Shown: positions 1-64,000 of the stretch, in pieces | Layout: each line of letters starts with the position of its first letter | Position numbering within the stretch: the first letter of the stretch is position 1 | DNA from: Prevotella sp. | Lineage (GTDB): Bacteria; Bacteroidota; Bacteroidia; Bacteroidales; Bacteroidaceae | Direction: 5' to 3' | Assembly (NCBI GenBank): GCA_021636625.1 | Contig: JAJWLX010000004.1 | Location: 48,004 to 112,003 of the forward strand | Length of the DNA: 64,000 nt | The notes under the pieces: model-generated | The model's database searches: none | The model's input: only the letters and a program-made list of their open reading frames with translations | Told to the model about the DNA's origin: nothing | Translations under genes and position numbers: made by a program

Positions 1-96
1 ATCTTTCTGCTCTTTTTCCTTAATTTCTAGTCACGTATCAGGCTGATATTGCTGCCGGAAACATACAAGTTCCAGCAGCTAATTTCGCCTCGTTTT

Positions 97-1485
97 TTAC
101 TCTTTAGAAGCTGGCTTCTGACCAGCCTGAACTGCAGAGAGAACAGCAGAGAGTGCTGCAGCAGCCTGTGCAGCCTTCTGCTTGTTTGGCTGTTGAGCTT
201 TCTGGTTGTTGTTTTGCTGCTCGTTGTTTCTTGGAGCATTGTTCTGTACCTCCTTCTGCTCGTTGTTTCTTGGAGCATTGTTCTGCGCCTCTTTCTGCTC
301 GTTGTTTCTTGGAGCATTGTTCTGTGCCTCCTTCTGCTCGTTACCCTTTGGTGCTCCCTGTTTTCCGTTCTTAGAAGGGAATGGAGATGGAGCATGCTTC
401 TTTGGAATAGAGAAGCGAACCTTTTCACTTTCATCTCGCTTCTCGTGATAGAGTTTTGGCAATGGGTTTGTACCCACCTCGTCACTTGTTTCGCGATGGC
501 GGAATGCATCGAGTGCCGTGAAGATAGCATGGCGGAAAGATGTTGGGTCTGCCTCGTTGCAGCCTGCCATGAAGTAGCAAGGAGTTGTGTTGGCTGCGGT
601 ATGGATGAGTGGCAAGCCTGCTGTGTAGAGCACGCCATCCTCGTTGTAGAGAGCATGGAATGGAACGGTAGCCTGATCGTAGTACATTGCCATGATTCCA
701 TCGAATTCGCTGAAGTAACCGCTGCCGAAGAATTCGTCTGCAGGGTAAGGACCAAACGCCTGGATTCCCTTGTCAGCAAGGTGGTCGATAGCCGGGATGA
801 TGATTTCGCGTTCCTCTTTGCCGCAACTCTGTTCCTCGTTGATGCTAGGATTCAGGGCGAGTACGGCGATACGTGGGTTGGTGATGAGGAAGTCGCGCTT
901 CAATGTCTGCCAGAGCAATGTTGTCTTGCTCACGATACTTTCCTGACTGATTGCACCAGTTACTTGAGCCAAAGGTGTCTTTTCTGTGATAGCTGCGATA
1001 CGGAGGTCGTCTCCGATGAGGATGCTCAGGGAACTGTTGCGGTCGCCGATGCATGTTTCGATATACTCCTTGTGTCCTTTGAAGGTATAGCCTTCAATCT
1101 TGACGTTCTGACTGCTGACTGGTGCTGTAATCAAGACATCGTAGAGATTGTTGCGATAGTCGGTCATAGCACGGTCGAGTGCTTTGATGGCTGCAGCTCC
1201 TGATTCATCAGTAGGAAGTCCCATATCTACCTTAACCTCTTCATCTACGGCTGCGAGGAGGTTGATACGTCCATCTTCTGCATCTTCTGCTTTCTGGATG
1301 ATAGAGAACTGGGCTGGCAGATTCATCGCCTTGCGATAATAAGCTGCCACTTTAGGTGAACCATAGATGATTGGGGTGCAAAACTCCAACATCTCTGGCT
1401 CACTGAATGCCTTAAAAATGAGTTCATATCCGATACCATTGGTATCTCCGTGGGTGATAGCCACCCTGATTTTCTTGTTGTCCAT
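97..1485 (-). CDS. pdxA: 4-hydroxythreonine-4-phosphate dehydrogenase PdxA, with a roughly 100-aa low-complexity C-terminal extension containing 13-aa tandem repeats
   Basis: Translation begins MDNKKIRVAITHGDTNGIGYELI, which is PdxA-family N-terminal and core sequence over about 350 aa. The tail carries NEQKEAQNNAPRN x3, encoded by a 39-bp DNA repeat. Confidence 0.8.
   Translation of the reverse strand: MDNKKIRVAITHGDTNGIGYELIFKAFSEPEMLEFCTPIIYGSPKVAAYYRKAMNLPAQFSIIQKAEDAEDGRINLLAAVDEEVKVDMGLPTDESGAAAIKALDRAMTDYRNNLYDVLITAPVSSQNVKIEGYTFKGHKEYIETCIGDRNSSLSILIGDDLRIAAITEKTPLAQVTGAISQESIVSKTTLLWQTLKRDFLITNPRIAVLALNPSINEEQSCGKEEREIIIPAIDHLADKGIQAFGPYPADEFFGSGYFSEFDGIMAMYYDQATVPFHALYNEDGVLYTAGLPLIHTAANTTPCYFMAGCNEADPTSFRHAIFTALDAFRHRETSDEVGTNPLPKLYHEKRDESEKVRFSIPKKHAPSPFPSKNGKQGAPKGNEQKEAQNNAPRNNEQKEAQNNAPRNNEQKEVQNNAPRNNEQQNNNQKAQQPNKQKAAQAAAALSAVLSAVQAGQKPASKE
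217..342. repeat. 39-bp tandem repeat, about 3.2 copies (ctgctcgttgtttcttggagcattgttctg[t/c][a/g]cctc[c/t]tt), in-frame inside the pdxA 3' end
   Basis: Direct inspection shows copies at 217-255, 256-294 and 295-333, plus a partial copy at 334-342. The period is 39 bp, equal to 13 codons. Confidence 0.9.
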
Positions 1486-1491
1486 TAATAC

Positions 1492-2439
1492 TTATTTTAT
1501 AGTAGAAATCGCAGCTTCGAGCTGCTTGATTAATATTTTCTTTTTCATTTCTGGAGCATAGACGAAGCCGATGATGTAGAGGTCGTAGCCTTGCTGCATT
1601 TCTGCTTGGCTTGTTGACTTATGAATGCGATGCATGACATAAGGTCCTCCCATGGCATCCCCCTTCATCTCCCAGAGCCCTCTTTCTGAAAGAACTGGAA
1701 TCTCCATATACATGCTGTCGGTTTCACCGGGCATGTTGGTTCGAAGAATGCTGTCAATCAGAGTTTTATCATTTGCATAAGCTGCATTTGAATTCTTCAT
1801 TCTTCGTTCTTCACTCTTCACTTTAAACACGAGCAGGTTTTGCATTCCCGTACTTGCATTATTCGAGATCCAGATGAAGTCTTTTGCTTTTTTGCTGGCG
1901 TTCATCGAGACCGGAATCTTCATGTCAATTCCAAACATCTTCTTGATTTCGTCCTGCATCTCCTTGTTTTGTTTGCTGGGGTTGCAGGAGATGATATCTG
2001 CCAGATGTTTCAACTCTACCTCATTCACGATTTGGCGGAGTCTTTCGCCATTGAGCCTTTCCTGCAACTGCTGTGCCGAGCGGGCTGTAATGCGGATGAT
2101 ATTCTGCGGTGCAGCATTTTCGTCGTGGCTCAGCCTGACGGAGAAATCCCGCTCTCCAATATTCACGACGATTCGGGTTCTGACGAGCAGATAGTTGCCC
2201 TGTGTCTTGCCCTTTTTCACCTGAATCAGTCGGCAAAGTGGTTCGGGTTGGGGCAGTCCTGTCACATCCTCCGTCAGCATCTTGGTCACGATGCTGTCGG
2301 TATCACCCTCGAGTACCACCTCGTAAGGTTGTCCCGTGCTGGCTGGCTTTTTCCTGTTCTTACCTGTTATATCGCAACTTGTCAGGAGAACGAATATAAG
2401 ATAGAACGGGAAAAGGAACGTTATCGTTTTTCTCACCAT
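1492..2439 (-). CDS. hypothetical lipoprotein; start reassigned to the internal Met (MVRKTITFLFPFYLIFVLLTSC)
   Basis: A signal peptide with lipobox-like LLTSC follows the internal Met. The longer ORF form would overlap the rlmN 3' end. The start lies 14 nt after the rlmN stop. Confidence 0.6.
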   Translation of the reverse strand: MVRKTITFLFPFYLIFVLLTSCDITGKNRKKPASTGQPYEVVLEGDTDSIVTKMLTEDVTGLPQPEPLCRLIQVKKGKTQGNYLLVRTRIVVNIGERDFSVRLSHDENAAPQNIIRITARSAQQLQERLNGERLRQIVNEVELKHLADIISCNPSKQNKEMQDEIKKMFGIDMKIPVSMNASKKAKDFIWISNNASTGMQNLLVFKVKSEERRMKNSNAAYANDKTLIDSILRTNMPGETDSMYMEIPVLSERGLWEMKGDAMGGPYVMHRIHKSTSQAEMQQGYDLYIIGFVYAPEMKKKILIKQLEAAISTIK

Positions 2440-2452
2440 TATGCTATTCTCT

Positions 2453-3523
2453 CTACATCTCCTCTTTCTGCTTCTCATCCTCATGATGTCGGATTTCTCC
2501 GATCTTTTTCGAGGTGCTGAGCAGACCGCAGGCTGCATAGATGTCCTGGCCGCGGCTGGCACGGATAGTGGTGAAAACACCGTGGGAAGTGAGGTAGTCA
2601 CGGAACTGCTCCATCTTCTCATCGTTCACACCCTGCAGCGGGATGTCGGGAATCTGATGGAAGCGGATGAGATTGAAACGGCAATCGAGCCCCTTCACCA
2701 GTTTGATGATGGCCTTGGCATGCTGCATACTGTCGTTCACTCCCTTGAATACGATGTACTCGAAACTCAGGCGGCGCTGATGAGAGAAATCGTAGTTCTT
2801 CAGAAGCTCTACCACCTGTTCTATACTCATTCCGCGTTCTGCAGGCATCAGTTCTGCACGTTCTGATGGTATCGGGTCGTGCATCGAAATTGCCACATGG
2901 CATTCGCTCTCTTCCAGGAATCGTTTCAGCTTGTTCTTCACGCCCACGGAACTTACTGTGATTCGTTTCGGACTCCACGCCCAACCATAATCGGCGGTGA
3001 GAATCTCGGTGGCACGAAGCACATTGTCGAGATTGTCCATCGGCTCGCCCTGTCCCATGAATACGATGTTGGTGAGCTTGTCCACCTCAGGCAGCGAGTA
3101 AATCTGGTTCAGGATGTCGCCGGCAGGTAAGCTACCCTCGAATCCCTGCTTTCCTGTCTGGCAGAAGAGGCAGTTCATTTTGCAGCCCACCTGTGATGAA
3201 ACGCAGAGGGTGGCACGGTCTTTATCCGGGATATAGACCGTTTCTACGAATTTGCCGCTTCGGGTAGGGAAGAGGTACTTGATGGTACCATCCACAGAGT
3301 ATTGTGCGTCAGAGAATTCTGCGCATCCTATTTCGTATTCGGCAGCGAGTTTGGCACGGTTGGCTTTCGAGATGTTGGTCATCTCATCAATGCTCTTTAC
3401 GTGCTGCTCATAGAGCCACTTCGCCATCTGTCCGCCGGTGAAGGCAGGCATGCCGAGATCCTTAGCCACCTGCTTCAATTCAGCAAGTGTAAGACCTAAA
3501 AGATATTTTTTTTCATTATTCAT
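2453..3523 (-). CDS. rlmN: 23S rRNA (adenine2503-C2)-methyltransferase RlmN (radical SAM)
   Basis: Radical SAM Cys cluster GCKMNCLFCQTG. Start reassigned to MNNEKKYLLGLTLAEL. Overall similarity to RlmN. Confidence 0.9.
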   Translation of the reverse strand: MNNEKKYLLGLTLAELKQVAKDLGMPAFTGGQMAKWLYEQHVKSIDEMTNISKANRAKLAAEYEIGCAEFSDAQYSVDGTIKYLFPTRSGKFVETVYIPDKDRATLCVSSQVGCKMNCLFCQTGKQGFEGSLPAGDILNQIYSLPEVDKLTNIVFMGQGEPMDNLDNVLRATEILTADYGWAWSPKRITVSSVGVKNKLKRFLEESECHVAISMHDPIPSERAELMPAERGMSIEQVVELLKNYDFSHQRRLSFEYIVFKGVNDSMQHAKAIIKLVKGLDCRFNLIRFHQIPDIPLQGVNDEKMEQFRDYLTSHGVFTTIRASRGQDIYAACGLLSTSKKIGEIRHHEDEKQKEEM

Positions 3524-3556
3524 ACTGCAAAGATACGCTTTTTTGCTGAAAAATTC

Positions 3557-3564
3557 GTATCTTT
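3557..3564 (+). promoter_or_regulatory. Bacteroidota -7 box (TAtcTTTG) in the rlmN / 3598-ORF intergenic region
   Basis: cgTAtcTTTGcc lies about 35 nt upstream of the ATG at 3598 and matches the TAnnTTTG consensus. Confidence 0.5.
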
Positions 3565-3597
3565 GCCACATATTTTAATATAATAAGCTAAAATAAG

Positions 3598-6500
3598 GTG
3601 AAAATGAGAGAAAAAATAGATCTTTTCTTGCCTTGTGACGACCTACAGGAAGCTAGATTTACGACCATAGATCTTCACGAAGACAAAACAGTACAGCATA
3701 TCAACCTCCTGGTGAGCGCTGACTTCGCTGCCCAGCATCCGGTGCCGGAAGGTTGCACCTTCATTGCCGTTGACCGCCTTGAGAGTTCTAACACAGTAGA
3801 GAGCATCGCTGAGAACACCGATGCCGACTATGTGTTGATCTGTACCAAAAATACAGATATCCGATGGGGCAATCTCGCATTGGAGCGTTTTCTCCGTGTG
3901 GCTGATGACACGGGAGCGGTGATGGTTTACTCTGATCATTACACAATGGTAGTGGATGAGGAGAAAACAGCCAAATTCCAGGCTTCATTGGGTGAAGATG
4001 CTTCTGACCTGGAAAAATCACTGAGAGTTCCTAAGTTGGAAAAGCATCCGGTAATCGACTATCAGCAGGGTTCACTCCGTGATGATTTCGATTTTGGAAG
4101 CCTCTGGCTCATCAAGGCACAGGCTCTCCGTGATTATGTAGCTCAGCGTGATCGTCAGGAATACCTCTATGCAGGTCTCTACGACCTGAGACTTTATCTG
4201 AGTCGAGTGGGAGAAATCTTCCATATCAATGAATATCTCTATACCGAGACAGAGAAGGACAATCGCAAGAGCGGTGAGAAGCAGTTCGACTATGTGAATC
4301 CTCGTAACAGGGAGGTGCAGATAGAAATGGAAAAGGTTTGTACCCAGCATCTGGGCAAATTGGGCGCTCTGATTGATACCTGTTACTATCGTCAGCCGAA
4401 TTTTGATGAGCAGGACTTTGAATATGAGGCATCTGTCATCATCCCAGTTTTCAATAGAGAGAAGACCATCGCAGACGCTGTGCTTAGTGCAATGTGCCAG
4501 AAGACTAATTTCAAGTTCAACGTCATAGTTGTAGATAATCATTCTACTGATCGTACAGGTGAAATCGTGCAGGCTATTGCTGATAGTACGAACTGGGATG
4601 TTGAGAAACTTGATTTGGAATATAAGGAGGGAAAGGTAAAATATACGATGCAGGAAAAGCTGGCTCCACGTCTCTTCCTGCTCCAACCTGCAAGCAAAGA
4701 CCTTGGAATAGGTGGCTGCTGGAATCTGGCCATCTCTAGCGAGTTTTGCGGAAAGTTTGCTGTTCAGCTCGATAGCGATGACCTCTATTCTTCTACCGAT
4801 ACACTGCAGAAGATAGTAGATGCTTTCCATCAGCAGAAGGCTGCGATGATTGTGGGTTCTTATCGTATGTGCGACTTCGATCTGCAGACCCTTCCTCCTG
4901 GACTTATCGACCATAAGGAGTGGACCGAAGAGAATGGCTGCAACAATGCGTTGCGCATCAATGGTTTAGGTGCTCCTCGTGCTTTCTTTACCCCGTTGGC
5001 AAGACAGATACAGTTTCCTAATACCAGCTATGGCGAGGACTATGCGATGGGCTTGGCTTTCTCTCGCCGCTACCGCATCGGCAGAATCTATGAGGAACTC
5101 TACCTCTGTCGTCGCTGGGGAGGAAACTCTGATGCAGCCCTCAGTATAGAAAAGGTGAACGCCAATAATCTTTATAAAGACCGTTTGCGCACCATGGAGT
5201 TGAAGGCACGTCAGCAGATGCTGTTGGGAAAGGCTGATATCATGGAAGATAGCAGTATCTCACGATTCTTCAATCGGCAGTTGGAGCAATGGGAGGAGGC
5301 TCGACATCGTTATCGCGACCTCAAGCACGTAGAGACCAAGACACTCTCTGAGTTTGTGAAGTTGCAGTGGAATCCGGCTCGTATGGTTAGCACGGGAGCC
5401 AAAATCGACAAGAAGGCATTGAGCGAGCGCCCTTGCTTCCTCTGTGCTTGCAATCGTCCGGAAGAACAGATGGTGCAGCAGATAGACGATAAGTTCCAAC
5501 TTCTGGTGAATCCGTTCCCTATCTTGCCAATCCATTTCACGATCCCGGCACGCAAACACCAGTATCAGCTCATCTATAAGAACTATGGTGAGATGCACAG
5601 ATTCCTGAGTCTTCACAGCGACTTGATGGTATTCTATAATGGTCCGAAGTGTGGAGCTTCTGCTCCAGACCACCTGCATTTCCAGGCTGGTTCTAGTGGA
5701 CTTCTTCCTTTGCAGGCAAACTGGCAGCGGCTTTCCCGCAATCTTACCGACATCATCTCGCTGAATGATGATGAGAAGATTGCATTGATTCGCGATTTCA
5801 TCGTGCCAGCCTTTGTTATTATCTCGAAGAGCGAAGAGAGTGATGAAACCCTCTTCCGCCGACTTTACAAGGCTTTGCCTCATCGTGGCGACGAGAAAGA
5901 GCCAATGATGAACATTGTAGCCTGGTGTAAGTGCGAAGAATTCATCACTGTGGTTATCCCAAGAGAGAAACATCGACCAGATGCTTACTTTGCTGAAGGG
6001 GATGCACAGGTGATGGTTTCGCCGGGAGCACTCGATATGAGCGGACTCATCATTACTCCTCGTGAGGAAGATTTCCGTAAACTCACCGATGAAAAGGCTA
6101 CTGCTATCTTGCAGGAATGCGGTATCAGTCCAGAGAAGGTAGAGACTATCGTTAATAAGCTGAAGGCGGCAAAGGAGGCTAAGGCTGCTGTCGGAACTTC
6201 TGCCTTATATAATAATGGTAAGGAGCCGGAAGTAACTGTTGGAATCGTGAGTGCCCAGAAGGTTCATTTCATACTCAACAAACCTTATCTTGCCAAGGGA
6301 GAAATCGTGATTGGTGAGCAGGAGGTGGAATTCTCTGAAGGTGGTGTACTTTGGAATGGAAATCAGTATAGTTCACTGACTTTCCATCCGCAGAGTCCGG
6401 ATGCCTCTTTCTCTTTGAGTGATGTAACCATCGGTGTGAACTTCCATTGGGAGCGCAAGGAAACCCAGACTTTCCAGGGTACGCTGAGATTCCTGGTAGA

Positions 6501-7545
6501 ATCTGATAAGATTTTAGCCATCAACGAGCTGCCTGTAGAGAAATATCTGGAGAGTGTCATCAGCAGTGAGATGAGTGCCACATCCAGTCTCGAACTCCTG
6601 AAGGCGCACGCCGTGATTTCCCGTTCTTGGCTTTTGGCTCAGATGCAGCATCGCAGAGAGGTGGCGGAGAGTGGCAACAATTTCTTCTCTTTTGTGAAGA
6701 AGGAAGATATGCTCATCCGTTGGTACGATCGCGAAGATCATACTCTTTTCGATGTTTGTGCCGATGATCATTGTCAGCGTTATCAGGGAATTACGAAGGA
6801 AACCTCACCACATGTGGCAGAGGCGGTAAGACTCACCAGAGGACAGGTTCTGCTGGATGGTGATGAGATTTGTGATGCCAGATTCTCGAAGTGTTGTGGC
6901 GGTATTACCGAAGAGTTCCAGTATTGCTGGGAGAATACGCCGAAGAATTATCTCACAGCCGTAAGGGATATTGCCTTGGGTGTAGAGGATGCAAAGGTTA
7001 TGCCTGATCTTACCAGCGAGGAAGAGGCTGAGAAGTGGATTCGCTCGAACCCACCTGCTTTCTGCAATACGACAGACAAGAAGATTCTTTCGCAGGTATT
7101 GAATGACTATGACCAGGAGACTGCCGATTTCTATCGCTGGAAGGTAACGCTCACTCAGGAGAAACTCCAGCAGCTTATCGCTGACAAACTGAAGATGGAT
7201 TTTGGTGCCATCCTCGACCTGAAGGCCGTTGAGCGAGGTAAGAGTGGAAGAATCAGCAAACTCCAGATTATCGGTACCGAGAAGACCTTCACCATCGGTA
7301 AGGAACTCGAAATCCGACGTGCACTCAGCGATTCTCATCTTTTAAGTTCTGCTTTTGTGGTAGATAAACAGGATGAAGATGAGCAGGGAGTACCTCAGCG
7401 TTTCGAACTCATCGGTGCAGGATGGGGCCATGGAGTAGGTCTCTGTCAGATTGGTGCTGCGATGATGGGCGAGGAGGGGTATCTCTATGATGCTATCCTC
7501 CTGCACTACTATCAGGGTGCAGAAATCAAGAAACTCTATAAATAA
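3598..7545 (+). CDS. multidomain protein: N-terminal region of unknown function, family 2 glycosyltransferase, DUF4922 (GalT/HIT-like nucleotidyltransferase fold), SpoIID/LytB domain
   Basis: GT2 signature [22 protein letters not shown]...[16 protein letters not shown] from about nt 4430. [10 protein letters not shown] and an HxHxQ-like DHLHFQAG near nt 5430-5690. C-terminal SpoIID/LytB-like [38 protein letters not shown]. Confidence 0.8.
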
Positions 7546-7554
7546 AGCTGTAGA

Positions 7555-8889
7555 ATGGGAACATTGAAAAATAGTCGGAATCCATGGGCTTGGATTCCGA
7601 CACTCTACTTTGCGGAAGGACTGCCTAACGTTATCGTGACAGCCCTCTCTGTGGTTATGTATATGCAGTTGGGCTTGACCGATGCTGAGGTGGGTCTCTA
7701 TACCGGATGGCTCGCCCTGCCTTGGGTTATCAAACCCTTGTGGAGTCCATTCATCGACCTGCTGAAGACCAAGCGCTGGTGGGTATTGACGATGCAGGCG
7801 CTCATCGGAGCAGCTCTTGCCGGAATCGCCTTTTCGCTGCCTACTGCCTTCTGGTTCCAGGCAACGATGTGTTTCTTCTTCCTCATCGCCTTCTGTAGTG
7901 CCACCCACGATATTTCGGCGGATGGTTTCTATATGATAGAGTTGGATGAGCATACGCAGACCAAGTTCGTGGGTTTGAGAAACACCTTCTATCGCCTTGC
8001 CATCATTTTCGTGAATGGATTCCTGGTGATGCTGGCTGGTGTTCTCCAAGTGCTGTTCCGTAACCAGATTCGCTTCTCATGGGCGCTTATCTTCTACGGA
8101 TTGGCAGGTATCTTCATCGGATTGTGGCTCTATCATAGCCGGTTCATGCCGCGTCCGAAGGAGGATGTGCAGACCGATAGAACGGTGGGTGAAGTGGCGC
8201 ACGAACTGAAGAATATGTTCCGCACTTTCTTTGTGAAATTCGGATTGGGAGAAACCATCTGTGTGATGCTCTTCCTCCTGCTTTATCGTTTCCCGGAAGC
8301 ACTCTTGAATACGATGACCAAAACCTTCATCCTTCGTCCTAATTCGCAGGGCGGACTGGGATTGTCTCCGCAGGAATATGGCTTTGCCAATGGTACTGTT
8401 GGACTGATCGGTTTGCTGCTGGGTGGTATCATCGGCGGTATTCTGGTGAGCCGCGATGGTATGAAGAAATGGCTTTGGCCGATGGTTTGCGCCATCACCC
8501 TGCCGGATGTGGTTTACATCTATCTGAGCTATTCGCTGAACAGCGACATCATCGTGGTTTCAAGCTGTCTCTTTATCGAGCAGTTCGGTTATGGTTTGGG
8601 CTTCACGGTTCTTACCCTTTATATGCTGTTCTATAGCCAGGGCAAGTTCAAGACATCCCATTATTCCATCTGTACAGGTATCTCTTATTTAGGTTTGATG
8701 TTGCCAGGTATGGTTTCGGGATATCTGAAAGATATGGTAGGCTATCGCTTGTTCTTCATTATCGTGATGGCATGCTGCGCCATCACCTTCCTGGTTACCG
8801 CTTTCCTGAAGATAGATCCTGAGTTCGGAAAGAAAGAGAAGGAGATCAAGGAGGCAATAGAAGAGGAAGAAATGGAAGTGCTAGAATAA
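7555..8889 (+). CDS. MFS permease, AmpG-like (putative muropeptide transporter)
   Basis: Multi-pass membrane protein with PWVIKPLWSPFID, which resembles the conserved AmpG loop. It starts 10 nt after the SpoIID-domain gene. Confidence 0.7.
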   Translation: MGTLKNSRNPWAWIPTLYFAEGLPNVIVTALSVVMYMQLGLTDAEVGLYTGWLALPWVIKPLWSPFIDLLKTKRWWVLTMQALIGAALAGIAFSLPTAFWFQATMCFFFLIAFCSATHDISADGFYMIELDEHTQTKFVGLRNTFYRLAIIFVNGFLVMLAGVLQVLFRNQIRFSWALIFYGLAGIFIGLWLYHSRFMPRPKEDVQTDRTVGEVAHELKNMFRTFFVKFGLGETICVMLFLLLYRFPEALLNTMTKTFILRPNSQGGLGLSPQEYGFANGTVGLIGLLLGGIIGGILVSRDGMKKWLWPMVCAITLPDVVYIYLSYSLNSDIIVVSSCLFIEQFGYGLGFTVLTLYMLFYSQGKFKTSHYSICTGISYLGLMLPGMVSGYLKDMVGYRLFFIIVMACCAITFLVTAFLKIDPEFGKKEKEIKEAIEEEEMEVLE

Positions 8890-8922
8890 TATTTCTATAT
8901 ATAAATAGGTGAAAATCTGAGA

Positions 8923-8957
8923 AAAGGTCGTTGGGTATCGTCCCAACGACCTTTTTA
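8923..8957 (+). terminator. rho-independent terminator after the AmpG-like gene
   Basis: 13-bp perfect stem aaaggtcgttggg / cccaacgaccttt with a 6-nt loop, followed by a T-run. Confidence 0.7.
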
Positions 8958-8992
8958 CGTTAAAGTATTTGAAATCTTTTTCTTCTGCCCTT

Positions 8993-9040
8993 GTGATATC
9001 ATTTTAATATCGTATATTTGCGATATCAAAATGATATCAA
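8993..9040 (+). promoter_or_regulatory. SPFH operon promoter (-7 box TAtaTTTG at 9013-9020) overlapped by three GATATC palindromes, a candidate operator
   Basis: tGATATCa at 8995-9000, cGATATCa at 9022-9027 and tGATATCa at 9033-9038. The last two are 11 bp apart and lie at or just past the predicted transcription start. Confidence 0.5.
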
Positions 9041-9070
9041 CATCAATAACGTAATAAATAAAGTAAAATT

Positions 9071-10039
9071 ATGGAGAATAAGGAATTTACGTATCAGGGA
9101 AAGACCTTGAATGGCATCCTGATGTTAGTATTAAACATCATCGGCTTTCTGGCTGGAGTTGGCTTGTTTATATTTGCCTGCGTTTCGCAAGAAGGCTGGC
9201 TGGCAAATGTCTGTGGTGTTTGTGGCGTACTGCTTCTCATCCTGAGCATCATCTGCGTCTGCGGTTTCATCCTGGTAGAGCCGGGTCAGGCTCGCGTATT
9301 GCTTTTCTTCGGTAAGTATCGTGGCACTTTTACAGAGCCGGGTTACTATTGGCTGAATCCGTTTATCAGTCAGAAGAAGCTTTCGCTTCGTGTGCGCAAC
9401 CTCGATGCCGAACCTATCAAGGTGAATGACAAGACGGGTAATCCGATTATGATTGGTATGGTGCTGGTATGGAAACTGAAAGATACCTACAAGGCTATCT
9501 TTGAGATTGATACCCAGACGATGGCTGAGGGTTCTACAGGTCAGGCTGGCATTGGTGCTTCTGCTGCACAGATCATGAACATGCTGGGCCGCTTTGTCCA
9601 GATTCAGGCAGATGCCGCTCTCCGTCAGGTAGCTGGACAGTATGCCTACGATGATGACGAGGGTGGAAAGTCGAATCAGATTACGCTTCGAGATGGAAGT
9701 GATGAGATTAACAAGGAGTTGGAGGCTCGCATCGACGAGCGCTTGGCGATGGCAGGTATTGAGGTAGTAGAGGCTCGCATCAACTATCTGGCTTATGCAC
9801 CGGAGATTGCAGCCGTGATGCTTCGTCGCCAGCAGGCTTCAGCCATCATCTCTGCCAGAGAGAAGATAGTTGAGGGAGCCGTGTCGATGGTGAAAATGGC
9901 ATTGCAGAAGTTGAGCGATGAAGATGTGGTAGAGCTTGATGACGACAAGAAGGCTGCCATGGTCAGCAATCTGCTCGTAGTGCTCTGTGGCGATGATACC
10001 GCCCAGCCTGTAGTAAATACGGGAACATTGAATCATTAA
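9071..10039 (+). CDS. SPFH/band 7 (stomatin/prohibitin-like) domain membrane protein
   Basis: N-terminal transmembrane segments, then a band-7 core: LNPFISQKKLSLRVRNLDAEPIKVNDKTGNPIMIGMVLVWKL. Confidence 0.85.
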   Translation: MENKEFTYQGKTLNGILMLVLNIIGFLAGVGLFIFACVSQEGWLANVCGVCGVLLLILSIICVCGFILVEPGQARVLLFFGKYRGTFTEPGYYWLNPFISQKKLSLRVRNLDAEPIKVNDKTGNPIMIGMVLVWKLKDTYKAIFEIDTQTMAEGSTGQAGIGASAAQIMNMLGRFVQIQADAALRQVAGQYAYDDDEGGKSNQITLRDGSDEINKELEARIDERLAMAGIEVVEARINYLAYAPEIAAVMLRRQQASAIISAREKIVEGAVSMVKMALQKLSDEDVVELDDDKKAAMVSNLLVVLCGDDTAQPVVNTGTLNH

Positions 10040-10045
10040 AAAAGT

Positions 10046-10288
10046 ATGGCTAAAAAGGAAACAAATACGAAGAGTTTTATATTGCGCATTGATTCGGAAA
10101 CGATGAGTGCCATTGAAGCGTGGGCGGAGGATGAGTTCCGCTCAACCAACGGCCAGCTGCAATGGATCATCGCTGAAGCGCTGCGCAAGGCTGGCAGACT
10201 GCCTAAGAAAAAGAAGGCTGCATCAAAGAAAACGAAGGAAGAAGTCGATTCAAATCAAATAGGAGGGGAAAAGAAAGATGAAGAATAA
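10046..10288 (+). CDS. small Arc/ribbon-helix-helix-like DNA-binding protein
   Basis: 80 aa with a KSFILRIDSETMSAIEAWAEDEFRSTNGQLQWIIAEAL beta-alpha-alpha pattern and a Lys-rich tail. It starts 7 nt after the SPFH stop. Confidence 0.55.
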   Translation: MAKKETNTKSFILRIDSETMSAIEAWAEDEFRSTNGQLQWIIAEALRKAGRLPKKKKAASKKTKEEVDSNQIGGEKKDEE

Positions 10289-11033
10289 AATATTTAGATT
10301 TGTGCTTGATTTATTCAAAAATGGCGATAAGGAAGAGCAGGCTGGCATCTTTGCGCAAGTCAAGATCTATCGTTCTACAAGTGCCAGGGTCTTTGAAATT
10401 ATTGTAGGAATCCTGGTTCTTGCCATGTGGCTGCTCACCATCAGGAATGTCATTCATGCCACATCTGATGATTTGCCTTATCTTCTTCTGTTGGCTGGAA
10501 TGGGTACTTTTTTCCCTATTGCTTGTTTGCTTCACAGCTATCATCCAAAGGCCAATGACTTTCCTTTTGTCAAGATTGTCAATGCCCGACAGGTATATTA
10601 CCTGTCCCTGTTGGGTCGCTATGCAGCTTTATGGTCAGCCCTCTTCTGGTTATGGATTAGTTGTATGGATTTTATCGGAAGTGAGCCTGTATTTGTGGGT
10701 GGAGTGATCGTTTGCTGTGTTCTTTTATGTCTGAACGGTGTATTCTTTTTTTATAAGATATACCAGTTGAGAAACCTGGTAGAAGTAGAGGATCCTGAGC
10801 CAGCTATCAAAAACGAGAAACTCTTGACTATCGGTGTATTGGTATTGACGGCGGTTTTAGGTTTTGCGTTGCATCTCCTGCCGATTTGGGATTGTATGCC
10901 AAAGATATTAAGTGGAATTTTAAGAGGAATCCTCGTCATAGCAATGGTAGTAGGCATCGTCTGGGTATGCAAGAGATACTTCGGCCTTTTCCGTGAAATA
11001 GATAAAGACGCCTCCGATTCATCCAGGAAATAG
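10278..11033 (+). CDS. hypothetical integral membrane protein (about 5 TM segments), translationally coupled to the RHH gene
   Basis: Its start overlaps the upstream stop by 11 nt. The protein is hydrophobic with a multi-pass profile and shows no recognisable family. Confidence 0.55.
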   Translation: MKNKIFRFVLDLFKNGDKEEQAGIFAQVKIYRSTSARVFEIIVGILVLAMWLLTIRNVIHATSDDLPYLLLLAGMGTFFPIACLLHSYHPKANDFPFVKIVNARQVYYLSLLGRYAALWSALFWLWISCMDFIGSEPVFVGGVIVCCVLLCLNGVFFFYKIYQLRNLVEVEDPEPAIKNEKLLTIGVLVLTAVLGFALHLLPIWDCMPKILSGILRGILVIAMVVGIVWVCKRYFGLFREIDKDASDSSRK

Positions 11034-11062
11034 AGGCGTCTCCGATTCGTCGCAACAGTTAT

Positions 11063-11476
11063 TTATTCCCCGATAATCGTTGCGATGAGGTGTCGGCTTC
11101 CGCCTCCCTCTCTGAATTCACATAGATAAATCCCCTGCCATGTACCAAGGTTCAATCTGCCGTTGGTAATAGGAATGGTGAGCGATACACCCACCATGCT
11201 CGATTTGGCATGCGCCGACATATCCGTAGGTCCTTCATCCTGATGCAGGTATCTTGGGTCGCCATCTGGAACCAATCTTTCGAAGATACCCTTTAAATCA
11301 TGTCTCACATCAGGGTCGAAGTTCTCGTTCAGCGACAATCCGCAACTGGTATGTCTTACGAAGAGGTTCAGAATCCCCGTCTTAGGCAGCGCCGGCAAGT
11401 TCCTCATCACCTCGTTGGTTACGAGGTGAAAGCCGCGAGGAAGCGGGCGCAATGAAAATTCTACTTGCTGTATCAT
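11063..11476 (-). CDS. YjbQ/UPF0047 family protein (secondary thiamine-phosphate synthase-like)
   Basis: 137 aa containing GLSLNENFDPDVRHDL...HAKSSMVGVSLTIPITNGRLNLGTWQGIYLCEFR, typical of YjbQ. Confidence 0.85.
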   Translation of the reverse strand: MIQQVEFSLRPLPRGFHLVTNEVMRNLPALPKTGILNLFVRHTSCGLSLNENFDPDVRHDLKGIFERLVPDGDPRYLHQDEGPTDMSAHAKSSMVGVSLTIPITNGRLNLGTWQGIYLCEFREGGGSRHLIATIIGE

Positions 11477-11834
11477 ATCATTCTTTATAGTCTTTGAATA
11501 GTCTTATATCTTTCTGATAATCATGGTGCAAAGATAATTATAATTTTATTATTATGATACTATTATAATGCAAATATAGGAAAGTTTAACCATTTGAGGA
11601 ATTCTCTTCCTTGCTATCTGCTACCCCGAAAAATCTTCTTCTTTAGAAGAAGGAAAAAAACAAGAAAAATAATCCCGAAAAAATTTGGTGGTTTCAGAAT
11701 AATGATGTACTTTTGCACCCGAAATCAAGCATTAAGAGTTGCCCAGTTGCGGCACACCAACCGAGTTTCGCATAGAGATAACCACGGTGGTAAAAGAATG
11801 TGTAAGTGTTTAACAACTTAAAATAATTATCTTT

Positions 11835-12062
11835 ATGAATCCAAATTCAGATTTAAAGAACAATGAGAGTGTAATGGCAGCTAATGCCGAGTCAAGAATT
11901 TCAGAGTATGCTGCCCGTTTTGCCGCATACAGCGATGAGCGTTTGAAGCAGACCGTGGATCACGAGCGCAAGGTTCGTGGTTGGGGCAGCGAGCGCAGTT
12001 ACTTCCTTGCCGCCTTGCGAGGAGAGTGCGAGAAGCGAGGCATTGATTACTGCTGGAAGTAG
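11835..12062 (+). CDS. hypothetical small protein (75 aa)
   Basis: The ORF is preceded by a -7 box-like gTActTTTGcacccgaaa at 11709. The protein is not low-complexity. No family recognised. Confidence 0.35.
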   Translation: MNPNSDLKNNESVMAANAESRISEYAARFAAYSDERLKQTVDHERKVRGWGSERSYFLAALRGECEKRGIDYCWK

Positions 12063-12302
12063 GGGAATGTTTCCCACGGATTTCACAGTTTTCCAACTGA
12101 TAATCTTTTTATTACGTATTTTACATAGTTTGATTTTTTTATGTAACCCTCTTTTGGGATAGGTTTTGAAACCCGATTGCAAAGATATGATATTATTTAT
12201 GGATATACAAATGTTTGGGGCTATAAATTAAAGTAAAAAAGTGGCAACTGGTTTTCAGGTTGTTATTTTTACTTTACAATTTAAACGTGACCGAAAAATA
12301 TC

Positions 12303-12374
12303 TTAAGAGAAGATATTATTTCCCTTAAGGAAAAAACTATTTTCCCTTAAGGAAAAAAATAAAAAACCTTAAGG
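12303..12374. promoter_or_regulatory. array of CCTTAAGG palindromes with 22-bp phasing, flanked by A-tracts
   Basis: CTTAAG at 12303-12308. CCTTAAGG at 12323-12330, 12345-12352 and 12367-12374. Each site is flanked by aaaaaa runs. Confidence 0.45.
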
Positions 12375-12674
12375 GAAAAATCAGAATCTCTTCTTTCCCC
12401 ATTTTTCCGGTGTTTTTGCCTGATTTCCTTTCTTTGGAATATTGTTTACATAGAGAAGAGAAAAAGATGTTCTTTCTGCTGCTTCCCTTGCTCTGTTCAT
12501 TCACCTCGGCAACTACCTTTCCTGTGGCTTTTCCTGCCAGGGCAGTCTGGGATTATTTCCAAGACTGCTCCTGGGTTTGTTGAATTCGCGAGCGATGAAA
12601 TCTGCCTGAAACCATTAATAGATGTTATTTATGATATAATAGACAAACACTTTCGTTTATCTATTATAAAATCC

Positions 12675-12682
12675 GTATCTTT
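12675..12682 (+). promoter_or_regulatory. -7 box (TAtcTTTG) for the C_GCAxxG_C_C gene
   Basis: cgTAtcTTTGcagc lies about 30 nt upstream of the ATG at 12712. Confidence 0.5.
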
Positions 12683-12711
12683 GCAGCAAAATTCAAATAA
12701 ACAAGATAAAT

Positions 12712-13110
12712 ATGGAAACAAGAAAAGAAATTGCAGCAGAGAAGAAGCGTTGTGGGGCTCATAACTGTACCCAGGCAGTGGTTTGTACCTATCATGACTA
12801 TACAGGTATGGACGAAGCGACACTCAAGCATATAGGCAATGCCTTTGCTGCAGGAATGGGTAATATGGAAGGAACCTGCGGTGCCCTCATAGGAGCAGGA
12901 GTGGTATTAGGCCTTGCAACAAAGGATAAGGCTAAGTCTGTCAAGGCGATGCGACAGATCATGACCCAATTCCAGCAGCACAACGGAGCTACCCAGTGCA
13001 AGCTTCTCAAAGGGGTGGGAACTGGTAAGATACTCAGAGAATGCCCGCTCTGCGTAGCCGATGCGGCAGAATTCCTGGAAGGGCAATTGGAAAAACTAAC
13101 CGGTCAATAA
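12712..13110 (+). CDS. C_GCAxxG_C_C family putative redox-active protein
   Basis: CGAHNCTQAVV...CGALIGAGVVLG...ECPLC, matching the C-GCAxxG-C-C motif architecture. Confidence 0.8.
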   Translation: METRKEIAAEKKRCGAHNCTQAVVCTYHDYTGMDEATLKHIGNAFAAGMGNMEGTCGALIGAGVVLGLATKDKAKSVKAMRQIMTQFQQHNGATQCKLLKGVGTGKILRECPLCVADAAEFLEGQLEKLTGQ

Positions 13111-13116
13111 AAGCAG

Positions 13117-13308
13117 ATGGCAAAATACAAGGCGCAAAGCGAGCACGACCGCTGCGTGGCATGTGGTGTTTGCGTAAAGGTATGTCCCAAGGATGCCGTC
13201 AGCATCTACCGAGGATGTTATGCTGTAGTAAATGAGGATTTGTGCATAGGCTGCGGCATCTGTGAAAAGAACTGTCCGGCAGGAGTCATGCACAAGATAT
13301 TGAGATAA
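13117..13308 (+). CDS. 4Fe-4S dicluster ferredoxin (63 aa)
   Basis: CVACGVCVKVCP and CIGCGICEKNCP, two CxxCxxCxxxCP motifs. Confidence 0.75.
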   Translation: MAKYKAQSEHDRCVACGVCVKVCPKDAVSIYRGCYAVVNEDLCIGCGICEKNCPAGVMHKILR

Positions 13309-13326
13309 CAGATTAAAAGCATTTTT

Positions 13327-13905
13327 ATGGCAAGACAAAAAAGCAAGAAGTGGAGTGATTATATGTGGCTGGTATCCGCTACCTATTTCACTCTTGGATT
13401 CTTCAATATCGTGTTTGCGTGGTTGGGAGTCATCTGTTTTATGATTCCGCTGCTCATGGCTATTTTCGGAGGCGGCAAGGGATATTGCAACAACTATTGT
13501 GGGCGTGGTCAACTTTTCCTGCAGATAGGAAATACCCTGGGATGGTCGCGCAAGAAGGTGGCACCAAGATGGTTATCATCCAAATGGTTCCGTCATGGAT
13601 TTCTGCTTTTCTTCATGTTCTTCTTCATCCAGATGATTATCCTCACTGTGATGGTGGCAAAGGGCACAGAGAATCTCCATCAGACTATTCACCTGCTCTG
13701 GACTTTTGATGTTCCCTGGCACTGGGCATATCCAGTAGAGATAGAACCCTGGAAGGCGCAGTTTGCCTTCGGTCTCTATGGCATCATGCTCACCTCGCTG
13801 ATAGTGGGTGTGCTACTCACCATCTTCTATCGTCCTAGAACCTGGTGTGTTTTCTGTCCGATGGGCAACATGACTCAACTCATCTGCAAGCTCAAGGCAA
13901 GATAA
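13327..13905 (+). CDS. membrane protein with Cys motifs resembling the NapH/NosR-type 4Fe-4S binding (Fer4_5-like) family
   Basis: Four hydrophobic segments. GYCNNYCGRGQ near the N-terminus and WCVFCPMGNM near the C-terminus, a CxxCPxG pattern. Confidence 0.5.
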   Translation: MARQKSKKWSDYMWLVSATYFTLGFFNIVFAWLGVICFMIPLLMAIFGGGKGYCNNYCGRGQLFLQIGNTLGWSRKKVAPRWLSSKWFRHGFLLFFMFFFIQMIILTVMVAKGTENLHQTIHLLWTFDVPWHWAYPVEIEPWKAQFAFGLYGIMLTSLIVGVLLTIFYRPRTWCVFCPMGNMTQLICKLKAR

Positions 13906-13943
13906 GCCCTGTACTTGGCTGATGATATAAATAGAATAACGAT

Positions 13944-14870
13944 ATGAATTTACAGCAACTGAAATACATTGTGGCACTCAACCGCTTTCGCAATTTTGCG
14001 AGAGCGGCAGAGGCTTGTCAGATTTCGCAGCCTACACTCAGTGCCATGCTTGTGAAACTGGAGGAAGAACTGGATACCCGTATCTTCGAAAGAAACAACA
14101 AAACCGTATCTCCCACTACGCCAGGAAAGAAGATTATCCGTCAGGCAGAAACAGTATTGCAGGAGATAGAACGCATCCCGGAAATCGTGATGGAAGATAA
14201 GGGTGAGATAGGCGGAAGTCTGTCGCTCGCCGTGGGACCAACCATTGCCCCCTACATCCTGCCCAGGTTCATCAGATACTATCGGGAAAACTATCCATCG
14301 GTAGATCTCAATATCCTGGAACTGAAGGCTGATTTCATGCTCGATTCCCTGCTTCGTGGCGAGATGGATGCCGGCATAGCCATCTCCGACAATGTCCGTG
14401 AAGGCATTCTGGAGATACCTCTCTACACGGAGAAGTTCTACGTGTATCTAGCCGAGAGCTGCTGGCGCAAGCTCCCTGTTTTCAAGCCTGAGAATCTGGA
14501 GTATGAGAATATGTGGATTATGAAGGAGGCACAGTGTCTGCGCAACAGTGCCTTTTCGTTCTGCAAGGCCCGCAGCAAGGGTCATCACATCTATGAGGCA
14601 GGCAGCATCGAGACCCTGATAAGGATAGTGGATGAGAACGGCGGCTTCACCATCATTCCAGAGATGCACCTCCCTTTCCTGAGTGAGGAGCAGAAAAGGA
14701 ATGTAAGAAAGATAGAGGAAGATTATCTGTCGCAGAGGCGCATATCGCTCTATATCAGGGAGGATTACATCCGTGAGCGGATGCTGAACACCCTGGTCGA
14801 TACCCTCAAGATATTCATTCCAGAGGAGATGATGGGAGAAGGCATCAGGAAATACGGCATCAAGCTGTAA
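13944..14870 (+). CDS. LysR-family transcriptional regulator (OxyR-like)
   Basis: N-terminal HTH NLQQLKYIVALNRFRNFARAAEACQISQPTLSAMLVKLEEEL, 308 aa, with a LysR substrate-binding domain. Confidence 0.85.
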   Translation: MNLQQLKYIVALNRFRNFARAAEACQISQPTLSAMLVKLEEELDTRIFERNNKTVSPTTPGKKIIRQAETVLQEIERIPEIVMEDKGEIGGSLSLAVGPTIAPYILPRFIRYYRENYPSVDLNILELKADFMLDSLLRGEMDAGIAISDNVREGILEIPLYTEKFYVYLAESCWRKLPVFKPENLEYENMWIMKEAQCLRNSAFSFCKARSKGHHIYEAGSIETLIRIVDENGGFTIIPEMHLPFLSEEQKRNVRKIEEDYLSQRRISLYIREDYIRERMLNTLVDTLKIFIPEEMMGEGIRKYGIKL

Positions 14871-15011
14871 CTATCAGCCAGATGAGTTGAATACAAGAAA
14901 AATCCCCCTTTTTCTTGCGTAATTAAAATGTATATTGCTCAATATTGAAATCCCACAACGGTGAATTCATAGAATTGTACCCTATTGTGATGGAAGATTA
15001 AGAAAAAGCAT

Positions 15012-15054
15012 ATCCGCAACAGATACCGTGGGAGGTAAATGTTGCGGATTTTTC
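15012..15054 (+). terminator. rho-independent terminator downstream of the LysR gene
   Basis: Stem atccgcaaca / tgttgcggat with an 18-nt loop, followed by ttttt. Confidence 0.6.
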
Positions 15055-15076
15055 ATTCAATATGACTTTCGGCTAG

Positions 15077-15343
15077 GCATATAAAACCCTGGTAGACTGC
15101 GATTGCGACAGCCATCCTGCAGACCCGAAACTCAAGGATATGGGAATTCTTGCAAGCACGGATCCTGTGGCTCTTGATCAGGCTTGCCTAGACCTTGTTT
15201 TCACCCACAAAGGAAAACCTGGTGATGATGAAAAGCCACTCATTGAGCGAATCAATCGTCAGCATGGTACCTACATCACAGATTATGCAGAGAAGATAGG
15301 TTTTGGAAGCAAGAAATACAGTCTGGTGATGATTAAGCAATGA
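15077..15343 (+). pseudogene. C-terminal remnant (about 89 codons) of a DUF362-like gene with the 5' part missing
   Basis: The in-frame reading AYKTLVDCDCDSHPADPKLKDMGILASTDPVALDQACLDLVF... extends upstream of the annotated Met at 15140 to a stop at 15074. No N-terminal domain or promoter is present. The terminator of the preceding gene lies immediately upstream. Confidence 0.45.
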
Positions 15344-15472
15344 AAAAGATAATCACAAAACATAAATCCTGCCAAATTGCCCATTTCTGCATGACATAAT
15401 TTGATGAAAATCAAGAAATCGGGCATTTTCTGAAGTTTTCTCTCAAAAAGTTGTGTTCGCACACAAAAAGGC

Positions 15473-15480
15473 ATTACCTT
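15473..15480 (+). promoter_or_regulatory. -7 box (TAccTTTG) driving the small-peptide gene pair
   Basis: ttTAccTTTGcactcgaaaag lies about 55 nt upstream of the ATG at 15535. Confidence 0.5.
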
Positions 15481-15534
15481 TGCACTCGAAAAGATTGAAT
15501 AACGAATAATTAAAGTAAAGAAAGGGTAACAATT

Positions 15535-15624
15535 ATGATGGTATTAGGAATGACACTGGCAGTTGTAGCTGCTCTTTTTGCAGAGGTTGTAAATGTCAAC
15601 AAGAAGATTAGCCTCGGCAAGTAA
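15535..15624 (+). CDS. small hydrophobic peptide (29 aa; MMVLGMTLAVVAALFAEVVNVNKKISLGK), not in the ORF track
   Basis: Manual translation. It has a paralog 185 nt downstream, a shared upstream -7 box and a shared terminator. Confidence 0.4.
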   Translation: MMVLGMTLAVVAALFAEVVNVNKKISLGK

Positions 15625-15719
15625 TCAGCCCTTGAGAGGCATCTTAGAATGCTTTCAAGGAAGTTGATTGGAAATGGATAAAGATTAGGATAACAGATTA
15701 ATAGAGAAAGGATAAGATT

Positions 15720-15806
15720 ATGTTAGTTGTAGGTATGATTTTAGCAATGATCGTTGCAGCGTGCGCAGAGTATGGTGCTAGATCTAACATGAAGGACTTC
15801 GCTTAA
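15720..15806 (+). CDS. small hydrophobic peptide paralog (28 aa; MLVVGMILAMIVAACAEYGARSNMKDFA), not in the ORF track
   Basis: Manual translation. The N-terminal 17 residues align with the upstream peptide (M-x-V-x-G-M-x-LA-x-x-x-A-x-x-AE). Confidence 0.4.
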   Translation: MLVVGMILAMIVAACAEYGARSNMKDFA

Positions 15807-15864
15807 CAAGCAGTTCTTCTTTCAATTTGAGAGAATTTAAACAGTAGTTCCATATAATAAATAA

Positions 15865-15918
15865 GGAAAGGCAGCTGTTGGCATTTGAAAGATGCCAGCA
15901 GCTGTCTTTCCTTTTTTA
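15865..15918 (+). terminator. strong rho-independent terminator after the small-peptide pair
   Basis: About 20-bp stem ggaaaggcagctgttggcat / atgccagcagctgtctttcc with 2 mismatches, followed by tttttt. Confidence 0.75.
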
Positions 15919-16113
15919 TATTCATTTATGATAGTTTTGGGGCATCCCCAATCATGGCACGTGCCCATGAAGAGTGGCGGAAGTCTGTAGCAAGGGTAAT
16001 GCCTGTCTTTTTACGCAGCCAAAATAAAAATCATTTTTCCATCAAAAAAATACGTTATTTCGGATTTTTTTTCGTAATATTGCACCCTAAAACAACATTA
16101 AAGGCTATTGATA

Positions 16114-17597
16114 TGAAACGAATCTTTATCTCAATGACAGGTTTCATCACCTGTATGAACCTGATGGCACAAACTCCTGTCAGTTTTTATCCTCAGGAGA
16201 ATGACCAAGACATCAACATCGATACACATCTGGTCATCGTGTTTGACAAGACAGTAAAGACTGGCAGCAAGGGCATAATCACTGTTACGGACAAGACAAC
16301 TCGAAAAGTGGTTGATAGAATCGACATGAGCATTCCGGCGGGACCAACCGAAGGACAGCCCAAGAATCCAAATGCTGTCTATACTCCCGTTCCCTATATA
16401 TATAAGGTGGAGAATGTAACCAATCGCAATACTCGTCCTGGAACTCCATCAGGTGCTGCCCAGGAAGACAAGCGCAAGTATCAGAAGACCATCATTGGTG
16501 GATTCTCTGATGCCTTTCACTTCTATCCTGTCATCTGTCATGGGAACAAAGCAACCATTTATCTGCATAACAGTATGCTGGAATATGGACATGAATATGA
16601 AATCAAGATTAGCAAGGGTACGATTGAGGGATGGAATGGCAAGAAGTCATGGACGTTTAGGACTAAGAAAAACGCCCCTTCTGCAGATTTGCGTCATATC
16701 GTTGTGGCAGCTGATGGCAGCGGAGACTTCTCCACTCTGCAAGGTGCCATGGATTGGATACCAGACTCATTGCCTTCTGAAGCCAGCAGGAAAAAGGTTT
16801 TCGTGAAGAATGGAGATTATGAAGAGCTGGTTTATTTCCGCAATAAGCGATTCGTAACTATCCAAGGAGAATCCATGGATGGGGTAGTGGTACATTACCC
16901 CAATAACGAGGTATTCAATCCTCACCCGGTTGATATCAAGACCAATGAGCAGAAAGGAACATTCCCTTCTCGCCGTGCAGCTGTGGCAGCAGACAACTGT
17001 GCCGACATGATTTTCAAGAATATCACCTTCAAGACTGATTGCAAGGGACAGGCTGAGGGATTCCTGCTCAATGGTGAAAGAAACTTTGCTGAGAATGTGC
17101 ATGTAATCGGTGATGGTGATGCTCTTCAGGTGAATGGTTCTGCCTACTGGCTCAACTGCGTGATTGATGGAGGAGGTGACACGGTGCTGGGTAGAGGTCC
17201 ATCCTATTTCAATCACTGTACACTTTCCAGCTATGGTGCTTTCATGTGGATTAGAAATACCAGGGAGAACCATGGTAACATCTTCAATGACTGTACCTTC
17301 AAGGGATTGGGCAAGGATGCCGTGATAGCCCGCCTTCCTGACAACAAGGGCAGAAATTATCCTGATGCGGAATGCGTGCTGCTGAACTGTACGCTTGATG
17401 GTGTGCTTTCTGAAGGCTTTGGCCCCATAGATGAGTCGGCATCTACGGCAAATCTCCTGGAATTCAACAGCCATGACAAGGAAGGTAAAACTATAGATAT
17501 CAGCAAGAGAAACAAGCATGTACGTCAGCTTGACGCCATCAAGGATGCTGAGACAATCGGAAAATACTCCAATGCAAGTTGGGTACTGAATTGGTAA
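16114..17597 (+). CDS. pectinesterase (carbohydrate esterase family 8) with an N-terminal Ig-like domain
   Basis: Signal peptide MKRIFISMTGFITCMNLMAQT. CE8 hallmark VAADGSGDFSTLQGAMDWIP. Start reassigned downstream of the terminator at 15865-15918. Confidence 0.8.
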
Positions 17598-17630
17598 GAA
17601 AGGAGATTAATATAAATACCGGATGCCCTC

Positions 17631-18887
17631 TCATCGGTGTCTGCTTGCCTTCATTGGGTATTCTTCAACGCTTTTCTTCTGGGTATTCGGCAAGAATCCT
17701 GCAATGATGCCGAGCAATGGCAGGAAGGCACTCACCTGGAAGATGAACTCAATACTGGTCTTGTCGGCTAGCCATCCGAAGAAAGCTGAACCCAGTCCTC
17801 CCAGTCCGAACATCAGTCCGAAGAAAATGCCTGCTATCAATCCCACTTTATCTGGCATCAGGTCGGTGGCATATACCACGATGGAAGAGAATGCCGAGGC
17901 GATGATCAAGCCGGAAAGGAAGGTACAGATGATGGTCCACGTGAAGTTGACGAAAGGCATGGCGATGGCAAAAGGGGCTGCTCCCAGAATGGAGAACCAG
18001 ATGACATACTTTCTGCCAAACTTGTCACCCAGCATGCCTCCTGCTACGGTACCTATGGCAAAGGCGGCAAGGAATACGAAGAGGCACAGCTGCGAGGTCT
18101 GCACCGAAACCCCGAACTTATCTATCAGGAAGAAGGTGAAGTAACTCGTAATACAGGCTGTATAGAAATACTTGGAGAACACGAGCATGATGAGGATGAA
18201 CAGAGCCCAATACTTCACCCTTTTAGAGATATGAGTGTTGAGAAGCGGTTGTTTCTGCGGATGGTTCACCACGTAAGCCAATCGTGCCTTATACCAGACT
18301 CCCAATCTTACCATGATGATGGCGGCCAGTAGGGCTGCAAGGGCAAACCAGGAGATGGCATGCTGACCGAAAGGAAGGATGATGATGGCTGCAAGCAATG
18401 GTCCTATTGCAGAACCTCCATTGCCACCCACCTGGAAGATGGATTGTGCCAGACTCTTCTTGCCTCCCGATGCCATCTGTGCCACTCTCGATGCTGTGGG
18501 ATGAAACACGGACGAACCCAGACCTACAACGCTCACTGCCAGGAGAATCAGGAAGTAATTCTCGGCGAAAGCCAGCAGGAGCAGGCCCATCAATGTGAAA
18601 CACATGCCGATGGAGAGGGCATAGGGACGGGGATGCTTATCGGCATAAAGTCCTGTGAAAGGTTGCAGAATAGAAGATGTCATCTGGAAAACCAGCGTGA
18701 TGATGCCTATCTGTGCAAACGAGAAATCGAACTTATCCTTCACAATCGGATAGATGGAAGGGATAATCGACTGAATCATATCGTTCAGGAAATGGGAAAT
18801 GCTACAGATGATGAGCATGGAATACACTGTACCCTCTACCATCGTAGGATTTCCCTTGATTTTACTGCCTATAGACTTGATGTTCAT
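17631..18887 (-). CDS. MFS transporter (Fsr/drug-efflux-like)
   Basis: 12-TM profile with HFLNDMIQSIIPSIYPIVKDKF and LQPFTGLYADKH motifs. The true start may be the internal Met at 18842. Confidence 0.8.
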   Translation of the reverse strand: MNIKSIGSKIKGNPTMVEGTVYSMLIICSISHFLNDMIQSIIPSIYPIVKDKFDFSFAQIGIITLVFQMTSSILQPFTGLYADKHPRPYALSIGMCFTLMGLLLLAFAENYFLILLAVSVVGLGSSVFHPTASRVAQMASGGKKSLAQSIFQVGGNGGSAIGPLLAAIIILPFGQHAISWFALAALLAAIIMVRLGVWYKARLAYVVNHPQKQPLLNTHISKRVKYWALFILIMLVFSKYFYTACITSYFTFFLIDKFGVSVQTSQLCLFVFLAAFAIGTVAGGMLGDKFGRKYVIWFSILGAAPFAIAMPFVNFTWTIICTFLSGLIIASAFSSIVVYATDLMPDKVGLIAGIFFGLMFGLGGLGSAFFGWLADKTSIEFIFQVSAFLPLLGIIAGFLPNTQKKSVEEYPMKASRHR

Positions 18888-18902
18888 TTCTTTTTTACTC
18901 TC

Positions 18903-19436
18903 TTATTTGAAAATCAACTTTTTATGCTGTTTTTGTTCTGCTTCAAGCTCCAATAACCTTCTCTTTGCGTCTAATCCTCCGGCAAAACCTGTAAGGCAAT
19001 GATTGCTACCGATAACACGATGGCAGGGAATGAAAATGCTGATGCCATTAGCTCCGATGGCACCTGCCACGGCTCTTGTGCCATTGGGGTTACCCATACT
19101 TATGGCTATTTCCTTATAGTTTCTTGTTTCTCCGTAGGGTATGTTGAGCAATGCATGCCATACTTTTTTCTGAAAATCGGTTCCTATAGGACGCAACGGA
19201 ATATCGAATATCTTGCGGATGCCGGTGAAATATTCATTCAGCTGCTTCTTGGCAAGTTCCAGGATAGGGGTTGTCTCAATTTTGAACTCAGCCTTCATAT
19301 ACTGCGAAACCCGAAGCTTATTGCGCTCTGCATATGGCATTTCATTCCAATCACAAAGACACAAATCATCACCCACAGATGCCAGAATTAACTCTCCGCA
19401 GGGCGAGTTGTAATATTGGATGTTTATTTGCTGCAT
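18903..19436 (-). CDS. ogt: methylated-DNA--protein-cysteine methyltransferase
   Basis: Active-site IPCHRVIGSN motif, 177 aa. Confidence 0.85.
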   Translation of the reverse strand: MQQINIQYYNSPCGELILASVGDDLCLCDWNEMPYAERNKLRVSQYMKAEFKIETTPILELAKKQLNEYFTGIRKIFDIPLRPIGTDFQKKVWHALLNIPYGETRNYKEIAISMGNPNGTRAVAGAIGANGISIFIPCHRVIGSNHCLTGFAGGLDAKRRLLELEAEQKQHKKLIFK

Positions 19437-19463
19437 TCTATCAAATACGATGAAACGGAATCT

Positions 19464-19850
19464 TTATTTTTCATACAATTCTATCGGCAAACCATCTGGG
19501 TCACTGAAGAATACAAATCGCTTGTCAGTATATTCATCCGTGCGTATAGGCTCATGAGCGATGCCTTTACTGTCAAGTTCATCAATTGCATCCGAAAGAT
19601 CATCTACCTCAAAAGCAAGATGGCGCAGACCGGCTGCTTCCGGATAGGAAGGACGTGCTGGTGGGTTAGGGAAGGAGAATAACTCGATGACATAGTTGTC
19701 ATCAAGCCAGCAGTCAGCTTTCCATGAGTCACGTTCCTTACGATAGTTTTCACTCATGATCTTCATTCCGAGCACATCTGTGTAGAAATGCTTGGATTTC
19801 ACATAGTCGGAGCAAATCACGGCTATATGATGGATTTTGTTAAGTTTCAT
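19464..19850 (-). CDS. VOC (glyoxalase/bleomycin-resistance) family protein
   Basis: 128 aa with a HIAVICSDYVKSKHFYTDVLGM glyoxalase-fold N-terminus. Confidence 0.8.
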   Translation of the reverse strand: MKLNKIHHIAVICSDYVKSKHFYTDVLGMKIMSENYRKERDSWKADCWLDDNYVIELFSFPNPPARPSYPEAAGLRHLAFEVDDLSDAIDELDSKGIAHEPIRTDEYTDKRFVFFSDPDGLPIELYEK

Positions 19851-20384
19851 ATCTTATGAATGTTTAAATGTGGGTAATGCCCAAGACCTTACGCTGGGAT
19901 TTCATTACTTCTTGAATATTCATGCCATTAAGTGCGTTATATTGTACTTATTGTGCAAAAATAATAAATATTTTCAGATTTCGCAAGATAAAGTACAATA
20001 TCGCATTCTTATTTATAATATATTATACTATTATTGAACTTTTCTTTGAGTTTTGCCATATTTTCATTAACTTTGCCTGTAAAACTATCATTAAGGTTAT
20101 GACTTAACTCCTCAGCGACTGCAGGGAGCGATAACTCCTTTAACTTCTGAACTTGCAAAACTTGAATATACAATGGTATTTTGAGCCGATTCAACATAAA
20201 GTCACCTTCAGAAATAGCTTCTCAAAAACAGCAATTCAACTCTTATTCTCCTTTCACGACCACCATAGTATGCACATAATCAATTATTAAAGTGTGAAAG
20301 GAGAATTCTGTACCCCTATGGGCATGGTAAGCGGCAATGTTGTGCCATAGTGAGGCAATAAGCGATACAAGCCGCTTTACGCCT

Positions 20385-20492
20385 CGTCAGTACTATCATG
20401 GCAACCTCTCAGTAACGTCTTTGCGCCTTGTAAGTACTATCATTGTTGCTTGTAAGTGCTATCATAGTTGCTTGTAAGTACTATCATCGTTG
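20385..20492. repeat. 22-bp tandem repeat (TTGCTTGTAAGT[A/G]CTATCATNG) x3, plus one spaced partial copy
   Basis: The GT[A/G]CTATCAT core occurs at 20390, 20434, 20456 and 20478. The last three are exactly 22 bp apart. Confidence 0.8.
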
Positions 20493-20584
20493 CATCGGTT
20501 TTACGTAAATAGTCTTCGGAGTAACCTTTACTTGTTGTCGGAAGAATTAATGTTATAAGCCGGAGAAGCCTATATCTTCAGCCG

Positions 20585-20644
20585 CACAACAGCTGTTGTG
20601 CGCTCGTCCAACAGCTGATGTGCACATGCACAACACGTGTTGTG
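20585..20644. promoter_or_regulatory. three 16-bp palindromic sites (CACAACA-N2-TGTTGTG) phased at 22 bp
   Basis: Perfect CACAACAGCTGTTGTG at 20585-20600. Degenerate CCAACAGCTGATGTG at 20607-20622. Perfect CACAACACGTGTTGTG at 20629-20644. Confidence 0.5.
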
Positions 20645-20692
20645 CACACGTCAATCAGCTGGTGGGCGATTTCAATATCCGCTGCTCCTTCT

Positions 20693-21559
20693 CTAGAAGT
20701 CGCAAGGCAGGGCGGAGAGCTGCTGCATGATGGTCTTTGCCATACGGGCATGACCGGAATCATTAGGATGAAGACGGTCGGTATCCGGCTTGTTGAACAT
20801 CTGGGCGCCAGCATCGTAAAGAGGGAAGAGACCCGAAAGGGAGTTGAGGTCGATAACTGGCACTGCCCATACATTGCCTGCCTCCTTGATAGCCTTCACG
20901 TATTCATCAAAGAAAAGACCACGGGCGTTTTCGTACATCTCATCTGGCTGGATATTCTTGTCACCAGATGCAAAGTAAGCACGATGTACTGGTGTCATTA
21001 CTACAATTTGCTTGGTAGGATACATCTGCTTCAGTTTCGACATGGCGATGTTGATACGACCTTTCAGGGTGTTCTTATCCATGGCAAAATGGCGATGGCG
21101 ACGTTGAATCATTTCGCTTGGCTTGTGGCGGGCTACTCTCACACTGTCGAAAGTCTCCGTGTACCATTCGCCGATAGGCACACCATTGTTATAATCGTTG
21201 GTACCCATAAAGATAAGGATGGCATCAAAATCGTCGCCATGCTCTTTCTGGAGCTTATCTGCCTGGCGGGGAATGTCGTTCCACTGTCTGCCGCTTACAC
21301 CATAAACGTATGGGGTGATGCGGAGCCAATCCTGCAGGAATCCCCAGTATTTCACTTTAGAAGCCTTGATGTTCGGATCTGTGATGGAGTCACCGAAGTA
21401 AGCCACCTTCTTGCCTTTCCAAGGATGCTGAAGGTTCTTGAAAGCCTTTTCTTTTTCGGCGATTTCTTTCTTGCTCATCGCCTTTTGGGCGAAGGCGGGC
21501 ATGGTTGGCATCGCCAAAGTCAAGGCGAGTGCCAGGGTAATCATTGTTTGTTTCTTCAT
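20693..21559 (-). CDS. SGNH/GDSL family hydrolase (secreted)
   Basis: Signal peptide. GDSL block KKVAYFGDSITDPN. Family catalytic-His block DRLHPNDSGH near the C-terminus. Confidence 0.8.
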   Translation of the reverse strand: MKKQTMITLALALTLAMPTMPAFAQKAMSKKEIAEKEKAFKNLQHPWKGKKVAYFGDSITDPNIKASKVKYWGFLQDWLRITPYVYGVSGRQWNDIPRQADKLQKEHGDDFDAILIFMGTNDYNNGVPIGEWYTETFDSVRVARHKPSEMIQRRHRHFAMDKNTLKGRINIAMSKLKQMYPTKQIVVMTPVHRAYFASGDKNIQPDEMYENARGLFFDEYVKAIKEAGNVWAVPVIDLNSLSGLFPLYDAGAQMFNKPDTDRLHPNDSGHARMAKTIMQQLSALPCDF

Positions 21560-21718
21560 TGCTAGTTTGTTTTTAATTCTTTTTCTGAGTGCAAAGGTAC
21601 GTCAAAAATCTCATACCGAGCTATATTTTTTGTTCAAATATCACTCTTTTTCTGCTTTTTTTTGTAATTTTGCAGCCGCTAATAGAAATGAGTAATTATA
21701 ATAGGTATATTATTAAGG

Positions 21719-22900
21719 ATGACAGTCAGTTTGAGTAATTTAAGTAATTTGAGTGATTTGGCGTGCAAGCGAGTGGCAGTTGCGGCTTATTATTTTGTAC
21801 CGGGAGTGGTGTTTGCCAGTTGGGCAAGCCGTATTCCGGATGTAAAACAGATGTTGCATCTGAGCAACGGCCAGCTGGGAACAGTGCTCTTTGCCATCCC
21901 TATCGGCCAGCTTCTGATGATGGCTTTCTCGGGTATTCTGGTGAGTAGATTTGGCAGCAAGAAGATGCTGGTTCTCTCTGAGTTGCTCTATGTTCTGGTT
22001 CTTTTCTGCATCGGTAGCAGTACTACGGTTTTTCATCTGATTTTGAGTCTTATTGCTTTCGGAATGATGGCGAATCTGATGAACATTGCCACCAATACGC
22101 AGGCATGTCTGGTAGAGAAGATGTATGGGCGCAACATCATGTCATCGTTTCATGGTCTGTGGAGTCTGGGGGGATTCTCCGGTGGTATCATCGGTGCCAT
22201 CTTTGCCAATACTTTACTCCCGATAGATGTCCACTTTGGAACTATTCTGGTTCTGAGTATTCTCATCGTTGCTGTCGGTTTCCGCTTTCTTGTTAATGAT
22301 GCCATGGCGAAAGCAGAAGAGGAGGATGTTCCGAAGTTCTCTTTCAAAAACATCGACCCGATTCTGTTCCTCTTGGGACTGATGGGATTTGCAGGCATGT
22401 TCTGTGAAGGTACCGTTTACGATTGGAGTAGCGTATATTTCTCATCAGTAGTAAAACCCGATGAGGCTTTTATCCGTGCGGGCTATGTGGCTGGCATGGG
22501 AGCGATGACTCTGGGTAGATTCCTTGCCGATGGGTTTGTTACGAAATACGGCCCAGCCAGAGTATTGAAGATTTGTGGTGGTTTGATATTGGGCGGTTTG
22601 TGGCTGGCTGCTGCCTTGCCTTATCTGATTCCTGCCACTTTGGGCTTCCTGCTGGTAGGTTTCGGCATCTCTTCATCGGTGCCTATCTGCTACAGCATCG
22701 CCGGAAAGCTGGGGACTATTAAGGCAAGCATTGCCATCACCATCGTTTCGAGCATCAGTTTCTTTGGTTTCCTGGTAGGACCACCGGTTATCGGATGGCT
22801 TGCAGAGGCTACCGGACTTCGTATCGCCATCAGCATCGCAGCCTGTCTGGGCTTGATGATTGCGTTTGTTGCCGCAAAGGTAGGAAAGAGAATATCTTGA
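21719..22900 (+). CDS. MFS transporter
   Basis: 12-TM hydrophobic profile, 393 aa. Confidence 0.75.
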   Translation: MTVSLSNLSNLSDLACKRVAVAAYYFVPGVVFASWASRIPDVKQMLHLSNGQLGTVLFAIPIGQLLMMAFSGILVSRFGSKKMLVLSELLYVLVLFCIGSSTTVFHLILSLIAFGMMANLMNIATNTQACLVEKMYGRNIMSSFHGLWSLGGFSGGIIGAIFANTLLPIDVHFGTILVLSILIVAVGFRFLVNDAMAKAEEEDVPKFSFKNIDPILFLLGLMGFAGMFCEGTVYDWSSVYFSSVVKPDEAFIRAGYVAGMGAMTLGRFLADGFVTKYGPARVLKICGGLILGGLWLAAALPYLIPATLGFLLVGFGISSSVPICYSIAGKLGTIKASIAITIVSSISFFGFLVGPPVIGWLAEATGLRIAISIAACLGLMIAFVAAKVGKRIS

Positions 22901-22950
22901 ATGAGATGAATATCTTGAAAACAAGATGAATATCTGAATAAAAATACAAA

Positions 22951-22987
22951 AAAACCGTGGATGTAAGGAAGCATCCACGGTTTTTTG
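22951..22987 (+). terminator. rho-independent terminator after the MFS gene
   Basis: aaaaaaaccgtggatg taaggaagc atccacggtttttt: a 9-bp stem followed by a T-run. Confidence 0.7.
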
Positions 22988-23156
22988 TTATATAAATACA
23001 TTGATGTTTCTTATACTTCTTCGCAAACCACTATTTTTTATGAATATCAGAATGGCTATCGTAAGATTCTCCATTATTTTCCGCTTTTATTCTATTCCAT
23101 CTTTCCGATAAAAGTGATACCTTTGCACCCGGAAAAAACAAATAAAAACAACTAGC

Positions 23157-24545
23157 ATGGAAACAATAAACAAAAGATTTGTGTATTTCATCTGTCTGGT
23201 ATCGGCGATGGGTGGATTGCTGTTCGGTTACGATTGGGTAGTGATTGGTGGTGCCAAACCCTTCTACGAACTGTATTATCAGATAGCCGATAACCCTTCA
23301 GACCAAGGTTTGGCGATGACCATCGCCTTGATAGGCTGTCTGATAGGAGCGATGCTCTGCGGTTCGCTTGCCGACCGTATCGGAAGAAAGAAGCTTCTGA
23401 TTGTTGCCGCCCTGATCTTTTTCTTCTCGGCAATAGCAACGGGAATAGCTGACACCTTCAGCTACTTTCTGGTGGCCCGTTTCTTCGGAGGCATCGGTAT
23501 CGGAGTGGCTTCTGGACTTTCACCTATGTATATTGCAGAAGTGGCACCTACCTCCATCAGAGGAAAACTGGTTTCTTTGAACCAATTGACCATCGTGCTT
23601 GGTATTCTGGCGGCGCAGATAACCAACTGGCTGATAGCAGAACCTATCCCAGTTTCTTTCTCCTCAGCAGATATTGCTGCATCCTGGAATGGGCAGATGG
23701 CTTGGCGATGGATGTTCTGGGCGGCAGCCTTTCCTGCGGCAGTATTCTGTGTGATGGCTTGCTTCATTCCAGAAAGCCCCCGTTGGCTGGCTATGAAAAA
23801 TAGAGAAAAGAAAGCTTTCGTTACATTGAATAAGATAGGTGGAAACAGCTATGCACAGGCTGAGTCGCAGGCCGTGAGAGAGGCAAACGAAAAGGACTCC
23901 TCGCAGGCAGGACTGAAGACTTTGTTCAGCAAGCCTTATCGCAAGGTGCTCCTGCTGGGTGTGGTGGTTGCCTTCTTCCAACAATGGTGCGGAACGAATG
24001 TCATCTTCAATTATGCGCAGGAGATATTCCAGTCGGCAGGTTATGCTATCGGCGATGTGCTTTTCAATATCGTGGTAACGGGAATAGCCAATGTTATCTT
24101 TACATTTGTGGCCATCTTCACGGTAGATAAATGGGGTAGAAAGGCTTTGATGAAACTGGGTGCCGGCGGACTTTGCGGCATCTATCTTATTCTGGGCATC
24201 TGTTATTTCTTCCAGATTACAGGATGGTTTATGATCGTGCTGGTAGTGGCAGCCATCGCCTGCTATGCCATGACGCTGGGGCCTGTTACCTGGGTGCTTC
24301 TGGCAGAAATCTTCCCTAACAGGGTGCGTGCCGTGGCGGTAGCTACCAGTACCTTTGCCCTCTGGGTGGGAAGTTCTACGCTTACTTATACATTCCCATT
24401 GCTCAATGTGGCACTGGGCAGTTATGGTACCTTCTGGATTTATAGTGCAGTATGTCTGGGTGGTTTCCTCTTCGTCTCTTTACTGTTACCTGAGACCAAA
24501 GGCAAATCGCTCGAAGAATTGGAAAAAGAATTAATAAAACATTAA
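23157..24545 (+). CDS. sugar porter family MFS transporter (xylose/arabinose:H+ symporter-like)
   Basis: Sugar-porter signatures GYDWVVIGGAKPF, DRIGRKK, PESPRWL and PETKGKSLEELE. Confidence 0.9.
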   Translation: METINKRFVYFICLVSAMGGLLFGYDWVVIGGAKPFYELYYQIADNPSDQGLAMTIALIGCLIGAMLCGSLADRIGRKKLLIVAALIFFFSAIATGIADTFSYFLVARFFGGIGIGVASGLSPMYIAEVAPTSIRGKLVSLNQLTIVLGILAAQITNWLIAEPIPVSFSSADIAASWNGQMAWRWMFWAAAFPAAVFCVMACFIPESPRWLAMKNREKKAFVTLNKIGGNSYAQAESQAVREANEKDSSQAGLKTLFSKPYRKVLLLGVVVAFFQQWCGTNVIFNYAQEIFQSAGYAIGDVLFNIVVTGIANVIFTFVAIFTVDKWGRKALMKLGAGGLCGIYLILGICYFFQITGWFMIVLVVAAIACYAMTLGPVTWVLLAEIFPNRVRAVAVATSTFALWVGSSTLTYTFPLLNVALGSYGTFWIYSAVCLGGFLFVSLLLPETKGKSLEELEKELIKH

Positions 24546-24551
24546 ATAATT

Positions 24552-27500
24552 ATGGTTAAAGCTTGGAGAGAAACAGTGGTGATTCCAACTTATGAGGTTG
24601 GAACCCCTGAGAAGAATCCTATTTTCCTGGAGAAACGAGTTTATCAGGGTTCGAGTGGAGTGGTTTATCCTTATCCGGTCATTGAGCGTATCAGCGATGA
24701 AAAGGTGGATAAGGAGTGGCATGCCATCTGGATTGAGAATGAATACATCAAGGTGATGATTCTGCCCGAGTTGGGTGGTCGTGTGCAGATGGCATACGAT
24801 AAGATTAAGCAGCGTCACTTTGTATATTATAATCATGTCATCAAACCGGCATTGGTGGGGTTGACTGGTCCGTGGATCAGCGGTGGCATTGAGTTCAACT
24901 GGCCTCAGCACCATCGTCCTAGTACCTATCTCCCAGTGGATAGCACCATCGAGGAGAACGAGGATGGATCTGTTACCGTATGGGTGAGCGAAACAGAAAA
25001 GATGTTCCACCAGAAGGGTATGGCAGGCTTTACCCTGCGCCCAGGCAAGGCTTACTTGGAAATCAAGGGTCAGCTCTACAACCGCACCAACGTGCCTCAG
25101 ACTTTCCTCTGGTGGGCGAACCCTGCCGTGGCTGTGAACGATTATTACCAGAGTGTGTTCCCGCCAGATATCAATGCCGTATTCGATCATGGCAAGCGTG
25201 CCGTCAGCAGTTTCCCTATCGCTACGGGTACCTATTACAAGATGGATTATTCGGCCGGTGTCGATATATCCAATTATAAGAACATCAAGGTTCCTACATC
25301 TTATATGGGTGTCAACTCAATGTATGATTTCGAGGGTGGTTATGAGAATGATACCCAGGCTGGTATGCTTCATGTAGCCAATCATCATGTATCTCCGGGT
25401 AAGAAGCAGTGGACCTGGGGTAATGGTGATTTCGGACAGGCCTGGGACCGCAACCTTACCGATGAGGATGGTCCATATATCGAGTTGATGGCAGGTGTAT
25501 TTACCGAAAACCAACCCGACTTTACCTGGCTGATGCCATACGAAGAGAAGCGCTTCACCCAGTATTTCATGCCTTATAGAGAGTTGGGCGTAGTGAAGGA
25601 TGCCACCAAGGACCTGATTATGAACATTGACTTTGTGGATGATCAGGGAAATGTAACCCAGGAAAACACTTCAGGCAAGGTGAACTTCAAGGTGTTTGCC
25701 ACTTCCAAGCAGGAGGTGAGGGTGATTCTTGATGATAAGGAAGGGGAATGCTATAATAAAGTGGTGACTCTTAGTCCGGAAGAGGTTCTGGATGAGACGA
25801 TAGAGGTAGGAGATTGCTCATGGTATAATTTGTCTTTCTCTATCGAGTCACTGGATGGTAAGTACCTGATGCTTTGGGAACATGAGAATGATAAAATCCG
25901 TCCGATTCCAGACCCAGCTGAGGCTGCCTTGCTTCCTGAGCAGATCAAGACCAACGACCAGCTCTACCTGACGGGTCTTCATCTGGAGCAGTATCGCCAT
26001 GCAACCTATAATCCGGTGGATTATTACGAGGAGGCACTCCGCCGTGATCCTATGGATTACCGATGCAACAATGCCCTGGGATTGTGGTACATTCGCAAGT
26101 GCCGTTTCGACAAGGCTGAGAAGTATCTGCGTCGTGCCGTGAAGGTCTTGATGAAGCGCAATCCTAATCCATACGATGGTGAACCTATTTACAACCTCGG
26201 TCTTGTCTTGAAATATCAGGGTAATATCTGGGAGGCATACGATATGTTCTACAAATCAACCTGGAATGGTGCATGGCAGGATGCCGGCTTCTTTGAGTGT
26301 GCCCAGATTTCCGTGATGCAGCATCGTATGGATGATGCAAGTGAGGAAATCGAGAACAGTCTGATTCGCAATACCCATAATCACAAGGCTCGTGCTTTGA
26401 AGGCTGCTATTCTCAGATTGACTGATAAGAAGGATGAAGCTGTCGCTTGGTGCGAGGAGTCTTTGAAGATAGACCAGTTTAACTATGGTTGTCTCTTCGA
26501 ACTCTTCCTCTCTACGGACAACAAGAAGTATCTTGACAAGATGGTAGAGATGATGCATGGCATGCCGAACAACTATGATGAGTTGGCGCTCGATTATACT
26601 GGTGCCGGTCTTTATGGTGAGGCTCTGAAGGTTTTGCAGGCAGCTATTGATAACAAGGCTGTTACTCCGATGACTTATTATTATCTGGGTTGGGTACTTC
26701 GCAAGAAGGATACGGATGATTGGGAGATTGCTGAATCTGCTTATGACCAGGCTTCGAAATATCCATCAGACTACTGCTTCCCTAACCGTCCTGAGGCAGT
26801 TCTGGCATTGAAAGATGCCATGCATATGAATGGGAAGGATGCCAAGGCCCCTTATTATCTGGGTTGTCTCTATTACGACAAGCGCCAGTATGATGTGGCG
26901 ATGGAGGTATGGAGAGAGTCGGCAGAAATTGATCCTAAGTTCCCTACCGTATGGCGTAACCTCGCACTCGGATTGTTTAACAAGGAGCACAAGGGCGAGG
27001 AGGCTGTGAAGTATATGGAGAAGGCCTTTCAGCTTGATGCCTCCGATGCCCGTATTCTGATGGAGTTGGATCAGCTGTATAAGCGTCTGGGCTATGACCA
27101 TGCGATGCGCCTGAAATATCTTCAGCAATATCCGGAGTTGATAGCCAAGCGTGATGACCTGCTCTTGGAAGAAATCACGCTTCTGAATCAGACGGGTAAC
27201 TATGCAGAGGCGATGAAGAAGCTGGATTCTCATCAGTTCCATCCATGGGAAGGTGGCGAAGGAAAGGTGAGCGGACAGTATCAGCTCTGCCGACTGGAAT
27301 TGGCTAAGAAGGCTTTGGTAGCTAAGGATTACTATACTGCCATCTCGCTGCTTGAGGAATGTCTGGTTTATCCGCATCATCTTGGAGAAGGCAAGCTCTA
27401 TGGTGCACAGGAGAATGATTTCTATTATTTCCTAGGTTGTGCATACGCAGCAAAGGGTATGGCAGATAAGGCGAAGGAGTGCTGGGAAGAAGCAACCAAG

Positions 27501-27884
27501 GGACCTCAGGAACCAGCTGCTGCCATGTATTACAATGATGCCAAGCCTGACAAGATTTTCTATCAGGGATTGGCTCTCCTGAAACTGGGCAGAGTGGATG
27601 AGGCTCATGGCCGATTCTATAAGCTCGTGAATTATGGTAAGAATCATCTCTTCGATGAGGTAGTGATGGATTACTTTGCCGTATCATTGCCTGATTTGCA
27701 GATTTGGGAGGGAGATTTGAATCTCTCTAATCAGATACATTGCAAGTACATGCTTGCCCTTGGTTTCTATGGCTTGGGCGATAAGAAGCATGCTGAGCGT
27801 TATCTGAAAGAGGCTTCCCGGTTGGATAAGAATCATTTGGGTATCTTGTCATTCAAGAGTTTGATAGAATTAGGTTTGTTGTGA
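24552..27884 (+). CDS. DUF5107 domain protein with a C-terminal TPR-repeat region (1110 aa)
   Basis: The N-terminus MVKAWRETVVIPTYEVGTPEKNPIFLEKRVYQGSSGVVYPYP is characteristic of DUF5107. TPR-like repeats run from about aa 480 onward. Confidence 0.7.
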   Translation: MVKAWRETVVIPTYEVGTPEKNPIFLEKRVYQGSSGVVYPYPVIERISDEKVDKEWHAIWIENEYIKVMILPELGGRVQMAYDKIKQRHFVYYNHVIKPALVGLTGPWISGGIEFNWPQHHRPSTYLPVDSTIEENEDGSVTVWVSETEKMFHQKGMAGFTLRPGKAYLEIKGQLYNRTNVPQTFLWWANPAVAVNDYYQSVFPPDINAVFDHGKRAVSSFPIATGTYYKMDYSAGVDISNYKNIKVPTSYMGVNSMYDFEGGYENDTQAGMLHVANHHVSPGKKQWTWGNGDFGQAWDRNLTDEDGPYIELMAGVFTENQPDFTWLMPYEEKRFTQYFMPYRELGVVKDATKDLIMNIDFVDDQGNVTQENTSGKVNFKVFATSKQEVRVILDDKEGECYNKVVTLSPEEVLDETIEVGDCSWYNLSFSIESLDGKYLMLWEHENDKIRPIPDPAEAALLPEQIKTNDQLYLTGLHLEQYRHATYNPVDYYEEALRRDPMDYRCNNALGLWYIRKCRFDKAEKYLRRAVKVLMKRNPNPYDGEPIYNLGLVLKYQGNIWEAYDMFYKSTWNGAWQDAGFFECAQISVMQHRMDDASEEIENSLIRNTHNHKARALKAAILRLTDKKDEAVAWCEESLKIDQFNYGCLFELFLSTDNKKYLDKMVEMMHGMPNNYDELALDYTGAGLYGEALKVLQAAIDNKAVTPMTYYYLGWVLRKKDTDDWEIAESAYDQASKYPSDYCFPNRPEAVLALKDAMHMNGKDAKAPYYLGCLYYDKRQYDVAMEVWRESAEIDPKFPTVWRNLALGLFNKEHKGEEAVKYMEKAFQLDASDARILMELDQLYKRLGYDHAMRLKYLQQYPELIAKRDDLLLEEITLLNQTGNYAEAMKKLDSHQFHPWEGGEGKVSGQYQLCRLELAKKALVAKDYYTAISLLEECLVYPHHLGEGKLYGAQENDFYYFLGCAYAAKGMADKAKECWEEATKGPQEPAAAMYYNDAKPDKIFYQGLALLKLGRVDEAHGRFYKLVNYGKNHLFDEVVMDYFAVSLPDLQIWEGDLNLSNQIHCKYMLALGFYGLGDKKHAERYLKEASRLDKNHLGILSFKSLIELGLL

Positions 27885-27925
27885 AAGCTGTCTGCTTTCT
27901 CATAGGATTTTAAGTTGTATGTCGA

Positions 27926-27970
27926 GTCCCTACGTCTATTGTTAAAATAGATGTAGGGACCTTTTTCTTT
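27926..27970. terminator. bidirectional terminator between the convergent DUF5107 and AraC genes
   Basis: gtccctacgtctat tgttaaaa tagatgtagggac followed by ctttttc. Confidence 0.7.
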
Positions 27971-27972
27971 TG

Positions 27973-28878
27973 TCATTTCTTGGATTCTCGGTATTTCTTA
28001 GGTGATATTCCCACGATTTTGGAGAATAGGCGTGAGAAATAGAAGGAATCTTCGAATCCCATCTTATAGCTTATCTGGTTGATTTTCATATCTGTGGTAT
28101 CCAGCAGCTCACAGGCTTTCTTGATCTTCAGCTTATTAAAATAACTCAACGGACTGTGACCCGTGGCACCCTTGAAGATGGCAGAGAAATGGGAATTGGA
28201 ATATCCGGTATATTCTGCCAGATCGTGCAGTGTGATGGATTGCTCTATATTCTCCTCCATATATTTCAAGGCAGCATTGATGATGCTATGTGTCTCGTTA
28301 TCATTTTGTTCCTCTCTCTTGTGGAATTTCCTGTATTGTGGCATATAGCGCAACGAACCGAGATAGAAATGCAGGAGCGATGAGGTGTATCGCAGGTTTT
28401 CCAGGGTATATCCATCGGATAGGGTCAGAAACATATCTTCGAAGATGTTGTTTCTGTCAGCTATTCTTGAATTCAGATTGGGGGATATGGTGGTTGGCAT
28501 CTCTGCACCTTCGGCATAGATGTGTGCCAATGTTCCACAGAAGTGAATCCAATAGATGGTCCAGGGATCGCCGTTGTTGGAGGCATAGGCATGGGGTGTA
28601 TTGGCTGGCACGATGAAGTATTGGTTGGCTTTTACTTTATATTGCTTGCCATTGATGCTGTAATGTCCGCTGCCCTTTACACAATAGATAAGCACGCATT
28701 GGTCGATGGACTCCGTCCGTTCTCTATAATGATAGGTAGCATGTGGATAGTAGCCTATGTCTGTGATATGCAAGGTCCGCAATACCGGGTCAGATTCTGC
28801 CAGATCCAGAATCATCTCCGGCATTACCAATGAGCGTTCCCCTTGAAATCCGTTTTTTATTTTGATATTTTCCTTCAT
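27973..28878 (-). CDS. AraC-family transcriptional regulator (cupin sensor plus HTH)
   Basis: C-terminal HTH_AraC TLHDLAEYTGYSNSHFSAIFKGATGHSPLSYFNKLKIKKACELL. Start reassigned to MKENIKIKNG. Confidence 0.85.
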   Translation of the reverse strand: MKENIKIKNGFQGERSLVMPEMILDLAESDPVLRTLHITDIGYYPHATYHYRERTESIDQCVLIYCVKGSGHYSINGKQYKVKANQYFIVPANTPHAYASNNGDPWTIYWIHFCGTLAHIYAEGAEMPTTISPNLNSRIADRNNIFEDMFLTLSDGYTLENLRYTSSLLHFYLGSLRYMPQYRKFHKREEQNDNETHSIINAALKYMEENIEQSITLHDLAEYTGYSNSHFSAIFKGATGHSPLSYFNKLKIKKACELLDTTDMKINQISYKMGFEDSFYFSRLFSKIVGISPKKYRESKK

Positions 28879-29076
28879 ATTCTTGTTTCTGTTTGGAATA
28901 TCCAAAGTTGATTTTTCCTTTATTCTCTGCAAAAATACAAAAAAATATTGGTAGGGATTCGATTATGACTGAAAAAACAATGAATAAGAAGATAATCTAT
29001 GTTTATTGTACAAAATTATAGGTAAATATTGCCTTTATATTTGTAACTTTGCCCACAAATTTAAAAAACACTATAA

Positions 29077-31146
29077 ATGGAAATGAAAACTAAAACATTA
29101 TTTGCAGCGATGTCGTTCCTGACAATTTGCTCGATGGATGCCCAGGCACAGATTCCGCAGCAATCTATCCGATGGGATAAGCATAGCCTTATCTTCGATG
29201 GTAAGCGAGTGGTGCCGGTGATGGGCGAGGTACACTATTCACGAATCCCTCAGAATGAGTGGAGAGAGGAAGTAAGGAAGATGAAGCAGGGTGGCGTTAA
29301 CATGATTGCTGCCTATGTGTTCTGGAACCATGTGGAGGAAGTGGAAGGTGTGTTCAACTGGAGTGGACAGCGCAATCTTCGTGGTTTCCTTGAGGTATGT
29401 AAGCAGGAAGAGATGCCGGTGGTTCTCCGACTGGGCCCTTTCTGCCATGGCGAGGTTCGCAATGGTGCCATACCTGACTGGATGTTTACCAAGGGATGCA
29501 AGATGAGAGAGGAGAATACCACTTTCCTGAAATATACAACCGAACTTTATCGTCAGATTTATTCGCAGGTGCAGGGATTGCAGTGGAAAGATGGTGGTCC
29601 GGTAGTTGCGGCACAGTTTGATAACGAATATCGTGGCAGGGGTAGTTATCTGATGGCGCTGAAGAAGATAGCCCAGCAGATAGGTTTCGATTTGCCTTTC
29701 TATACCCGTACTGGATGGCCTGAACTGAAAACGCCGGTGCCTTTCGGCGAGATGGTTCCGCTTTATGGTGACTATGCCGATGGTTTCTGGGAGCGAAGCC
29801 TGAAGGAGACTGCTGGTAATTACTACAAGGCTTTCAACTTCAAGGCTTTCCGAAGCAGTACGGCTATCGCTACCGAACAGCTTGGCAAACAAGAGGCGAA
29901 GATCAACAAGGGGGATGAAGCCTATCCTTATTTCACCTGCGAACTGGGTGGAGGTATGATGACTTCCTATCATCGCCGTCCGTATATTTATCCAGAAGAT
30001 GCGTATTCGCTGGCTATCATCAAGTTGGGTAGCGGAAGCAATCTGCTGGGATATTATATGTATCATGGCGGAACCAATCCTACTGCGATGATGCCGGGTA
30101 ATCTGGACGATGGTAGTGCGGTTTATCTGAATGAAAATCAGCGCACTCAGGCTACCAATTATAATGATATGCCGGTAAAGACGTATGATTTCCAGGCGCC
30201 ATTGGGTGAATTCGGACAGAAGAATCCTCATTATTTCATGCTCAGCAAACTGCATCTCTTTATGCATGATTATGCAGAAGTACTGGCTCCGATGGAGTCT
30301 AGCTTCCCATGCAGTCAGGATATAGAGAAGGGCGATGATTCTCATCTTCGCTGGTCTCTTCGTTCTAAAGATAAGAGCGGTTTTGTATTCATTAATAACT
30401 ATGAGCGATTGCAGCAGTTGTCTGCCAAGAAGAATGTGCAGTTTGAGGTATGCGGCGTGAAGTTCCCTCAGCGTCCGATGACGGTTCCTGCCGGAGCGAT
30501 GTGTATCTTCCCGGTAAATATCGATGGCATCCGCTATGCTACGGCACAGTTGATAGCCAAACGGGATGGAAAAATCTATCTGGAACAGATCAAGGGCATT
30601 CCTACCGAGATAGCTGTGGATGGAAAGGTGCTGAAGAATGTGAAGGCGAAGGGAATCGCCAAGCCGGTTTATAAGAACATCTATCTTGTAGATTCCAAGA
30701 CGGCGGAACATCTGTTCCTGCAGGAGGAAGGAAAATCAATGATGTTACTGGCTCCTTCTTTCAAGAAAATCAAGGAAGCAGAGGGCGTTCGCAAGATAAC
30801 CATGGGTGTGCAGAAAGTAGCAGAGGAACCATCTGATGCCGACTTTAAGAAGGCTGCGGTTTATCAGCTAAATCTTTCGCCTGAAATGCTGCAGGGCAGA
30901 AATCTCCTGAAAATTCAATATCGTGGTGATTGTGCCCGACTTTATTGCGATGGCAAACTGGTGGCTGATAATTTCTATAACGGCCGTCCGTTCCTGATGG
31001 GATTGTGGCGTCTGCCTGCCGATTGTCAGAAGCTGGAACTCCGCATTCTTCCTTTACAGAAGAATATGCCGGTTTATTTCCCTCGCGAAGCGGATGTGGC
31101 GAAGGAGGGAGAAGAAATCGTGAAATTAGAAATTACTCAACAATAA
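29077..31146 (+). CDS. glycoside hydrolase family 35 beta-galactosidase
   Basis: Signal peptide. GH35 catalytic-region GGPVVAAQFDNEY block. Overall GH35 architecture. Confidence 0.85.
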   Translation: MEMKTKTLFAAMSFLTICSMDAQAQIPQQSIRWDKHSLIFDGKRVVPVMGEVHYSRIPQNEWREEVRKMKQGGVNMIAAYVFWNHVEEVEGVFNWSGQRNLRGFLEVCKQEEMPVVLRLGPFCHGEVRNGAIPDWMFTKGCKMREENTTFLKYTTELYRQIYSQVQGLQWKDGGPVVAAQFDNEYRGRGSYLMALKKIAQQIGFDLPFYTRTGWPELKTPVPFGEMVPLYGDYADGFWERSLKETAGNYYKAFNFKAFRSSTAIATEQLGKQEAKINKGDEAYPYFTCELGGGMMTSYHRRPYIYPEDAYSLAIIKLGSGSNLLGYYMYHGGTNPTAMMPGNLDDGSAVYLNENQRTQATNYNDMPVKTYDFQAPLGEFGQKNPHYFMLSKLHLFMHDYAEVLAPMESSFPCSQDIEKGDDSHLRWSLRSKDKSGFVFINNYERLQQLSAKKNVQFEVCGVKFPQRPMTVPAGAMCIFPVNIDGIRYATAQLIAKRDGKIYLEQIKGIPTEIAVDGKVLKNVKAKGIAKPVYKNIYLVDSKTAEHLFLQEEGKSMMLLAPSFKKIKEAEGVRKITMGVQKVAEEPSDADFKKAAVYQLNLSPEMLQGRNLLKIQYRGDCARLYCDGKLVADNFYNGRPFLMGLWRLPADCQKLELRILPLQKNMPVYFPREADVAKEGEEIVKLEITQQ

Positions 31147-34107
31147 ATGATTCTACCATCAATGAGAAATATAGTTTTTATGCTGGGGCTGATGTCTTGT
31201 GCTTCCTTGCAGGCACAGGGCATCAGCTCTAATAACAGAATAGACCTCTCGGGGCAGTGGCGATTCTCGCAGGGAGATGCGCCTACCTATGAGGATGTGC
31301 TCAAGTTGCCGGGGTCGATGCTCACCAACGGCAAGGGTAATGATGTCTGTACCCATACGCAATGGACAGGAAGTCTTTATGATTCTTCCTTCTATTTCAA
31401 TCCTTATATGGAGAAATATCGCCAGGAGGAAGTGCTGGCAAATGGGAAGCATCGCATCAAGGGAACCATGAAGTTTCCTTTCTTCCTCACCCCAGAGAAG
31501 CATTACATCGGCAATGCGTGGTATCGCAAATCGGTGTTTGTGCCTAAGGAGTGGAAGAAGCAGCGCGTAATCCTCAATCTGGAACGTCCTCATATAGAGA
31601 CTTCGGTTTATATCAACGGCAAGTTGGCGGGCAGGGATTCTTCGCTGAGTGTGCCTCATGAGTTTGATGTTACACCTTATATTATATATGGCAAGGATAA
31701 TGAAATCAGCATCAAGGTGTATAATGGCATAGAAAATGTATGCGTGGGTCAGGATTCGCATAGCGTAACCGACCAGACCCAGGGCAACTGGAACGGCATT
31801 ATCGGAAAAATGGAATTGCAGGCGCATCAGCAGCAGTATATCCGTAATCTGCAGGTTTATCCTGATGTAAATGGCAAGCAGATTAAGGTGGTGATGGATG
31901 TGACGGGGAATGCTCAAAAGGCTGATTTCCATTTTGATGTAAGTGGCGTCCAGCATTCGTTTTCTAAAATAAAGAGAGAAAGTGATGGAAAATTCTCCGT
32001 CATTATTCCGATGGGCGAGGATATCAGGCTTTGGGATGAATTCCATCCGAATCTTTATACCCTGACTGCCACGATGGGCAAGGAATCTATCAGTACCACC
32101 TTTGGTATGAGCGAGATCTCCATCGAAGGCCGACAGTTTTATATGAACGGCAAGAAGATTTGGATGCGTGGAACCGTGGGCAACTGCTGTTTCCCGGAAA
32201 CCGGTTATCCGCCAACCGATGAGGCTTCGTGGCTCCGTATTTTCAGAAAATGCAAGGAATATGGACTCAATATGATGCGATTCCATTCTTATTGTCCTCC
32301 CGAGGCAGCTTTCTCGGCAGCCGATCAGGTGGGAATCTATCTTCAGCCCGAAGGTCCATCTTGGCCAAATCATGGTGTGAAGTTGGGCAATGGTATGACC
32401 ATCGACCATTATCTGATGCAGGAAACTCAGCGAATGGTTGAGAAATATGGCAATCATCCTAGCTTCTGCATGCTTGCTGCGGGCAATGAACCTGCGGGAA
32501 ACTGGGTGAAATGGGTAGGCAACTTTGTGGAAGAATGGAAGAAAACAGGCGATAAGCGACGTGTATATTGTGGTGCATCCGTTGGTGGCGGTTGGGCTTG
32601 GGACCCGAAGAGCGAGTATCATGTAAAGGGTGGTGCGCGCGGATTGGATTGGGACAAGAAGGCTCCGCAATCGGAAGACAACTTCGATGGGGATATGGTT
32701 CGTGTGGTTCAGAAGGGAAGAACGCCGATTACCTTTGATGTGAACGAGCCAAGATTGACCCACGAGATGGGGCAGTGGTGCGCTTTTCCTGATTTCAAGG
32801 AGATTTCGCAATATACGGGAGCCTATAAGGCCCGCAACTTCGAGATCTTTTCTGATTTGCTGAGAGATAACGGTATGGCGAGTCAGGCTGAGAAATTCCT
32901 TCATGCCAGCGGTAAGTTGCAGACCTTGGCATATAAGTATGATTTGGAGCGTAACCTGCGAACCAAGGATTATGCGGGCTTCCAGTTGCTGGGCTTGAAC
33001 GATTATAGCGGACAGGGCACTGCTCTTGTGGGCGTATTGAATGTGCATTGGAAGGAAAAGGGATATTGTGATGCCAGGGATTGGACGGAGTTCTGTTCGC
33101 CAATTGTTCCTCTGGCCAAGTTCTCGCAATTCGTTTTCTCTTCAGAAAACAAGTTGCAGGTTCCTGTGGAACTCTATAATGCGTATCATGAACCGCTGCA
33201 GAATGCTGAGGTTACATACGAGGTGAAGGACGAAAAACAGCAGGTTTTGGCTTCAGGAAAATTAGGAAAGTCTTCGCTTCCAGGTAATTCGTTTGCTGAT
33301 AATCAGAATTCGCTTCCAGTGGGTAAGAACATCGGTTTAGGCGATGTATCCCTGGATTTCCCTCATCTCCATATTCCGTCTCCATCGCAATTGGTCTTGG
33401 AGATTCAGGTGAAGTCTTCCAATGCTCCTGTAGCCCGTAACCATTGGGATTTCTGGGTATATCCATCTCAGATAGAGATGCCGAATACCAAGGCGCTTAA
33501 GGATATCTATATTGCTGATAGTCTGGATGCCAAGGCACAGAAGGTGTTGCAGAAGGGTGGCAAGGTGCTGCTTCTGGCTGCCGGAAAGGTGAAGATGGGC
33601 GAAGATGTGAAGCAAACCTATCTGCCGGTGTTCTGGAACACCAGTTGGTTTAAGATGCGTCCGCCTCATACCACGGGTGCTACCATCGACAAGGCTCATC
33701 CACTCTTCAGAAATTTCCCTACGGATGACTGGGCAAACCTGAACTGGTGGGAGTTGCTGAACAAGGCGCAGGTGATGAATCTCCGTGAGTTCCCGAAGGA
33801 TTATCAGCCGGCAATCCAGCCGATAGATACCTGGCACGTGAGCCGAAAGCTCGGTATGATGATTGAAGCCAAGGTGGGTAAGGGCAAGCTGCTGATGACT
33901 ACGATGGATGTAACCAGCGACTTGGAACATCGCCTGGTGGCAAACCAGATGCGTTATGCCATCCTGAAGTATATGATGAACGAGGATTTCCAGCCGGCAA
34001 TAGAGGTGGATAAGCAGGTGATTGAAAATCTCTTCACGAAATCGGCGCCACCCGTGAATATGTTTACCAAGGATTCTCCAGATGAACTGAAGCCGAAGCT
34101 GAAGTAA
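31147..34107 (+). CDS. glycoside hydrolase family 2 protein (beta-galactosidase / glycosidase-like)
   Basis: Signal peptide. GH2 sugar-binding domain DLSGQWRF...WYRKSVFVPKEWKKQRVILNLERPHIETSVYINGKLAG. TIM-barrel region with NEP. Confidence 0.75.
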   Translation: MILPSMRNIVFMLGLMSCASLQAQGISSNNRIDLSGQWRFSQGDAPTYEDVLKLPGSMLTNGKGNDVCTHTQWTGSLYDSSFYFNPYMEKYRQEEVLANGKHRIKGTMKFPFFLTPEKHYIGNAWYRKSVFVPKEWKKQRVILNLERPHIETSVYINGKLAGRDSSLSVPHEFDVTPYIIYGKDNEISIKVYNGIENVCVGQDSHSVTDQTQGNWNGIIGKMELQAHQQQYIRNLQVYPDVNGKQIKVVMDVTGNAQKADFHFDVSGVQHSFSKIKRESDGKFSVIIPMGEDIRLWDEFHPNLYTLTATMGKESISTTFGMSEISIEGRQFYMNGKKIWMRGTVGNCCFPETGYPPTDEASWLRIFRKCKEYGLNMMRFHSYCPPEAAFSAADQVGIYLQPEGPSWPNHGVKLGNGMTIDHYLMQETQRMVEKYGNHPSFCMLAAGNEPAGNWVKWVGNFVEEWKKTGDKRRVYCGASVGGGWAWDPKSEYHVKGGARGLDWDKKAPQSEDNFDGDMVRVVQKGRTPITFDVNEPRLTHEMGQWCAFPDFKEISQYTGAYKARNFEIFSDLLRDNGMASQAEKFLHASGKLQTLAYKYDLERNLRTKDYAGFQLLGLNDYSGQGTALVGVLNVHWKEKGYCDARDWTEFCSPIVPLAKFSQFVFSSENKLQVPVELYNAYHEPLQNAEVTYEVKDEKQQVLASGKLGKSSLPGNSFADNQNSLPVGKNIGLGDVSLDFPHLHIPSPSQLVLEIQVKSSNAPVARNHWDFWVYPSQIEMPNTKALKDIYIADSLDAKAQKVLQKGGKVLLLAAGKVKMGEDVKQTYLPVFWNTSWFKMRPPHTTGATIDKAHPLFRNFPTDDWANLNWWELLNKAQVMNLREFPKDYQPAIQPIDTWHVSRKLGMMIEAKVGKGKLLMTTMDVTSDLEHRLVANQMRYAILKYMMNEDFQPAIEVDKQVIENLFTKSAPPVNMFTKDSPDELKPKLK

Positions 34108-34155
34108 GGAAGATAATGTAATGTAAATATAAGGCGAGATATAGCTCGAGTAATG

Positions 34156-34194
34156 AGGCAAATGCTGGATAGTAAACTGGCATTTGCCTTTTTC
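34156..34194. terminator. terminator between the convergent GH2 and GH28 genes
   Basis: aggcaaatgc (14-nt loop) gcatttgcct followed by ttttt. Confidence 0.7.
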
Positions 34195-34237
34195 TTTCAG
34201 TTACCTTTTTACCTTTTTACTTTTTATTACCTCTATC

Positions 34238-35689
34238 TTACTTTTTGATGACCAGTTTGCTTCCTTTCTGAACATCCGCCTTGATATTGGTGATGCGCTC
34301 GTTCTTCACATCATCCAGCATGATGGCTGGGCGATAATCGGGCTTCATCGTAGTGAAGCTCACATTATCTACTTCTATGCCATCCACGTGGCGGGCGTAG
34401 AGACCGAAGGCTGGAGTTTCTTTCGCAAATCTGGGCTCAGGGTAGTTGGTGCCTTGTTCTCTATATTCCTTTTTCGCCAGTTCTGCCTTGCCACCGCCAC
34501 GATATTGCAGGCGGATATTGCTCAGCGAGATGTTGCGGAGTGGCAGACCAGGCATACCGGTAACGATGATGCCGGCAAGGGAATCTACATCGTTGGCAAT
34601 GACATTGCTGATCATGATGTCGCGACCGGTAGAAACGGTGGTGCGCTCCTTAGGACCACGGTTTCGGCAACCGGTGGTAATGTAGATAGGGTAGTGATGA
34701 ACATGATTCATGGTGATATTATTCACCACGATATTCTCCATCAATCCCTGATCGACTTCCTCGAACGCCAGACCGCTGCTATACATAAAGGTGCAGTTGC
34801 TCAAAGAAATATTCCTGTATCCGCCATTCGATTCCGTGCCGAGCTTGAAGCGGCCGCATACCCAGTTTACCTTTTCCGGAATATAAGTGCCATCCAGGAA
34901 TGTGCCAAACTTGTAACCCGTAATCACACAGTTGGTAATGGCGATATGCTCTGTTAAAACAGGTTTCTTCAGGGCATAGGAACTTTTCAATACCAGGGCA
35001 TCATCGTGAGGCGTATTGATTTTGCAGTTGCTGATAGTGAGATACTTGCAGCAGTCTATATCGAAGCCGTCACGATTGGTATCAATGATGACATTATCCA
35101 CGGTGCCGAGTTCACATCCCGTTAGGATGATGCCGAAGTGACCACCCCGATAGATGGTGACATCACGAATCAGAATATTACGGCATTGCTTCAGGGCGAT
35201 GGCCTTATCGCCCGTTCCTATGTTGCCACCCTGTAGGTTACCGCCTTTTTCGGTATCTCTTCTGGTGAGACCTTCGCCATCAATCATACCTCTGCCTGTG
35301 ATGGATACATCATTGGCACCGATGGCATAGATGAGGCTGTTTTTAAAATAAGTATGTCCGCCGTCCTGATAAGCTGTGCCTTCAAAAACCTCAGCTTCAT
35401 CATAGGCTTTCATCGAAGCCGGAGCTGCGAGAATCTTGGAACCAGCCATCAGATGCAGTTCCACATGGTTCTTCATACGGATGCTTCCGCAGAGATAAGT
35501 GCCGGCAGGCAGAACTACTCGTCCTCCACCATGTGCCACGCAGGAATCAATAGCGGTATTGATAGCATGATGGTCGAGAACCTTTCCATTGCCGATGGCA
35601 CCGAAATCTTTCACATTGTAGTCTTTTGCCTGCATGCTTGTCATTGCAAGCGCCAGGAGACATAAGAGTGTAGAAATTCTTTTTTTCAT
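34238..35689 (-). CDS. glycoside hydrolase family 28 (polygalacturonase/rhamnogalacturonase-like)
   Basis: Signal peptide. KDFGAIGNGKVLDHHAINTAIDSC N-terminal GH28 signature. Parallel beta-helix repeats. Confidence 0.85.
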   Translation of the reverse strand: MKKRISTLLCLLALAMTSMQAKDYNVKDFGAIGNGKVLDHHAINTAIDSCVAHGGGRVVLPAGTYLCGSIRMKNHVELHLMAGSKILAAPASMKAYDEAEVFEGTAYQDGGHTYFKNSLIYAIGANDVSITGRGMIDGEGLTRRDTEKGGNLQGGNIGTGDKAIALKQCRNILIRDVTIYRGGHFGIILTGCELGTVDNVIIDTNRDGFDIDCCKYLTISNCKINTPHDDALVLKSSYALKKPVLTEHIAITNCVITGYKFGTFLDGTYIPEKVNWVCGRFKLGTESNGGYRNISLSNCTFMYSSGLAFEEVDQGLMENIVVNNITMNHVHHYPIYITTGCRNRGPKERTTVSTGRDIMISNVIANDVDSLAGIIVTGMPGLPLRNISLSNIRLQYRGGGKAELAKKEYREQGTNYPEPRFAKETPAFGLYARHVDGIEVDNVSFTTMKPDYRPAIMLDDVKNERITNIKADVQKGSKLVIKK

Positions 35690-35810
35690 TGCTTTTTTTG
35701 ATCGTTAGTTTTATTATATTTGCAAAGATAATGTTTTTTTTCGAAAAACAGTTACGAATATCGTCCAACTATCACTCATTATTGTTCATGTTGTGTTCTG
35801 ATGAGAAAGA

Positions 35811-35850
35811 TAAAAAGGGTGTGACTAATCAACTAGTCACACCCTTTTTC
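35811..35850. terminator. terminator downstream of feoAB (symmetric hairpin)
   Basis: aaagggtgtgacta atcaac tagtcacaccctttttc. Confidence 0.65.
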
Positions 35851-35868
35851 TGATTTCATGTTGTTATG

Positions 35869-38400
35869 TTATATGAACAAGCTTCCTATCTGGAAGACCA
35901 GAGCTGATACTACCCATGCCAGGAGCGTGGTGTAGCCGGCGGCGAAGCCTGCCCATTTCCAACTGCCTGTCTCTCCCTTGATGGCGGCGATGGTGGCGAT
36001 GCAAGGGAAGTAGAGCAACACGAAGAGGAGGAAGCAATAGGCGGTGAGCGTTGCCTTCGCTGCTGCCTCGGCATCGCTGTAACCGTAGGTCTTCTTCAGG
36101 TCAGAAGTCATCTGCTTCTTCAAAACCTCATATTTTCCGTCTTCATCGTTGTAATCCTGATCGTCAGAGAAACTGTCGTTGTTGCTGTAGAGCACACCCA
36201 TCGTTGAGGCTACAATCTCCTTGGCACCTACACCGGATACCAGACCCACATCCAGTTTCCAGTCGAATCCCTGTGGGGTGAAGATAGGTTCGATGGTCTT
36301 ACCGATTCTGCCGATATAGCTCTGCTCCTGCTGAGCCTGGTTGTCAAGTTCCTCATTGTGAGGGAAGTAGCCCAAAGCCCAGACGATGATACTTGCCACG
36401 AGGATGATGCCACCCATCTTCTTCAGATACTGCTTACCCTTTTCCCAGGTATGGCGGCCTATCGCCTTCCAGGTAGGGAAGCGGTAAGGAGGCAACTCCA
36501 TCACGAATGGGGTATCTTCGCCCTTCACTACGAAACTGGCAAAGATGCGGCTCAATATCACGGCAAGGAAGATGCCGATGAGATAGAGCGATACCATAAT
36601 GAGTGAACGGTATTGGATGGCAAAGAATGTTCCGATGACCATGATGTAGATTGGCAGACGAGCCGAACAGCTCATCAATGGCAATATCAGCATCGTAATC
36701 AGACGGGAACGGTGACTCTCGATGGTTCTTGTCGCCATTACCGCAGGTACGTTACATCCGAATCCCATAATCAGTGGGATGAATGACTTGCCATGCAGGC
36801 CCATCTTGTGCATCAGCTTATCCATGATGAAGGCTGCACGAGCCATATATCCAGAATCCTCCATATAAGAGATGAAGAAATACAGAATGAGAATCTGTGG
36901 CAGGAACACGATTACGGCACCTACACCACCAATCACACCATCTACCAGCATATCCTTTACTGGTCCATCCGGCATCGTATTGCTGATGAATTCACCCAGC
37001 CATGCCACGCCGTCCTCAATCCATCCCTTAGGAATCTCGCCCAGCACGAAGGTGGCTGAGAACATGATGAACAGAAGGAGGACGAAGATTGGGAAGCCTA
37101 CATATTTATTGGTCAGGATGCTGTCGATGAGATGGGTTACCTGATAGGTATCCTTTGCCTTACCCGGTTCATAGCCCGCTTCCTGCAATGCGCCATGAAT
37201 GAAACCGTATTTGGCATCCATGATGGCGGTTTCGCTATCTTCCAGAGTCTCTTCCTTCACACGCTTGGCTGCCTCATTGCGGGCTGCGAAGATTTCCTTG
37301 GCCGATTTCAGATGACTAACGTATTCCTCAGCGTGCTTATCATTCTCCAACAACTTGATGGAGAGGTAACGTGTAGAGTAGCGCTGGCGGATGGAGTCAT
37401 CTGCCTTCAGATATTTCTGGATATGTTCGATGCCATGCTCTATCTCATGTCCGTGGTTGATGTGGATATGGCGATAGTGAGCGCTGGAATCTTCCTTGCC
37501 TTCGTAGAGTTCGATGATGGTCTCGAAGAGCTTATCCACGCCTCGACCATTGGTGAAGACGGTAGGAATCATCGAGATACCGAAGAGTTCGCCCAGTTTG
37601 TCGTAGTCGATGTTATCTCCACGCTTCTCGGTTTCATCAAACATGTTGAGGGCGCACACCATGCGGATGTGCATGTCTATCAACTGGGTGGTGAGATAGA
37701 GGTTGCGCTCCAGGTTGCTGGTGTCGATGACGTTGATAACGATATCCGGCGTATGCTCGATGAGCTGCTTGCGCACATAAAGCTCTTCCGGAGAATAGGC
37801 AGAAAGGGAATAGGTGCCCGGCAAATCTACCAGATTGAAGTGATAGCCGTTGTATTCGGCTTCGCCTACCTTGGCATCCACGGTTACTCCGCTATAGTTG
37901 CCCACACGTTCGTGAGCACCCGATGCGAAGTTGAACAATGAAGTCTTTCCGCAGTTTGGATTTCCCACCAGTGCCACGTTGATGACGCGGTGGAGTCTTT
38001 CTGCTTCCTGTTCAGCCAGGGCTTCGTTGCTGGCATTGTCTTTTCTTTCAGCTACGAGCATCTTGTCGCCGAGCGCCTGCTCGTCGCTATCGTTGGAATC
38101 TACTACTTTTGAGTCAATTACCTGTTGGCGGTCTTCTTCTTCCGCCTTGCTGAGCTTTGCATCATGCTTGGCTTCATCAATGGAAACCACCTCTATATGG
38201 TCGGCTTCGCTGTGGCGGAGTGACACCTCGTAACCCATAATCTTGTATTTCACTGGGTCCTGGAGTGGGGCGTTAAGGAGCACATCTACCTTCTTGCCCT
38301 TGATGAATCCCATCTCGATGACTCTCTTGCGGAAGCCACCGTGACCGGATACCTTGACGATGACTCCACTTTCACCTGTTTTAAGTTCTGATAATTTCAT
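35869..38400 (-). CDS. feoB: ferrous iron transporter, FeoA-FeoB fusion
   Basis: N-terminal FeoA-like region (MKLSELKTGESGVIVKV...). G-domain VALVGNPNCGKTSLFN. Large C-terminal membrane domain. 843 aa. Confidence 0.9.
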   Translation of the reverse strand: MKLSELKTGESGVIVKVSGHGGFRKRVIEMGFIKGKKVDVLLNAPLQDPVKYKIMGYEVSLRHSEADHIEVVSIDEAKHDAKLSKAEEEDRQQVIDSKVVDSNDSDEQALGDKMLVAERKDNASNEALAEQEAERLHRVINVALVGNPNCGKTSLFNFASGAHERVGNYSGVTVDAKVGEAEYNGYHFNLVDLPGTYSLSAYSPEELYVRKQLIEHTPDIVINVIDTSNLERNLYLTTQLIDMHIRMVCALNMFDETEKRGDNIDYDKLGELFGISMIPTVFTNGRGVDKLFETIIELYEGKEDSSAHYRHIHINHGHEIEHGIEHIQKYLKADDSIRQRYSTRYLSIKLLENDKHAEEYVSHLKSAKEIFAARNEAAKRVKEETLEDSETAIMDAKYGFIHGALQEAGYEPGKAKDTYQVTHLIDSILTNKYVGFPIFVLLLFIMFSATFVLGEIPKGWIEDGVAWLGEFISNTMPDGPVKDMLVDGVIGGVGAVIVFLPQILILYFFISYMEDSGYMARAAFIMDKLMHKMGLHGKSFIPLIMGFGCNVPAVMATRTIESHRSRLITMLILPLMSCSARLPIYIMVIGTFFAIQYRSLIMVSLYLIGIFLAVILSRIFASFVVKGEDTPFVMELPPYRFPTWKAIGRHTWEKGKQYLKKMGGIILVASIIVWALGYFPHNEELDNQAQQEQSYIGRIGKTIEPIFTPQGFDWKLDVGLVSGVGAKEIVASTMGVLYSNNDSFSDDQDYNDEDGKYEVLKKQMTSDLKKTYGYSDAEAAAKATLTAYCFLLFVLLYFPCIATIAAIKGETGSWKWAGFAAGYTTLLAWVVSALVFQIGSLFI

Positions 38401-38522
38401 ATATCTTTCCTTGTTTTAATCTTGTTCTTTTCTTTGGGGCATGACCTCATGGTCAGCTTTTTTTCTTTTCGACTGCAAAAATACTAATAATTATTTGCAA
38501 CTTGGTAGCAATGATGTAGTTT

Positions 38523-38572
38523 TATAACAAAAATACCTAGAAATGATGAGAGTATCATCAAATCTAGGTATT
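38523..38572 (-). terminator. secA terminator: 40-bp nested palindrome with a U-tract on the minus strand. It also lies about 130-170 bp upstream of feoAB.
   Basis: AATACCTAGAaaTGATGAgagtaTCATCAaaTCTAGGTATT. On the minus strand it is followed by ttttgttat. Confidence 0.5.
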
Positions 38573-38644
38573 CTTATCATTATTTCTGATGATGAATGTC
38601 CTTATACCTTATTATATGTATAAGAGCATCATCATTTTCTGTGA

Positions 38645-41600
38645 TTACAGGTTTCTGCCGTGGCAGTTCTTAAACTTTTTGCCGCTTCCGCATGGACATG
38701 GGTCGTTAGGACGTGGCATGTGCTCTGCACGGTAAGGAGTGCGGTTTACCTGTGCGCCCTCTCGGGTATCCTGGTTAGCAGCTGCCTCCTGGGCCTCACG
38801 CTCTGCATCCAAATCAACCTTGCTCTCAACATAGTTCTGCTGAGTGTGCTGCTCAGGAGCTGCCTCCTGAACTGGCTGTTCTTGCTCCATTACTGGAATC
38901 TGACCTCGCATCAGGATACTTGCAATACGGTCGTACATGTCATTGATCATGGCATCCCAAACCTTGGCACTCTCCAACTTGAAGATGAGGAGAGGATCCT
39001 TCTGCTCGTAGCTTGCATTCTGTACAGAGTGCTTCAGTTCGTCGAGCTTGCGGAGGTTCTCCTTCCAGTCGTCATCGATAATCTGGAGAACAACGCTCTT
39101 CTCAAACTCCTTCACTACGTTCTTAGCCTCGCTCTCGTATGCCTCCTTGAGGTTGCAAGGAATATTGTACATGCGCTTGCCGTCTGTGATAGGCACCATG
39201 ATGCGCTCGTACATAGCACCCTGGTTTTCGTATACCTGCTTGATGATAGGCATAGCTGTAGCCTGGATGCGGTCTGTCTTACGCTTGAATGTAGCCATTG
39301 CTTCCTGGAAAGCACGCTCTGCCAAATCCTCACGTCTGCCGTTCTCATACTCATCCTCGTTGAATGGAATCTCCATAGCGAGAACTTTCAGGAACTCTTC
39401 CTTGGCACCGAAGAAGTCGTTGTTGTTGACGATGTTCAAAACGCGGTCCCAGATGATGTTGGCAATGTCCATACCGATACGCTCACCCATGAGGGCGTGG
39501 CGACGCTTCTCGTAGATAACGGTACGCTGACGGTTCATCACGTCATCATACTCCAAGAGGTGTTTACGGATACCGAAGTTGTTTTCCTCAACCTTGCGCT
39601 GAGCACGCTCGATGCTCTTGCTGATCATTGGGCTCTCGATACGCTCGCCATCCTCGAAACCGAGACGGTCCATTACCTTGGCGATACGCTCAGAAGCGAA
39701 GAGACGCATCAGCTTATCCTCCAATGATACATAGAATACAGAAGAACCTGGGTCACCCTGACGACCGGCACGACCACGGAGCTGACGGTCTACACGACGG
39801 CTCTCATGACGCTCTGTACCGATGATGGCAAGACCACCTGCAGCCTTTACCTCAGGAGTCAGCTTGATATCGGTACCACGACCAGCCATGTTGGTAGCGA
39901 TGGTTACGGCACCCTTACCGTTTATTGAGCGGCCTGCCTCGGCTACGATCTGAGCCTCCTGCTGGTGCAACTTAGCGTTCAATACATTATGAGGAATGTT
40001 GCGCATCTTCAACATCTTGCTCAACAACTCAGAGATTTCTACAGATGTGGTACCAACCAATACTGGGCGACCAGCATTGCGTGTCTCCTCAATCTCATCA
40101 ATGACGGCACGATACTTCTCGCGGGCAGTCTTATATACACGATCATCCAAGTCCTTACGCAGGATAGGGCGGTTGGTAGGAATCTCAACTACATCGAGCT
40201 TATAGATATCCCAGAACTCACCAGACTCTGTGCTTGCCGTACCGGTCATACCTGCGAGCTTGTGGTACATACGGAAGTAGTTCTGGAGTGTGATGGTAGC
40301 AAAGGTCTGTGTTGCAGCCTCTACCTTTACATGCTCCTTAGCCTCTACAGCCTGGTGTAAGCCATCGCTCCAGCGGCGACCCTCCATGATACGACCTGTC
40401 TGCTCATCCACGATCTTCACCTGACCGTCCATGACAACATACTCATCGTCCTTATTAAACATGGTGTAAGCCTTCAAGAGCTGCTGCAAGGTGTGAACAC
40501 GCTCGCTCTGTACGCCATAGTGAGCCAGCAACTCGTCCTTGATGTCCAGACGCTCCTGGTCTGAGATGTCTGTGCGAGCTTCCAGGTCACTCATCTGTGT
40601 AGTAATATCAGGCAATACGAAGAGCTCTCTATCGTTCACCTGCTTAGCCAACCACTCTGTACCCTTATCGGTCAGGTCGGCAGAGTTCAGCTTCTCATCA
40701 ACCACGAAGTACAAAGGCTCAACAGCCTTAGGCATCTCACGGTTGTTGTTTGCCATATAGAATTCCTCGGTCTTGAGCAATCCTGCCTTGATACCCTCCT
40801 CAGAGAGGTACTTGATCAATGGCTTGTTCTTAGGCAGCGCCTTGTAAGAACGGTAGAGTGAGAGGAAACCTTCCTCGAGCATCTGCTGGTTCTTGGTCTT
40901 GCCGCCCTCTGTAATCTTCTGCTTAGCCTCGGCGAGCAACTCGGTAGCCTGCTTGCGCTGTACCTCGTAGAGCTTCTCTACCAGTGGCTGGTACTGCTCG
41001 AACATCTGGTCGTCGCCCTTTGGAATAGGACCAGAGATGATCAATGGAGTACGGGCATCATCGATCAGCACGGAGTCAACCTCATCGACGATGGCGTAGT
41101 TGTGCTGGCGCTGTACCAGGTCGCTAGGGTTGGTGGCCATATTATCACGCAGGTAGTCGAAACCAAACTCATTGTTGGTACCGAAGGTGATGTCTGCCAT
41201 ATATGCCTTGCGGCGCTCGTCGGAGTTAGGACGATGCTTGTCGATACAATCTACAGAGAGACCGTGGAACATATAGAGAGGTCCCATCCACTCAGAGTCA
41301 CGCTTAGCCAGATAGTCGTTCACGGTTACTACGTGTACACCATTACCTGTCAATGCGTTGAGGAAGATAGGGGTAGTACCTACGAGGGTCTTACCCTCAC
41401 CGGTAGCCATCTCGGCAATCTTACCCTGGTGCAGAACGACACCACCGAAGAGCTGAACGTCGTAGTGGATCATTTCCCACTTCATATCGTTGCCGCCGGC
41501 AGTCCAGTGGTTGTGATAGATAGCCTTGTCGCCGTCGATGGTCACGAAGTCGTTGGCTGGGTTTGAAGCCAGCTCGCGGTCGAAGTCTGTAGCAGTAACT

Positions 41601-41983
41601 ACGGTCTCCTCGTTTTCAGCGAAGCGGCGTGCTGTATCCTTTACGATAGCGAAAACCTGAGGCAAAACCTCGTTGAGTGCAACCTCATACTTGTCGAGTG
41701 CTTCCTGCTCCAACTTGTCGATCTGGTTGAAGATACCTTCACGCTCGTCGATTGGAGTGTCCTCGATTTTAGCTTTGAGTTCGGCAATCTTAGCCTTCTC
41801 TTCCTTAGCGTACTCCTGTACGTACTTCTGGAGTTCCTTTGTTTTTGCACGAAGTTCGTCATTGCTCAAGGCATTCATCTTAGGGTATTCTGCCTTGACT
41901 TTCTCTACGATTGGCTGGATCAACTTCATATCGCGAGTTGACTTGTTGCCAAACAATGACTGAAGAATTTTGTTAAAGTTCAT
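38645..41983 (-). CDS. secA: preprotein translocase ATPase SecA
   Basis: Start reassigned to [35 protein letters not shown]-like motor motifs. C-terminal zinc finger [14 protein letters not shown]. Confidence 0.95.
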
Positions 41984-42220
41984 TGTATATTTATTTTTTA
42001 TTATTATTCGATGTATGATATTAGGAGTTAAAGAAGTTAAGAAGTTAAAGGAGTTAAGACAAATGTGCTCTGTCAGTCCTTTTTCCTCTTCTGCTTTTTC
42101 CTGTTGTTTGTTTACTAGCTTGCAAAAATACAAAAAATATCTGTAAATCTGCAATATTTTACCAATTATTGCCCTTTCTGGCTGCATTTCTTGCTAGTTT
42201 TGCTGTCAGAAAGCACATAA

Positions 42221-42580
42221 TCAGCAGTTTGGACCTCGAATAACAATGCTTCCGAAGGGTGCTTTGTACTTATGCACCACAACGGGGCGAAAACAAATAT
42301 TTAAATGTGAATCTGTCAGAATGTCAGTCTTGACAGCTGCAGGCACAGCTGCCTGATGGTAATGATGCTCTGACATGTTTTCCTCTTCGGAAGCCTGCTT
42401 GATGGCTTTGATGACATAGAGGATGTCCTCCTCCAATGCCTTCGCCTCCGGTTGCTGGATGAATTCATCGTAGGATATATCCGTAAGCGCAAACTTCAGC
42501 GCCTGCTGATAAGTCTGCGCCTCCATGCCGGTTGCCGCCAGGACAACCAAAAGGGCTGTGATATATCTGTTTACCATCAT
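42221..42580 (-). CDS. hypothetical small secreted protein
   Basis: Signal peptide MMVNRYITALLVVLAATGMEAQT. No family recognised. Confidence 0.4.
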   Translation of the reverse strand: MMVNRYITALLVVLAATGMEAQTYQQALKFALTDISYDEFIQQPEAKALEEDILYVIKAIKQASEEENMSEHHYHQAAVPAAVKTDILTDSHLNICFRPVVVHKYKAPFGSIVIRGPNC

Positions 42581-42629
42581 TGTTGTTTATCTTCTTCTGT
42601 TCGGAAACGATGTTGTGCCAATCGTTTCC

Positions 42630-44018
42630 TTACATATATTTTAATGTCTGTTTATTCTTTCTGAATTTCTTTACGATATGCTTCTGCAAACCATAATTGT
42701 TTGGACTTAAATCCATCATGGTCGACTTGACGCAGTATCTCGCTAGCAAAGAAAGTGCCAAAATACTCATACCCTCAGCATAGTTCTGCCATATCTGTAA
42801 GAACAGGGCTATGAGCAGAAGCCATCCCAGGAGTTCGTAATACCAATACAGATGACCTGCTTTCATCCTCTTGACCGTCTTCCAGGCGAAGATGAGGTTG
42901 AGCGGATTCAGTATCAGAATCTGGAAATTTATCTGTACGGTAGGATGCTGCGAGAAGATCATGGCAAAGAGAATCAGTCCCGGTAATCCTGTCAGGACAA
43001 GCAGAATGGCATCAAACCACCAGTAGTTTTTCTTTTTTATACATTCTCTTACCGTTGTTCCTATAATGATGATTGCCAGGGCTATGGCTATCATTTGTGG
43101 TGTAACAGGAGCATCGTCTGTTATTTGTGCCTGGGCTGGGATAATATCGGATGTTTCATCTACCAGAGTGATATAGCCGCTGGCACTTGTTGCATTGGTT
43201 TTGCCGTCTGTAGTCTGAGATGCATCAATAAAGTCGGTTCTTCCTTCTGTGGCAAAGTCTTTGCTCAGATTGTCTGGCAAGAATTCCCATTCTCTTTGTG
43301 TGATAGGGCGGTCTGCCTGACAACCCAAAAGAAGGTCATTGCCGAATCTTGCCCAGCGGTGCTGTCCGTTGAGTTTGTGAATCTCTTCCCTGTAGGTAGA
43401 AGTGGTAGGAATATCTTTAAAGTTGGTACTCTGGTTCCCAATGTTGGAGAGAATCATCTCGCGTGCCCGGGTCGTACAATTGTCATAGAAGAAATTGTAG
43501 CGGTATACGCGGTTCTCCGGCTGTGCATTCTTGTCGATGCTTCTCAGAATTCCCAGTTTCTCTGTACGGGAGAGACGGAGGCGCTGCTGTCTTACCCTTC
43601 TGCCTTCATGTGCATATTCGGCGATGAAGTCGCTCATCGGGTAGATGCCAATCTGATAATCGGTGAGTCCGAAAACAAAACGGAGTACAAAGCAACTTTG
43701 GTTAAAACTGAACATACCCCAGTTGACGGCAACATCCGTTCCCATAGCTTTGTTCTGGATGCGTAGAGCGGTATGTCCATAATACGACCACACCTCCTGA
43801 CCTGGTCCGCAAGTCAGGAGAGAAATGTCAACAGAATCGAGCCACGCAGTAGCTTCTTCATTGACACGACTGTTCTGCACAGAAATATCAGAGTCCTTGT
43901 CTCTTGAAAAATCCTGTGCAGCCACTTCAGTAGTTAAATTGATTAAAATTACTGCTAAAATGGCACTAAAAATATGCTTAAAACGTTTCACGATGCAAAA
44001 ATACCTTATTATTTTCAA
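42630..44018 (-). CDS. DUF4105 family membrane protein (candidate Lnb-like lipoprotein N-acyltransferase architecture)
   Basis: N-terminal signal or TM segment. DUF4105-like core (SYYGHTALRI...FFYDNCTTRARE). C-terminal block of about 4 TM helices. Confidence 0.6.
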   Translation of the reverse strand: MKIIRYFCIVKRFKHIFSAILAVILINLTTEVAAQDFSRDKDSDISVQNSRVNEEATAWLDSVDISLLTCGPGQEVWSYYGHTALRIQNKAMGTDVAVNWGMFSFNQSCFVLRFVFGLTDYQIGIYPMSDFIAEYAHEGRRVRQQRLRLSRTEKLGILRSIDKNAQPENRVYRYNFFYDNCTTRAREMILSNIGNQSTNFKDIPTTSTYREEIHKLNGQHRWARFGNDLLLGCQADRPITQREWEFLPDNLSKDFATEGRTDFIDASQTTDGKTNATSASGYITLVDETSDIIPAQAQITDDAPVTPQMIAIALAIIIIGTTVRECIKKKNYWWFDAILLVLTGLPGLILFAMIFSQHPTVQINFQILILNPLNLIFAWKTVKRMKAGHLYWYYELLGWLLLIALFLQIWQNYAEGMSILALSLLARYCVKSTMMDLSPNNYGLQKHIVKKFRKNKQTLKYM

Positions 44019-44091
44019 TTATCCTTCTTTTTTCTAGATTTTTTTTAATACTTTTGCACTCTGAATATAATTTTGACTGATTTATATATAA

Positions 44092-45384
44092 ATGAGAAAG
44101 TTTATTTTAGCAGCCCTCTTGTTGGGTTCTACTCTTATGGTTAATGCCCAAAGTGGTACTAATTCTCCATACAGCCAGTATGGTTTAGGCGTTTTGTCTG
44201 AACAGACTTCTGGCTTCAACCGTGGTATGAATGGTGTTGGACTTGGTTTTCATGAGCATAATCAGATTAACTATCTGAACCCAGCTTCCTATGCAGCCAT
44301 CGACTCCATGACTTTCATCCTGGATGCAGGTATCTCGGGTCAGGTAACCAACTTCAACGAGAACGGGGTGAAGAAGAATGCCAATAACTCCAATCTCGAA
44401 TATGTGGTAGCAGGCTTCCGCCTCTTCCGCCATCTGGGTATGAGTTTCGGTATTATCCCTTTCACCAACGTGGGATACAACTATTCTACCAGCGGATGGG
44501 TGAACAAGAACGACAAGGATGTTACCTACACCAACTCCTACGAGGGTGAAGGCGGTTTGCATCAGGTATATGTGGGTGCCGGCTGGTCTCCGCTCAAGGG
44601 CTTGTCTGTCGGTGCCAATATTGGCTATATCTGGGGTTCCATCGACAGAACCGTGCAGAATTACTATAGCAACAGCTATTATAAGTCTCTTTACCGCACC
44701 TATGGTACTCGTGTGAACAACTACAAGATCGACCTGGGTGTGCAATATACCCAGAAGTTGTCGAAGAAGGATGAGGTAACCCTGGGTATCACTTATTCGC
44801 CAGGTCATAACCTGCATGCCGATGCCGATATGAGCATCATTTCTTCCAATGCGCAGACCAGTACATCTGATACACTTGCCTTCAGCATCAAGAATGCCTA
44901 CGAGTTGCCTACGATGTATGGCGCCGGTTTGATGTGGAATCACAACAACCAGTGGAAGATTGGTGTAGATTACAGTCTGCAGAAATGGGGCAGTCTGGGC
45001 TATCCTACCTACGAGGCTAACAGCAGCGAGCCTTGGGCATTGCGCGATGGGGTGTATAAGGATCGCAGCAAGGTGAATGTCGGATTCCAGTACTGCTATG
45101 GTGAGCGCAGCCGTGCTTTCCTCAAGCGTGTGGCTTACCGTGCCGGTGTGAGCTTTGCTACACCATATTATAAGGTGAACGGCGTGGATGGCCCTAAGGA
45201 GCTTTCTGTAAGTGCCGGTTTCGGTATTCCTATCATGAACTCCTACAACAACCGTTCGCAGTTGAATATCAGCGGCCAGTGGGTGAAGAATTCGGCTACC
45301 GGACTTATCAAGGAGAATATCTTCCGCCTGAACATTGGATTCACTTTCAACGAGGATTGGTTCAAGAAGTGGAAGATGCAGTAA
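44092..45384 (+). CDS. putative outer membrane beta-barrel protein
   Basis: Signal peptide. N-terminal SPYSQYGLGVL motif. Alternating amphipathic beta-strand pattern. C-terminal aromatic residue. Confidence 0.55.
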   Translation: MRKFILAALLLGSTLMVNAQSGTNSPYSQYGLGVLSEQTSGFNRGMNGVGLGFHEHNQINYLNPASYAAIDSMTFILDAGISGQVTNFNENGVKKNANNSNLEYVVAGFRLFRHLGMSFGIIPFTNVGYNYSTSGWVNKNDKDVTYTNSYEGEGGLHQVYVGAGWSPLKGLSVGANIGYIWGSIDRTVQNYYSNSYYKSLYRTYGTRVNNYKIDLGVQYTQKLSKKDEVTLGITYSPGHNLHADADMSIISSNAQTSTSDTLAFSIKNAYELPTMYGAGLMWNHNNQWKIGVDYSLQKWGSLGYPTYEANSSEPWALRDGVYKDRSKVNVGFQYCYGERSRAFLKRVAYRAGVSFATPYYKVNGVDGPKELSVSAGFGIPIMNSYNNRSQLNISGQWVKNSATGLIKENIFRLNIGFTFNEDWFKKWKMQ

Positions 45385-45441
45385 TCTGCCCATATTGTGG
45401 TGTTTTCTTCGGGAGATGCCACATCTTCTATATATATAATA

Positions 45442-46101
45442 ATGTATAAGATTAAATATTTCATAGTAATAGGTGTCATAGTTTCCTGGGTTTTGGCTGC
45501 CTGCCAGAATCCGGTAGAACATACTGCGCCTGCTATCCACGACAGAGACTCTGTGGCGATGATGACTTCGTATGGCGTCAATACCCTCATCAGTGATTCG
45601 GGTGTCATCAAGTACCGCATCGTTACCGAGCGATGGGAGGTGAATACCAACCGTGTGCCTTCCCGCTGGATTTTTGATAAGGGTATGCTGCTCGAACAGT
45701 TTGACGAGAAGTTCCACATCAACAGCTATATCCAGTGTGATACGGCTTATTACTTTGATCAGGAACGTGTTTGGAAGCTTTATGGCCGTGTGCGCATCCT
45801 CACCAAGGATGGTCTTCGCTTTACCAGCGAGCAGCTCACCTGGGATGAGAACAAGCATGAACTCTCCAGCCATGTGTTCAGTAAGCTCGTTACTCCGGAG
45901 CGTACCCTTCAGGGTTCCTATTTCTGGAGCGATGAGCGTATGACCCGCTATTTTGTGAGCAATTCTAAGGGTAGCTTTGAGAAGGGTGACTTCGGTGGCG
46001 GAGGCAGTTCATCTTCTGCTTCATCATCCGATTCTACCAGTGCGCCTATGCGCCAGCCGGCAACGCCGCAGCGAGCCACCACCATTCCTATCATGCATTG
46101 A
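45442..46101 (+). CDS. LptC-like periplasmic LPS export protein (N-terminal anchored)
   Basis: N-terminal TM segment. Size and context, lying upstream of the CBS/DUF21 and PpiD-like genes. Weak similarity. Start reassigned to MYKIKYF. Confidence 0.45.
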   Translation: MYKIKYFIVIGVIVSWVLAACQNPVEHTAPAIHDRDSVAMMTSYGVNTLISDSGVIKYRIVTERWEVNTNRVPSRWIFDKGMLLEQFDEKFHINSYIQCDTAYYFDQERVWKLYGRVRILTKDGLRFTSEQLTWDENKHELSSHVFSKLVTPERTLQGSYFWSDERMTRYFVSNSKGSFEKGDFGGGGSSSSASSSDSTSAPMRQPATPQRATTIPIMH

Positions 46102-46142
46102 TAGGGTAGGAGGAAATATGTTTTTTAACGATATAATGTATC

Positions 46143-47411
46143 ATGGAAGAAGTTGATATAAGTCTGATAGTGAGTATCCTCATCACGATGGTGTTTTCTG
46201 CATTCTTTAGTGGAATGGAAATAGCCTTCGTCTCCTCCAACCGTATGTTGGCGGAAATGGACAAGGAGAAAAACGGACTTACGCAGCGACTCTTGTCGCT
46301 CTTTTATAATCATCCCAACGGATTCGTCAGTACCATGCTGGTGGGCAACAATATAGCCCTCGTAGTATATGGTATCTTGATAGCCCGTCTGTTTGATAAT
46401 ACCATCTTTGCTGGTCTGGATGATGGTGTCAAGGTTACCTGCGATACTATTCTCTCCACACTCATCGTGTTGTTTACGGGTGAGTTCCTGCCGAAGACGC
46501 TTTTCAAGTCGAATCCAAACCGACTGCTGTCCATCTTCAGTCCGTTTGCGTATCTGTGCTACGTCATTCTCTGGCCTATCAGCAAGTTCAGTACCTTCCT
46601 CAGCAAGGGATTGCTGCGCATGGTGGGTATGAAGATGGAGTCTGAAGAGGGGGATGAAGGCTTTTCTAAGGTAGATCTTGACTATCTGGTGCAGTCGAGC
46701 ATCGACAATGCCACCAATGAGGACGAGATCAACGACGAAGTGAAGATATTCCAGAATGCCCTGGATTTCTCTGATACCAAGGTGCGCGACTGTATGGTGC
46801 CACGTACCGAGATTCAGGCGGTAGAGATAGATACCTCGCTGGAGGAACTCCGCCAGAAATTTATCGAAAGCGGAAACTCCAAGATTATCGTCTATGAGGA
46901 TGATATCGACCATATTGTGGGCTACATCCACAGTTCCGAGCTCTTCCACAATCCGAAGAGGTGGCAGGATCATATCCGTACGATGCCTTTCGTGCCGGAG
47001 ACCATGCAGGCGCAGAAGCTGATGCAGACCTTCCTGCAGCAGAAAAAATCTCTGGGCGTGGTGGTAGATGAGTTTGGCGGTACTAGCGGACTGGTGAGTC
47101 TGGAGGATATCGTGGAAGAGATCTTCGGCGATATCGAGGATGAGCACGATTCTGCTAAGTATGTAGCCAAGAAGACCGATGACGGCGACTATCTGCTGTC
47201 GGCTCGTCTGGAGATAGACAAGGTGAACGATCTGTTCGACCTGGATCTTCCGGAGAGTGATGAGTATATGACTCTGGGTGGACTCATTCTTCACGAATAT
47301 CAGAGCTTCCCGAAGCTGAATGAAGTAATTAAATTCGACAAGTTTGAGTTTAAGATTATCAAGTCCACATCCCGCAAGATAGAACTTGTGAAACTCCACA
47401 TCATCAAATAG
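46143..47411 (+). CDS. hemolysin-family protein (DUF21 plus CBS pair plus CorC_HlyC; GldE-like)
   Basis: DUF21 TM domain. CBS domains. C-terminal transporter-associated domain. 422 aa. Confidence 0.85.
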   Translation: MEEVDISLIVSILITMVFSAFFSGMEIAFVSSNRMLAEMDKEKNGLTQRLLSLFYNHPNGFVSTMLVGNNIALVVYGILIARLFDNTIFAGLDDGVKVTCDTILSTLIVLFTGEFLPKTLFKSNPNRLLSIFSPFAYLCYVILWPISKFSTFLSKGLLRMVGMKMESEEGDEGFSKVDLDYLVQSSIDNATNEDEINDEVKIFQNALDFSDTKVRDCMVPRTEIQAVEIDTSLEELRQKFIESGNSKIIVYEDDIDHIVGYIHSSELFHNPKRWQDHIRTMPFVPETMQAQKLMQTFLQQKKSLGVVVDEFGGTSGLVSLEDIVEEIFGDIEDEHDSAKYVAKKTDDGDYLLSARLEIDKVNDLFDLDLPESDEYMTLGGLILHEYQSFPKLNEVIKFDKFEFKIIKSTSRKIELVKLHIIK

Positions 47412-47585
47412 TTGGATGAGAAGAGGGAATTTTTCGACTTTTTTGTGTTTTCAGCCAAAAAAGATACCGAAAAATTCCCTTTTCTCGTATTATTTTTGTA
47501 TTTTTGCAACCAATTGGCTACTTGCATCAAAAGCAGTACAATCCTAATAAGGAAAAAATAAAATAATAATAATAATTAAAACGTA

Positions 47586-49736
47586 ATGGCAGCATTAGGA
47601 ACAATTAGAAAAAGAGGCGTGATACTGGTATGTATTATCAGTTTCGGTCTTTTCGCCTTCATTGCTGAGGAAGCTTTCCGCTCTTGCGATTCTGCAAAGA
47701 ACAATGAGCGTCAGCAAATCGGTGAGGTGTATGGCGAGAAAATCAGCGTGCAGGATTTCCAGAAGCTCGTTGATGAGTACACAGAGGTTATTAAAATGCA
47801 ACAAGGTCAGGAAAACCTTCCTGAGGAGCAGATGAATCAGGTGAAGGACATGGTATGGAATACATACGTGCAGAACCAGATCATTGCCAAGGAGGCTAGC
47901 AAGTTGGGTCTTACCGTAACAGACGCAGAGCTTCAGGACATCTTGAAGACTGGTACAAGCCCAATGCTTCAGCAGACTCCATTCGTAAATCAGCAGACAG
48001 GTCGTTTCGACGCATCTTCTCTCCAGAAGTTCCTGGCTGATTACAAGGCTCAGAAGGCTAACCCATCTGCTAATCCTCAGATGATGGAACAGTACACCAA
48101 GATTTTCAACTACTGGTCATTCATCGAGAAGACACTCCGTCAGCAGACTTTGGCTCAGAAGTATCAGGCACTCCTGGCACACTGCTTCCTTTCAAACCCT
48201 GTAGAGGCTAAGATGGCTTTCAAGGAGGAGAACGAGGAGAGCCAGATCCAGTTGGCTGCCTTCCCTTATTCTGATGTTCAGGATGACAAGGTGAAGGTAG
48301 AGGAGAGCGACCTGAAGGCTAAGTATGACGAGATGAAGGCTCGCTTCAAGCAGCCTGTAGAGAGCAGAGATATCAAGTTCATCGATGTTCAGGTTGAGGC
48401 TTCCAAGACCGACCGTGCAGCACTCAACAAGGAGTTTGCTGAGTATCATACACAGCTCGCTGCTGCAGCTGATCCTGCAGAGCTTGTTCGCAAGTCAGCT
48501 TCTACCGTAGCTTACCTGGGTATCCCAGTGAGCAAGGAGGCTTGGCCATCAGACATTGCTTCTGCTATCGATTCTATGGCTGTAGGTGCTACTTCTGCAG
48601 TAAAGGTTAATGCTTCTGATAACACATTGAACATCGTGAAGCTGATGAGCAAGCAGCAGTTGCCAGACTCTATCCAGTATCGTGTTATCCAGGTGGCAGC
48701 AGCTTCTCAGGCTGAGGCTAAGACCAAGGCTGACTCAATCCACAGCGCTCTTGCTGCTGGTGCAGACTTCGAGGCACTTGCAAAGAAGTATGGTCAGACA
48801 GGTGAGAAGGCTTGGATGACTACCAAGCAGTATGAGTATGCTCAGACTATGGATAAGGACAACAAGGCATTCATCAACACCTTGAATACAGCTTCTGTCA
48901 ATGCATACAATGAGCTTCAGCTCGGTCAGGGTTATGTCATCCTCCAGGTTTGCGACCGCAAGGCAATGGTAACCAAGTATGTGGCAGCAGTCATCAAGAA
49001 GGAGATTCAGTTCTCTAACGATACATACCGTACAGCATTCAACAAGTTCTCTAGCTATGTAAGTGCTAATCCTAAGTCAGAGGATCTCTTGAAGAATGCA
49101 ACCAAGAGCGGTTATCGCGTACAGAACCTGAATGATATGACAACAGCTACTCACTATGTAGCCAACATCCATTCTACCCGTGATGCCTTGAAGTGGATCT
49201 TCGAGAGCAAGGAGGGTGAGGTTTCTCCTATGTATGAGTGTGGTGACAACAACCACTTGCTCGTAGTAGTATTGGATAAGATTCATCGCATCGGTTACCG
49301 CGACTTGAGCGATCCTCAGGTTAAGGAGATGGTAAAGGCTGAGGTCATCAAGGACAAGAAGGCTGAGATGATTATGGCTAAGGTAGCTGGTGTGAAGAGC
49401 ATCGCTGCTGCTAAGGCTAAGGGTGCCAAGATTGCTACCGTTAATCAGATTACTTTCGCAGCTCCTACCTTCATCTCTGCTACAGGTGCCAGCGAGTCTG
49501 CTGTTTCTGGTGCAGTTTCTGCTACCAAGAAGGGTGCTTTCGTAGCTAACGCAGTAAAGGGTAACGCAGGTGTTTATCTCTTCCAGGTTACTGGCAAGAC
49601 CAATCGTCCTGTTAAGTTCGATGAGAAGGCTTACGAGCAGAAGTGCCGTCAGAAGGCTATGCAGTATGCCGGCAACTTTATGAACGAGCTTTATGTGAAG
49701 GCTCACGTAGTGGATAACCGCTACTTGTTCTTCTAA
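47586..49736 (+). CDS. peptidyl-prolyl cis-trans isomerase, PpiD/SurA-like periplasmic chaperone
   Basis: N-terminal TM anchor. SurA N-like region and parvulin region. 716 aa. Confidence 0.8.
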   Translation: MAALGTIRKRGVILVCIISFGLFAFIAEEAFRSCDSAKNNERQQIGEVYGEKISVQDFQKLVDEYTEVIKMQQGQENLPEEQMNQVKDMVWNTYVQNQIIAKEASKLGLTVTDAELQDILKTGTSPMLQQTPFVNQQTGRFDASSLQKFLADYKAQKANPSANPQMMEQYTKIFNYWSFIEKTLRQQTLAQKYQALLAHCFLSNPVEAKMAFKEENEESQIQLAAFPYSDVQDDKVKVEESDLKAKYDEMKARFKQPVESRDIKFIDVQVEASKTDRAALNKEFAEYHTQLAAAADPAELVRKSASTVAYLGIPVSKEAWPSDIASAIDSMAVGATSAVKVNASDNTLNIVKLMSKQQLPDSIQYRVIQVAAASQAEAKTKADSIHSALAAGADFEALAKKYGQTGEKAWMTTKQYEYAQTMDKDNKAFINTLNTASVNAYNELQLGQGYVILQVCDRKAMVTKYVAAVIKKEIQFSNDTYRTAFNKFSSYVSANPKSEDLLKNATKSGYRVQNLNDMTTATHYVANIHSTRDALKWIFESKEGEVSPMYECGDNNHLLVVVLDKIHRIGYRDLSDPQVKEMVKAEVIKDKKAEMIMAKVAGVKSIAAAKAKGAKIATVNQITFAAPTFISATGASESAVSGAVSATKKGAFVANAVKGNAGVYLFQVTGKTNRPVKFDEKAYEQKCRQKAMQYAGNFMNELYVKAHVVDNRYLFF

Positions 49737-49810
49737 TTATAGTAATTATCATTTTCTATTATTTGGGCGTGTCACGATTCTTTTGTGATGCGCCCTATTT
49801 TTTTGATGCA

Positions 49811-49859
49811 TAAAAAAACGTGCAGCACTTTGAATCAAGTGCTGCACGTCGTTTTTTTA
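49811..49859. terminator. bidirectional terminator between the convergent ppiD-like and wzc-like genes
   Basis: aaaaaaacgtgcagcac tttgaatcaa gtgctgcacgtcgttttttt. Confidence 0.8.
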
Positions 49860-49873
49860 TTGTGATTCAAGAT

Positions 49874-52345
49874 CTAGATCTTGATGCTGTCATCATTGGT
49901 ATTGTTGCTGAACAAACCATAGGAACCGAAAGAATGGTTGCCGATTTTGCTGTATTTGCCAAATCCGTAACTGTATGCGAACTTCTTCTTGGAGAGGTCG
50001 ATATCGTTGATTACGATTGAGATATTTGGCAGTTTCTTCTGCTCATCGAGCTTGTTGATGTAAGTGAAGCTAGACTTGGTTGAGAAGTCTGCGCGGCAAA
50101 CGAACAGGGTTCTGTCTGCCAGCTTGCTGAGCTGCAGGCTATCTGCTACCAGTCCTACAGGCGCTGTATCGATGATAACATAGTCGTAGTGCTCTTTCAG
50201 CAGAGCGATGGTCTGCTTCAGACTCTTTCTAACCATCAGTTCACCAGGGTTGGCTGGTGTAGGACCTGCCATCAGCAAGTCGAAGTTGTGGTTCACGCCA
50301 GATGCAACGATCTGAGCCTTTACTTCCTCCCAGTTGCATTCCTCATTGGTAAGGATGTTGGTGATGCCGTGCTGGCGGTCGCTGATGCCGAAGAGCTCAG
50401 CCATTCTAGGCTTTCTGATATCGAGTCCAACCATGATGGTCTTCTTCTCCAGCAGAGCGAGGCTCATGGCAAGGTTAGAAGCAATGAAGGTCTTACCTTC
50501 TCCGGTTGTGGTAGAGGTCACGATGAATACCTTTTCCTTGTCGTCACCTGCCAGTTGCAGGTTGGTACGCAATCCTCTGAAGATTTCCGACATCAGGTTG
50601 CTCTTGTTTTCCTGTATCACGATGCTGCCCTTGCTTCCGTTGGCGCTGGCAGTTGGGATGTCTCCGACGATAGGGAGCTGTGTCAGTTTCTCTACATCGT
50701 CGTGACCCAGAATCTTGCTGCGCAGCAGTTCGCGCAGGTAGATGATACCGGCAGGGATGGCTGCACCCAGGATGAATGCGATGAGCAATGCGATGATTCC
50801 CTTAGGACTTACCTTATCTACGAAGGCTGCAGGCTCGATGATCTTTGCCTTGTCGGCGGTAGATGCCAGCGACATGGAAGTTTCCTCACGCTTCTGCAGC
50901 AGCATCAGGTAAAGACCTGAGGTAACCGACTGCTGACGGCCGATCTGTGTCAATGCCTTCTCCTGTTCTGGAGTCACACCGATGGTCTTCTCGTATTTGC
51001 TAGCCATGTCAGCGATGCTGTTACGCTGGATCTTCATATTGATTCGTGCCTGGAGCATAGCTCGCTTGATGGCAGTCATCAGGTCTTCCAACTGTGCTGT
51101 GATAGGGGTTACCACTGGCGAATCTTCGCTCGCACTATGGAGCAGCTGTTTGCGGGTCAGGGCAAGGCTGTTGTATTGTCCGATCAATGCCGTAGCACTC
51201 TCGTCCTCCAGACCTACGTTGGTAGGGATAGGCTGATACTTGTTGGCTGGCTGATCCATATACTTACCGATCTCGTTGAGCAGTTCCACCTGCATGTTGG
51301 CCTTGTTCAACTCCTGGTCAAATTGGTCGGAACTCAATACAGCCTGCTTGGCGTTCAGTCCGATATCCACCATACGGTTCTTCTGCTTGTACTTCTCCAG
51401 GTTGGTATCGTTTCCGGTCAACTCTGTAGAGATCTTTGCCAGTCGGCTGTTGATGAAGTCTTCCGTGCGCTTCTGAATCTCGTTCTTATCTATATTAGCC
51501 TGATAGTTGTAGGCATCAATCAGACCATTGAGGAAGTCAACGCCTCTTTCTCTGCTCTCATCATTGAAGGTCAGCTCAATGGTGTTTGCCGTCTTCTTGG
51601 TCTGGTTCATAGTCAGACGCTTGAAGTATTCCTTTGAAGCCTTGAAAGGAGAAATCATCTCCACCTTCAGCTCTGTACCTTCCTTCAGTTCATAGCCGAG
51701 GTTCTGTGTCAGGGTCAGTGTACCCGCCTTGGTTCTGATCTGTGCCGGGAGTTTGGCGAGGGTCTTGTTGATTTCATAAGGTGCCTTCTCGAAGGTTTCT
51801 GCATCAATAGGCTTGAAATACTTGCCCTTTACGTGATAGATGCCTCCCTCACGGGTGATGGTCAGCTTCATCGGAGCATTCAGCTGTTTCAGACTGGTGG
51901 TGTCCATATCCACGTTTACTTCCTGCTTGCTGTAGATCAGTGTATCTACCAGCATGCCGCCGTGCCTGTACTCAGCATAGAGCTTCAGGTTCTTGATGGT
52001 CTGCTGTACCAGGTAGCGTGAGTTCAGAATTTCCGACTCGTTGTCGATACCGTTGGAACTGGACATGAAACCCAGACTCAGGTTCGACATCGCTGCAGCC
52101 GCTGCACCGGCAGCACCGCCGCTCTTCTTGGATTCATCATCCTTGATCAAAATCTTCGTAGAACTCTGGAATACCTTTGGTGCCAGTTTCACGTAAGCCA
52201 CGGCAAGGGCACAGCAGAGAACAATCGAGAGAAGGAACCATTTCCAGTTCAGGATCAGAGTGGAATAGATGGTCTGAAAGTCGAGTGCCGACTGTTCCTC
52301 TTGATTCTGCACGTTTTCCAATTCTAAATTCTTGTTTTCTTCCAT
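49874..52345 (-). CDS. polysaccharide biosynthesis tyrosine autokinase (Wzc-like; GNVR plus P-loop kinase)
   Basis: Chain-length determinant N-domain with 2 TM segments. Walker A VTSTTTGEGKTFIASNLA. 823 aa. Confidence 0.85.
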   Translation of the reverse strand: MEENKNLELENVQNQEEQSALDFQTIYSTLILNWKWFLLSIVLCCALAVAYVKLAPKVFQSSTKILIKDDESKKSGGAAGAAAAAMSNLSLGFMSSSNGIDNESEILNSRYLVQQTIKNLKLYAEYRHGGMLVDTLIYSKQEVNVDMDTTSLKQLNAPMKLTITREGGIYHVKGKYFKPIDAETFEKAPYEINKTLAKLPAQIRTKAGTLTLTQNLGYELKEGTELKVEMISPFKASKEYFKRLTMNQTKKTANTIELTFNDESRERGVDFLNGLIDAYNYQANIDKNEIQKRTEDFINSRLAKISTELTGNDTNLEKYKQKNRMVDIGLNAKQAVLSSDQFDQELNKANMQVELLNEIGKYMDQPANKYQPIPTNVGLEDESATALIGQYNSLALTRKQLLHSASEDSPVVTPITAQLEDLMTAIKRAMLQARINMKIQRNSIADMASKYEKTIGVTPEQEKALTQIGRQQSVTSGLYLMLLQKREETSMSLASTADKAKIIEPAAFVDKVSPKGIIALLIAFILGAAIPAGIIYLRELLRSKILGHDDVEKLTQLPIVGDIPTASANGSKGSIVIQENKSNLMSEIFRGLRTNLQLAGDDKEKVFIVTSTTTGEGKTFIASNLAMSLALLEKKTIMVGLDIRKPRMAELFGISDRQHGITNILTNEECNWEEVKAQIVASGVNHNFDLLMAGPTPANPGELMVRKSLKQTIALLKEHYDYVIIDTAPVGLVADSLQLSKLADRTLFVCRADFSTKSSFTYINKLDEQKKLPNISIVINDIDLSKKKFAYSYGFGKYSKIGNHSFGSYGLFSNNTNDDSIKI

Positions 52346-52407
52346 TATTTTAATGTTATTATTTTGCGTTGAATTTGTATATGAATGAATTCTCAGGTAC
52401 CAGTTTC

Positions 52408-53283
52408 TTATAAGTTCTTAGCGAGGGCCATCAGATACTGTCCGTATCCGTTTTTGAGCATCGGTTCTGCCAGTTTCTTCAGCTGTTCCTTGCCGATCCA
52501 TCCCTGGTTGTAGGCTATCTCTTCCAGGCAGGCTATCTTCAGTCCCTGGCGCTTCTCTATTACCTCAATGAAGGTGCTGGCTTCCGAAAGACTGTCGTGA
52601 GTACCGGTGTCCAGCCAGGCAAAACCGCGCTGCAGGGTTCTTACCTTCAGGGTCTTCTCTGCCAGATAGTGCTGGTTCACTGTGGTAATCTCCAGCTCTC
52701 CGCGCGCACTAGGCTTGATGTGCTTCGCCACTTCCACCACGCTGTTCGGATAGAAGTAGAGTCCCACCACGGCATAGTTGCTCTTAGGCTGTGCCGGCTT
52801 CTCCTCGATGCTCAGGCAGTTGCCGTCCTTGTCAAACTCCGCCACGCCGTATCTTTCCGGATCGTTCACGTAGTAGCCGAATACGCTTGCCTGTCCCTCT
52901 TCGGCAGCCTTCACGCTCTCCTTCAGCAGTCCGGTGAATCCTGCTCCGTAGAAGATGTTGTCGCCCAGCACGAGGCAGACATCATCCTTTCCTATGAATT
53001 TCTCGCCTATGATGAACGCCTGAGCCAGTCCGTCGGGCGAAGGCTGTTCTGCATACTCGAAGTGAACCCCCAGTTCGCTTCCGTCGCCCAGCAGTCTCTT
53101 GAATCCAGGCAGGTCGAAAGGCGTAGAGATAATCAGAATCTCCTTGATACCAGCCAGCATCAGTACCGATACGGGATAATATATCATAGGCTTGTCAAAG
53201 ATAGGAATCAGCTGCTTGCTGATGCCCTTGGTGATGGGGTACAGTCTGGTGCCCGAACCACCTGCTAATACGATTCCTTTCAT
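52408..53283 (-). CDS. rfbA: glucose-1-phosphate thymidylyltransferase
   Basis: [37 protein letters not shown]. Confidence 0.95.
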
Positions 53284-53581
53284 ATCTTCTTCTTCTTTAT
53301 TTCTTTTTATGGTAAAAGTTCTTATTATACCTTTTTAATTTTATATGTTGCACATTCCACAGTCAGTACAGTCTCTGTGCGGAACTGAAAAAACGTCTTT
53401 AAAAACGTGGCAAAGTTACTAAAAAATATTGAGCGGTGAAAATAATCAGCCTAAAATCTTCATATAATATAGGAAAAATATACTTTAAGGGAAAAAAACT
53501 ACCTCTTAATTTGTGTATTTTGTGATTTTATTGTATTTTTGCAGAACATTTCAGAACATTAATGAATAAATAAGATTAAGA

Positions 53582-54232
53582 ATGGGAATATTTTCTAAAC
53601 TATTCAGTCGTAAAGACGAAGATAAGAAAGTAGGTGGAATGGAAGACTACATGACCTTGGTCCGTGTATATTTCCAGGCTGCCTTGGCTTCACAATTAGG
53701 TATCACCAATCTGGCTATGCTTCCAGATCTCCGTGTCTTCAAGACCAGCCTCCATGTTCCTACCGTCAACAACCGTCTGGGCATCGGCGAGAAGGCACAG
53801 GTCAAGAAGATGATGAAGAACCTCTATGATACCGATGATAACTTTTTCAAGGAGATTGATGCCAGCATCCGCAAGAACTGCCAGAAGCTCCAGGATGTCA
53901 ACACCTATCTCATCCAGTTCCAGAATTTCACCCAGGATCTGATGATGCTCATGGGCAACCTGATGAAGTTCAAGCTCCGTCTGCCAAGCTTCATGAAGAA
54001 GACCCTCTATAAGCTCACTGCACAGACCGTGGACGATATCTTCAACAAGAACGATTTCTCTGATGCCAGCGTACTGAAGACCGTGGTTGGCTTGCGCCAC
54101 TTCAACATCCGTCTGAAGTTCAGCCAGCAGTGGGTTACCGATTTCACCTTCCAGGTACTGATGTTGGCTAAGAAGGAGCCACGTCCATCCGATGAAGATG
54201 TGGAAAAGGCAAAGCAAAAGATGGGAAAGTAG
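53582..54232 (+). CDS. hypothetical protein (216 aa)
   Basis: ORF with an upstream -7 box tgTAttTTTGcag. No family recognised. Confidence 0.5.
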   Translation: MGIFSKLFSRKDEDKKVGGMEDYMTLVRVYFQAALASQLGITNLAMLPDLRVFKTSLHVPTVNNRLGIGEKAQVKKMMKNLYDTDDNFFKEIDASIRKNCQKLQDVNTYLIQFQNFTQDLMMLMGNLMKFKLRLPSFMKKTLYKLTAQTVDDIFNKNDFSDASVLKTVVGLRHFNIRLKFSQQWVTDFTFQVLMLAKKEPRPSDEDVEKAKQKMGK

Positions 54233-54323
54233 CCAATATTCTCCCTAAAAGATAAAAAAAACAAGAGAATATTTGTTTTTTTCAAATTATTCTCTTAAAT
54301 TTGTAGCCAAAAAATAAAAAGTC

Positions 54324-54617
54324 ATGAGTGCTAGTGAGAAAACAATCAATACGTTTGCCACAAGAGTAAGGCAGATGATTCTCAAGTTTGAAGATATCAA
54401 GCATGAGAATGCTGAGCTGTATGCAATGGTGGATGAACGCGATGCCAAGATCAAGGAATTGCAGGAGAAGTTGACTCAGGCAAAGCATGATTACGACAGT
54501 CTGAAGATGGCGAAGATGATGACGATTTCCGACTCCGACATGGAGACCACCCAGAAGCGCATCGCCAAGCTCATCAGAGATGTCAACAAGTGTATAACGC
54601 TACTGAGCGACAAGTAA
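54324..54617 (+). CDS. coiled-coil protein (ZapB-like?) upstream of zapA
   Basis: Heptad-rich 97-aa protein. Conserved position ahead of zapA-rny. Confidence 0.4.
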   Translation: MSASEKTINTFATRVRQMILKFEDIKHENAELYAMVDERDAKIKELQEKLTQAKHDYDSLKMAKMMTISDSDMETTQKRIAKLIRDVNKCITLLSDK

Positions 54618-54643
54618 TAACTATTGGAGCGGAGGCAGATCAG

Positions 54644-54934
54644 ATGGAAGATAAATTACAGATCAGATTACATGTATATGATACCGACCTCACGGTAAGA
54701 ATACCGAGAGAGGATGAGGAGTATTATCGTAAGTCGGCTAAGTTGATCGATGAGATCGTCAATTCGTATGCAAAAATCTTCAAGGGGCGCAAGAGCGACA
54801 AGGAGATTTTGTATATGGCTCTCATCGACGTGGCTTTGAGATTCGAGAAGGAATCAGATAAAAATGATACCCAACCATATAATGATATTCTGGACAAACT
54901 GACTGCGGAGATAGAAGATACCTTGGCTAAGTAA
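54644..54934 (+). CDS. zapA: cell division protein ZapA-like
   Basis: About 96 aa ([37 protein letters not shown]). Immediately precedes rny, as is typical in Bacteroidota. Confidence 0.6.
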
Positions 54935-54959
54935 GAATATTAATAATTATAATATATAT

Positions 54960-56492
54960 ATGGTAACAATAATAGCGGCCCTGGTAGCTCTCGTGTTGGG
55001 AGGTATCGTAGGGTATGTCATTTTCCGTTATGTCATTAAGGGAAAATATAATGAAATGATAGATGCTGCCAACAAAGAGGCAGAAGTAGTAAAGGAGAAA
55101 AAGCTTCTCGAAGTAAAGGAGAAGTTCCTCAATAAGAAAGCCGAGTTGGAGAAGGAGGTGCAGCAGCGCAACTCCCGCATCCAGCAGAGTGAAAACAAGC
55201 TCAAGCAGCGCGAAATCTCGCTCAACCAGCGACAGGAAGACCTCGGTCGCCGCAAGCAGGAGGTAGAGCAGTATCAGCAGCGCATCGACAATGAGAAGAA
55301 GCTCCTCGCCGTGAAGCAGCAGGAACTCGAGAAGATGCAGAAGCAGGAGCAGGCTAAGCTCGAAGAGCTTTCCGGTCTTAGCGCCGAGGAGGCGAAGAGC
55401 CGCTTGGTAGAGAGTCTGAAGGATCAGGCTCGTCTTGATGCAGCCAGCTACATCAATGAGATCATGGATGATGCCAAGCTCAATGCCAATCAGCAGGCTA
55501 AGAAGATCGTGATCCAGACCATCCAGCGTGTGGCTACCGAGACAGCTATCGAGAACTCTGTCTCTGTATTCCATATTGATAATGATGAGGTCAAGGGACG
55601 CATCATCGGTCGTGAAGGCCGCAACATCCGTGCCCTCGAGGCAGCCACTGGTGTGGAAATCGTGGTAGATGATACTCCTGAGGCTATCGTTATCTCAGCC
55701 TTCGACCCTGTGCGCCGTGAGGTTTGCCGTCTGGCTCTCCATCAGTTGGTAGCCGATGGCCGTATCCACCCAGCCCGTATCGAGGAGGTGGTAGCCAAGG
55801 TGAAGAAGCAGTTGGATAATGAGATCATCGAGACCGGTAAGCGTACAGCCATCGACCTCGGTATCCATGGTCTGCATCCAGAGCTCATCCGTATCATCGG
55901 TAAGATGAAGTACCGTTCATCTTATGGTCAGAACCTCTTGCAGCATGCGCGCGAAACTGCCAATCTCTGTGCTGTGATGGCTTCTGAGCTGGGCTTGAAC
56001 CCAAAGAAGGCAAAGCGTGCCGGTCTGTTGCACGATATCGGTAAGGTGCCAGACGAGGAGAGCGAGTTGCCACACGCACTCTATGGTGCCAAGATTGCTG
56101 AGAAGTACAAGGAGAAGGCAGATATCTGCAATGCCATCGGTGCTCACCACGACGAGATGGAGATGAACACCCTTCTGGCTCCTATCGTACAGGTATGTGA
56201 TGCCATCTCAGGTGCCCGTCCTGGTGCCCGCCGTGAGATTGTAGAGGCATATATCAAGCGATTGAACGATCTTGAGGCTATCGCCATGAGCTATCCTGGC
56301 GTTACCAAGACCTATGCCATCCAGGCAGGTCGTGAGCTTCGTGTCATCGTGGGTGCCGACAAGATGAGCGATGAGCAGAGTATCAAGCTCTCTGATGAGA
56401 TTGCAACCAAGATTCAGAACGAGATGACCTATCCGGGTCAGGTGAAGATCACCGTGATTCGTGAGACTCGCAGTGTAGCTTACGCTAAGTAA
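54960..56492 (+). CDS. rny: ribonuclease Y
   Basis: N-terminal TM segment, coiled coil, KH domain and an HD domain with GLLHDIGK. Confidence 0.95.
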
Positions 56493-56653
56493 GAAGGAAG
56501 CAAGCGATAAAACGCGTTTTCATATATTCGAAGTTTAAATTGTCGTTTCTCTCCTTCATAGGATGAGGAATGTATTTGATAAAGTCGCTGTTCTCTAGGG
56601 GACAGCGGCTTTTTTCTTTCATATCATGTACGGCTATATTTATATAATATAAT

Positions 56654-57352
56654 GTGATGAAAGCAGAACAGAAGATTTTAAAGCGATTCAATAAAGGATG
56701 CGTGGATTATCACCTTTTGGAGGATGGTGACCGGATTCTCATTGCCTTGAGCGGCGGAAAGGATTCCCTGGAACTGTTGCGCCTCTTGGCGCAGCGTGCC
56801 CACATCTATAAGCCGCATATCGAGGTAGAGGCGGCGCATATCATCATGGATAACATTCCTTACGAGACCGACCGTTCTTATCTGCAGGCATTTTGTGCAG
56901 AGAATGGCATCAAACTTCATATCCTGCATAGTTCTTTCGATGAATCCACCGATCCCCGCAAGACCCGTTGTTTCCTCTGTGCATGGAACCGCCGCAAGAC
57001 TCTTTTCGAGTTTGCAGTAACTCAAGGGTTCAATAAGATAGCCCTGGGTCATCACATGGATGATATCCTCGTTACTTTCCTGATGAATATCACCTTCGAG
57101 GGTTCTGCCTCCACGATGCTTCCTAGTCTGCGGTTGAAGCATTATCCGCTCACCATCATCCGTCCCCTCTGTCTGGTTCATGAGAAGGATATCCGGGAGG
57201 TGGCAGAAGAGTTGCAATTTACGAAGCAGAAGGCGCTGTGTCCGTACGAGGAGACCACGCGCCGCAGTGATATGCAGCAGATCTTCCAGCAGCTGGAACA
57301 GCTGAATCCCGAGGCGAGATACAGTCTTTGGCGGGCGATGATGAATAAGTGA
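56654..57352 (+). CDS. ttcA: tRNA 2-thiocytidine biosynthesis protein TtcA-like PP-loop ATPase
   Basis: PP-loop ALSGGKDS. Conserved Cys residues. 232 aa. Confidence 0.75.
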   Translation: MMKAEQKILKRFNKGCVDYHLLEDGDRILIALSGGKDSLELLRLLAQRAHIYKPHIEVEAAHIIMDNIPYETDRSYLQAFCAENGIKLHILHSSFDESTDPRKTRCFLCAWNRRKTLFEFAVTQGFNKIALGHHMDDILVTFLMNITFEGSASTMLPSLRLKHYPLTIIRPLCLVHEKDIREVAEELQFTKQKALCPYEETTRRSDMQQIFQQLEQLNPEARYSLWRAMMNK

Positions 57353-57406
57353 TTTAATCCGTGAAACAGGTATGCATCTGTGTAAATCTGTGAAATCTGT
57401 GGGAAA

Positions 57407-58390
57407 CTAGCTTGCCGCTAAGCCCCTGAGCTGATAGTTCAGCAGATGGGTGGCGCTGGATAGCATCTGGTTCGTGATATGCGCATATCGCTGCGTGGTG
57501 TTGATGCTCTGATGCCCCAGATACCTCATGATGGTATAGATATCCGTGCCCTGCGTCAATAATAGGGTGGCGCAGGTGTGGCGGCCCGAATGGAAGGTGA
57601 TATGCTTGTCAGAGATACAGCAGTCTTCCAGCCATACTTCCAGATGCTCGCCCAGATGATGGGGGGAAAGATGAGCGAAGAAGTAGGGGGTATCACCATT
57701 CTTGGCATGGAGCTTCGAGAGGATATGGTGCGCCTCTTCCGGCAGCGGAAGCCGGAGCCAGCGTTGCGTCTTCTTCATCTTCTTATATATATAATAGGTG
57801 TCATTGCATTTTTCTATGTCGTTTATCGATAAGCTCAGGATATCGCTTTTCCTCAGTCCCGTGATGCAGCTTAGCAGGAATGCCTCCTTCAGCTCGGGAG
57901 TATTACAGGGTGTTTCGCTCAGCTTGATGAGTTCCTCCTGGGTCAGCGCAGTTCTTTCCCTGTACTGGGCTTTGACGCGATAGGAATGGGGCAGCAGGTC
58001 GAATGGGTTCTGATCCAGCAATCCCTGTCTCACGGCTTCCCTCAATACCGATTTCAGGATATTCACCTTCAGATGGATGGTGCTGTCGGATAGTTTTCCG
58101 GGTGTCTTCATGTTTTTATGCAGGTCGTGGGCTGATCGAAGGTAGTCGATAAACTGCTTGACGGTTTCCACATCCACCTTTTTCAGCGGGATGTTGCTTC
58201 CGCCGAAGGTCTCCAGGTGCTTCAGCATGCCCAGTACGCTGCCGCATCTTCCCTCATATATTTTCTCTCCTTCCTTGCGTCTTTCATCCGCATAGCTTCG
58301 GGTAAACTCTCCTAATGTAATACCTTTTGATTTCTTACGTGCGTCTGCTGCGAATTTCTTGATTCGGCTAAAGATGGTAATCTTCATCAT
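57407..58390 (-). CDS. tyrosine-type site-specific recombinase
   Basis: C-terminal catalytic block HSGRHTCATLLLTQGTDIYTIMRYLGHQSINTTQRYAHI. Start reassigned to MMKITIFSRIKKF. Confidence 0.85.
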   Translation of the reverse strand: MMKITIFSRIKKFAADARKKSKGITLGEFTRSYADERRKEGEKIYEGRCGSVLGMLKHLETFGGSNIPLKKVDVETVKQFIDYLRSAHDLHKNMKTPGKLSDSTIHLKVNILKSVLREAVRQGLLDQNPFDLLPHSYRVKAQYRERTALTQEELIKLSETPCNTPELKEAFLLSCITGLRKSDILSLSINDIEKCNDTYYIYKKMKKTQRWLRLPLPEEAHHILSKLHAKNGDTPYFFAHLSPHHLGEHLEVWLEDCCISDKHITFHSGRHTCATLLLTQGTDIYTIMRYLGHQSINTTQRYAHITNQMLSSATHLLNYQLRGLAAS

Positions 58391-58506
58391 TTCGTTTCTT
58401 GTTAAAAAAATGCTTTTTGGGTTATTAAAGTTACAAAGGTATCGCTTTTTTCTAGAATAACCAAACAAAAGGAAGAAAAGGAATGTAAAAAGCGTGATTT
58501 TGTGCA

Positions 58507-58726
58507 ACAGTTGTACGTTAACTTTAGCGCTGCAAAGGTAGTACAATTTATTCAATTCGCAATAAATTCAAACTCTCTTTTAATGTTTATTAATAAATTA
58601 TAGTCAATATTTCTTATTTTGTGGTCAAAAACGGTATATTTGTGCAATTTTAGCTAAAGCAAACAACACTAAAAAGACTTTTTTAGGATTTATTTCAGTC
58701 ATCTGATACAGTTAACGTACAACTGT
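58507..58726. promoter_or_regulatory. candidate invertible promoter segment (about 204 bp) bounded by inverted 16-bp recombinase core sites, with an internal TAtaTTTG -7 box at 58635-58642 facing the fimbrial operon
   Basis: ACAGTTGTACGTTAAC at 58507-58522 is the exact reverse complement of GTTAACGTACAACTGT at 58711-58726. The right-hand site extends to the arm-spacer-arm form GATACAGTT-AACGTAC-AACTGTATC. A third copy in direct orientation lies at 58757-58772. Confidence 0.55.
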
Positions 58727-58943
58727 ATCGCAGTAAACGTGGCCTTTCGCTACAGTTAACGTACAACTGTATCAGTTCGTACGGTTAGAAGACATAAGGT
58801 AAAACCAACTCAAAATATCATAGCAGCAGTAAATGATAATTGGTACCTTTAATAACGAAACTGTAATAAAACCCAAGTCTATCTTTTTTATAAAAGAAGA
58901 CAGGTAATAAACTCAAAGTATATAAATATTTAATGATATAAGT

Positions 58944-60245
58944 ATGGTAAAGAAAATAGTTATGGTGATGCTATTGCCCACTACGATCATGGCACATGCA
59001 TACGCCGGCTCGGCAAACGATACCCTGCGGACAAAGGTATATTACCAGACAGGCAATTCGTTAGTTGATCTTTCCTTTATGGATAATGCGGCGAACCTGA
59101 AAAGGCTCAAAGATGGAATCAAAAGTCTGACCGACAATCCAAATGTAGAGTTGAGGAATATCAAGATTCGCACCGCTACATCCCCTGAAGGAAATCCTGC
59201 CTTCAATAAAAAGCTGGCTAGAAAACGTGGGGAATCATTGCGTGATTACCTCAAGCAAAATCTCGCACTTTCTGACGATATGTTCATCATATCTGATGTT
59301 GGTGAAGACTGGGAAGGGCTGACACAGATGATTGCCGAGGAAGACCTGCCATGGGCAAACCGGGCGATACATATTATTCAAAATACGCCGGAGTGGATTT
59401 TCAGAAACAGAAGAATCGTTGACGGAAGAAAGCGACAGCTTCAGAACCTATATGGCGGTAGAGCATGGAAGTATATGCTCGCTAACTATTTCGGTAGTCT
59501 CCGCGCTGCAACCGTCATCGTTTGTGAAGTTACCAGCAATCCTCCTGCTGCACAGCCTGCTGTACCACCAGCAGCATCGCCGGTTGAACCGTCTCCAGCG
59601 CCGTCTCCAGAAAACAAAGTGGATACCATTGTAGCACCACCGGAAATCAAGGTGGATACCATAATTGAAAAGAAGGTAGAAATCGTAAAACCCAATAAGT
59701 ATTATGCTTTGAAAACCAATCTCCTGTATGATGCTCTCTTTGTTCCTAATATTGGAATCGAAACTAACGTAGGAGGGGGATGGACTCTGGGTGCCAGCGG
59801 TATGTTGGCATGGTGGAGCAAGGATGCAAGCCACAAATACTGGCGTATCTACGGCGGAGAGCTGGACGTGAATAAGTATTTCGGTGCAAAAGCGAAGGAA
59901 AAACCGCTGCAGGGACATCATGTCTCGCTCTATGGACAGTTCCTCTCCTATGATATAGAAAGAGGTGGTACTGGATATCAGGGCAAGCAGGCCTTCGGGG
60001 TTGGATTGGGGTATGGATATTCACTCCCGATAGGCAGACGCCTGAACCTTGATTTCGGACTGGGAATTGGATACTTTTACTCCCGGTATAAAACGTATGA
60101 GCCGCTTGATGGCTGCTACGTTTATCAGGAAACCAAGGAGCGCCAATGGATAGGACCTACCCGTGCTTCAGTATCACTGGTATGGCTGCTGGGTAATGGA
60201 AACGAAAACAGTAAGAAAGCAAAAAAGGAGGTGAAAAATGACTAG
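58944..60245 (+). CDS. DUF3575-family outer-membrane protein, first gene of a type V pilus locus
   Basis: Signal peptide. OmpA-like beta-barrel segment YYALKTNLLYDALFVPNIGIETNVGGGWTLGASG. Confidence 0.65.
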   Translation: MVKKIVMVMLLPTTIMAHAYAGSANDTLRTKVYYQTGNSLVDLSFMDNAANLKRLKDGIKSLTDNPNVELRNIKIRTATSPEGNPAFNKKLARKRGESLRDYLKQNLALSDDMFIISDVGEDWEGLTQMIAEEDLPWANRAIHIIQNTPEWIFRNRRIVDGRKRQLQNLYGGRAWKYMLANYFGSLRAATVIVCEVTSNPPAAQPAVPPAASPVEPSPAPSPENKVDTIVAPPEIKVDTIIEKKVEIVKPNKYYALKTNLLYDALFVPNIGIETNVGGGWTLGASGMLAWWSKDASHKYWRIYGGELDVNKYFGAKAKEKPLQGHHVSLYGQFLSYDIERGGTGYQGKQAFGVGLGYGYSLPIGRRLNLDFGLGIGYFYSRYKTYEPLDGCYVYQETKERQWIGPTRASVSLVWLLGNGNENSKKAKKEVKND

Positions 60246-61233
60246 AATGACAGAATTAAGACAAGCAATGATCGTATTCTTCCGCGTAATCGTCAGCGCA
60301 GCCTTCTTCCTGATGATGGCAGAACTGCTCTCATCCTGCGAGCACAAGGAACTCTGTTACGATCATCCTCACCGACAGAATGTGGAGGTGACGTTCGACT
60401 GGAGCGAGGCTCCCGATGCCAATCCAGCCACCATGAGTCTCTACCTCTATCCTGATGAGGGAGGAGAGCCTATCAGATACGAGTTTACGGATAAGAATGG
60501 TGAAACCATCTCCGTACCTGCAGGAACCTATCATGCCATCTGTGTAAACAGTGACAAGGAGACGCATCGTATCAACGGCAAGGAGAAATTCAATACTTTC
60601 GAGGTTACTTCAGCTGAAACTCAAGCTTTGCAGGGCTTGCTGGCTAGTATGGCTAAGTTTGAGCCACGTGCCAGAGGCACAGAAAAGGAGAGAGTGATGC
60701 TGGGACCGGCTATGCTCTATAGCGCCCATGCTGAGCGAGTGGTCATCAAGCCGGCAGGTGAGATGAGTACCATCACGATGAAACCTAAATCGAGAGTGAA
60801 GTATTTCTCTGTGGAAATCAAGAACGTGGAGAATATCCGGAGCGTGAAGGCGATGAGCGCAAGCTTGTCGGGATTGTCAGGCGGATGGCTGGCTGGTATT
60901 GATCAGTTGTCATCAGAGAGGGTTACCATTCCGTTTGCACTTGAGGTGGATCCTAGTCTTACCATCGTCAGGGGCAAGGAAAACCTCTTCGGTCACTGTC
61001 AGGACTCTTCTGCCAAGCATGTTCTGATGGTTTATGCGCAGCTTACCGATGACAGCAACTGGTTTTACGAGGTGGATGTCACCGATCAGGTTCACGCTGC
61101 CGATCAGGAAGAGGGTGCTCCTATCAAGATTGAGTTGGATAAACTGCCTTTCCCTGAGTCTGTACCGGGTGGTTCTGGTTTGCAGCCGAGCGTGAATAAG
61201 TGGAATGAAGTCCAAGTAGATATCAATTTGTAA
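60238..61233 (+). CDS. DUF5119/FimB-Mfa2-like fimbrial lipoprotein
   Basis: Lipoprotein signal LLSSCEHKELCYDHPH. Overlaps the upstream gene by 8 nt. Confidence 0.55.
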   Translation: MTRMTELRQAMIVFFRVIVSAAFFLMMAELLSSCEHKELCYDHPHRQNVEVTFDWSEAPDANPATMSLYLYPDEGGEPIRYEFTDKNGETISVPAGTYHAICVNSDKETHRINGKEKFNTFEVTSAETQALQGLLASMAKFEPRARGTEKERVMLGPAMLYSAHAERVVIKPAGEMSTITMKPKSRVKYFSVEIKNVENIRSVKAMSASLSGLSGGWLAGIDQLSSERVTIPFALEVDPSLTIVRGKENLFGHCQDSSAKHVLMVYAQLTDDSNWFYEVDVTDQVHAADQEEGAPIKIELDKLPFPESVPGGSGLQPSVNKWNEVQVDINL

Positions 61234-61333
61234 TCATAAGTTGGGTATCTCATAGGTTGCTCTATCATTTAGAATCATATAATCGAATATTATAACAAAA
61301 TTTATTTATTAATTTTTTTTAAACAAAACAGTT

Positions 61334-62494
61334 ATGAAAAAAAGTGTTTTATTAATGGCAGCAGCTACTGCTATTGCCTTGTCTTCATGCTCTTCAGAAG
61401 AGACTAAGGATATTGCGAAGAACTCTTCTAGCATCACCTTCCGTAGTACTGTAGGCTTGAACAGCCGTGGAGCTGAGGTAACAACTGATAATCTCAAGAA
61501 TATCTGGGTGAGTGCATGGAAAGATGCTGATGTAGCTTTTGAAAGCGAGAAGTTTGTAAAGAAAGATGGTACACAGGAGTTCCATTGTGATAAGGATGAA
61601 CCTTACTACTGGGAGAAGGATAAGCAATATACCTTTATGGCGTTTGCTACTGGTAAGGATGATATGGGAGGCTTAACTCCTACTATTAACAAGACCAGCA
61701 TTGTTTTGAATGATTATACTCCAGACAAAGATCCTTCAAAGCATATGGATTTGCTTGCAGCTCAGGCAACTGGCGATATCACTCAGAATGGAACTACAGG
61801 AGTTCCTTTGACTTTCGAGCATATCCTTTCCCAGATTCAGGTCAAGGTGAAGAGTGAAAATCAGGATGTGAAGTATGTCATCCGTGGTGTTCGTATTTCT
61901 AATGTAAAGGGTACAGGAAACTATACCTATACACCTGCATCTCCTGATCAGAAGCACGCTTGGACAGTCAACACTGCGGCTCAATATGTCAGTGATCAGG
62001 GTATAGATATCCGACTTGATGGTACAGATGGAGCCTTTAAGGAACTGCTCGCTGGTAATCTGAGTGCTATGCTTCTTCCTCAGTCTGTGACAGCATGGGA
62101 TGGTACTGTTCCAGGAGATGTAGATGCAACTTTCGATCAAGTTAATGGTTCTTACATCTCTCTCTTGATTAATATTCAGAAGAAGGGTAAAGATGGCCGA
62201 TGGATGCAGGTTTATCCTAAGAATGCTACACAAGATACACAGTGCGGTTGGACTGCTGTAGCTATCCCTACTCTTAAATGGGAAAGTGGCAAGAAGTATA
62301 TTTACAATCTTGACTTGACATTTGGTGCAGGCGTTGTAGATCCTGTACAGCCTAATCCTGATGGAACAGATATTGTGAAGCCAGGTGAGCCAGGTAAGGA
62401 TCCAGGTAAGGGTGATGAAATCTTGGGTAAGGAAATCTTCTTCAAGGTTGATGTTAAGACTTGGGAGCCTACTGATCAGAATGTTAATATGTAA
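61334..62494 (+). CDS. fimbrillin-family (Mfa1/FimA-like) protein
   Basis: Lipoprotein signal AIALSSCSSEE. Beta-rich. 386 aa. Confidence 0.65.
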   Translation: MKKSVLLMAAATAIALSSCSSEETKDIAKNSSSITFRSTVGLNSRGAEVTTDNLKNIWVSAWKDADVAFESEKFVKKDGTQEFHCDKDEPYYWEKDKQYTFMAFATGKDDMGGLTPTINKTSIVLNDYTPDKDPSKHMDLLAAQATGDITQNGTTGVPLTFEHILSQIQVKVKSENQDVKYVIRGVRISNVKGTGNYTYTPASPDQKHAWTVNTAAQYVSDQGIDIRLDGTDGAFKELLAGNLSAMLLPQSVTAWDGTVPGDVDATFDQVNGSYISLLINIQKKGKDGRWMQVYPKNATQDTQCGWTAVAIPTLKWESGKKYIYNLDLTFGAGVVDPVQPNPDGTDIVKPGEPGKDPGKGDEILGKEIFFKVDVKTWEPTDQNVNM

Positions 62495-62526
62495 ATATTG
62501 AATATACCAAATTATAATTTTGAATT

Positions 62527-62570
62527 GGAGGGTAACCGGCTCAAGAGAGAGACTGAGATCGGAACCCTCC
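62527..62570 (+). other. intercistronic stem-loop between the fimbrillin genes (possible attenuator or partial terminator)
   Basis: Stem ggagggt ... accctcc with a 30-nt loop, followed by gattcttt. Confidence 0.3.
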
Positions 62571-62617
62571 GATTCTTTACCCTTATTGGCGTAAAAAAGA
62601 ATAAAAAGAAAACTATA

Positions 62618-64000
62618 TGATGAACAAAACTTATAAATGTAGTTTGTTGGCACTCAGTGTACTCGCATCCTTTACGTCATGTTCAGAAAGCGAATCACTG
62701 CAGCAAGCCAATCTATCTAATGATAAAATAACATTTCAACCATCGCTCGACAATAGCTGGAAGCCTCTGTCTCCCAGCTCCTCTTCACGTGCAGCTAAAG
62801 ATGCAGCTAGTGAGGAGGGGGCTATCGTCGTGCCTACGTCCTACGGCAAGCCCCTCTATCTTCTGCCATTAGAGCAGGACGGCATCTATATCTGGAGCAA
62901 GGACGGAAAACGCATCACCCGTTCCGGTGCACTGCTGGAAGACGGTGAACAGGAAGGAGCTGCGCAGACCCGTGGAACCACAAAGAACGATATTCTAGAT
63001 TATGGTAGTTTTGGCGTAACTGCGATTTATAAGGAAGGAAATCAGAATGCATCATTATTCAAGAATAAAGATGGCGATCCTAGAATTGCCGTTGCCACAC
63101 CATTCATTCATAACAAGTTTTGGGAGATTGAGGATGCCCTATGGCCAAAGGAAGGAGAAGTATCTTTTCATGCTTTCGCTCCATATACCACGGATGCAAA
63201 CTCACCTCTGACTTTCACCCAAGACATAATCAATGGAACGACCAAGATCAAATATACAGCATCAAATACAGATATTGCCAATCAGCCTGACTTGATTGTT
63301 GCCACAAACAAAGGTCAGAAATCAAAGGAGGCTTTGGGCTTGAACTTCTATCATGCCCTTACAGCCGTAACCTTCGCTGTAGATAAGAATTTGGCACAGG
63401 TTATTGGTTCAGGGAAACAACTGACAAAGGTTGAATTGCGTGGTATCCCTAACAAGGGCACCTGTGTACTTTCTTTGTCAGGAACGGCTAATGTGCCAAG
63501 TGCTCAGTGGTCTCTTGAAAATGATAAGGTTACATACTCGTTCGATTTAACTAAAGAAAATATAATTGTTGGTAAGGAAGATTATGCGCTCACACTGGGA
63601 GATCAAACATTGATGATGATTCCTCAGACTTTGCCAGATGGGGCTGAGGTATGCTTCACTTTGAAACACAATGGAGAAACAAAAGATTATACAATATCTC
63701 TCAAAGATAAACAATGGACAGCTGGTAAATCTGTCATCTATAAGCTTTCGTCCCAACAAATCTCATCGTTTGGTCTCGGCGTTATTAAATATGATAATTC
63801 CTGGAATGAATACGATAAAAAGGGCGGTAGCTATTACACGAATTTTCCAAAATCGGCTTTTACACACTACGACGAAGTAGGCCTTTACATTGTAAATAAT
63901 TCAAATGAACTGATAGCAGAAAATCTTCTGATTATTCGACAAGATGTGAATTGGAGGATATACGAAGCTAACGTAAAGTTCCCATACTCTCCTGGTAATT
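62618..64000 (+). CDS. second fimbrillin-family protein (partial, runs off the window end)
   Basis: MMNKTYKCSLLALSVLASFTSCSESESL lipoprotein signal. The frame stays open to the window end. Confidence 0.5.

Follow-up and report, generated by a model that had tools for sequence, protein, structure and literature searches.

A 64,000-nt stretch of a Prevotella sp. contig (hereafter the window) contains a single reading frame in which glycosyltransferase, nucleotide-sugar and SpoIID/LytB domains are joined directly upstream of an AmpG-family permease. Is this frame one real protein, and what would such a protein do with cell-wall sugars? According to the mechanical ORF list, the ORF at 3598–7545 (+) is unbroken and encodes 1315 aa if it opens at GTG 3598. 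All the homologs compared begin with MREKIDLF, and thus the likely start is ATG 3604. The continuous 1315-aa frame described in the initial annotation is therefore retained, with the start moved and the length reduced to 1313 aa.

The initial annotation also considered that the fusion might be an assembly or frame artefact of neighbouring genes, and the same modules are indeed separate genes in some Bacteroidales. At least 8000 homologs carry a Pfam set identical to that of the fusion protein. The best 120 of them, drawn from ENA, Logan, JGI and NCBI assemblies, are all full length (1269–1346 aa). A 1313-aa protein at 99% identity is found on four contigs and heads a 90%-identity cluster of 5798 members. 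Full-length fusions are still found at 42–55% identity, including those in the isolate genomes of Segatella buccae ATCC 33574 and Prevotella multiformis DSM 16608. In total, 16582 representative clusters match the protein at E ≤ 1e-3 and 1649 at E ≤ 1e-30, and at least 598 GTDB species representatives encode a relative. The independent assemblies refute an artefact, whose probability is practically nil. The fusion gene is real and widespread among gut Bacteroidales.

The gene and its modules are as follows.

3604–7545, + strand: fusion gene, 1313 aa, stop codon at 7543–7545
3604–4428, + strand: module 1a, divergent GT-A-fold domain (GT-A′), aa 1–275, no Pfam match
4429–5223, + strand: module 1b, family-2 glycosyltransferase (GT2), aa 276–540, PF00535
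5242–6156, + strand: module 2, HIT-superfamily phosphorylase or nucleotidyltransferase of the GalT/Apa/GDPGP1 type, aa 547–851, DUF4922 and GDPGP1_C
6214–7542, + strand: module 3, SpoIID/LytB-type, lytic-transglycosylase-like, aa 871–1313, TIGR02669

The order in the protein is thus GT-A′, GT2, HIT-type NDP-sugar phosphorylase (GalT/Apa/GDPGP1-like) and SpoIID/LytB. The GT2, DUF4922 and SpoIID assignments made earlier hold in Pfam and NCBIfam, all above cutoff. The N-terminal region of about 280 aa, previously given no function, is instead a second GT-A domain: the first ~275 aa have the GT-A fold. Its conserved motifs are Y-[SAG]-D111, a 10-residue motif at 156–165 and QFDYV.PRN..Q.E at 227–243, and its first ~85 aa vary or are missing in relatives. 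No canonical DxD is found in this domain, which conserves polar motifs of its own. In this respect the protein differs from the E. coli K4 chondroitin polymerase K4CP, a bifunctional glycosaminoglycan polymerase with two GT-A domains, since only D111 is present in the N-terminal domain of the fusion. The fusion also differs from K4CP in its attached HIT and SpoIID domains, and no polymer product or export genes are linked to it. Module 1b matches Glycos_transf_2 (PF00535) at aa 277–426 (59.5 bits, cutoff 23.3) and contains the DxD motif QLDSDD at 388–393 and SYGEDYA at 475–481. Conservation was counted among 150 representatives at ≤50% mutual identity; D390, D392 and D393 are conserved in 70/70 and E478 and D479 in 73/73.

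Module 2 matches DUF4922 (PF16269) at aa 555–696 with 208.5 bits against a cutoff of 23.6. The GDPGP1_C half-domain (PF26216) lies downstream and is an addition to the earlier domain list; Ap4A_phos_N and ATP_transf are weaker Pfam matches. Both families are shared with VTC2/GGP (GDP-L-galactose phosphorylase) and GDPGP1 (GDP-D-glucose phosphorylase). The HxHxQ catalytic motif and the two-half HIT fold are common to these enzymes, Apa1/2 (Ap4A phosphorylase) and GalT. DHLHFQAG occupies residues 689–696 (nt 5668–5691), of which the HxHxQ motif DHLHFQ (nt 5668–5685) aligns with DHKHLQ of Apa2. A GalT-like CxxC motif is also conserved (C611 and C614, nt 5434–5445). According to the Foldseek search, the structural matches are Apa2 (4i5t, E 2e-9), GalT-like 1z84 and GalT 1hxq. 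H690 and H692 are conserved in 96/96 representatives, and Q694 in 95/96. Unlike these relatives, module 2 is bacterial and sits inside a larger protein, with GT2 before it and SpoIID after it, and its identity to the solved ones is 11–19%.

Module 3 begins at about residue 871. Its SpoIID match covers aa 967–1083 (Pfam, 83.6 bits, cutoff 23), and TIGR02669 (SpoIID_LytB) covers aa 972–1310 (164 bits, cutoff 83.3). The fold is that of LytB and of SpoIID, the sporulation lytic transglycosylase of B. subtilis and C. difficile (5i1t, E 1.8e-12, TM 0.76, Foldseek). The catalytic-Glu motif SEM and the C-terminal GHGVG motif are shared, and a 13-residue C-terminal motif is present. Residue roles are taken from PMC6221140. 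E989 (nt 6568–6570) corresponds to the catalytic Glu, and SSEMSAT aligns with the catalytic-Glu motif of 4rwr and 5i1t. The Zn-type motif is H1046-x5-C1052-x3-H1056-C1057 (nt 6739–6774), compared with H134-x5-C140-x4-H145-C146 in C. difficile (PMC6221140). E989 is conserved in 86/86 representatives and the Zn-motif residues in 86–88 of 88, and the catalytic motifs of the GT2, HIT and SpoIID modules are near-invariant. In contrast to canonical SpoIID, the host is a non-sporulating Gram-negative bacterium, and the score is below the spore_II_D equivalog cutoff of NCBIfam (117 against 234.75 bits). An additional insertion of ~90 aa (about aa 1110–1200) has its own conserved residues.

The second gene and the features around the pair are the following.

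3558–3565, + strand: putative Bacteroidetes-type −7 promoter box, TATCTTTG, 38 nt upstream of ATG 3604
7555–8889, + strand: AmpG-family MFS permease, 444 aa
8921–8956, + strand: terminator-like hairpin, 15-bp perfect stem, 6-nt loop, T run at the end
9013–9020: further candidate −7 box, TATATTTG, a pattern match between the hairpin and the next gene

The permease gene adjoins the fusion gene as described before; the spacing is 9 nt after the stop codon, not 10 nt. The AmpG-type assignment also stands. The best NCBIfam family is AmpG (TIGR00901; 160 bits, below the cutoff of 350), and the protein aligns with the E. coli AmpG structure 8zgz nearly over the full length (residues 15–408, E 2e-18). 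The −7 box TATCTTTG forms one arm of an 11-bp perfect inverted repeat (3527–3537/3556–3566), and the other arm is the −7 box of the divergent rlmN. Its promoter role is suggested by the Bacteroides consensus. The pattern TANNTTTG is enriched in the window, with 66 matches against 35.8 expected, a number reached in 0/100 shuffles. The hairpin lies 32 nt past the ampG stop codon, and its RNA fold has −24.9 kcal/mol (z = −6.7; 0/200 shuffles equally stable). These features are best explained by a two-gene operon of the fusion gene and ampG, with its own predicted promoter box and terminator hairpin, on a Segatella/Prevotella-type Bacteroidales chromosome.

The fusion protein has no signal peptide and no TM segment (hydropathy maximum KD19 = 1.33; none ≥1.6). 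Neither is found in 10 full-length relatives, 8 DUF4922–SpoIID proteins and 16 stand-alone SpoIID members. The stand-alone members open directly on the first β-strand (M..P.I.VGIL) and have no lipobox. Thus, the SpoIID clade of this family is predicted to be cytoplasmic, where the SpoIID domain should meet imported fragments. The view that this domain acts on the peptidoglycan of the wall itself becomes doubtful. Conventionally, the SpoIID/LytB part would be an exported lytic transglycosylase or 'amidase enhancer', which cuts peptidoglycan outside the cytoplasm to make AmpG substrates. Either its attachment to cytoplasmic enzymes would then be incidental, or cleavage of the protein would follow. 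In their canonical forms, SpoIID and LytB are located outside the cytoplasm (PMC6221140). In Tannerella forsythia, Tanf_08360 is annotated as 'amidase enhancer precursor' and 'putative lytic transglycosylase' (PMC5388701; bioRxiv 10.1101/2021.12.02.470905), and extracts show lytic transglycosylase activity (PMC7670621). However, no membrane anchor, signal peptide or lipobox is present in the fusion or in any of the 16 stand-alone members. In thousands of genomes the domain forms the C-terminal part of a polypeptide whose nucleotide-sugar enzymes require substrates from the cytoplasm, and the score under the SpoIID equivalog cutoff also argues against the conventional role, which is very improbable.

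Across Bacteroidales one, two or three adjacent genes encode the modules, and the splits coincide exactly with domain borders. The layouts are the full-length fusion, N-GT2–DUF4922 with SpoIID, N-GT2 with DUF4922–SpoIID, and three separate genes (488+310+442 aa in Bacteroides clarus and Odoribacter). The breakpoints map to window residues ~540/547 and ~851/871: unfused N-GT2 genes stop at ~536–540, and the unfused module 2 gene covers 547–851. Among 70 related loci with enough downstream DNA, an AmpG-like gene adjoins on the same strand in 56. In 12 of the 70 no AmpG-like gene is found within ≤10 kb, and the neighbours are unrelated. The B. clarus order is N-GT2, DUF4922, SpoIID, AmpG, NamZ, FAD/FeS oxidase (D-lactate/glycolate type), MurT/NagX-like membrane protein, BadF-type kinase and MurQ etherase (311.7 bits, cutoff 302). 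The split genes thus lie inside an ampG-namZ-murT-murK-murQ MurNAc-catabolic operon, whose AmpG-like protein is 44% identical to the window permease. The ampG synteny is strong support for the proposed connection with the recycling of cell-wall sugars, and this operon supports it too. Within the window, no other MurNAc-pathway gene is linked to the pair; namZ and murTKQ are absent there.

The B. clarus order matches the published GppX-regulated operon Tanf_08345–08385 of T. forsythia: xanthan lyase, Gtf, Gtf, LytB, AmpG, NamZ1, MurT, MurK and MurQ (PMC5388701; bioRxiv 10.1101/2021.12.02.470905). The set had been described as uncharacterised as a unit. Its split form, Tanf_08350 (Gtf), Tanf_08355 (Gtf), Tanf_08360 (LytB) and Tanf_08365 (AmpG), was in fact already drawn and shown to be co-transcribed (PMC5388701), whereas the function of Gtf-Gtf-LytB is explicitly stated as unknown (bioRxiv 10.1101/2021.12.02.470905). 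By gene order, annotation and the B. clarus locus, the three-gene set would correspond to Tanf_08350–08360. In the window these three genes are one polypeptide, and only ampG is still linked. Tanf_08355 is termed a glycosyltransferase, whereas its positional counterpart is the HIT-type phosphorylase/nucleotidyltransferase. The fusion is best explained as the fused form of a three-gene set kept directly upstream of ampG in a MurNAc-scavenging operon.

As the fusion protein has no export signal and is predicted to be transcribed with an importer of cell-wall fragments, it probably processes imported wall sugars by an uncharacterised route. The architecture, the lack of export signals, the catalytic-residue conservation, the fusion/fission pattern and the synteny are established. 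We infer the substrates, the reaction directions and a role in place of AnmK, and give a probability of roughly 55% to the reading that the protein is an enzyme acting in the cytoplasm on peptide-free GlcNAc-(anhydro)MurNAc brought in by AmpG. Some points stand against it. Among characterised proteins, those nearest to the HIT domain act on GDP-hexoses or Ap4A rather than on UDP-amino sugars, and glycosyltransferases usually run synthetically. The sub-cutoff AmpG score, the loci without a nearby AmpG-like gene and the lone pair in the window are further such observations. So is the history of the T. forsythia operon, first described as glycosylation-related, with a surface-protein modification phenotype in the mutant (PMC5388701; PMC5706477).

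This history, together with the intact DxD and ED motifs of GT2, fits a biosynthetic role. The two GT-A domains and the HIT domain, as a sugar-1-phosphate nucleotidyltransferase, would assemble or decorate a glycan or glycoconjugate, for example an exopolysaccharide or the glycan of a surface protein. The SpoIID-like domain would then bind or trim glycan, and the ampG link would reflect no more than a common amino-sugar supply or regulation. In the gppX mutant, lowered operon expression is accompanied by altered surface-protein modification and loss of the glycosyltransferase TF1061 (PMC5388701; PMC5706477). However, none of the loci examined has linked genes for a flippase, polymerase, priming transferase or sugar-nucleotide synthesis. 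The partners that are conserved are instead an importer and enzymes of catabolism (AmpG, NamZ, MurK-like, MurQ), the protein has no membrane anchor, and conservation of the SpoIID Glu and Zn site would not be expected if this module only bound its ligand. We regard biosynthesis as unlikely, and a sensor as less likely again. There, the SpoIID-like domain would sense imported anhydromuropeptide, and the GT and HIT domains would adjust nucleotide-sugar pools, for example by phosphorolysis of a wrong or excess NDP-sugar as by GDPGP1, so that wall-precursor supply is tuned to turnover and the fragment is not catabolised. In the AmpG/AmpR systems of Proteobacteria, anhydromuropeptides in the cytosol are known to act as signals. 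GDPGP1 and VTC2/GGP, the closest DUF4922 proteins with a characterised function, phosphorolyse NDP-hexoses and serve in regulation or quality control, and anhydromuropeptide signalling serves as a reporter assay in PMC5388701. Nevertheless, the strict conservation of the SpoIID Glu points to catalysis rather than binding alone, the surrounding operon in B. clarus and T. forsythia is a catabolic one, and Pfam and NCBIfam show no output domain for DNA binding or signalling in the fusion protein.

For the preferred reading, processing of imported wall sugars, a route can be proposed. AmpG would bring in the peptide-free disaccharides GlcNAc-1,6-anhydroMurNAc and GlcNAc-MurNAc. The T. forsythia AmpG, the counterpart of the permease by gene order, imports both (PMC7670621). 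Canonical SpoIID takes denuded glycan as substrate and releases the anhydro-disaccharide (PMC6221140). The cytoplasmic SpoIID-like domain may bind this disaccharide and open or transfer the 1,6-anhydro or glycosidic bond, and the two GT-A domains with the HIT domain may interconvert glycosidic bond, NDP-sugar and sugar-1-phosphate. The proteobacterial AmpG-AnmK-NagZ-MurQ recycling pathway likewise has an AmpG-family importer for anhydro-disaccharides, and genes for MurQ and a kinase lie downstream in the B. clarus locus. In contrast to that pathway, no AnmK is linked, and the GT/HIT/SpoIID set, absent from the proteobacterial pathway, occupies the place beside ampG. T. forsythia is reported to have no AnmK (PMC7670621). 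The imported wall sugars would thus reach metabolism or the wall-precursor pools without the ATP-dependent anhydroMurNAc kinase AnmK, and the fusion, through a chemistry of the proposed kind, may supply the AnmK-independent step that is missing in T. forsythia.

The fusion gene is an uninterrupted open reading frame on the forward strand, which extends from a GTG at 3598 to 7545. All the close homologs begin with MREKIDLF, so that the true start is almost certainly the ATG at 3604. Thus, the continuous ORF of the initial annotation is retained, and its length is revised from 1315 to 1313 residues. The GT2, DUF4922 and SpoIID assignments made there agree with the Pfam and NCBIfam searches of the fusion protein, whereas the N-terminal region, to which no function had been given there, is predicted by structure to be a second GT-A domain. 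The modules are as follows.

Modules of the fusion protein
residues 1–275, forward strand, GT-A' (predicted divergent GT-A domain), from structure prediction
residues 276–540, forward strand, GT2, from PF00535
residues 547–851, forward strand, HIT-type module (DUF4922 and GDPGP1_C), from PF16269 and PF26216
residues 871–1313, forward strand, SpoIID/LytB, from TIGR02669 / PF08486

The predicted structure of the C-terminal 769 residues has a pLDDT of 88.3 and a pTM of 0.60, and the inter-domain geometry is uncertain. Residue conservation was counted using a MAFFT-based alignment of 150 representatives with mutual identity of at most 50%. As the catalytic residues are kept, the GT2, HIT and SpoIID modules look enzymatically competent at the sequence level. 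Two charged low-complexity insertions are present in the window protein, at 3950–4040 (residues ~117–145, GT-A') and at 4600–4675 (residues ~333–357, GT2). They are insertions relative to the 1269-residue homologs of the Segatella copri group and explain the difference in length (1313 and 1269 residues). Other relatives carry different inserts at these sites.

The Glycos_transf_2 family (PF00535) matches residues 277–426 with 59.5 bits against a Pfam cutoff of 23.3. The aspartates D390, D392 and D393 of the DxD motif (QLDSDD) are kept in 70 of 70 representatives, and E478 and D479 of the downstream acidic region (SYGEDYA) in 73 of 73. NCBIfam equivalogs cover only the first ~55 residues, and the scores are far under the cutoffs. 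Sequence searches of Pfam and the PDB with residues 1–275 gave no match, and the GT-A Rossmann-like fold of this region was assigned by structure prediction. A single aspartate, D111, is located at the usual DxD position (the end of β4), and GT-A' holds its own invariant motifs, among them QFDYV.PRN..Q.E. The pair of GT-A' and GT2 resembles the two-GT-A polymerases.

The DUF4922 family (PF16269) matches residues 555–696 with 208.5 bits against a Pfam cutoff of 23.6, and GDPGP1_C (PF26216) is a weak precomputed match on the homologs of the fusion protein. The DHLHFQAG motif (residues 689–696) is aligned with the catalytic DHKHLQ of the yeast Ap4A phosphorylase Apa2. In this HxHxQ motif, both histidines (H690, H692) are present in all 96 representatives and the glutamine (Q694) in 95 of the 96, and a GalT-like CxxC (C611, C614) is kept in nearly all of them. 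For the HIT module, a Foldseek search with the model of the C-terminal 769 residues detected Apa2 (4i5t, E 2e-9, TMt 0.54–0.61), the GalT-like ADP-glucose phosphorylase 1z84 (E 9e-5) and GalT 1hxq (E 2e-3). According to the model, the module has the two-half HIT fold of the GalT/Apa/GDPGP1 branch. Solely plant and animal GDP-hexose phosphorylases were found in the literature on DUF4922.

At the C-terminus, Pfam SpoIID (PF08486) matches residues 967–1083 (83.6 bits, cutoff 23), and NCBIfam SpoIID_LytB (TIGR02669) matches residues 972–1310 (164 bits, cutoff 83.3). The equivalog of stage II sporulation protein D proper (TIGR02870) was rejected, with 117 bits against a cutoff of 234.75. The model of the C-terminal 769 residues also corresponds to C. 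difficile SpoIID (5i1t) in Foldseek, with an E-value of 1.8e-12 and a TM of 0.76. According to the alignment to 4rwr and 5i1t, the essential E101 of C. difficile SpoIID corresponds to E989, and its Zn site H134/C140/H145/C146 corresponds to H1046/C1052/H1056/C1057 (roles from PMC6221140). E989 is invariant (86 of 86 representatives), and the Zn-site residues are kept in 86–88 of 88. Two relatives have altered SpoIID modules. P0011, a homologous NCBI protein of 1307 residues, has an exact tandem duplication of ~38 residues within the SpoIID catalytic C-terminus, which probably reflects either an error of assembly or a duplication that arose recently in the genome concerned. P0013 (1346 residues) has a Ser/Ala-rich insert of ~50 residues in the insertion region of the module, after ...LVLGVEGSNLG, so that this surface loop tolerates large inserts.

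The N-terminus of the fusion protein is charged, and no 19-residue Kyte–Doolittle segment reaches 1.6 (maximum 1.33). Neither a signal peptide nor a transmembrane segment was predicted in 10 full-length relatives, 8 DUF4922-SpoIID proteins and 16 stand-alone SpoIID proteins; the latter 16 open straight with the first β-strand (M..P.I.VGIL). A lipoprotein N-terminus of the fusion protein was rejected: the h-region carries charge and is too short for one, and relatives do not conserve the Cys. GT2 and HIT enzymes require nucleotide substrates of the cytoplasm. Owing to this need and to the lack of an export signal, the SpoIID clade of the fusion family is predicted to be cytoplasmic, whereas SpoIID and LytB proper act on the sacculus.

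The initial annotation had raised the possibility of an assembly or frame artefact. A word-indexed search detected at least 8000 homologs of the fusion protein; the best 120 of these are all 1269–1346 residues long, with the Pfam set GT2, DUF4922, GDPGP1_C and SpoIID, and originate from ENA, Logan, JGI and NCBI assemblies. Since independent assemblies carry the same architecture, the artefact is excluded. A cluster of 5798 sequences is headed by a 1313-residue protein 99% identical to the fusion protein, and an 82%-identical homolog is located in a like context (rlmN on the minus strand, fusion, MFS, Band_7). In an exhaustive representative search with residues 114–1313 as the query, 16582 clusters were obtained at E≤1e-3, and 1649 at E≤1e-30. 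At least 598 species-representative genomes encode a relative; the best 80 of these species belong to Segatella, Prevotella, Xylanibacter, Palleniella, Paraprevotella, Alloprevotella, Bacteroides and Odoribacter, with isolates included. The window itself comes closest to the Segatella (Prevotella copri) group (81–82% identity), and a profile search with a diverse alignment yielded nothing beyond the S. copri-group proteins already found. The clusters bear only generic names, 'DUF4922 domain-containing protein', 'SpoIID/LytB domain protein' or 'glycosyltransferase involved in cell wall biosynthesis' in the databases.

Among the 150 best representatives, every fusion state was observed in multi-member clusters of constant length.

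Fusion states among the 150 best representatives
full-length fusion, 1076–1294 residues
N-GT2-DUF4922 (N-GT2 being GT-A' with GT2), about 800 residues
DUF4922-SpoIID, about 770 residues
N-GT2, about 480 residues
SpoIID alone, about 445 residues

Orthologous loci were compared, as the initial annotation had proposed, and the modules were found elsewhere as two or three adjacent genes. Three consecutive genes (488+310+442 residues and similar) are present in Bacteroides clarus, Odoribacter and one Prevotella MAG, and two genes (about 480 + about 770, or 837 + 395 residues) in several Bacteroidales MAGs. The borders of the split genes fall near residues 540/547 and 851/871 of the fusion protein and coincide exactly with the domain borders. 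Fusion and fission at domain borders are the classic Rosetta-stone pattern, and this comparison of sequences suggests that the three modules work together.

The ampG gene (7555–8889) begins 9 nt past the fusion stop codon, and its product is a multi-spanning MFS protein. AmpG (TIGR00901) is its top NCBIfam family, with 160 bits under a cutoff of 350, and residues 15–408 align with the E. coli AmpG structure 8zgz (E 2e-18). Both results support the AmpG-like permease noticed next to the fusion gene. The transport of GlcNAc-(anh)MurNAc is shown for T. forsythia Tanf_08365 only (PMC5388701, PMC7670621). The following signals flank the two genes.

Signals flanking the fusion gene and ampG
3528–3535, reverse strand, rlmN -7 box, only ~8 nt from the likely rlmN ATG near 3520
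3558–3565, forward strand, Bacteroidetes-type -7 box TATCTTTG, a sequence pattern 5' of the fusion start
8921–8956, forward strand, 15-bp perfect hairpin followed by Ts (-24.9 kcal/mol, z -6.7), 32 nt past the ampG stop

A further -7 box is located 5' of the Band_7 gene that comes next. These sequence signals (the -7 box, the hairpin and the further -7 box) suggest that the fusion gene forms a self-contained operon with ampG alone. The two divergent TAnnTTTG -7 boxes build an 11-bp perfect inverted repeat, GCAAAGATACG / CGTATCTTTGC (3527–3566), which could be a regulatory site common to rlmN and the fusion gene. No MurNAc-pathway genes were found elsewhere in the 64-kb window.

Synteny was counted in 70 related loci, each followed by 1.2 kb of sequence or more. 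An AmpG-like gene is located immediately 3' on the same strand in 56 of the 70 loci and 1.3 kb off in one, and it is absent within 10 kb in 12. In these 12, a recurring substitute neighbour was sought, and only unrelated GH92, GH109, YceG/MltG, peptidase and phosphoesterase genes were found. In an Alloprevotella MAG without adjacent ampG (L072), the YceG/MltG-family gene (10950–11993) lies directly 3' of the fusion; this family is a peptidoglycan terminase-type lytic transglycosylase. A MurK-like kinase follows ampG in Paraprevotella, and NamZ is added in several MAGs.

Other neighbours were also noted. The pdxA–DUF4837–rlmN block (97–3571, minus strand) lies upstream of the fusion gene; it adjoins the fusion in many Prevotellaceae loci, and is sometimes 3' of ampG (L011, L013, L025, L071). 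Judging from gene order, it appears to be a stable neighbourhood, and a functional link is not obvious. At 10046–11033, 3' of the Band_7/SPFH gene, an 80-residue ORF overlaps a 251-residue ORF without a Pfam family, and this trio is conserved in the S. copri-group loci L001, L002 and L003. A carbohydrate-utilisation stretch at 23157–34107 (sugar transporter, 1110-residue DUF5107-TPR protein, GH35 β-galactosidase-like protein and GH2) is unrelated to the fusion. FeoAB and SecA are located farther along the window, past this stretch.

The split genes of B. clarus (L049) are located in a larger operon, as listed below.

Genes of B. clarus locus L049
gene 1, SSF symporter
gene 2, Golvesin_C protein, 1029 residues
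gene 3, metallophosphoesterase and PQQ-like β-propeller protein, 624 residues
genes 4–6, N-GT2, DUF4922 and SpoIID
genes 7–8, AmpG and NamZ (GH171)
gene 9, FAD/FeS oxidase of D-lactate/glycolate dehydrogenase type, 16296–19292, ~1000 residues
gene 10, NagX/MurT-like membrane protein
gene 11, BadF-type sugar kinase
gene 12, MurQ etherase (TIGR00274, 311.7 bits, cutoff 302)

The AmpG-like protein of this murQ operon shows 44% identity to the window AmpG. In T. forsythia, the order is xanthan lyase, Gtf, Gtf, LytB, AmpG, NamZ1 (YbbC), MurT, MurK and MurQ (PMC5388701; bioRxiv 10.1101/2021.12.02.470905), and these genes are transcribed together, with GppX as the activator (PMC5388701). LytB is described as a putative lytic transglycosylase, and both Gtf proteins are stated to be of unknown function (bioRxiv 10.1101/2021.12.02.470905). 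Matched by order, B. clarus keeps the same genes within the namZ-murT-murK-murQ operon. The Golvesin_C gene, which lies with the metallophosphoesterase gene at 4971–9964, 5' of the split genes, probably corresponds to Tanf_08345, the 'xanthan lyase' gene of T. forsythia. The oxidase gene (FAD-oxidase/4Fe-4S/CCG), located between namZ and murT-murK-murQ, would fit the oxidation of D-lactate freed by the MurQ etherase; it is not among the listed genes of T. forsythia (PMC5388701; bioRxiv 10.1101/2021.12.02.470905). According to gene order, one published 'Gtf' is re-assigned here to the HIT-type nucleotide-sugar phosphorylase family. The pathway had been called uncharacterised as a unit. This holds for the Gtf functions, whereas the gene neighbourhood was already drawn for T. 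forsythia. A P. gingivalis T9SS Tn-seq paper contains nothing on the Gtf-Gtf-LytB-AmpG gene set.

We presume, with a probability of about 0.55, that the fusion protein processes peptidoglycan disaccharides in the cytoplasm after their import by AmpG. The 1,6-anhydro bond is glycosidic, and when water, phosphate or the hydroxyl of a sugar opens it, the chemistry is that of the lytic transglycosylase reaction reversed. Canonical SpoIID cleaves denuded glycan, whose strands carry no peptides, and GlcNAc-1,6-anhydroMurNAc is the product released (PMC6221140), and T. forsythia AmpG takes up peptide-free GlcNAc-anhMurNAc and GlcNAc-MurNAc (PMC7670621). A cytoplasmic SpoIID-like domain encoded beside the importer would encounter what the canonical reaction produces, and, working in reverse, would open the 1,6-anhydro ring of imported GlcNAc-anhMurNAc onto an acceptor. 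The GT-A domains may interconvert glycoside and NDP-sugar, and the HIT phosphorylase may interconvert NDP-sugar and Pi with sugar-1-phosphate and NDP. Together they would hand on the glycosyl units in the form of NDP-sugars or sugar-1-phosphates, and the direct products for wall synthesis may be UDP-MurNAc, MurNAc-1-P or GlcNAc-1-P. The glycosyl units would then reach the nucleotide-sugar or sugar-phosphate pools without ATP. T. forsythia is without AnmK, yet it grows on GlcNAc-anhMurNAc, and the downstream route is called unexplored (PMC7670621). That the fusion enzyme is an ATP-independent, bond-energy-conserving alternative to AnmK by this reverse-transglycosylase scheme is a speculative proposal, and we regard it as rather unlikely.

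A rival reading gives the fusion enzyme a biosynthetic role, to which the likeness to two-GT-A polymerases, the historical label 'glycosylation-related operon' in T. forsythia and the proteome change of TF1061 in gppX mutants (PMC5706477) would point. However, no genes for export or polymerisation are linked to the fusion gene, and its conserved neighbours encode an importer and enzymes of catabolism. It is also possible that the protein acts as a sensor or in nucleotide-sugar quality control, modelled on GDPGP1, but the conserved SpoIID catalytic residues are then left unexplained. The absence of export signals argues against an exported lytic transglycosylase.

Each domain of the fusion protein belongs to a known superfamily. 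The new points are the recognition, by analogy, of the single polypeptide as the probable fused counterpart of a gene set that stays split in the T. forsythia type, the move of one published 'Gtf' into the HIT phosphorylase family, a cryptic second GT-A domain in the predicted structure, a LytB/SpoIID clade whose predicted location is the cytoplasm, and the tight linkage of the modules with ampG, which hold together as a unit in hundreds of species. The fusion is thus an uncharacterised enzyme module within the framework of peptidoglycan recycling and salvage, and a new pathway is possible if its chemistry is confirmed. A cytoplasmic SpoIID clade, if true, would be unusual in peptidoglycan enzymology.

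In both gut and mouth, fragments of peptidoglycan act as nutrients, as a currency of recycling and as immune signals. The pathway that follows AmpG import is incomplete in Bacteroidales, and the three-module set is a testable candidate for that gap. If the proposal is true, a route that spends no ATP would suit anaerobes as well as a MurNAc auxotroph, and the AnmK bypass would explain the life of T. forsythia, and possibly of other Bacteroidales, on anhydro-muropeptides. As the fusion gene is among the most commonly recovered human-gut proteins of the S. copri group, the pathway would matter quantitatively in gut muropeptide turnover.

Follow-up and report, generated by a model that had tools for sequence, protein, structure and literature searches.

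Promoters that are invertible and lie next to a tyrosine recombinase gene have been established experimentally as control elements of Mfa-type pili in Phocaeicola vulgatus (recombinase BVU2684) and in Bacteroides fragilis (BF2766, IVp-I/IVp-II) (PMC12940148), and groups of fimbrillin-linked invertons were reported across the gut Bacteroidales (PMC11892184; PMC12632263). The locus described here, which lies in a 64-kb stretch of DNA (the window), is of the same kind as these Tsr/Mfa1 systems: a recombinase gene adjoins a short invertible promoter of an Mfa-like pilus operon, flanked by inverted repeats, in a member of the gut Bacteroidales. With a probability of roughly 85%, we regard it as a DNA inversion switch by which Segatella (Prevotella) copri makes the expression of a type V pilus operon phase-variable; it has three recombination sites, the adjacent recombinase is its presumed invertase, and a promoter termed P_left is most likely the element that is switched. 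For S. copri such a switch has apparently not yet been described; a full-text literature search that covered S. copri and Prevotella returned no report of phase variation or of fimbrial invertons.

The comparison with P. vulgatus and B. fragilis also reveals clear differences. The inverted repeat motif of these species, TACTTNNNANGTAANNGAA, is unrelated to the sites found here; it has no match at the switch and only two chance-level matches, each with two mismatches, elsewhere in the window. The P. vulgatus and B. fragilis system couples EPS and pilus loci through cross-reacting recombinases, whereas the site of the present switch is unique to one locus. Furthermore, four arrangements are possible at the present locus, owing to a tandem pair of sites and a third site in inverted orientation, and the S. 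copri switch is known from sequence data.

In E. coli, the fimS element is likewise a short (~200-300 bp) invertible promoter that is flipped by neighbouring tyrosine recombinases and makes fimbriae phase-variable. However, the recombinase described here has an N-terminal domain of the Phage_int_SAM_5 type, its gene is oriented divergently and not co-directionally, and the pili are of type V instead of the chaperone-usher type. The recombinase also stayed far below the family cut-offs for FimB and FimE (NCBIfam PRK09870/PRK09871), with 29.6 bits against 221 for NF007370 and 19.6 against 222 for the other model. While fimS is bounded by two 9-bp inverted repeats, three 25-bp sites are present here.

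A further group of related elements comprises the invertons of capsule and surface protein loci in Bacteroides thetaiotaomicron and B. fragilis, which share with the present locus a promoter with the -7 motif TAnnTTTG, often a dedicated tyrosine recombinase, and the resulting heterogeneity of the cell surface (PMC12632263, PMC10403206). They differ in their cargo, which is CPS or outer-surface proteins, and in the sequence of their inverted repeats. Tsr19, reportedly described by Weinacht in 2004, belongs with these systems. The PS loci of B. fragilis are served by the global serine invertase Mpi, whereas the local recombinase here is of the tyrosine type. Mpi-type inverted repeats follow the consensus ARACGTWCGT, and this consensus has no match in the window. 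Shufflons and other multi-site systems (Rci/sfx; hsdS) possess more than two sites in mixed orientation and undergo nested inversions, by which coding segments are shuffled into protein variants. The present locus resembles them in having more than two arrangements, one of which, observed in contig L031, is the product of two successive inversions. In contrast to shufflons, the segments are non-coding and consist of a promoter segment and a 25-bp spacer unit.

Three features set the locus apart: the geometry of three sites and four states, the orientation of the candidate promoter, which in the prevalent state is directed at the invertase gene, and the combination of a conserved switch with pilins that diverge strongly downstream of it. 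S. copri is among the most abundant and most debated species of the human gut and is hard to manipulate genetically. With a defined switch, for which the exact sites, the four arrangements to be expected, a candidate invertase and the hypervariable pilins downstream are now named, it becomes possible to approach differences in adhesion, visibility to the immune system and variation between strains of this species. Specialists of Bacteroides phase variation will not be surprised by the result; it is concrete and testable in a poorly tractable species.

Genes of the locus and their relatives

The putative invertase gene (57407-58390, minus strand) encodes a tyrosine site-specific recombinase of 327 aa with matches to PF00589 (1.1e-23) and PF13102. 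In an alignment with XerC-like/XerD structures, the R, HxxR, H and Y positions are matched, so that, as far as can be judged from the alignment, the catalytic residues of a competent tyrosine recombinase are present. The protein is 98% identical to the metagenome protein P0001, and one close relative is named Segatella copri. Look-ups of exact proteins gave no entry for the recombinase, with either of two start codons, or for the DUF3575 protein of the window, and homologous loci were reached by way of close recombinase alleles. The recombinase represents a short form, as do its nearest relatives (318-343 aa). Most relatives at 35-40% identity have a length of 370-400 aa and carry an N-terminal extension that is missing in the protein of the window. 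This extension presumably is an arm-binding domain, and a short recombinase that lacks it would fit a simple invertase.

Upstream of the recombinase gene, on the minus strand and outside of the invertible DNA, we found a fixed promoter, TTTG-N20-TACCTTTG (58434-58465), which corresponds perfectly to the Bacteroidota -33/-7 consensus and is predicted from this motif to drive the recombinase gene. It is essentially invariant among 72 unique alleles. A search of 50%-identity cluster representatives gave access to three distant systems, L113, L115 and L114, with recombinases that are 51%, 47% and 44% identical to that of the window, and in all three a recombinase promoter of the form TTTG-N20-TAnnTTTG is found as well. 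A scan with sigma-70 and terminator models gave no useful information for Bacteroidota.

On the other side of the switch, four genes follow on the plus strand in the order DUF3575, DUF5119/Mfa2-like and two Mfa_like_1 genes, as assigned by domain matches. The first gene of the presumably controlled operon (58944-60245) encodes a DUF3575 outer-membrane protein (PF12099, 4.6e-36). It is followed by a DUF5119/Mfa2-like putative pilus anchor (60238-61233; PF17145, 2.4e-56, and weakly PF08842), by a fimbrillin-like lipoprotein of the Mfa_like_1 family, the putative stalk pilin, which is hypervariable between strains (61334-62494; PF13149, 1.3e-17), and by a second fimbrillin-like Mfa_like_1 gene, which starts at 62617 and continues past the end of the window at 64000 (PF13149, 1.3e-22). 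Judged by these domains, the DUF3575-DUF5119-fimbrillin genes are a type V (Mfa/FimA-like) pilus operon. The domain matches thus agree with the original prediction, which had placed a tyrosine recombinase at 57407-58390, transcribed away from the switch, beside an operon of this composition. Across the homologous loci, the recombinase shows a median amino acid identity of 91%, compared with 61% in DUF3575, 70% in DUF5119 and 41% in the fimbrillin.

Recombination sites and rearranged forms

Two 16-bp sequences between the recombinase gene and the operon, ACAGTTGTACGTTAAC at 58507-58522 and GTTAACGTACAACTGT at 58711-58726, are exact reverse complements of each other, just as had been predicted. 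Using the 19-mer ACAGTTAACGTACAACTGT with at most three mismatches, we obtained three matches in the 64-kb window, at 58507-58525 (minus strand, one mismatch), 58708-58726 (plus strand) and 58752-58770 (plus strand). No match occurred in 100 dinucleotide-preserving shuffles of the window, i.e. three observed matches stand against none expected. The third, direct copy had been noticed before; its existence was borne out, and its 16-mer lies at 58755-58770 and not at 58757-58772, a shift by two positions.

The full site has a length of 25 bp and reads GATACAGTT-AACGTAC-AACTGTATC, with 9-bp arms around an asymmetric 7-bp spacer. Site A (IRL) lies at 58503-58529 in inverted orientation (minus strand) and has a good outer arm, ACAGTT, the spacer GTACGTT and a degenerate inner arm, AACTTTAGC. 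Both right-hand copies are complete 25-bp sites on the plus strand, of the form (G)ATACAGTT-AACGTAC-AACTGTATC, with perfect 9-bp inverted arms and a distance of 44 bp to each other: the inner site B (58705-58729) is GATACAGTT-AACGTAC-AACTGTATC and the outer site C (58749-58773) is GCTACAGTT-AACGTAC-AACTGTATC. The longest inverted repeat is formed by A and C (23 nt, 96% complementary, 58507-58529 with 58748-58770) and is, apart from small hairpins, the best inverted repeat of the whole window; A and B form one of 20 nt (95%). In a fold of the leader RNA, only those hairpins appeared that are expected of palindromic sites.

Between these sites lie two segments. The main segment s1 (58526-58707) is enclosed by A and B, the start-to-start spacing of which is 200-201 bp in every contig of the S. 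copri complex. The short segment s2 comprises the 25 bp between the cores of B and C (58727-58751). Together with one site it makes up a tandem unit of 44-45 bp, which is present in one, two or three copies depending on the lineage, and some lineages have the simple two-site form. The spacers of the left and right sites vary together: all 12 loci with AAAGTAC on the right carry GTACTTT at site A, and all loci with AACGTAC carry GTACGTT. Tyrosine recombinases require identical overlap regions, and the observed co-variation fits this need.

The contigs used to compare arrangements came from two sources, namely those encoding close recombinase alleles and those with matches to the core site in public genomes and metagenomes. 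At the level of assemblies, about 103 of some 105 informative homologous contigs have the arrangement of the window (state 1) and two, L003 and L031, have another; seventeen contigs from three further alleles all show the window arrangement. L003 is a scaffold of 70.8 kb with the recombinase allele that is common to L001-L007. Here, the interval from A to C, and thereby s1, is precisely inverted relative to the other contigs, while both flanks are collinear (state 3). Its sequence is 98.4% identical over 434 nt to the A x C product constructed in silico from the L095-type sequence, against 63% for the un-rearranged form. In L031, the 44-bp unit is inverted and adjoins site A, and the main segment has returned to the orientation of the window (state 4). 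The predicted product of a double inversion matches L031 at 99.0% over 294 nt, the alternatives at 52-55%, and the hybrid arms of L031 agree exactly with an A x C event and a subsequent B x C event. Segment s2 is inverted and relocated beside site A in both contigs, and the hybrid junctions of both put the crossover within the shared 16-bp core. L031 is a contig of 1.4 kb with low coverage and originates from another study and another assembler than L003.

More than one orientation of this promoter segment of about 200-250 bp therefore exists in human gut metagenomes. Since state 4 cannot arise from state 1 by a single inversion, L031 shows that both right-hand copies recombine, and participation of the inner copy B is implied by this double-inversion product. 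A single-step A x B product, recognizable by a pair of core matches that lie on opposite strands at a distance of about 250 bp, was absent among 81 metagenome loci. With three of the four arrangements observed, the locus is a three-site, four-state inverton with two invertible segments. The inverted repeats (16-23 bp) are shorter than the usual k-mers of assemblers, for which reason the rearranged paths should have needed supporting reads.

These natural variants support the central claim of the original prediction, a tyrosine-recombinase inversion switch in front of a type V fimbrial operon. Its segment of about 204 bp bounded by A and B had the correct inversion geometry and needs other boundaries, as L003 used the outer copy and use of the inner copy is only implied; accordingly, the third copy, which had been placed just outside of the switch, is a part of it. 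The junctions derived in silico lend themselves directly to read counting in the manner of PhaseFinder, for which very many metagenomes rich in S. copri already exist. We also considered contigs that break inside the switch (L007, L016, L027, L031, L032, L053, L060, L101, L103, L111 and L112) as a sign of mixed populations; their number was only about twice a rough expectation and is not used as proof.

Candidate promoters and the state of the switch

No fixed TAnnTTTG box is found in the window between site C and the start codon of the operon, so that the operon presumably depends on the invertible segment for its promoter. The segment contains two outward-facing candidates, both recognized by their motifs and both with an imperfect -33 element. 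P_left has the -7 box TACCTTTG on the minus strand (58533-58540), 4-8 nt inside site A, and in the window it points outward through this site toward the recombinase gene. Among about 85 loci, only 2 deviate from the canonical box, and the remaining variation is limited to an 'n' position. In L113, L114 and L115, the sequence TAnnTTTG-CAG(C/T)G is found at an unchanged distance from the recombinase-proximal repeat, and a TTG is located 18-21 nt upstream of the box in each system (19 nt both in L114 and in the window). From this conservation we regard P_left as the best candidate and most likely as the conserved switchable promoter, although its conservation could instead reflect a binding site for an accessory protein next to site A.

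P_right, the -7-like box TATATTTG on the plus strand (58635-58642), faces the fimbrial operon in the window. It was the choice of the original prediction, which deduced from it that the current state is ON. The box is found in the sequence at the named position, and the same switch could accordingly be read with TATATTTG as the active promoter: the window and nearly all sampled gut populations would then be fimbriae-ON and inversion would turn the operon OFF. The match to TAnnTTTG, the direction toward the operon, a canonical form in about 53 of 85 loci, the well conserved leader downstream of the box, and plus-strand TAnnTTTG boxes inside the segments of L113 and L114 are in line with such a reading. 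However, few positions of the segment are as poorly conserved as the key G of this box, and about 23 of the 85 loci carry non-canonical variants (TATATTTC, TGTATTTC, CATATTTG and GATATTTG) together with a recombinase that is mostly of full length (326-328 aa; four are shorter and three are cut by a contig end) and, in the four loci where it can be read, an intact DUF3575 gene (434 aa). The distant switch L115 has no plus-strand TAnnTTTG at all, and the -33 element of P_right is poor (TTTC at N21, or TTTG at N13). Moreover, if P_left works, the operon would still be transcribed in the inverted state, which would leave the switch without a true OFF state. We therefore consider activity of P_right as the sole switched promoter rather unlikely.

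Taking P_left as the switched promoter, the window would represent the OFF state of the pilus operon, because the conserved promoter points at the recombinase gene there, and the same would hold for nearly all assembled populations. From motifs and their conservation, we lean toward this assignment with moderate confidence, and the earlier ON assignment is doubtful and probably wrong, as P_right is often non-canonical, is absent in L115 and is far less conserved than P_left.

A further possibility is that both outward promoters are active and that inversion exchanges which of them drives the pilus operon and which the recombinase gene. Two outward TAnnTTTG boxes at opposite ends of the segment, as present in the window, L113 and L114, would suit such an exchange. 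We judge it improbable, since many alleles, and L115 as well, have a degenerate P_right or none, and since the known fimbrial invertons of Bacteroidales act as ON/OFF switches (PMC12940148).

With P_left as the switched element, the switch may be pictured as follows. The divergently transcribed recombinase of 327 aa would be made from its own fixed promoter, bind the 25-bp core sites and exchange strands inside the shared 16-bp core. Recombination of A with C or of A with B would flip the promoter segment of about 200 bp, and since there are three sites, four interconverting arrangements result. In the arrangement of the window, P_left would fire through site A at the recombinase gene and raise its expression, and the pilus would be OFF. 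In the inverted segment, P_left would lie beside site C and read into the DUF3575-DUF5119-fimbrillin operon, turning it ON. Lying only 44 bp apart, the direct repeats B and C can probably not synapse and undergo excision, so that the unit would persist; the copy number of the 44-bp unit still drifts between one and three over evolutionary time. By way of P_left, we infer an autoregulation of the recombinase through the switch. A side observation concerns the stability of the states: if the window is OFF, the conserved promoter would boost the recombinase in just that state which dominates the assemblies, and this is not obviously a stable arrangement.

Assignment of the invertase and distant switches

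The exact site is confined to this locus in the complete chromosome of S. copri HDE04, and a scan of one genome per species found the exact core in only four records. Three candidates, L011, L034 and L074, were rejected; they are without homology to the locus and probably represent chance matches of the 19-mer. A search for the site elsewhere in the genome had been proposed as a way to define a regulon of the recombinase; with a single locus in the complete chromosome, the recombinase appears to be dedicated to the switch and not to head a regulon. From adjacency and the uniqueness of the site, we infer that the neighbouring gene encodes the invertase.

Alternatively, the invertase might be encoded elsewhere, either as a global enzyme like Mpi of B. 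fragilis or as a cross-reacting Tsr as in P. vulgatus, with the adjacent gene being incidental or redundant. There is precedent for this, as either of two Tsr proteins inverts both promoters in P. vulgatus and a pilus-locus promoter of B. fragilis is under the control of a distant Tsr (PMC12940148). At the present locus we hold it to be very unlikely, because the pairing of recombinase and switch is kept in about 105 contigs and in the distant systems, the exact site occurs at a single locus of the complete genome, and neither the Mpi-type consensus nor the repeat motif of P. vulgatus and B. fragilis is present at the switch.

That the switch is non-functional, with repeats left behind as scars of att-like sites or belonging to a miniature mobile element as its terminal inverted repeats, and with L003 and L031 as assembly artefacts, is hardly credible: only two rearranged contigs were found, one of them short (1.4 kb) and of low coverage, but both match the exact predicted reciprocal products in different studies and assemblers, the repeats fall below assembly k-mer length, and the co-variation of the spacer between A and B/C is consistent with ongoing recombination or with selection for identical spacers, while the inverted geometry, the single-locus instead of multi-copy occurrence of the site, the lack of a target-site duplication at the flanks and the exact inversion products led us to reject the att-site and MITE readings.

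Beyond the single locus, a more speculative proposal is that the short invertases form a conserved family in the Prevotellaceae, each acting in a three-site, four-state autoregulatory toggle in which one promoter alternates between the pilus operon and the invertase gene. The copy number of the 44-bp unit (1-3) might tune the switching rates, and the conserved switch might be a fixed 'expression socket' into which hypervariable pilin cassettes are placed downstream. We offer this as a tentative idea. The distant systems agree with the window in their general layout: in L115 and L114, inverted repeats lie about 200 bp apart (198-203 bp) beside DUF3575 operons, and in L113, where the contig ends inside the segment, the recombinase-proximal site is the only one visible.

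Pilus genes and flanks of the switch

The recombinase and its switch are conserved across contigs of the S. copri complex, with a median amino acid identity of 91% between the window and the homologous loci L001-L112. In the same comparison the pilus genes located downstream (58944-62494) are highly divergent, the identities being 61% for DUF3575, 70% for DUF5119 and 41% for the Mfa-like fimbrillin. The operon type of the window, taken at more than 97% DUF3575 identity, is found only in L021, L059, L068 and L084 of these loci. From the sequences compared, it looks as though pilins have been replaced in a cassette-like manner behind a fixed switch.

The neighbour of the recombinase gene on the side away from the switch (54960-57352 in the window) varies by lineage, as judged against L001-L007 and L096-L109. 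A PP-loop ATPase and RNase Y adjoin the recombinase in the window and six contigs; in most contigs this place is taken by a HAD hydrolase and a PHO4 phosphate transporter. Because the neighbouring gene differs between lineages, the module of recombinase, switch and pilus genes either occupies at least two genomic contexts or is abutted by a rearrangement breakpoint.

Recombinase reading frame and its variants

Mechanical ORF detection places the recombinase at 57407-58555 on the minus strand, starting from a TTG at 58555. Since its relatives comprise 326-328 amino acids, the conserved start is assigned by this comparison to the ATG at 58390. The extension upstream of 58390, which crosses the left recombination site A (58503-58529) into the invertible segment, is almost certainly not translated, and its sequence would alter with the orientation of the switch.

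Provisional lengths from the crude start-codon detection of our script are 276 aa for the recombinase in L023 and L056 and 256 aa, an apparent truncation, in L026 and L047. A mutated P_left box (TGCCTTTG; minus strand, 58533-58540 in the window) occurs in no locus other than L026 and L047, whose P_right box (plus strand, 58635-58642) reads TATATTTC. The switch of L026 and L047 may be decaying.

Repeats and leader around the switch

The 44-45-bp site unit, consisting of one recombination site and the spacer segment s2, is present in three copies in some lineages and in one copy in others. This variation concerns L008, L087, L028, L053, L070 and L084, as well as L012, L015, L017, L020 and others; the contig end of L053 falls exactly within the array.

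A 21-nt direct repeat of 76% identity links the sequence directly outside site A (AAAAAGCGTGATTTTGTGCAA, 58487-58507) with that around the P_right box (AAAAACGGTATATTTGTGCAA, 58627-58647), both copies sharing the end TTTGTGCAA. The resemblance could be fortuitous, stem from an ancient duplication or mark an accessory binding site.

Between the rightmost site C (58749-58773) and the DUF3575 start, the leader of the window carries about 100 nt (GTTCGTACGGTTAGAAGACATAAGG..., 58776-58880) in excess of most contigs (L001-type loci), followed by a CCAAGTCTATCTTTT block common to both.

Structured RNAs

No tRNA genes were found in the 64-kb window. Its sole Rfam match is a SAM-I/IV riboswitch aptamer (RF01725) at 11724-11835 on the plus strand, scoring 49.6 bits, above the gathering score.
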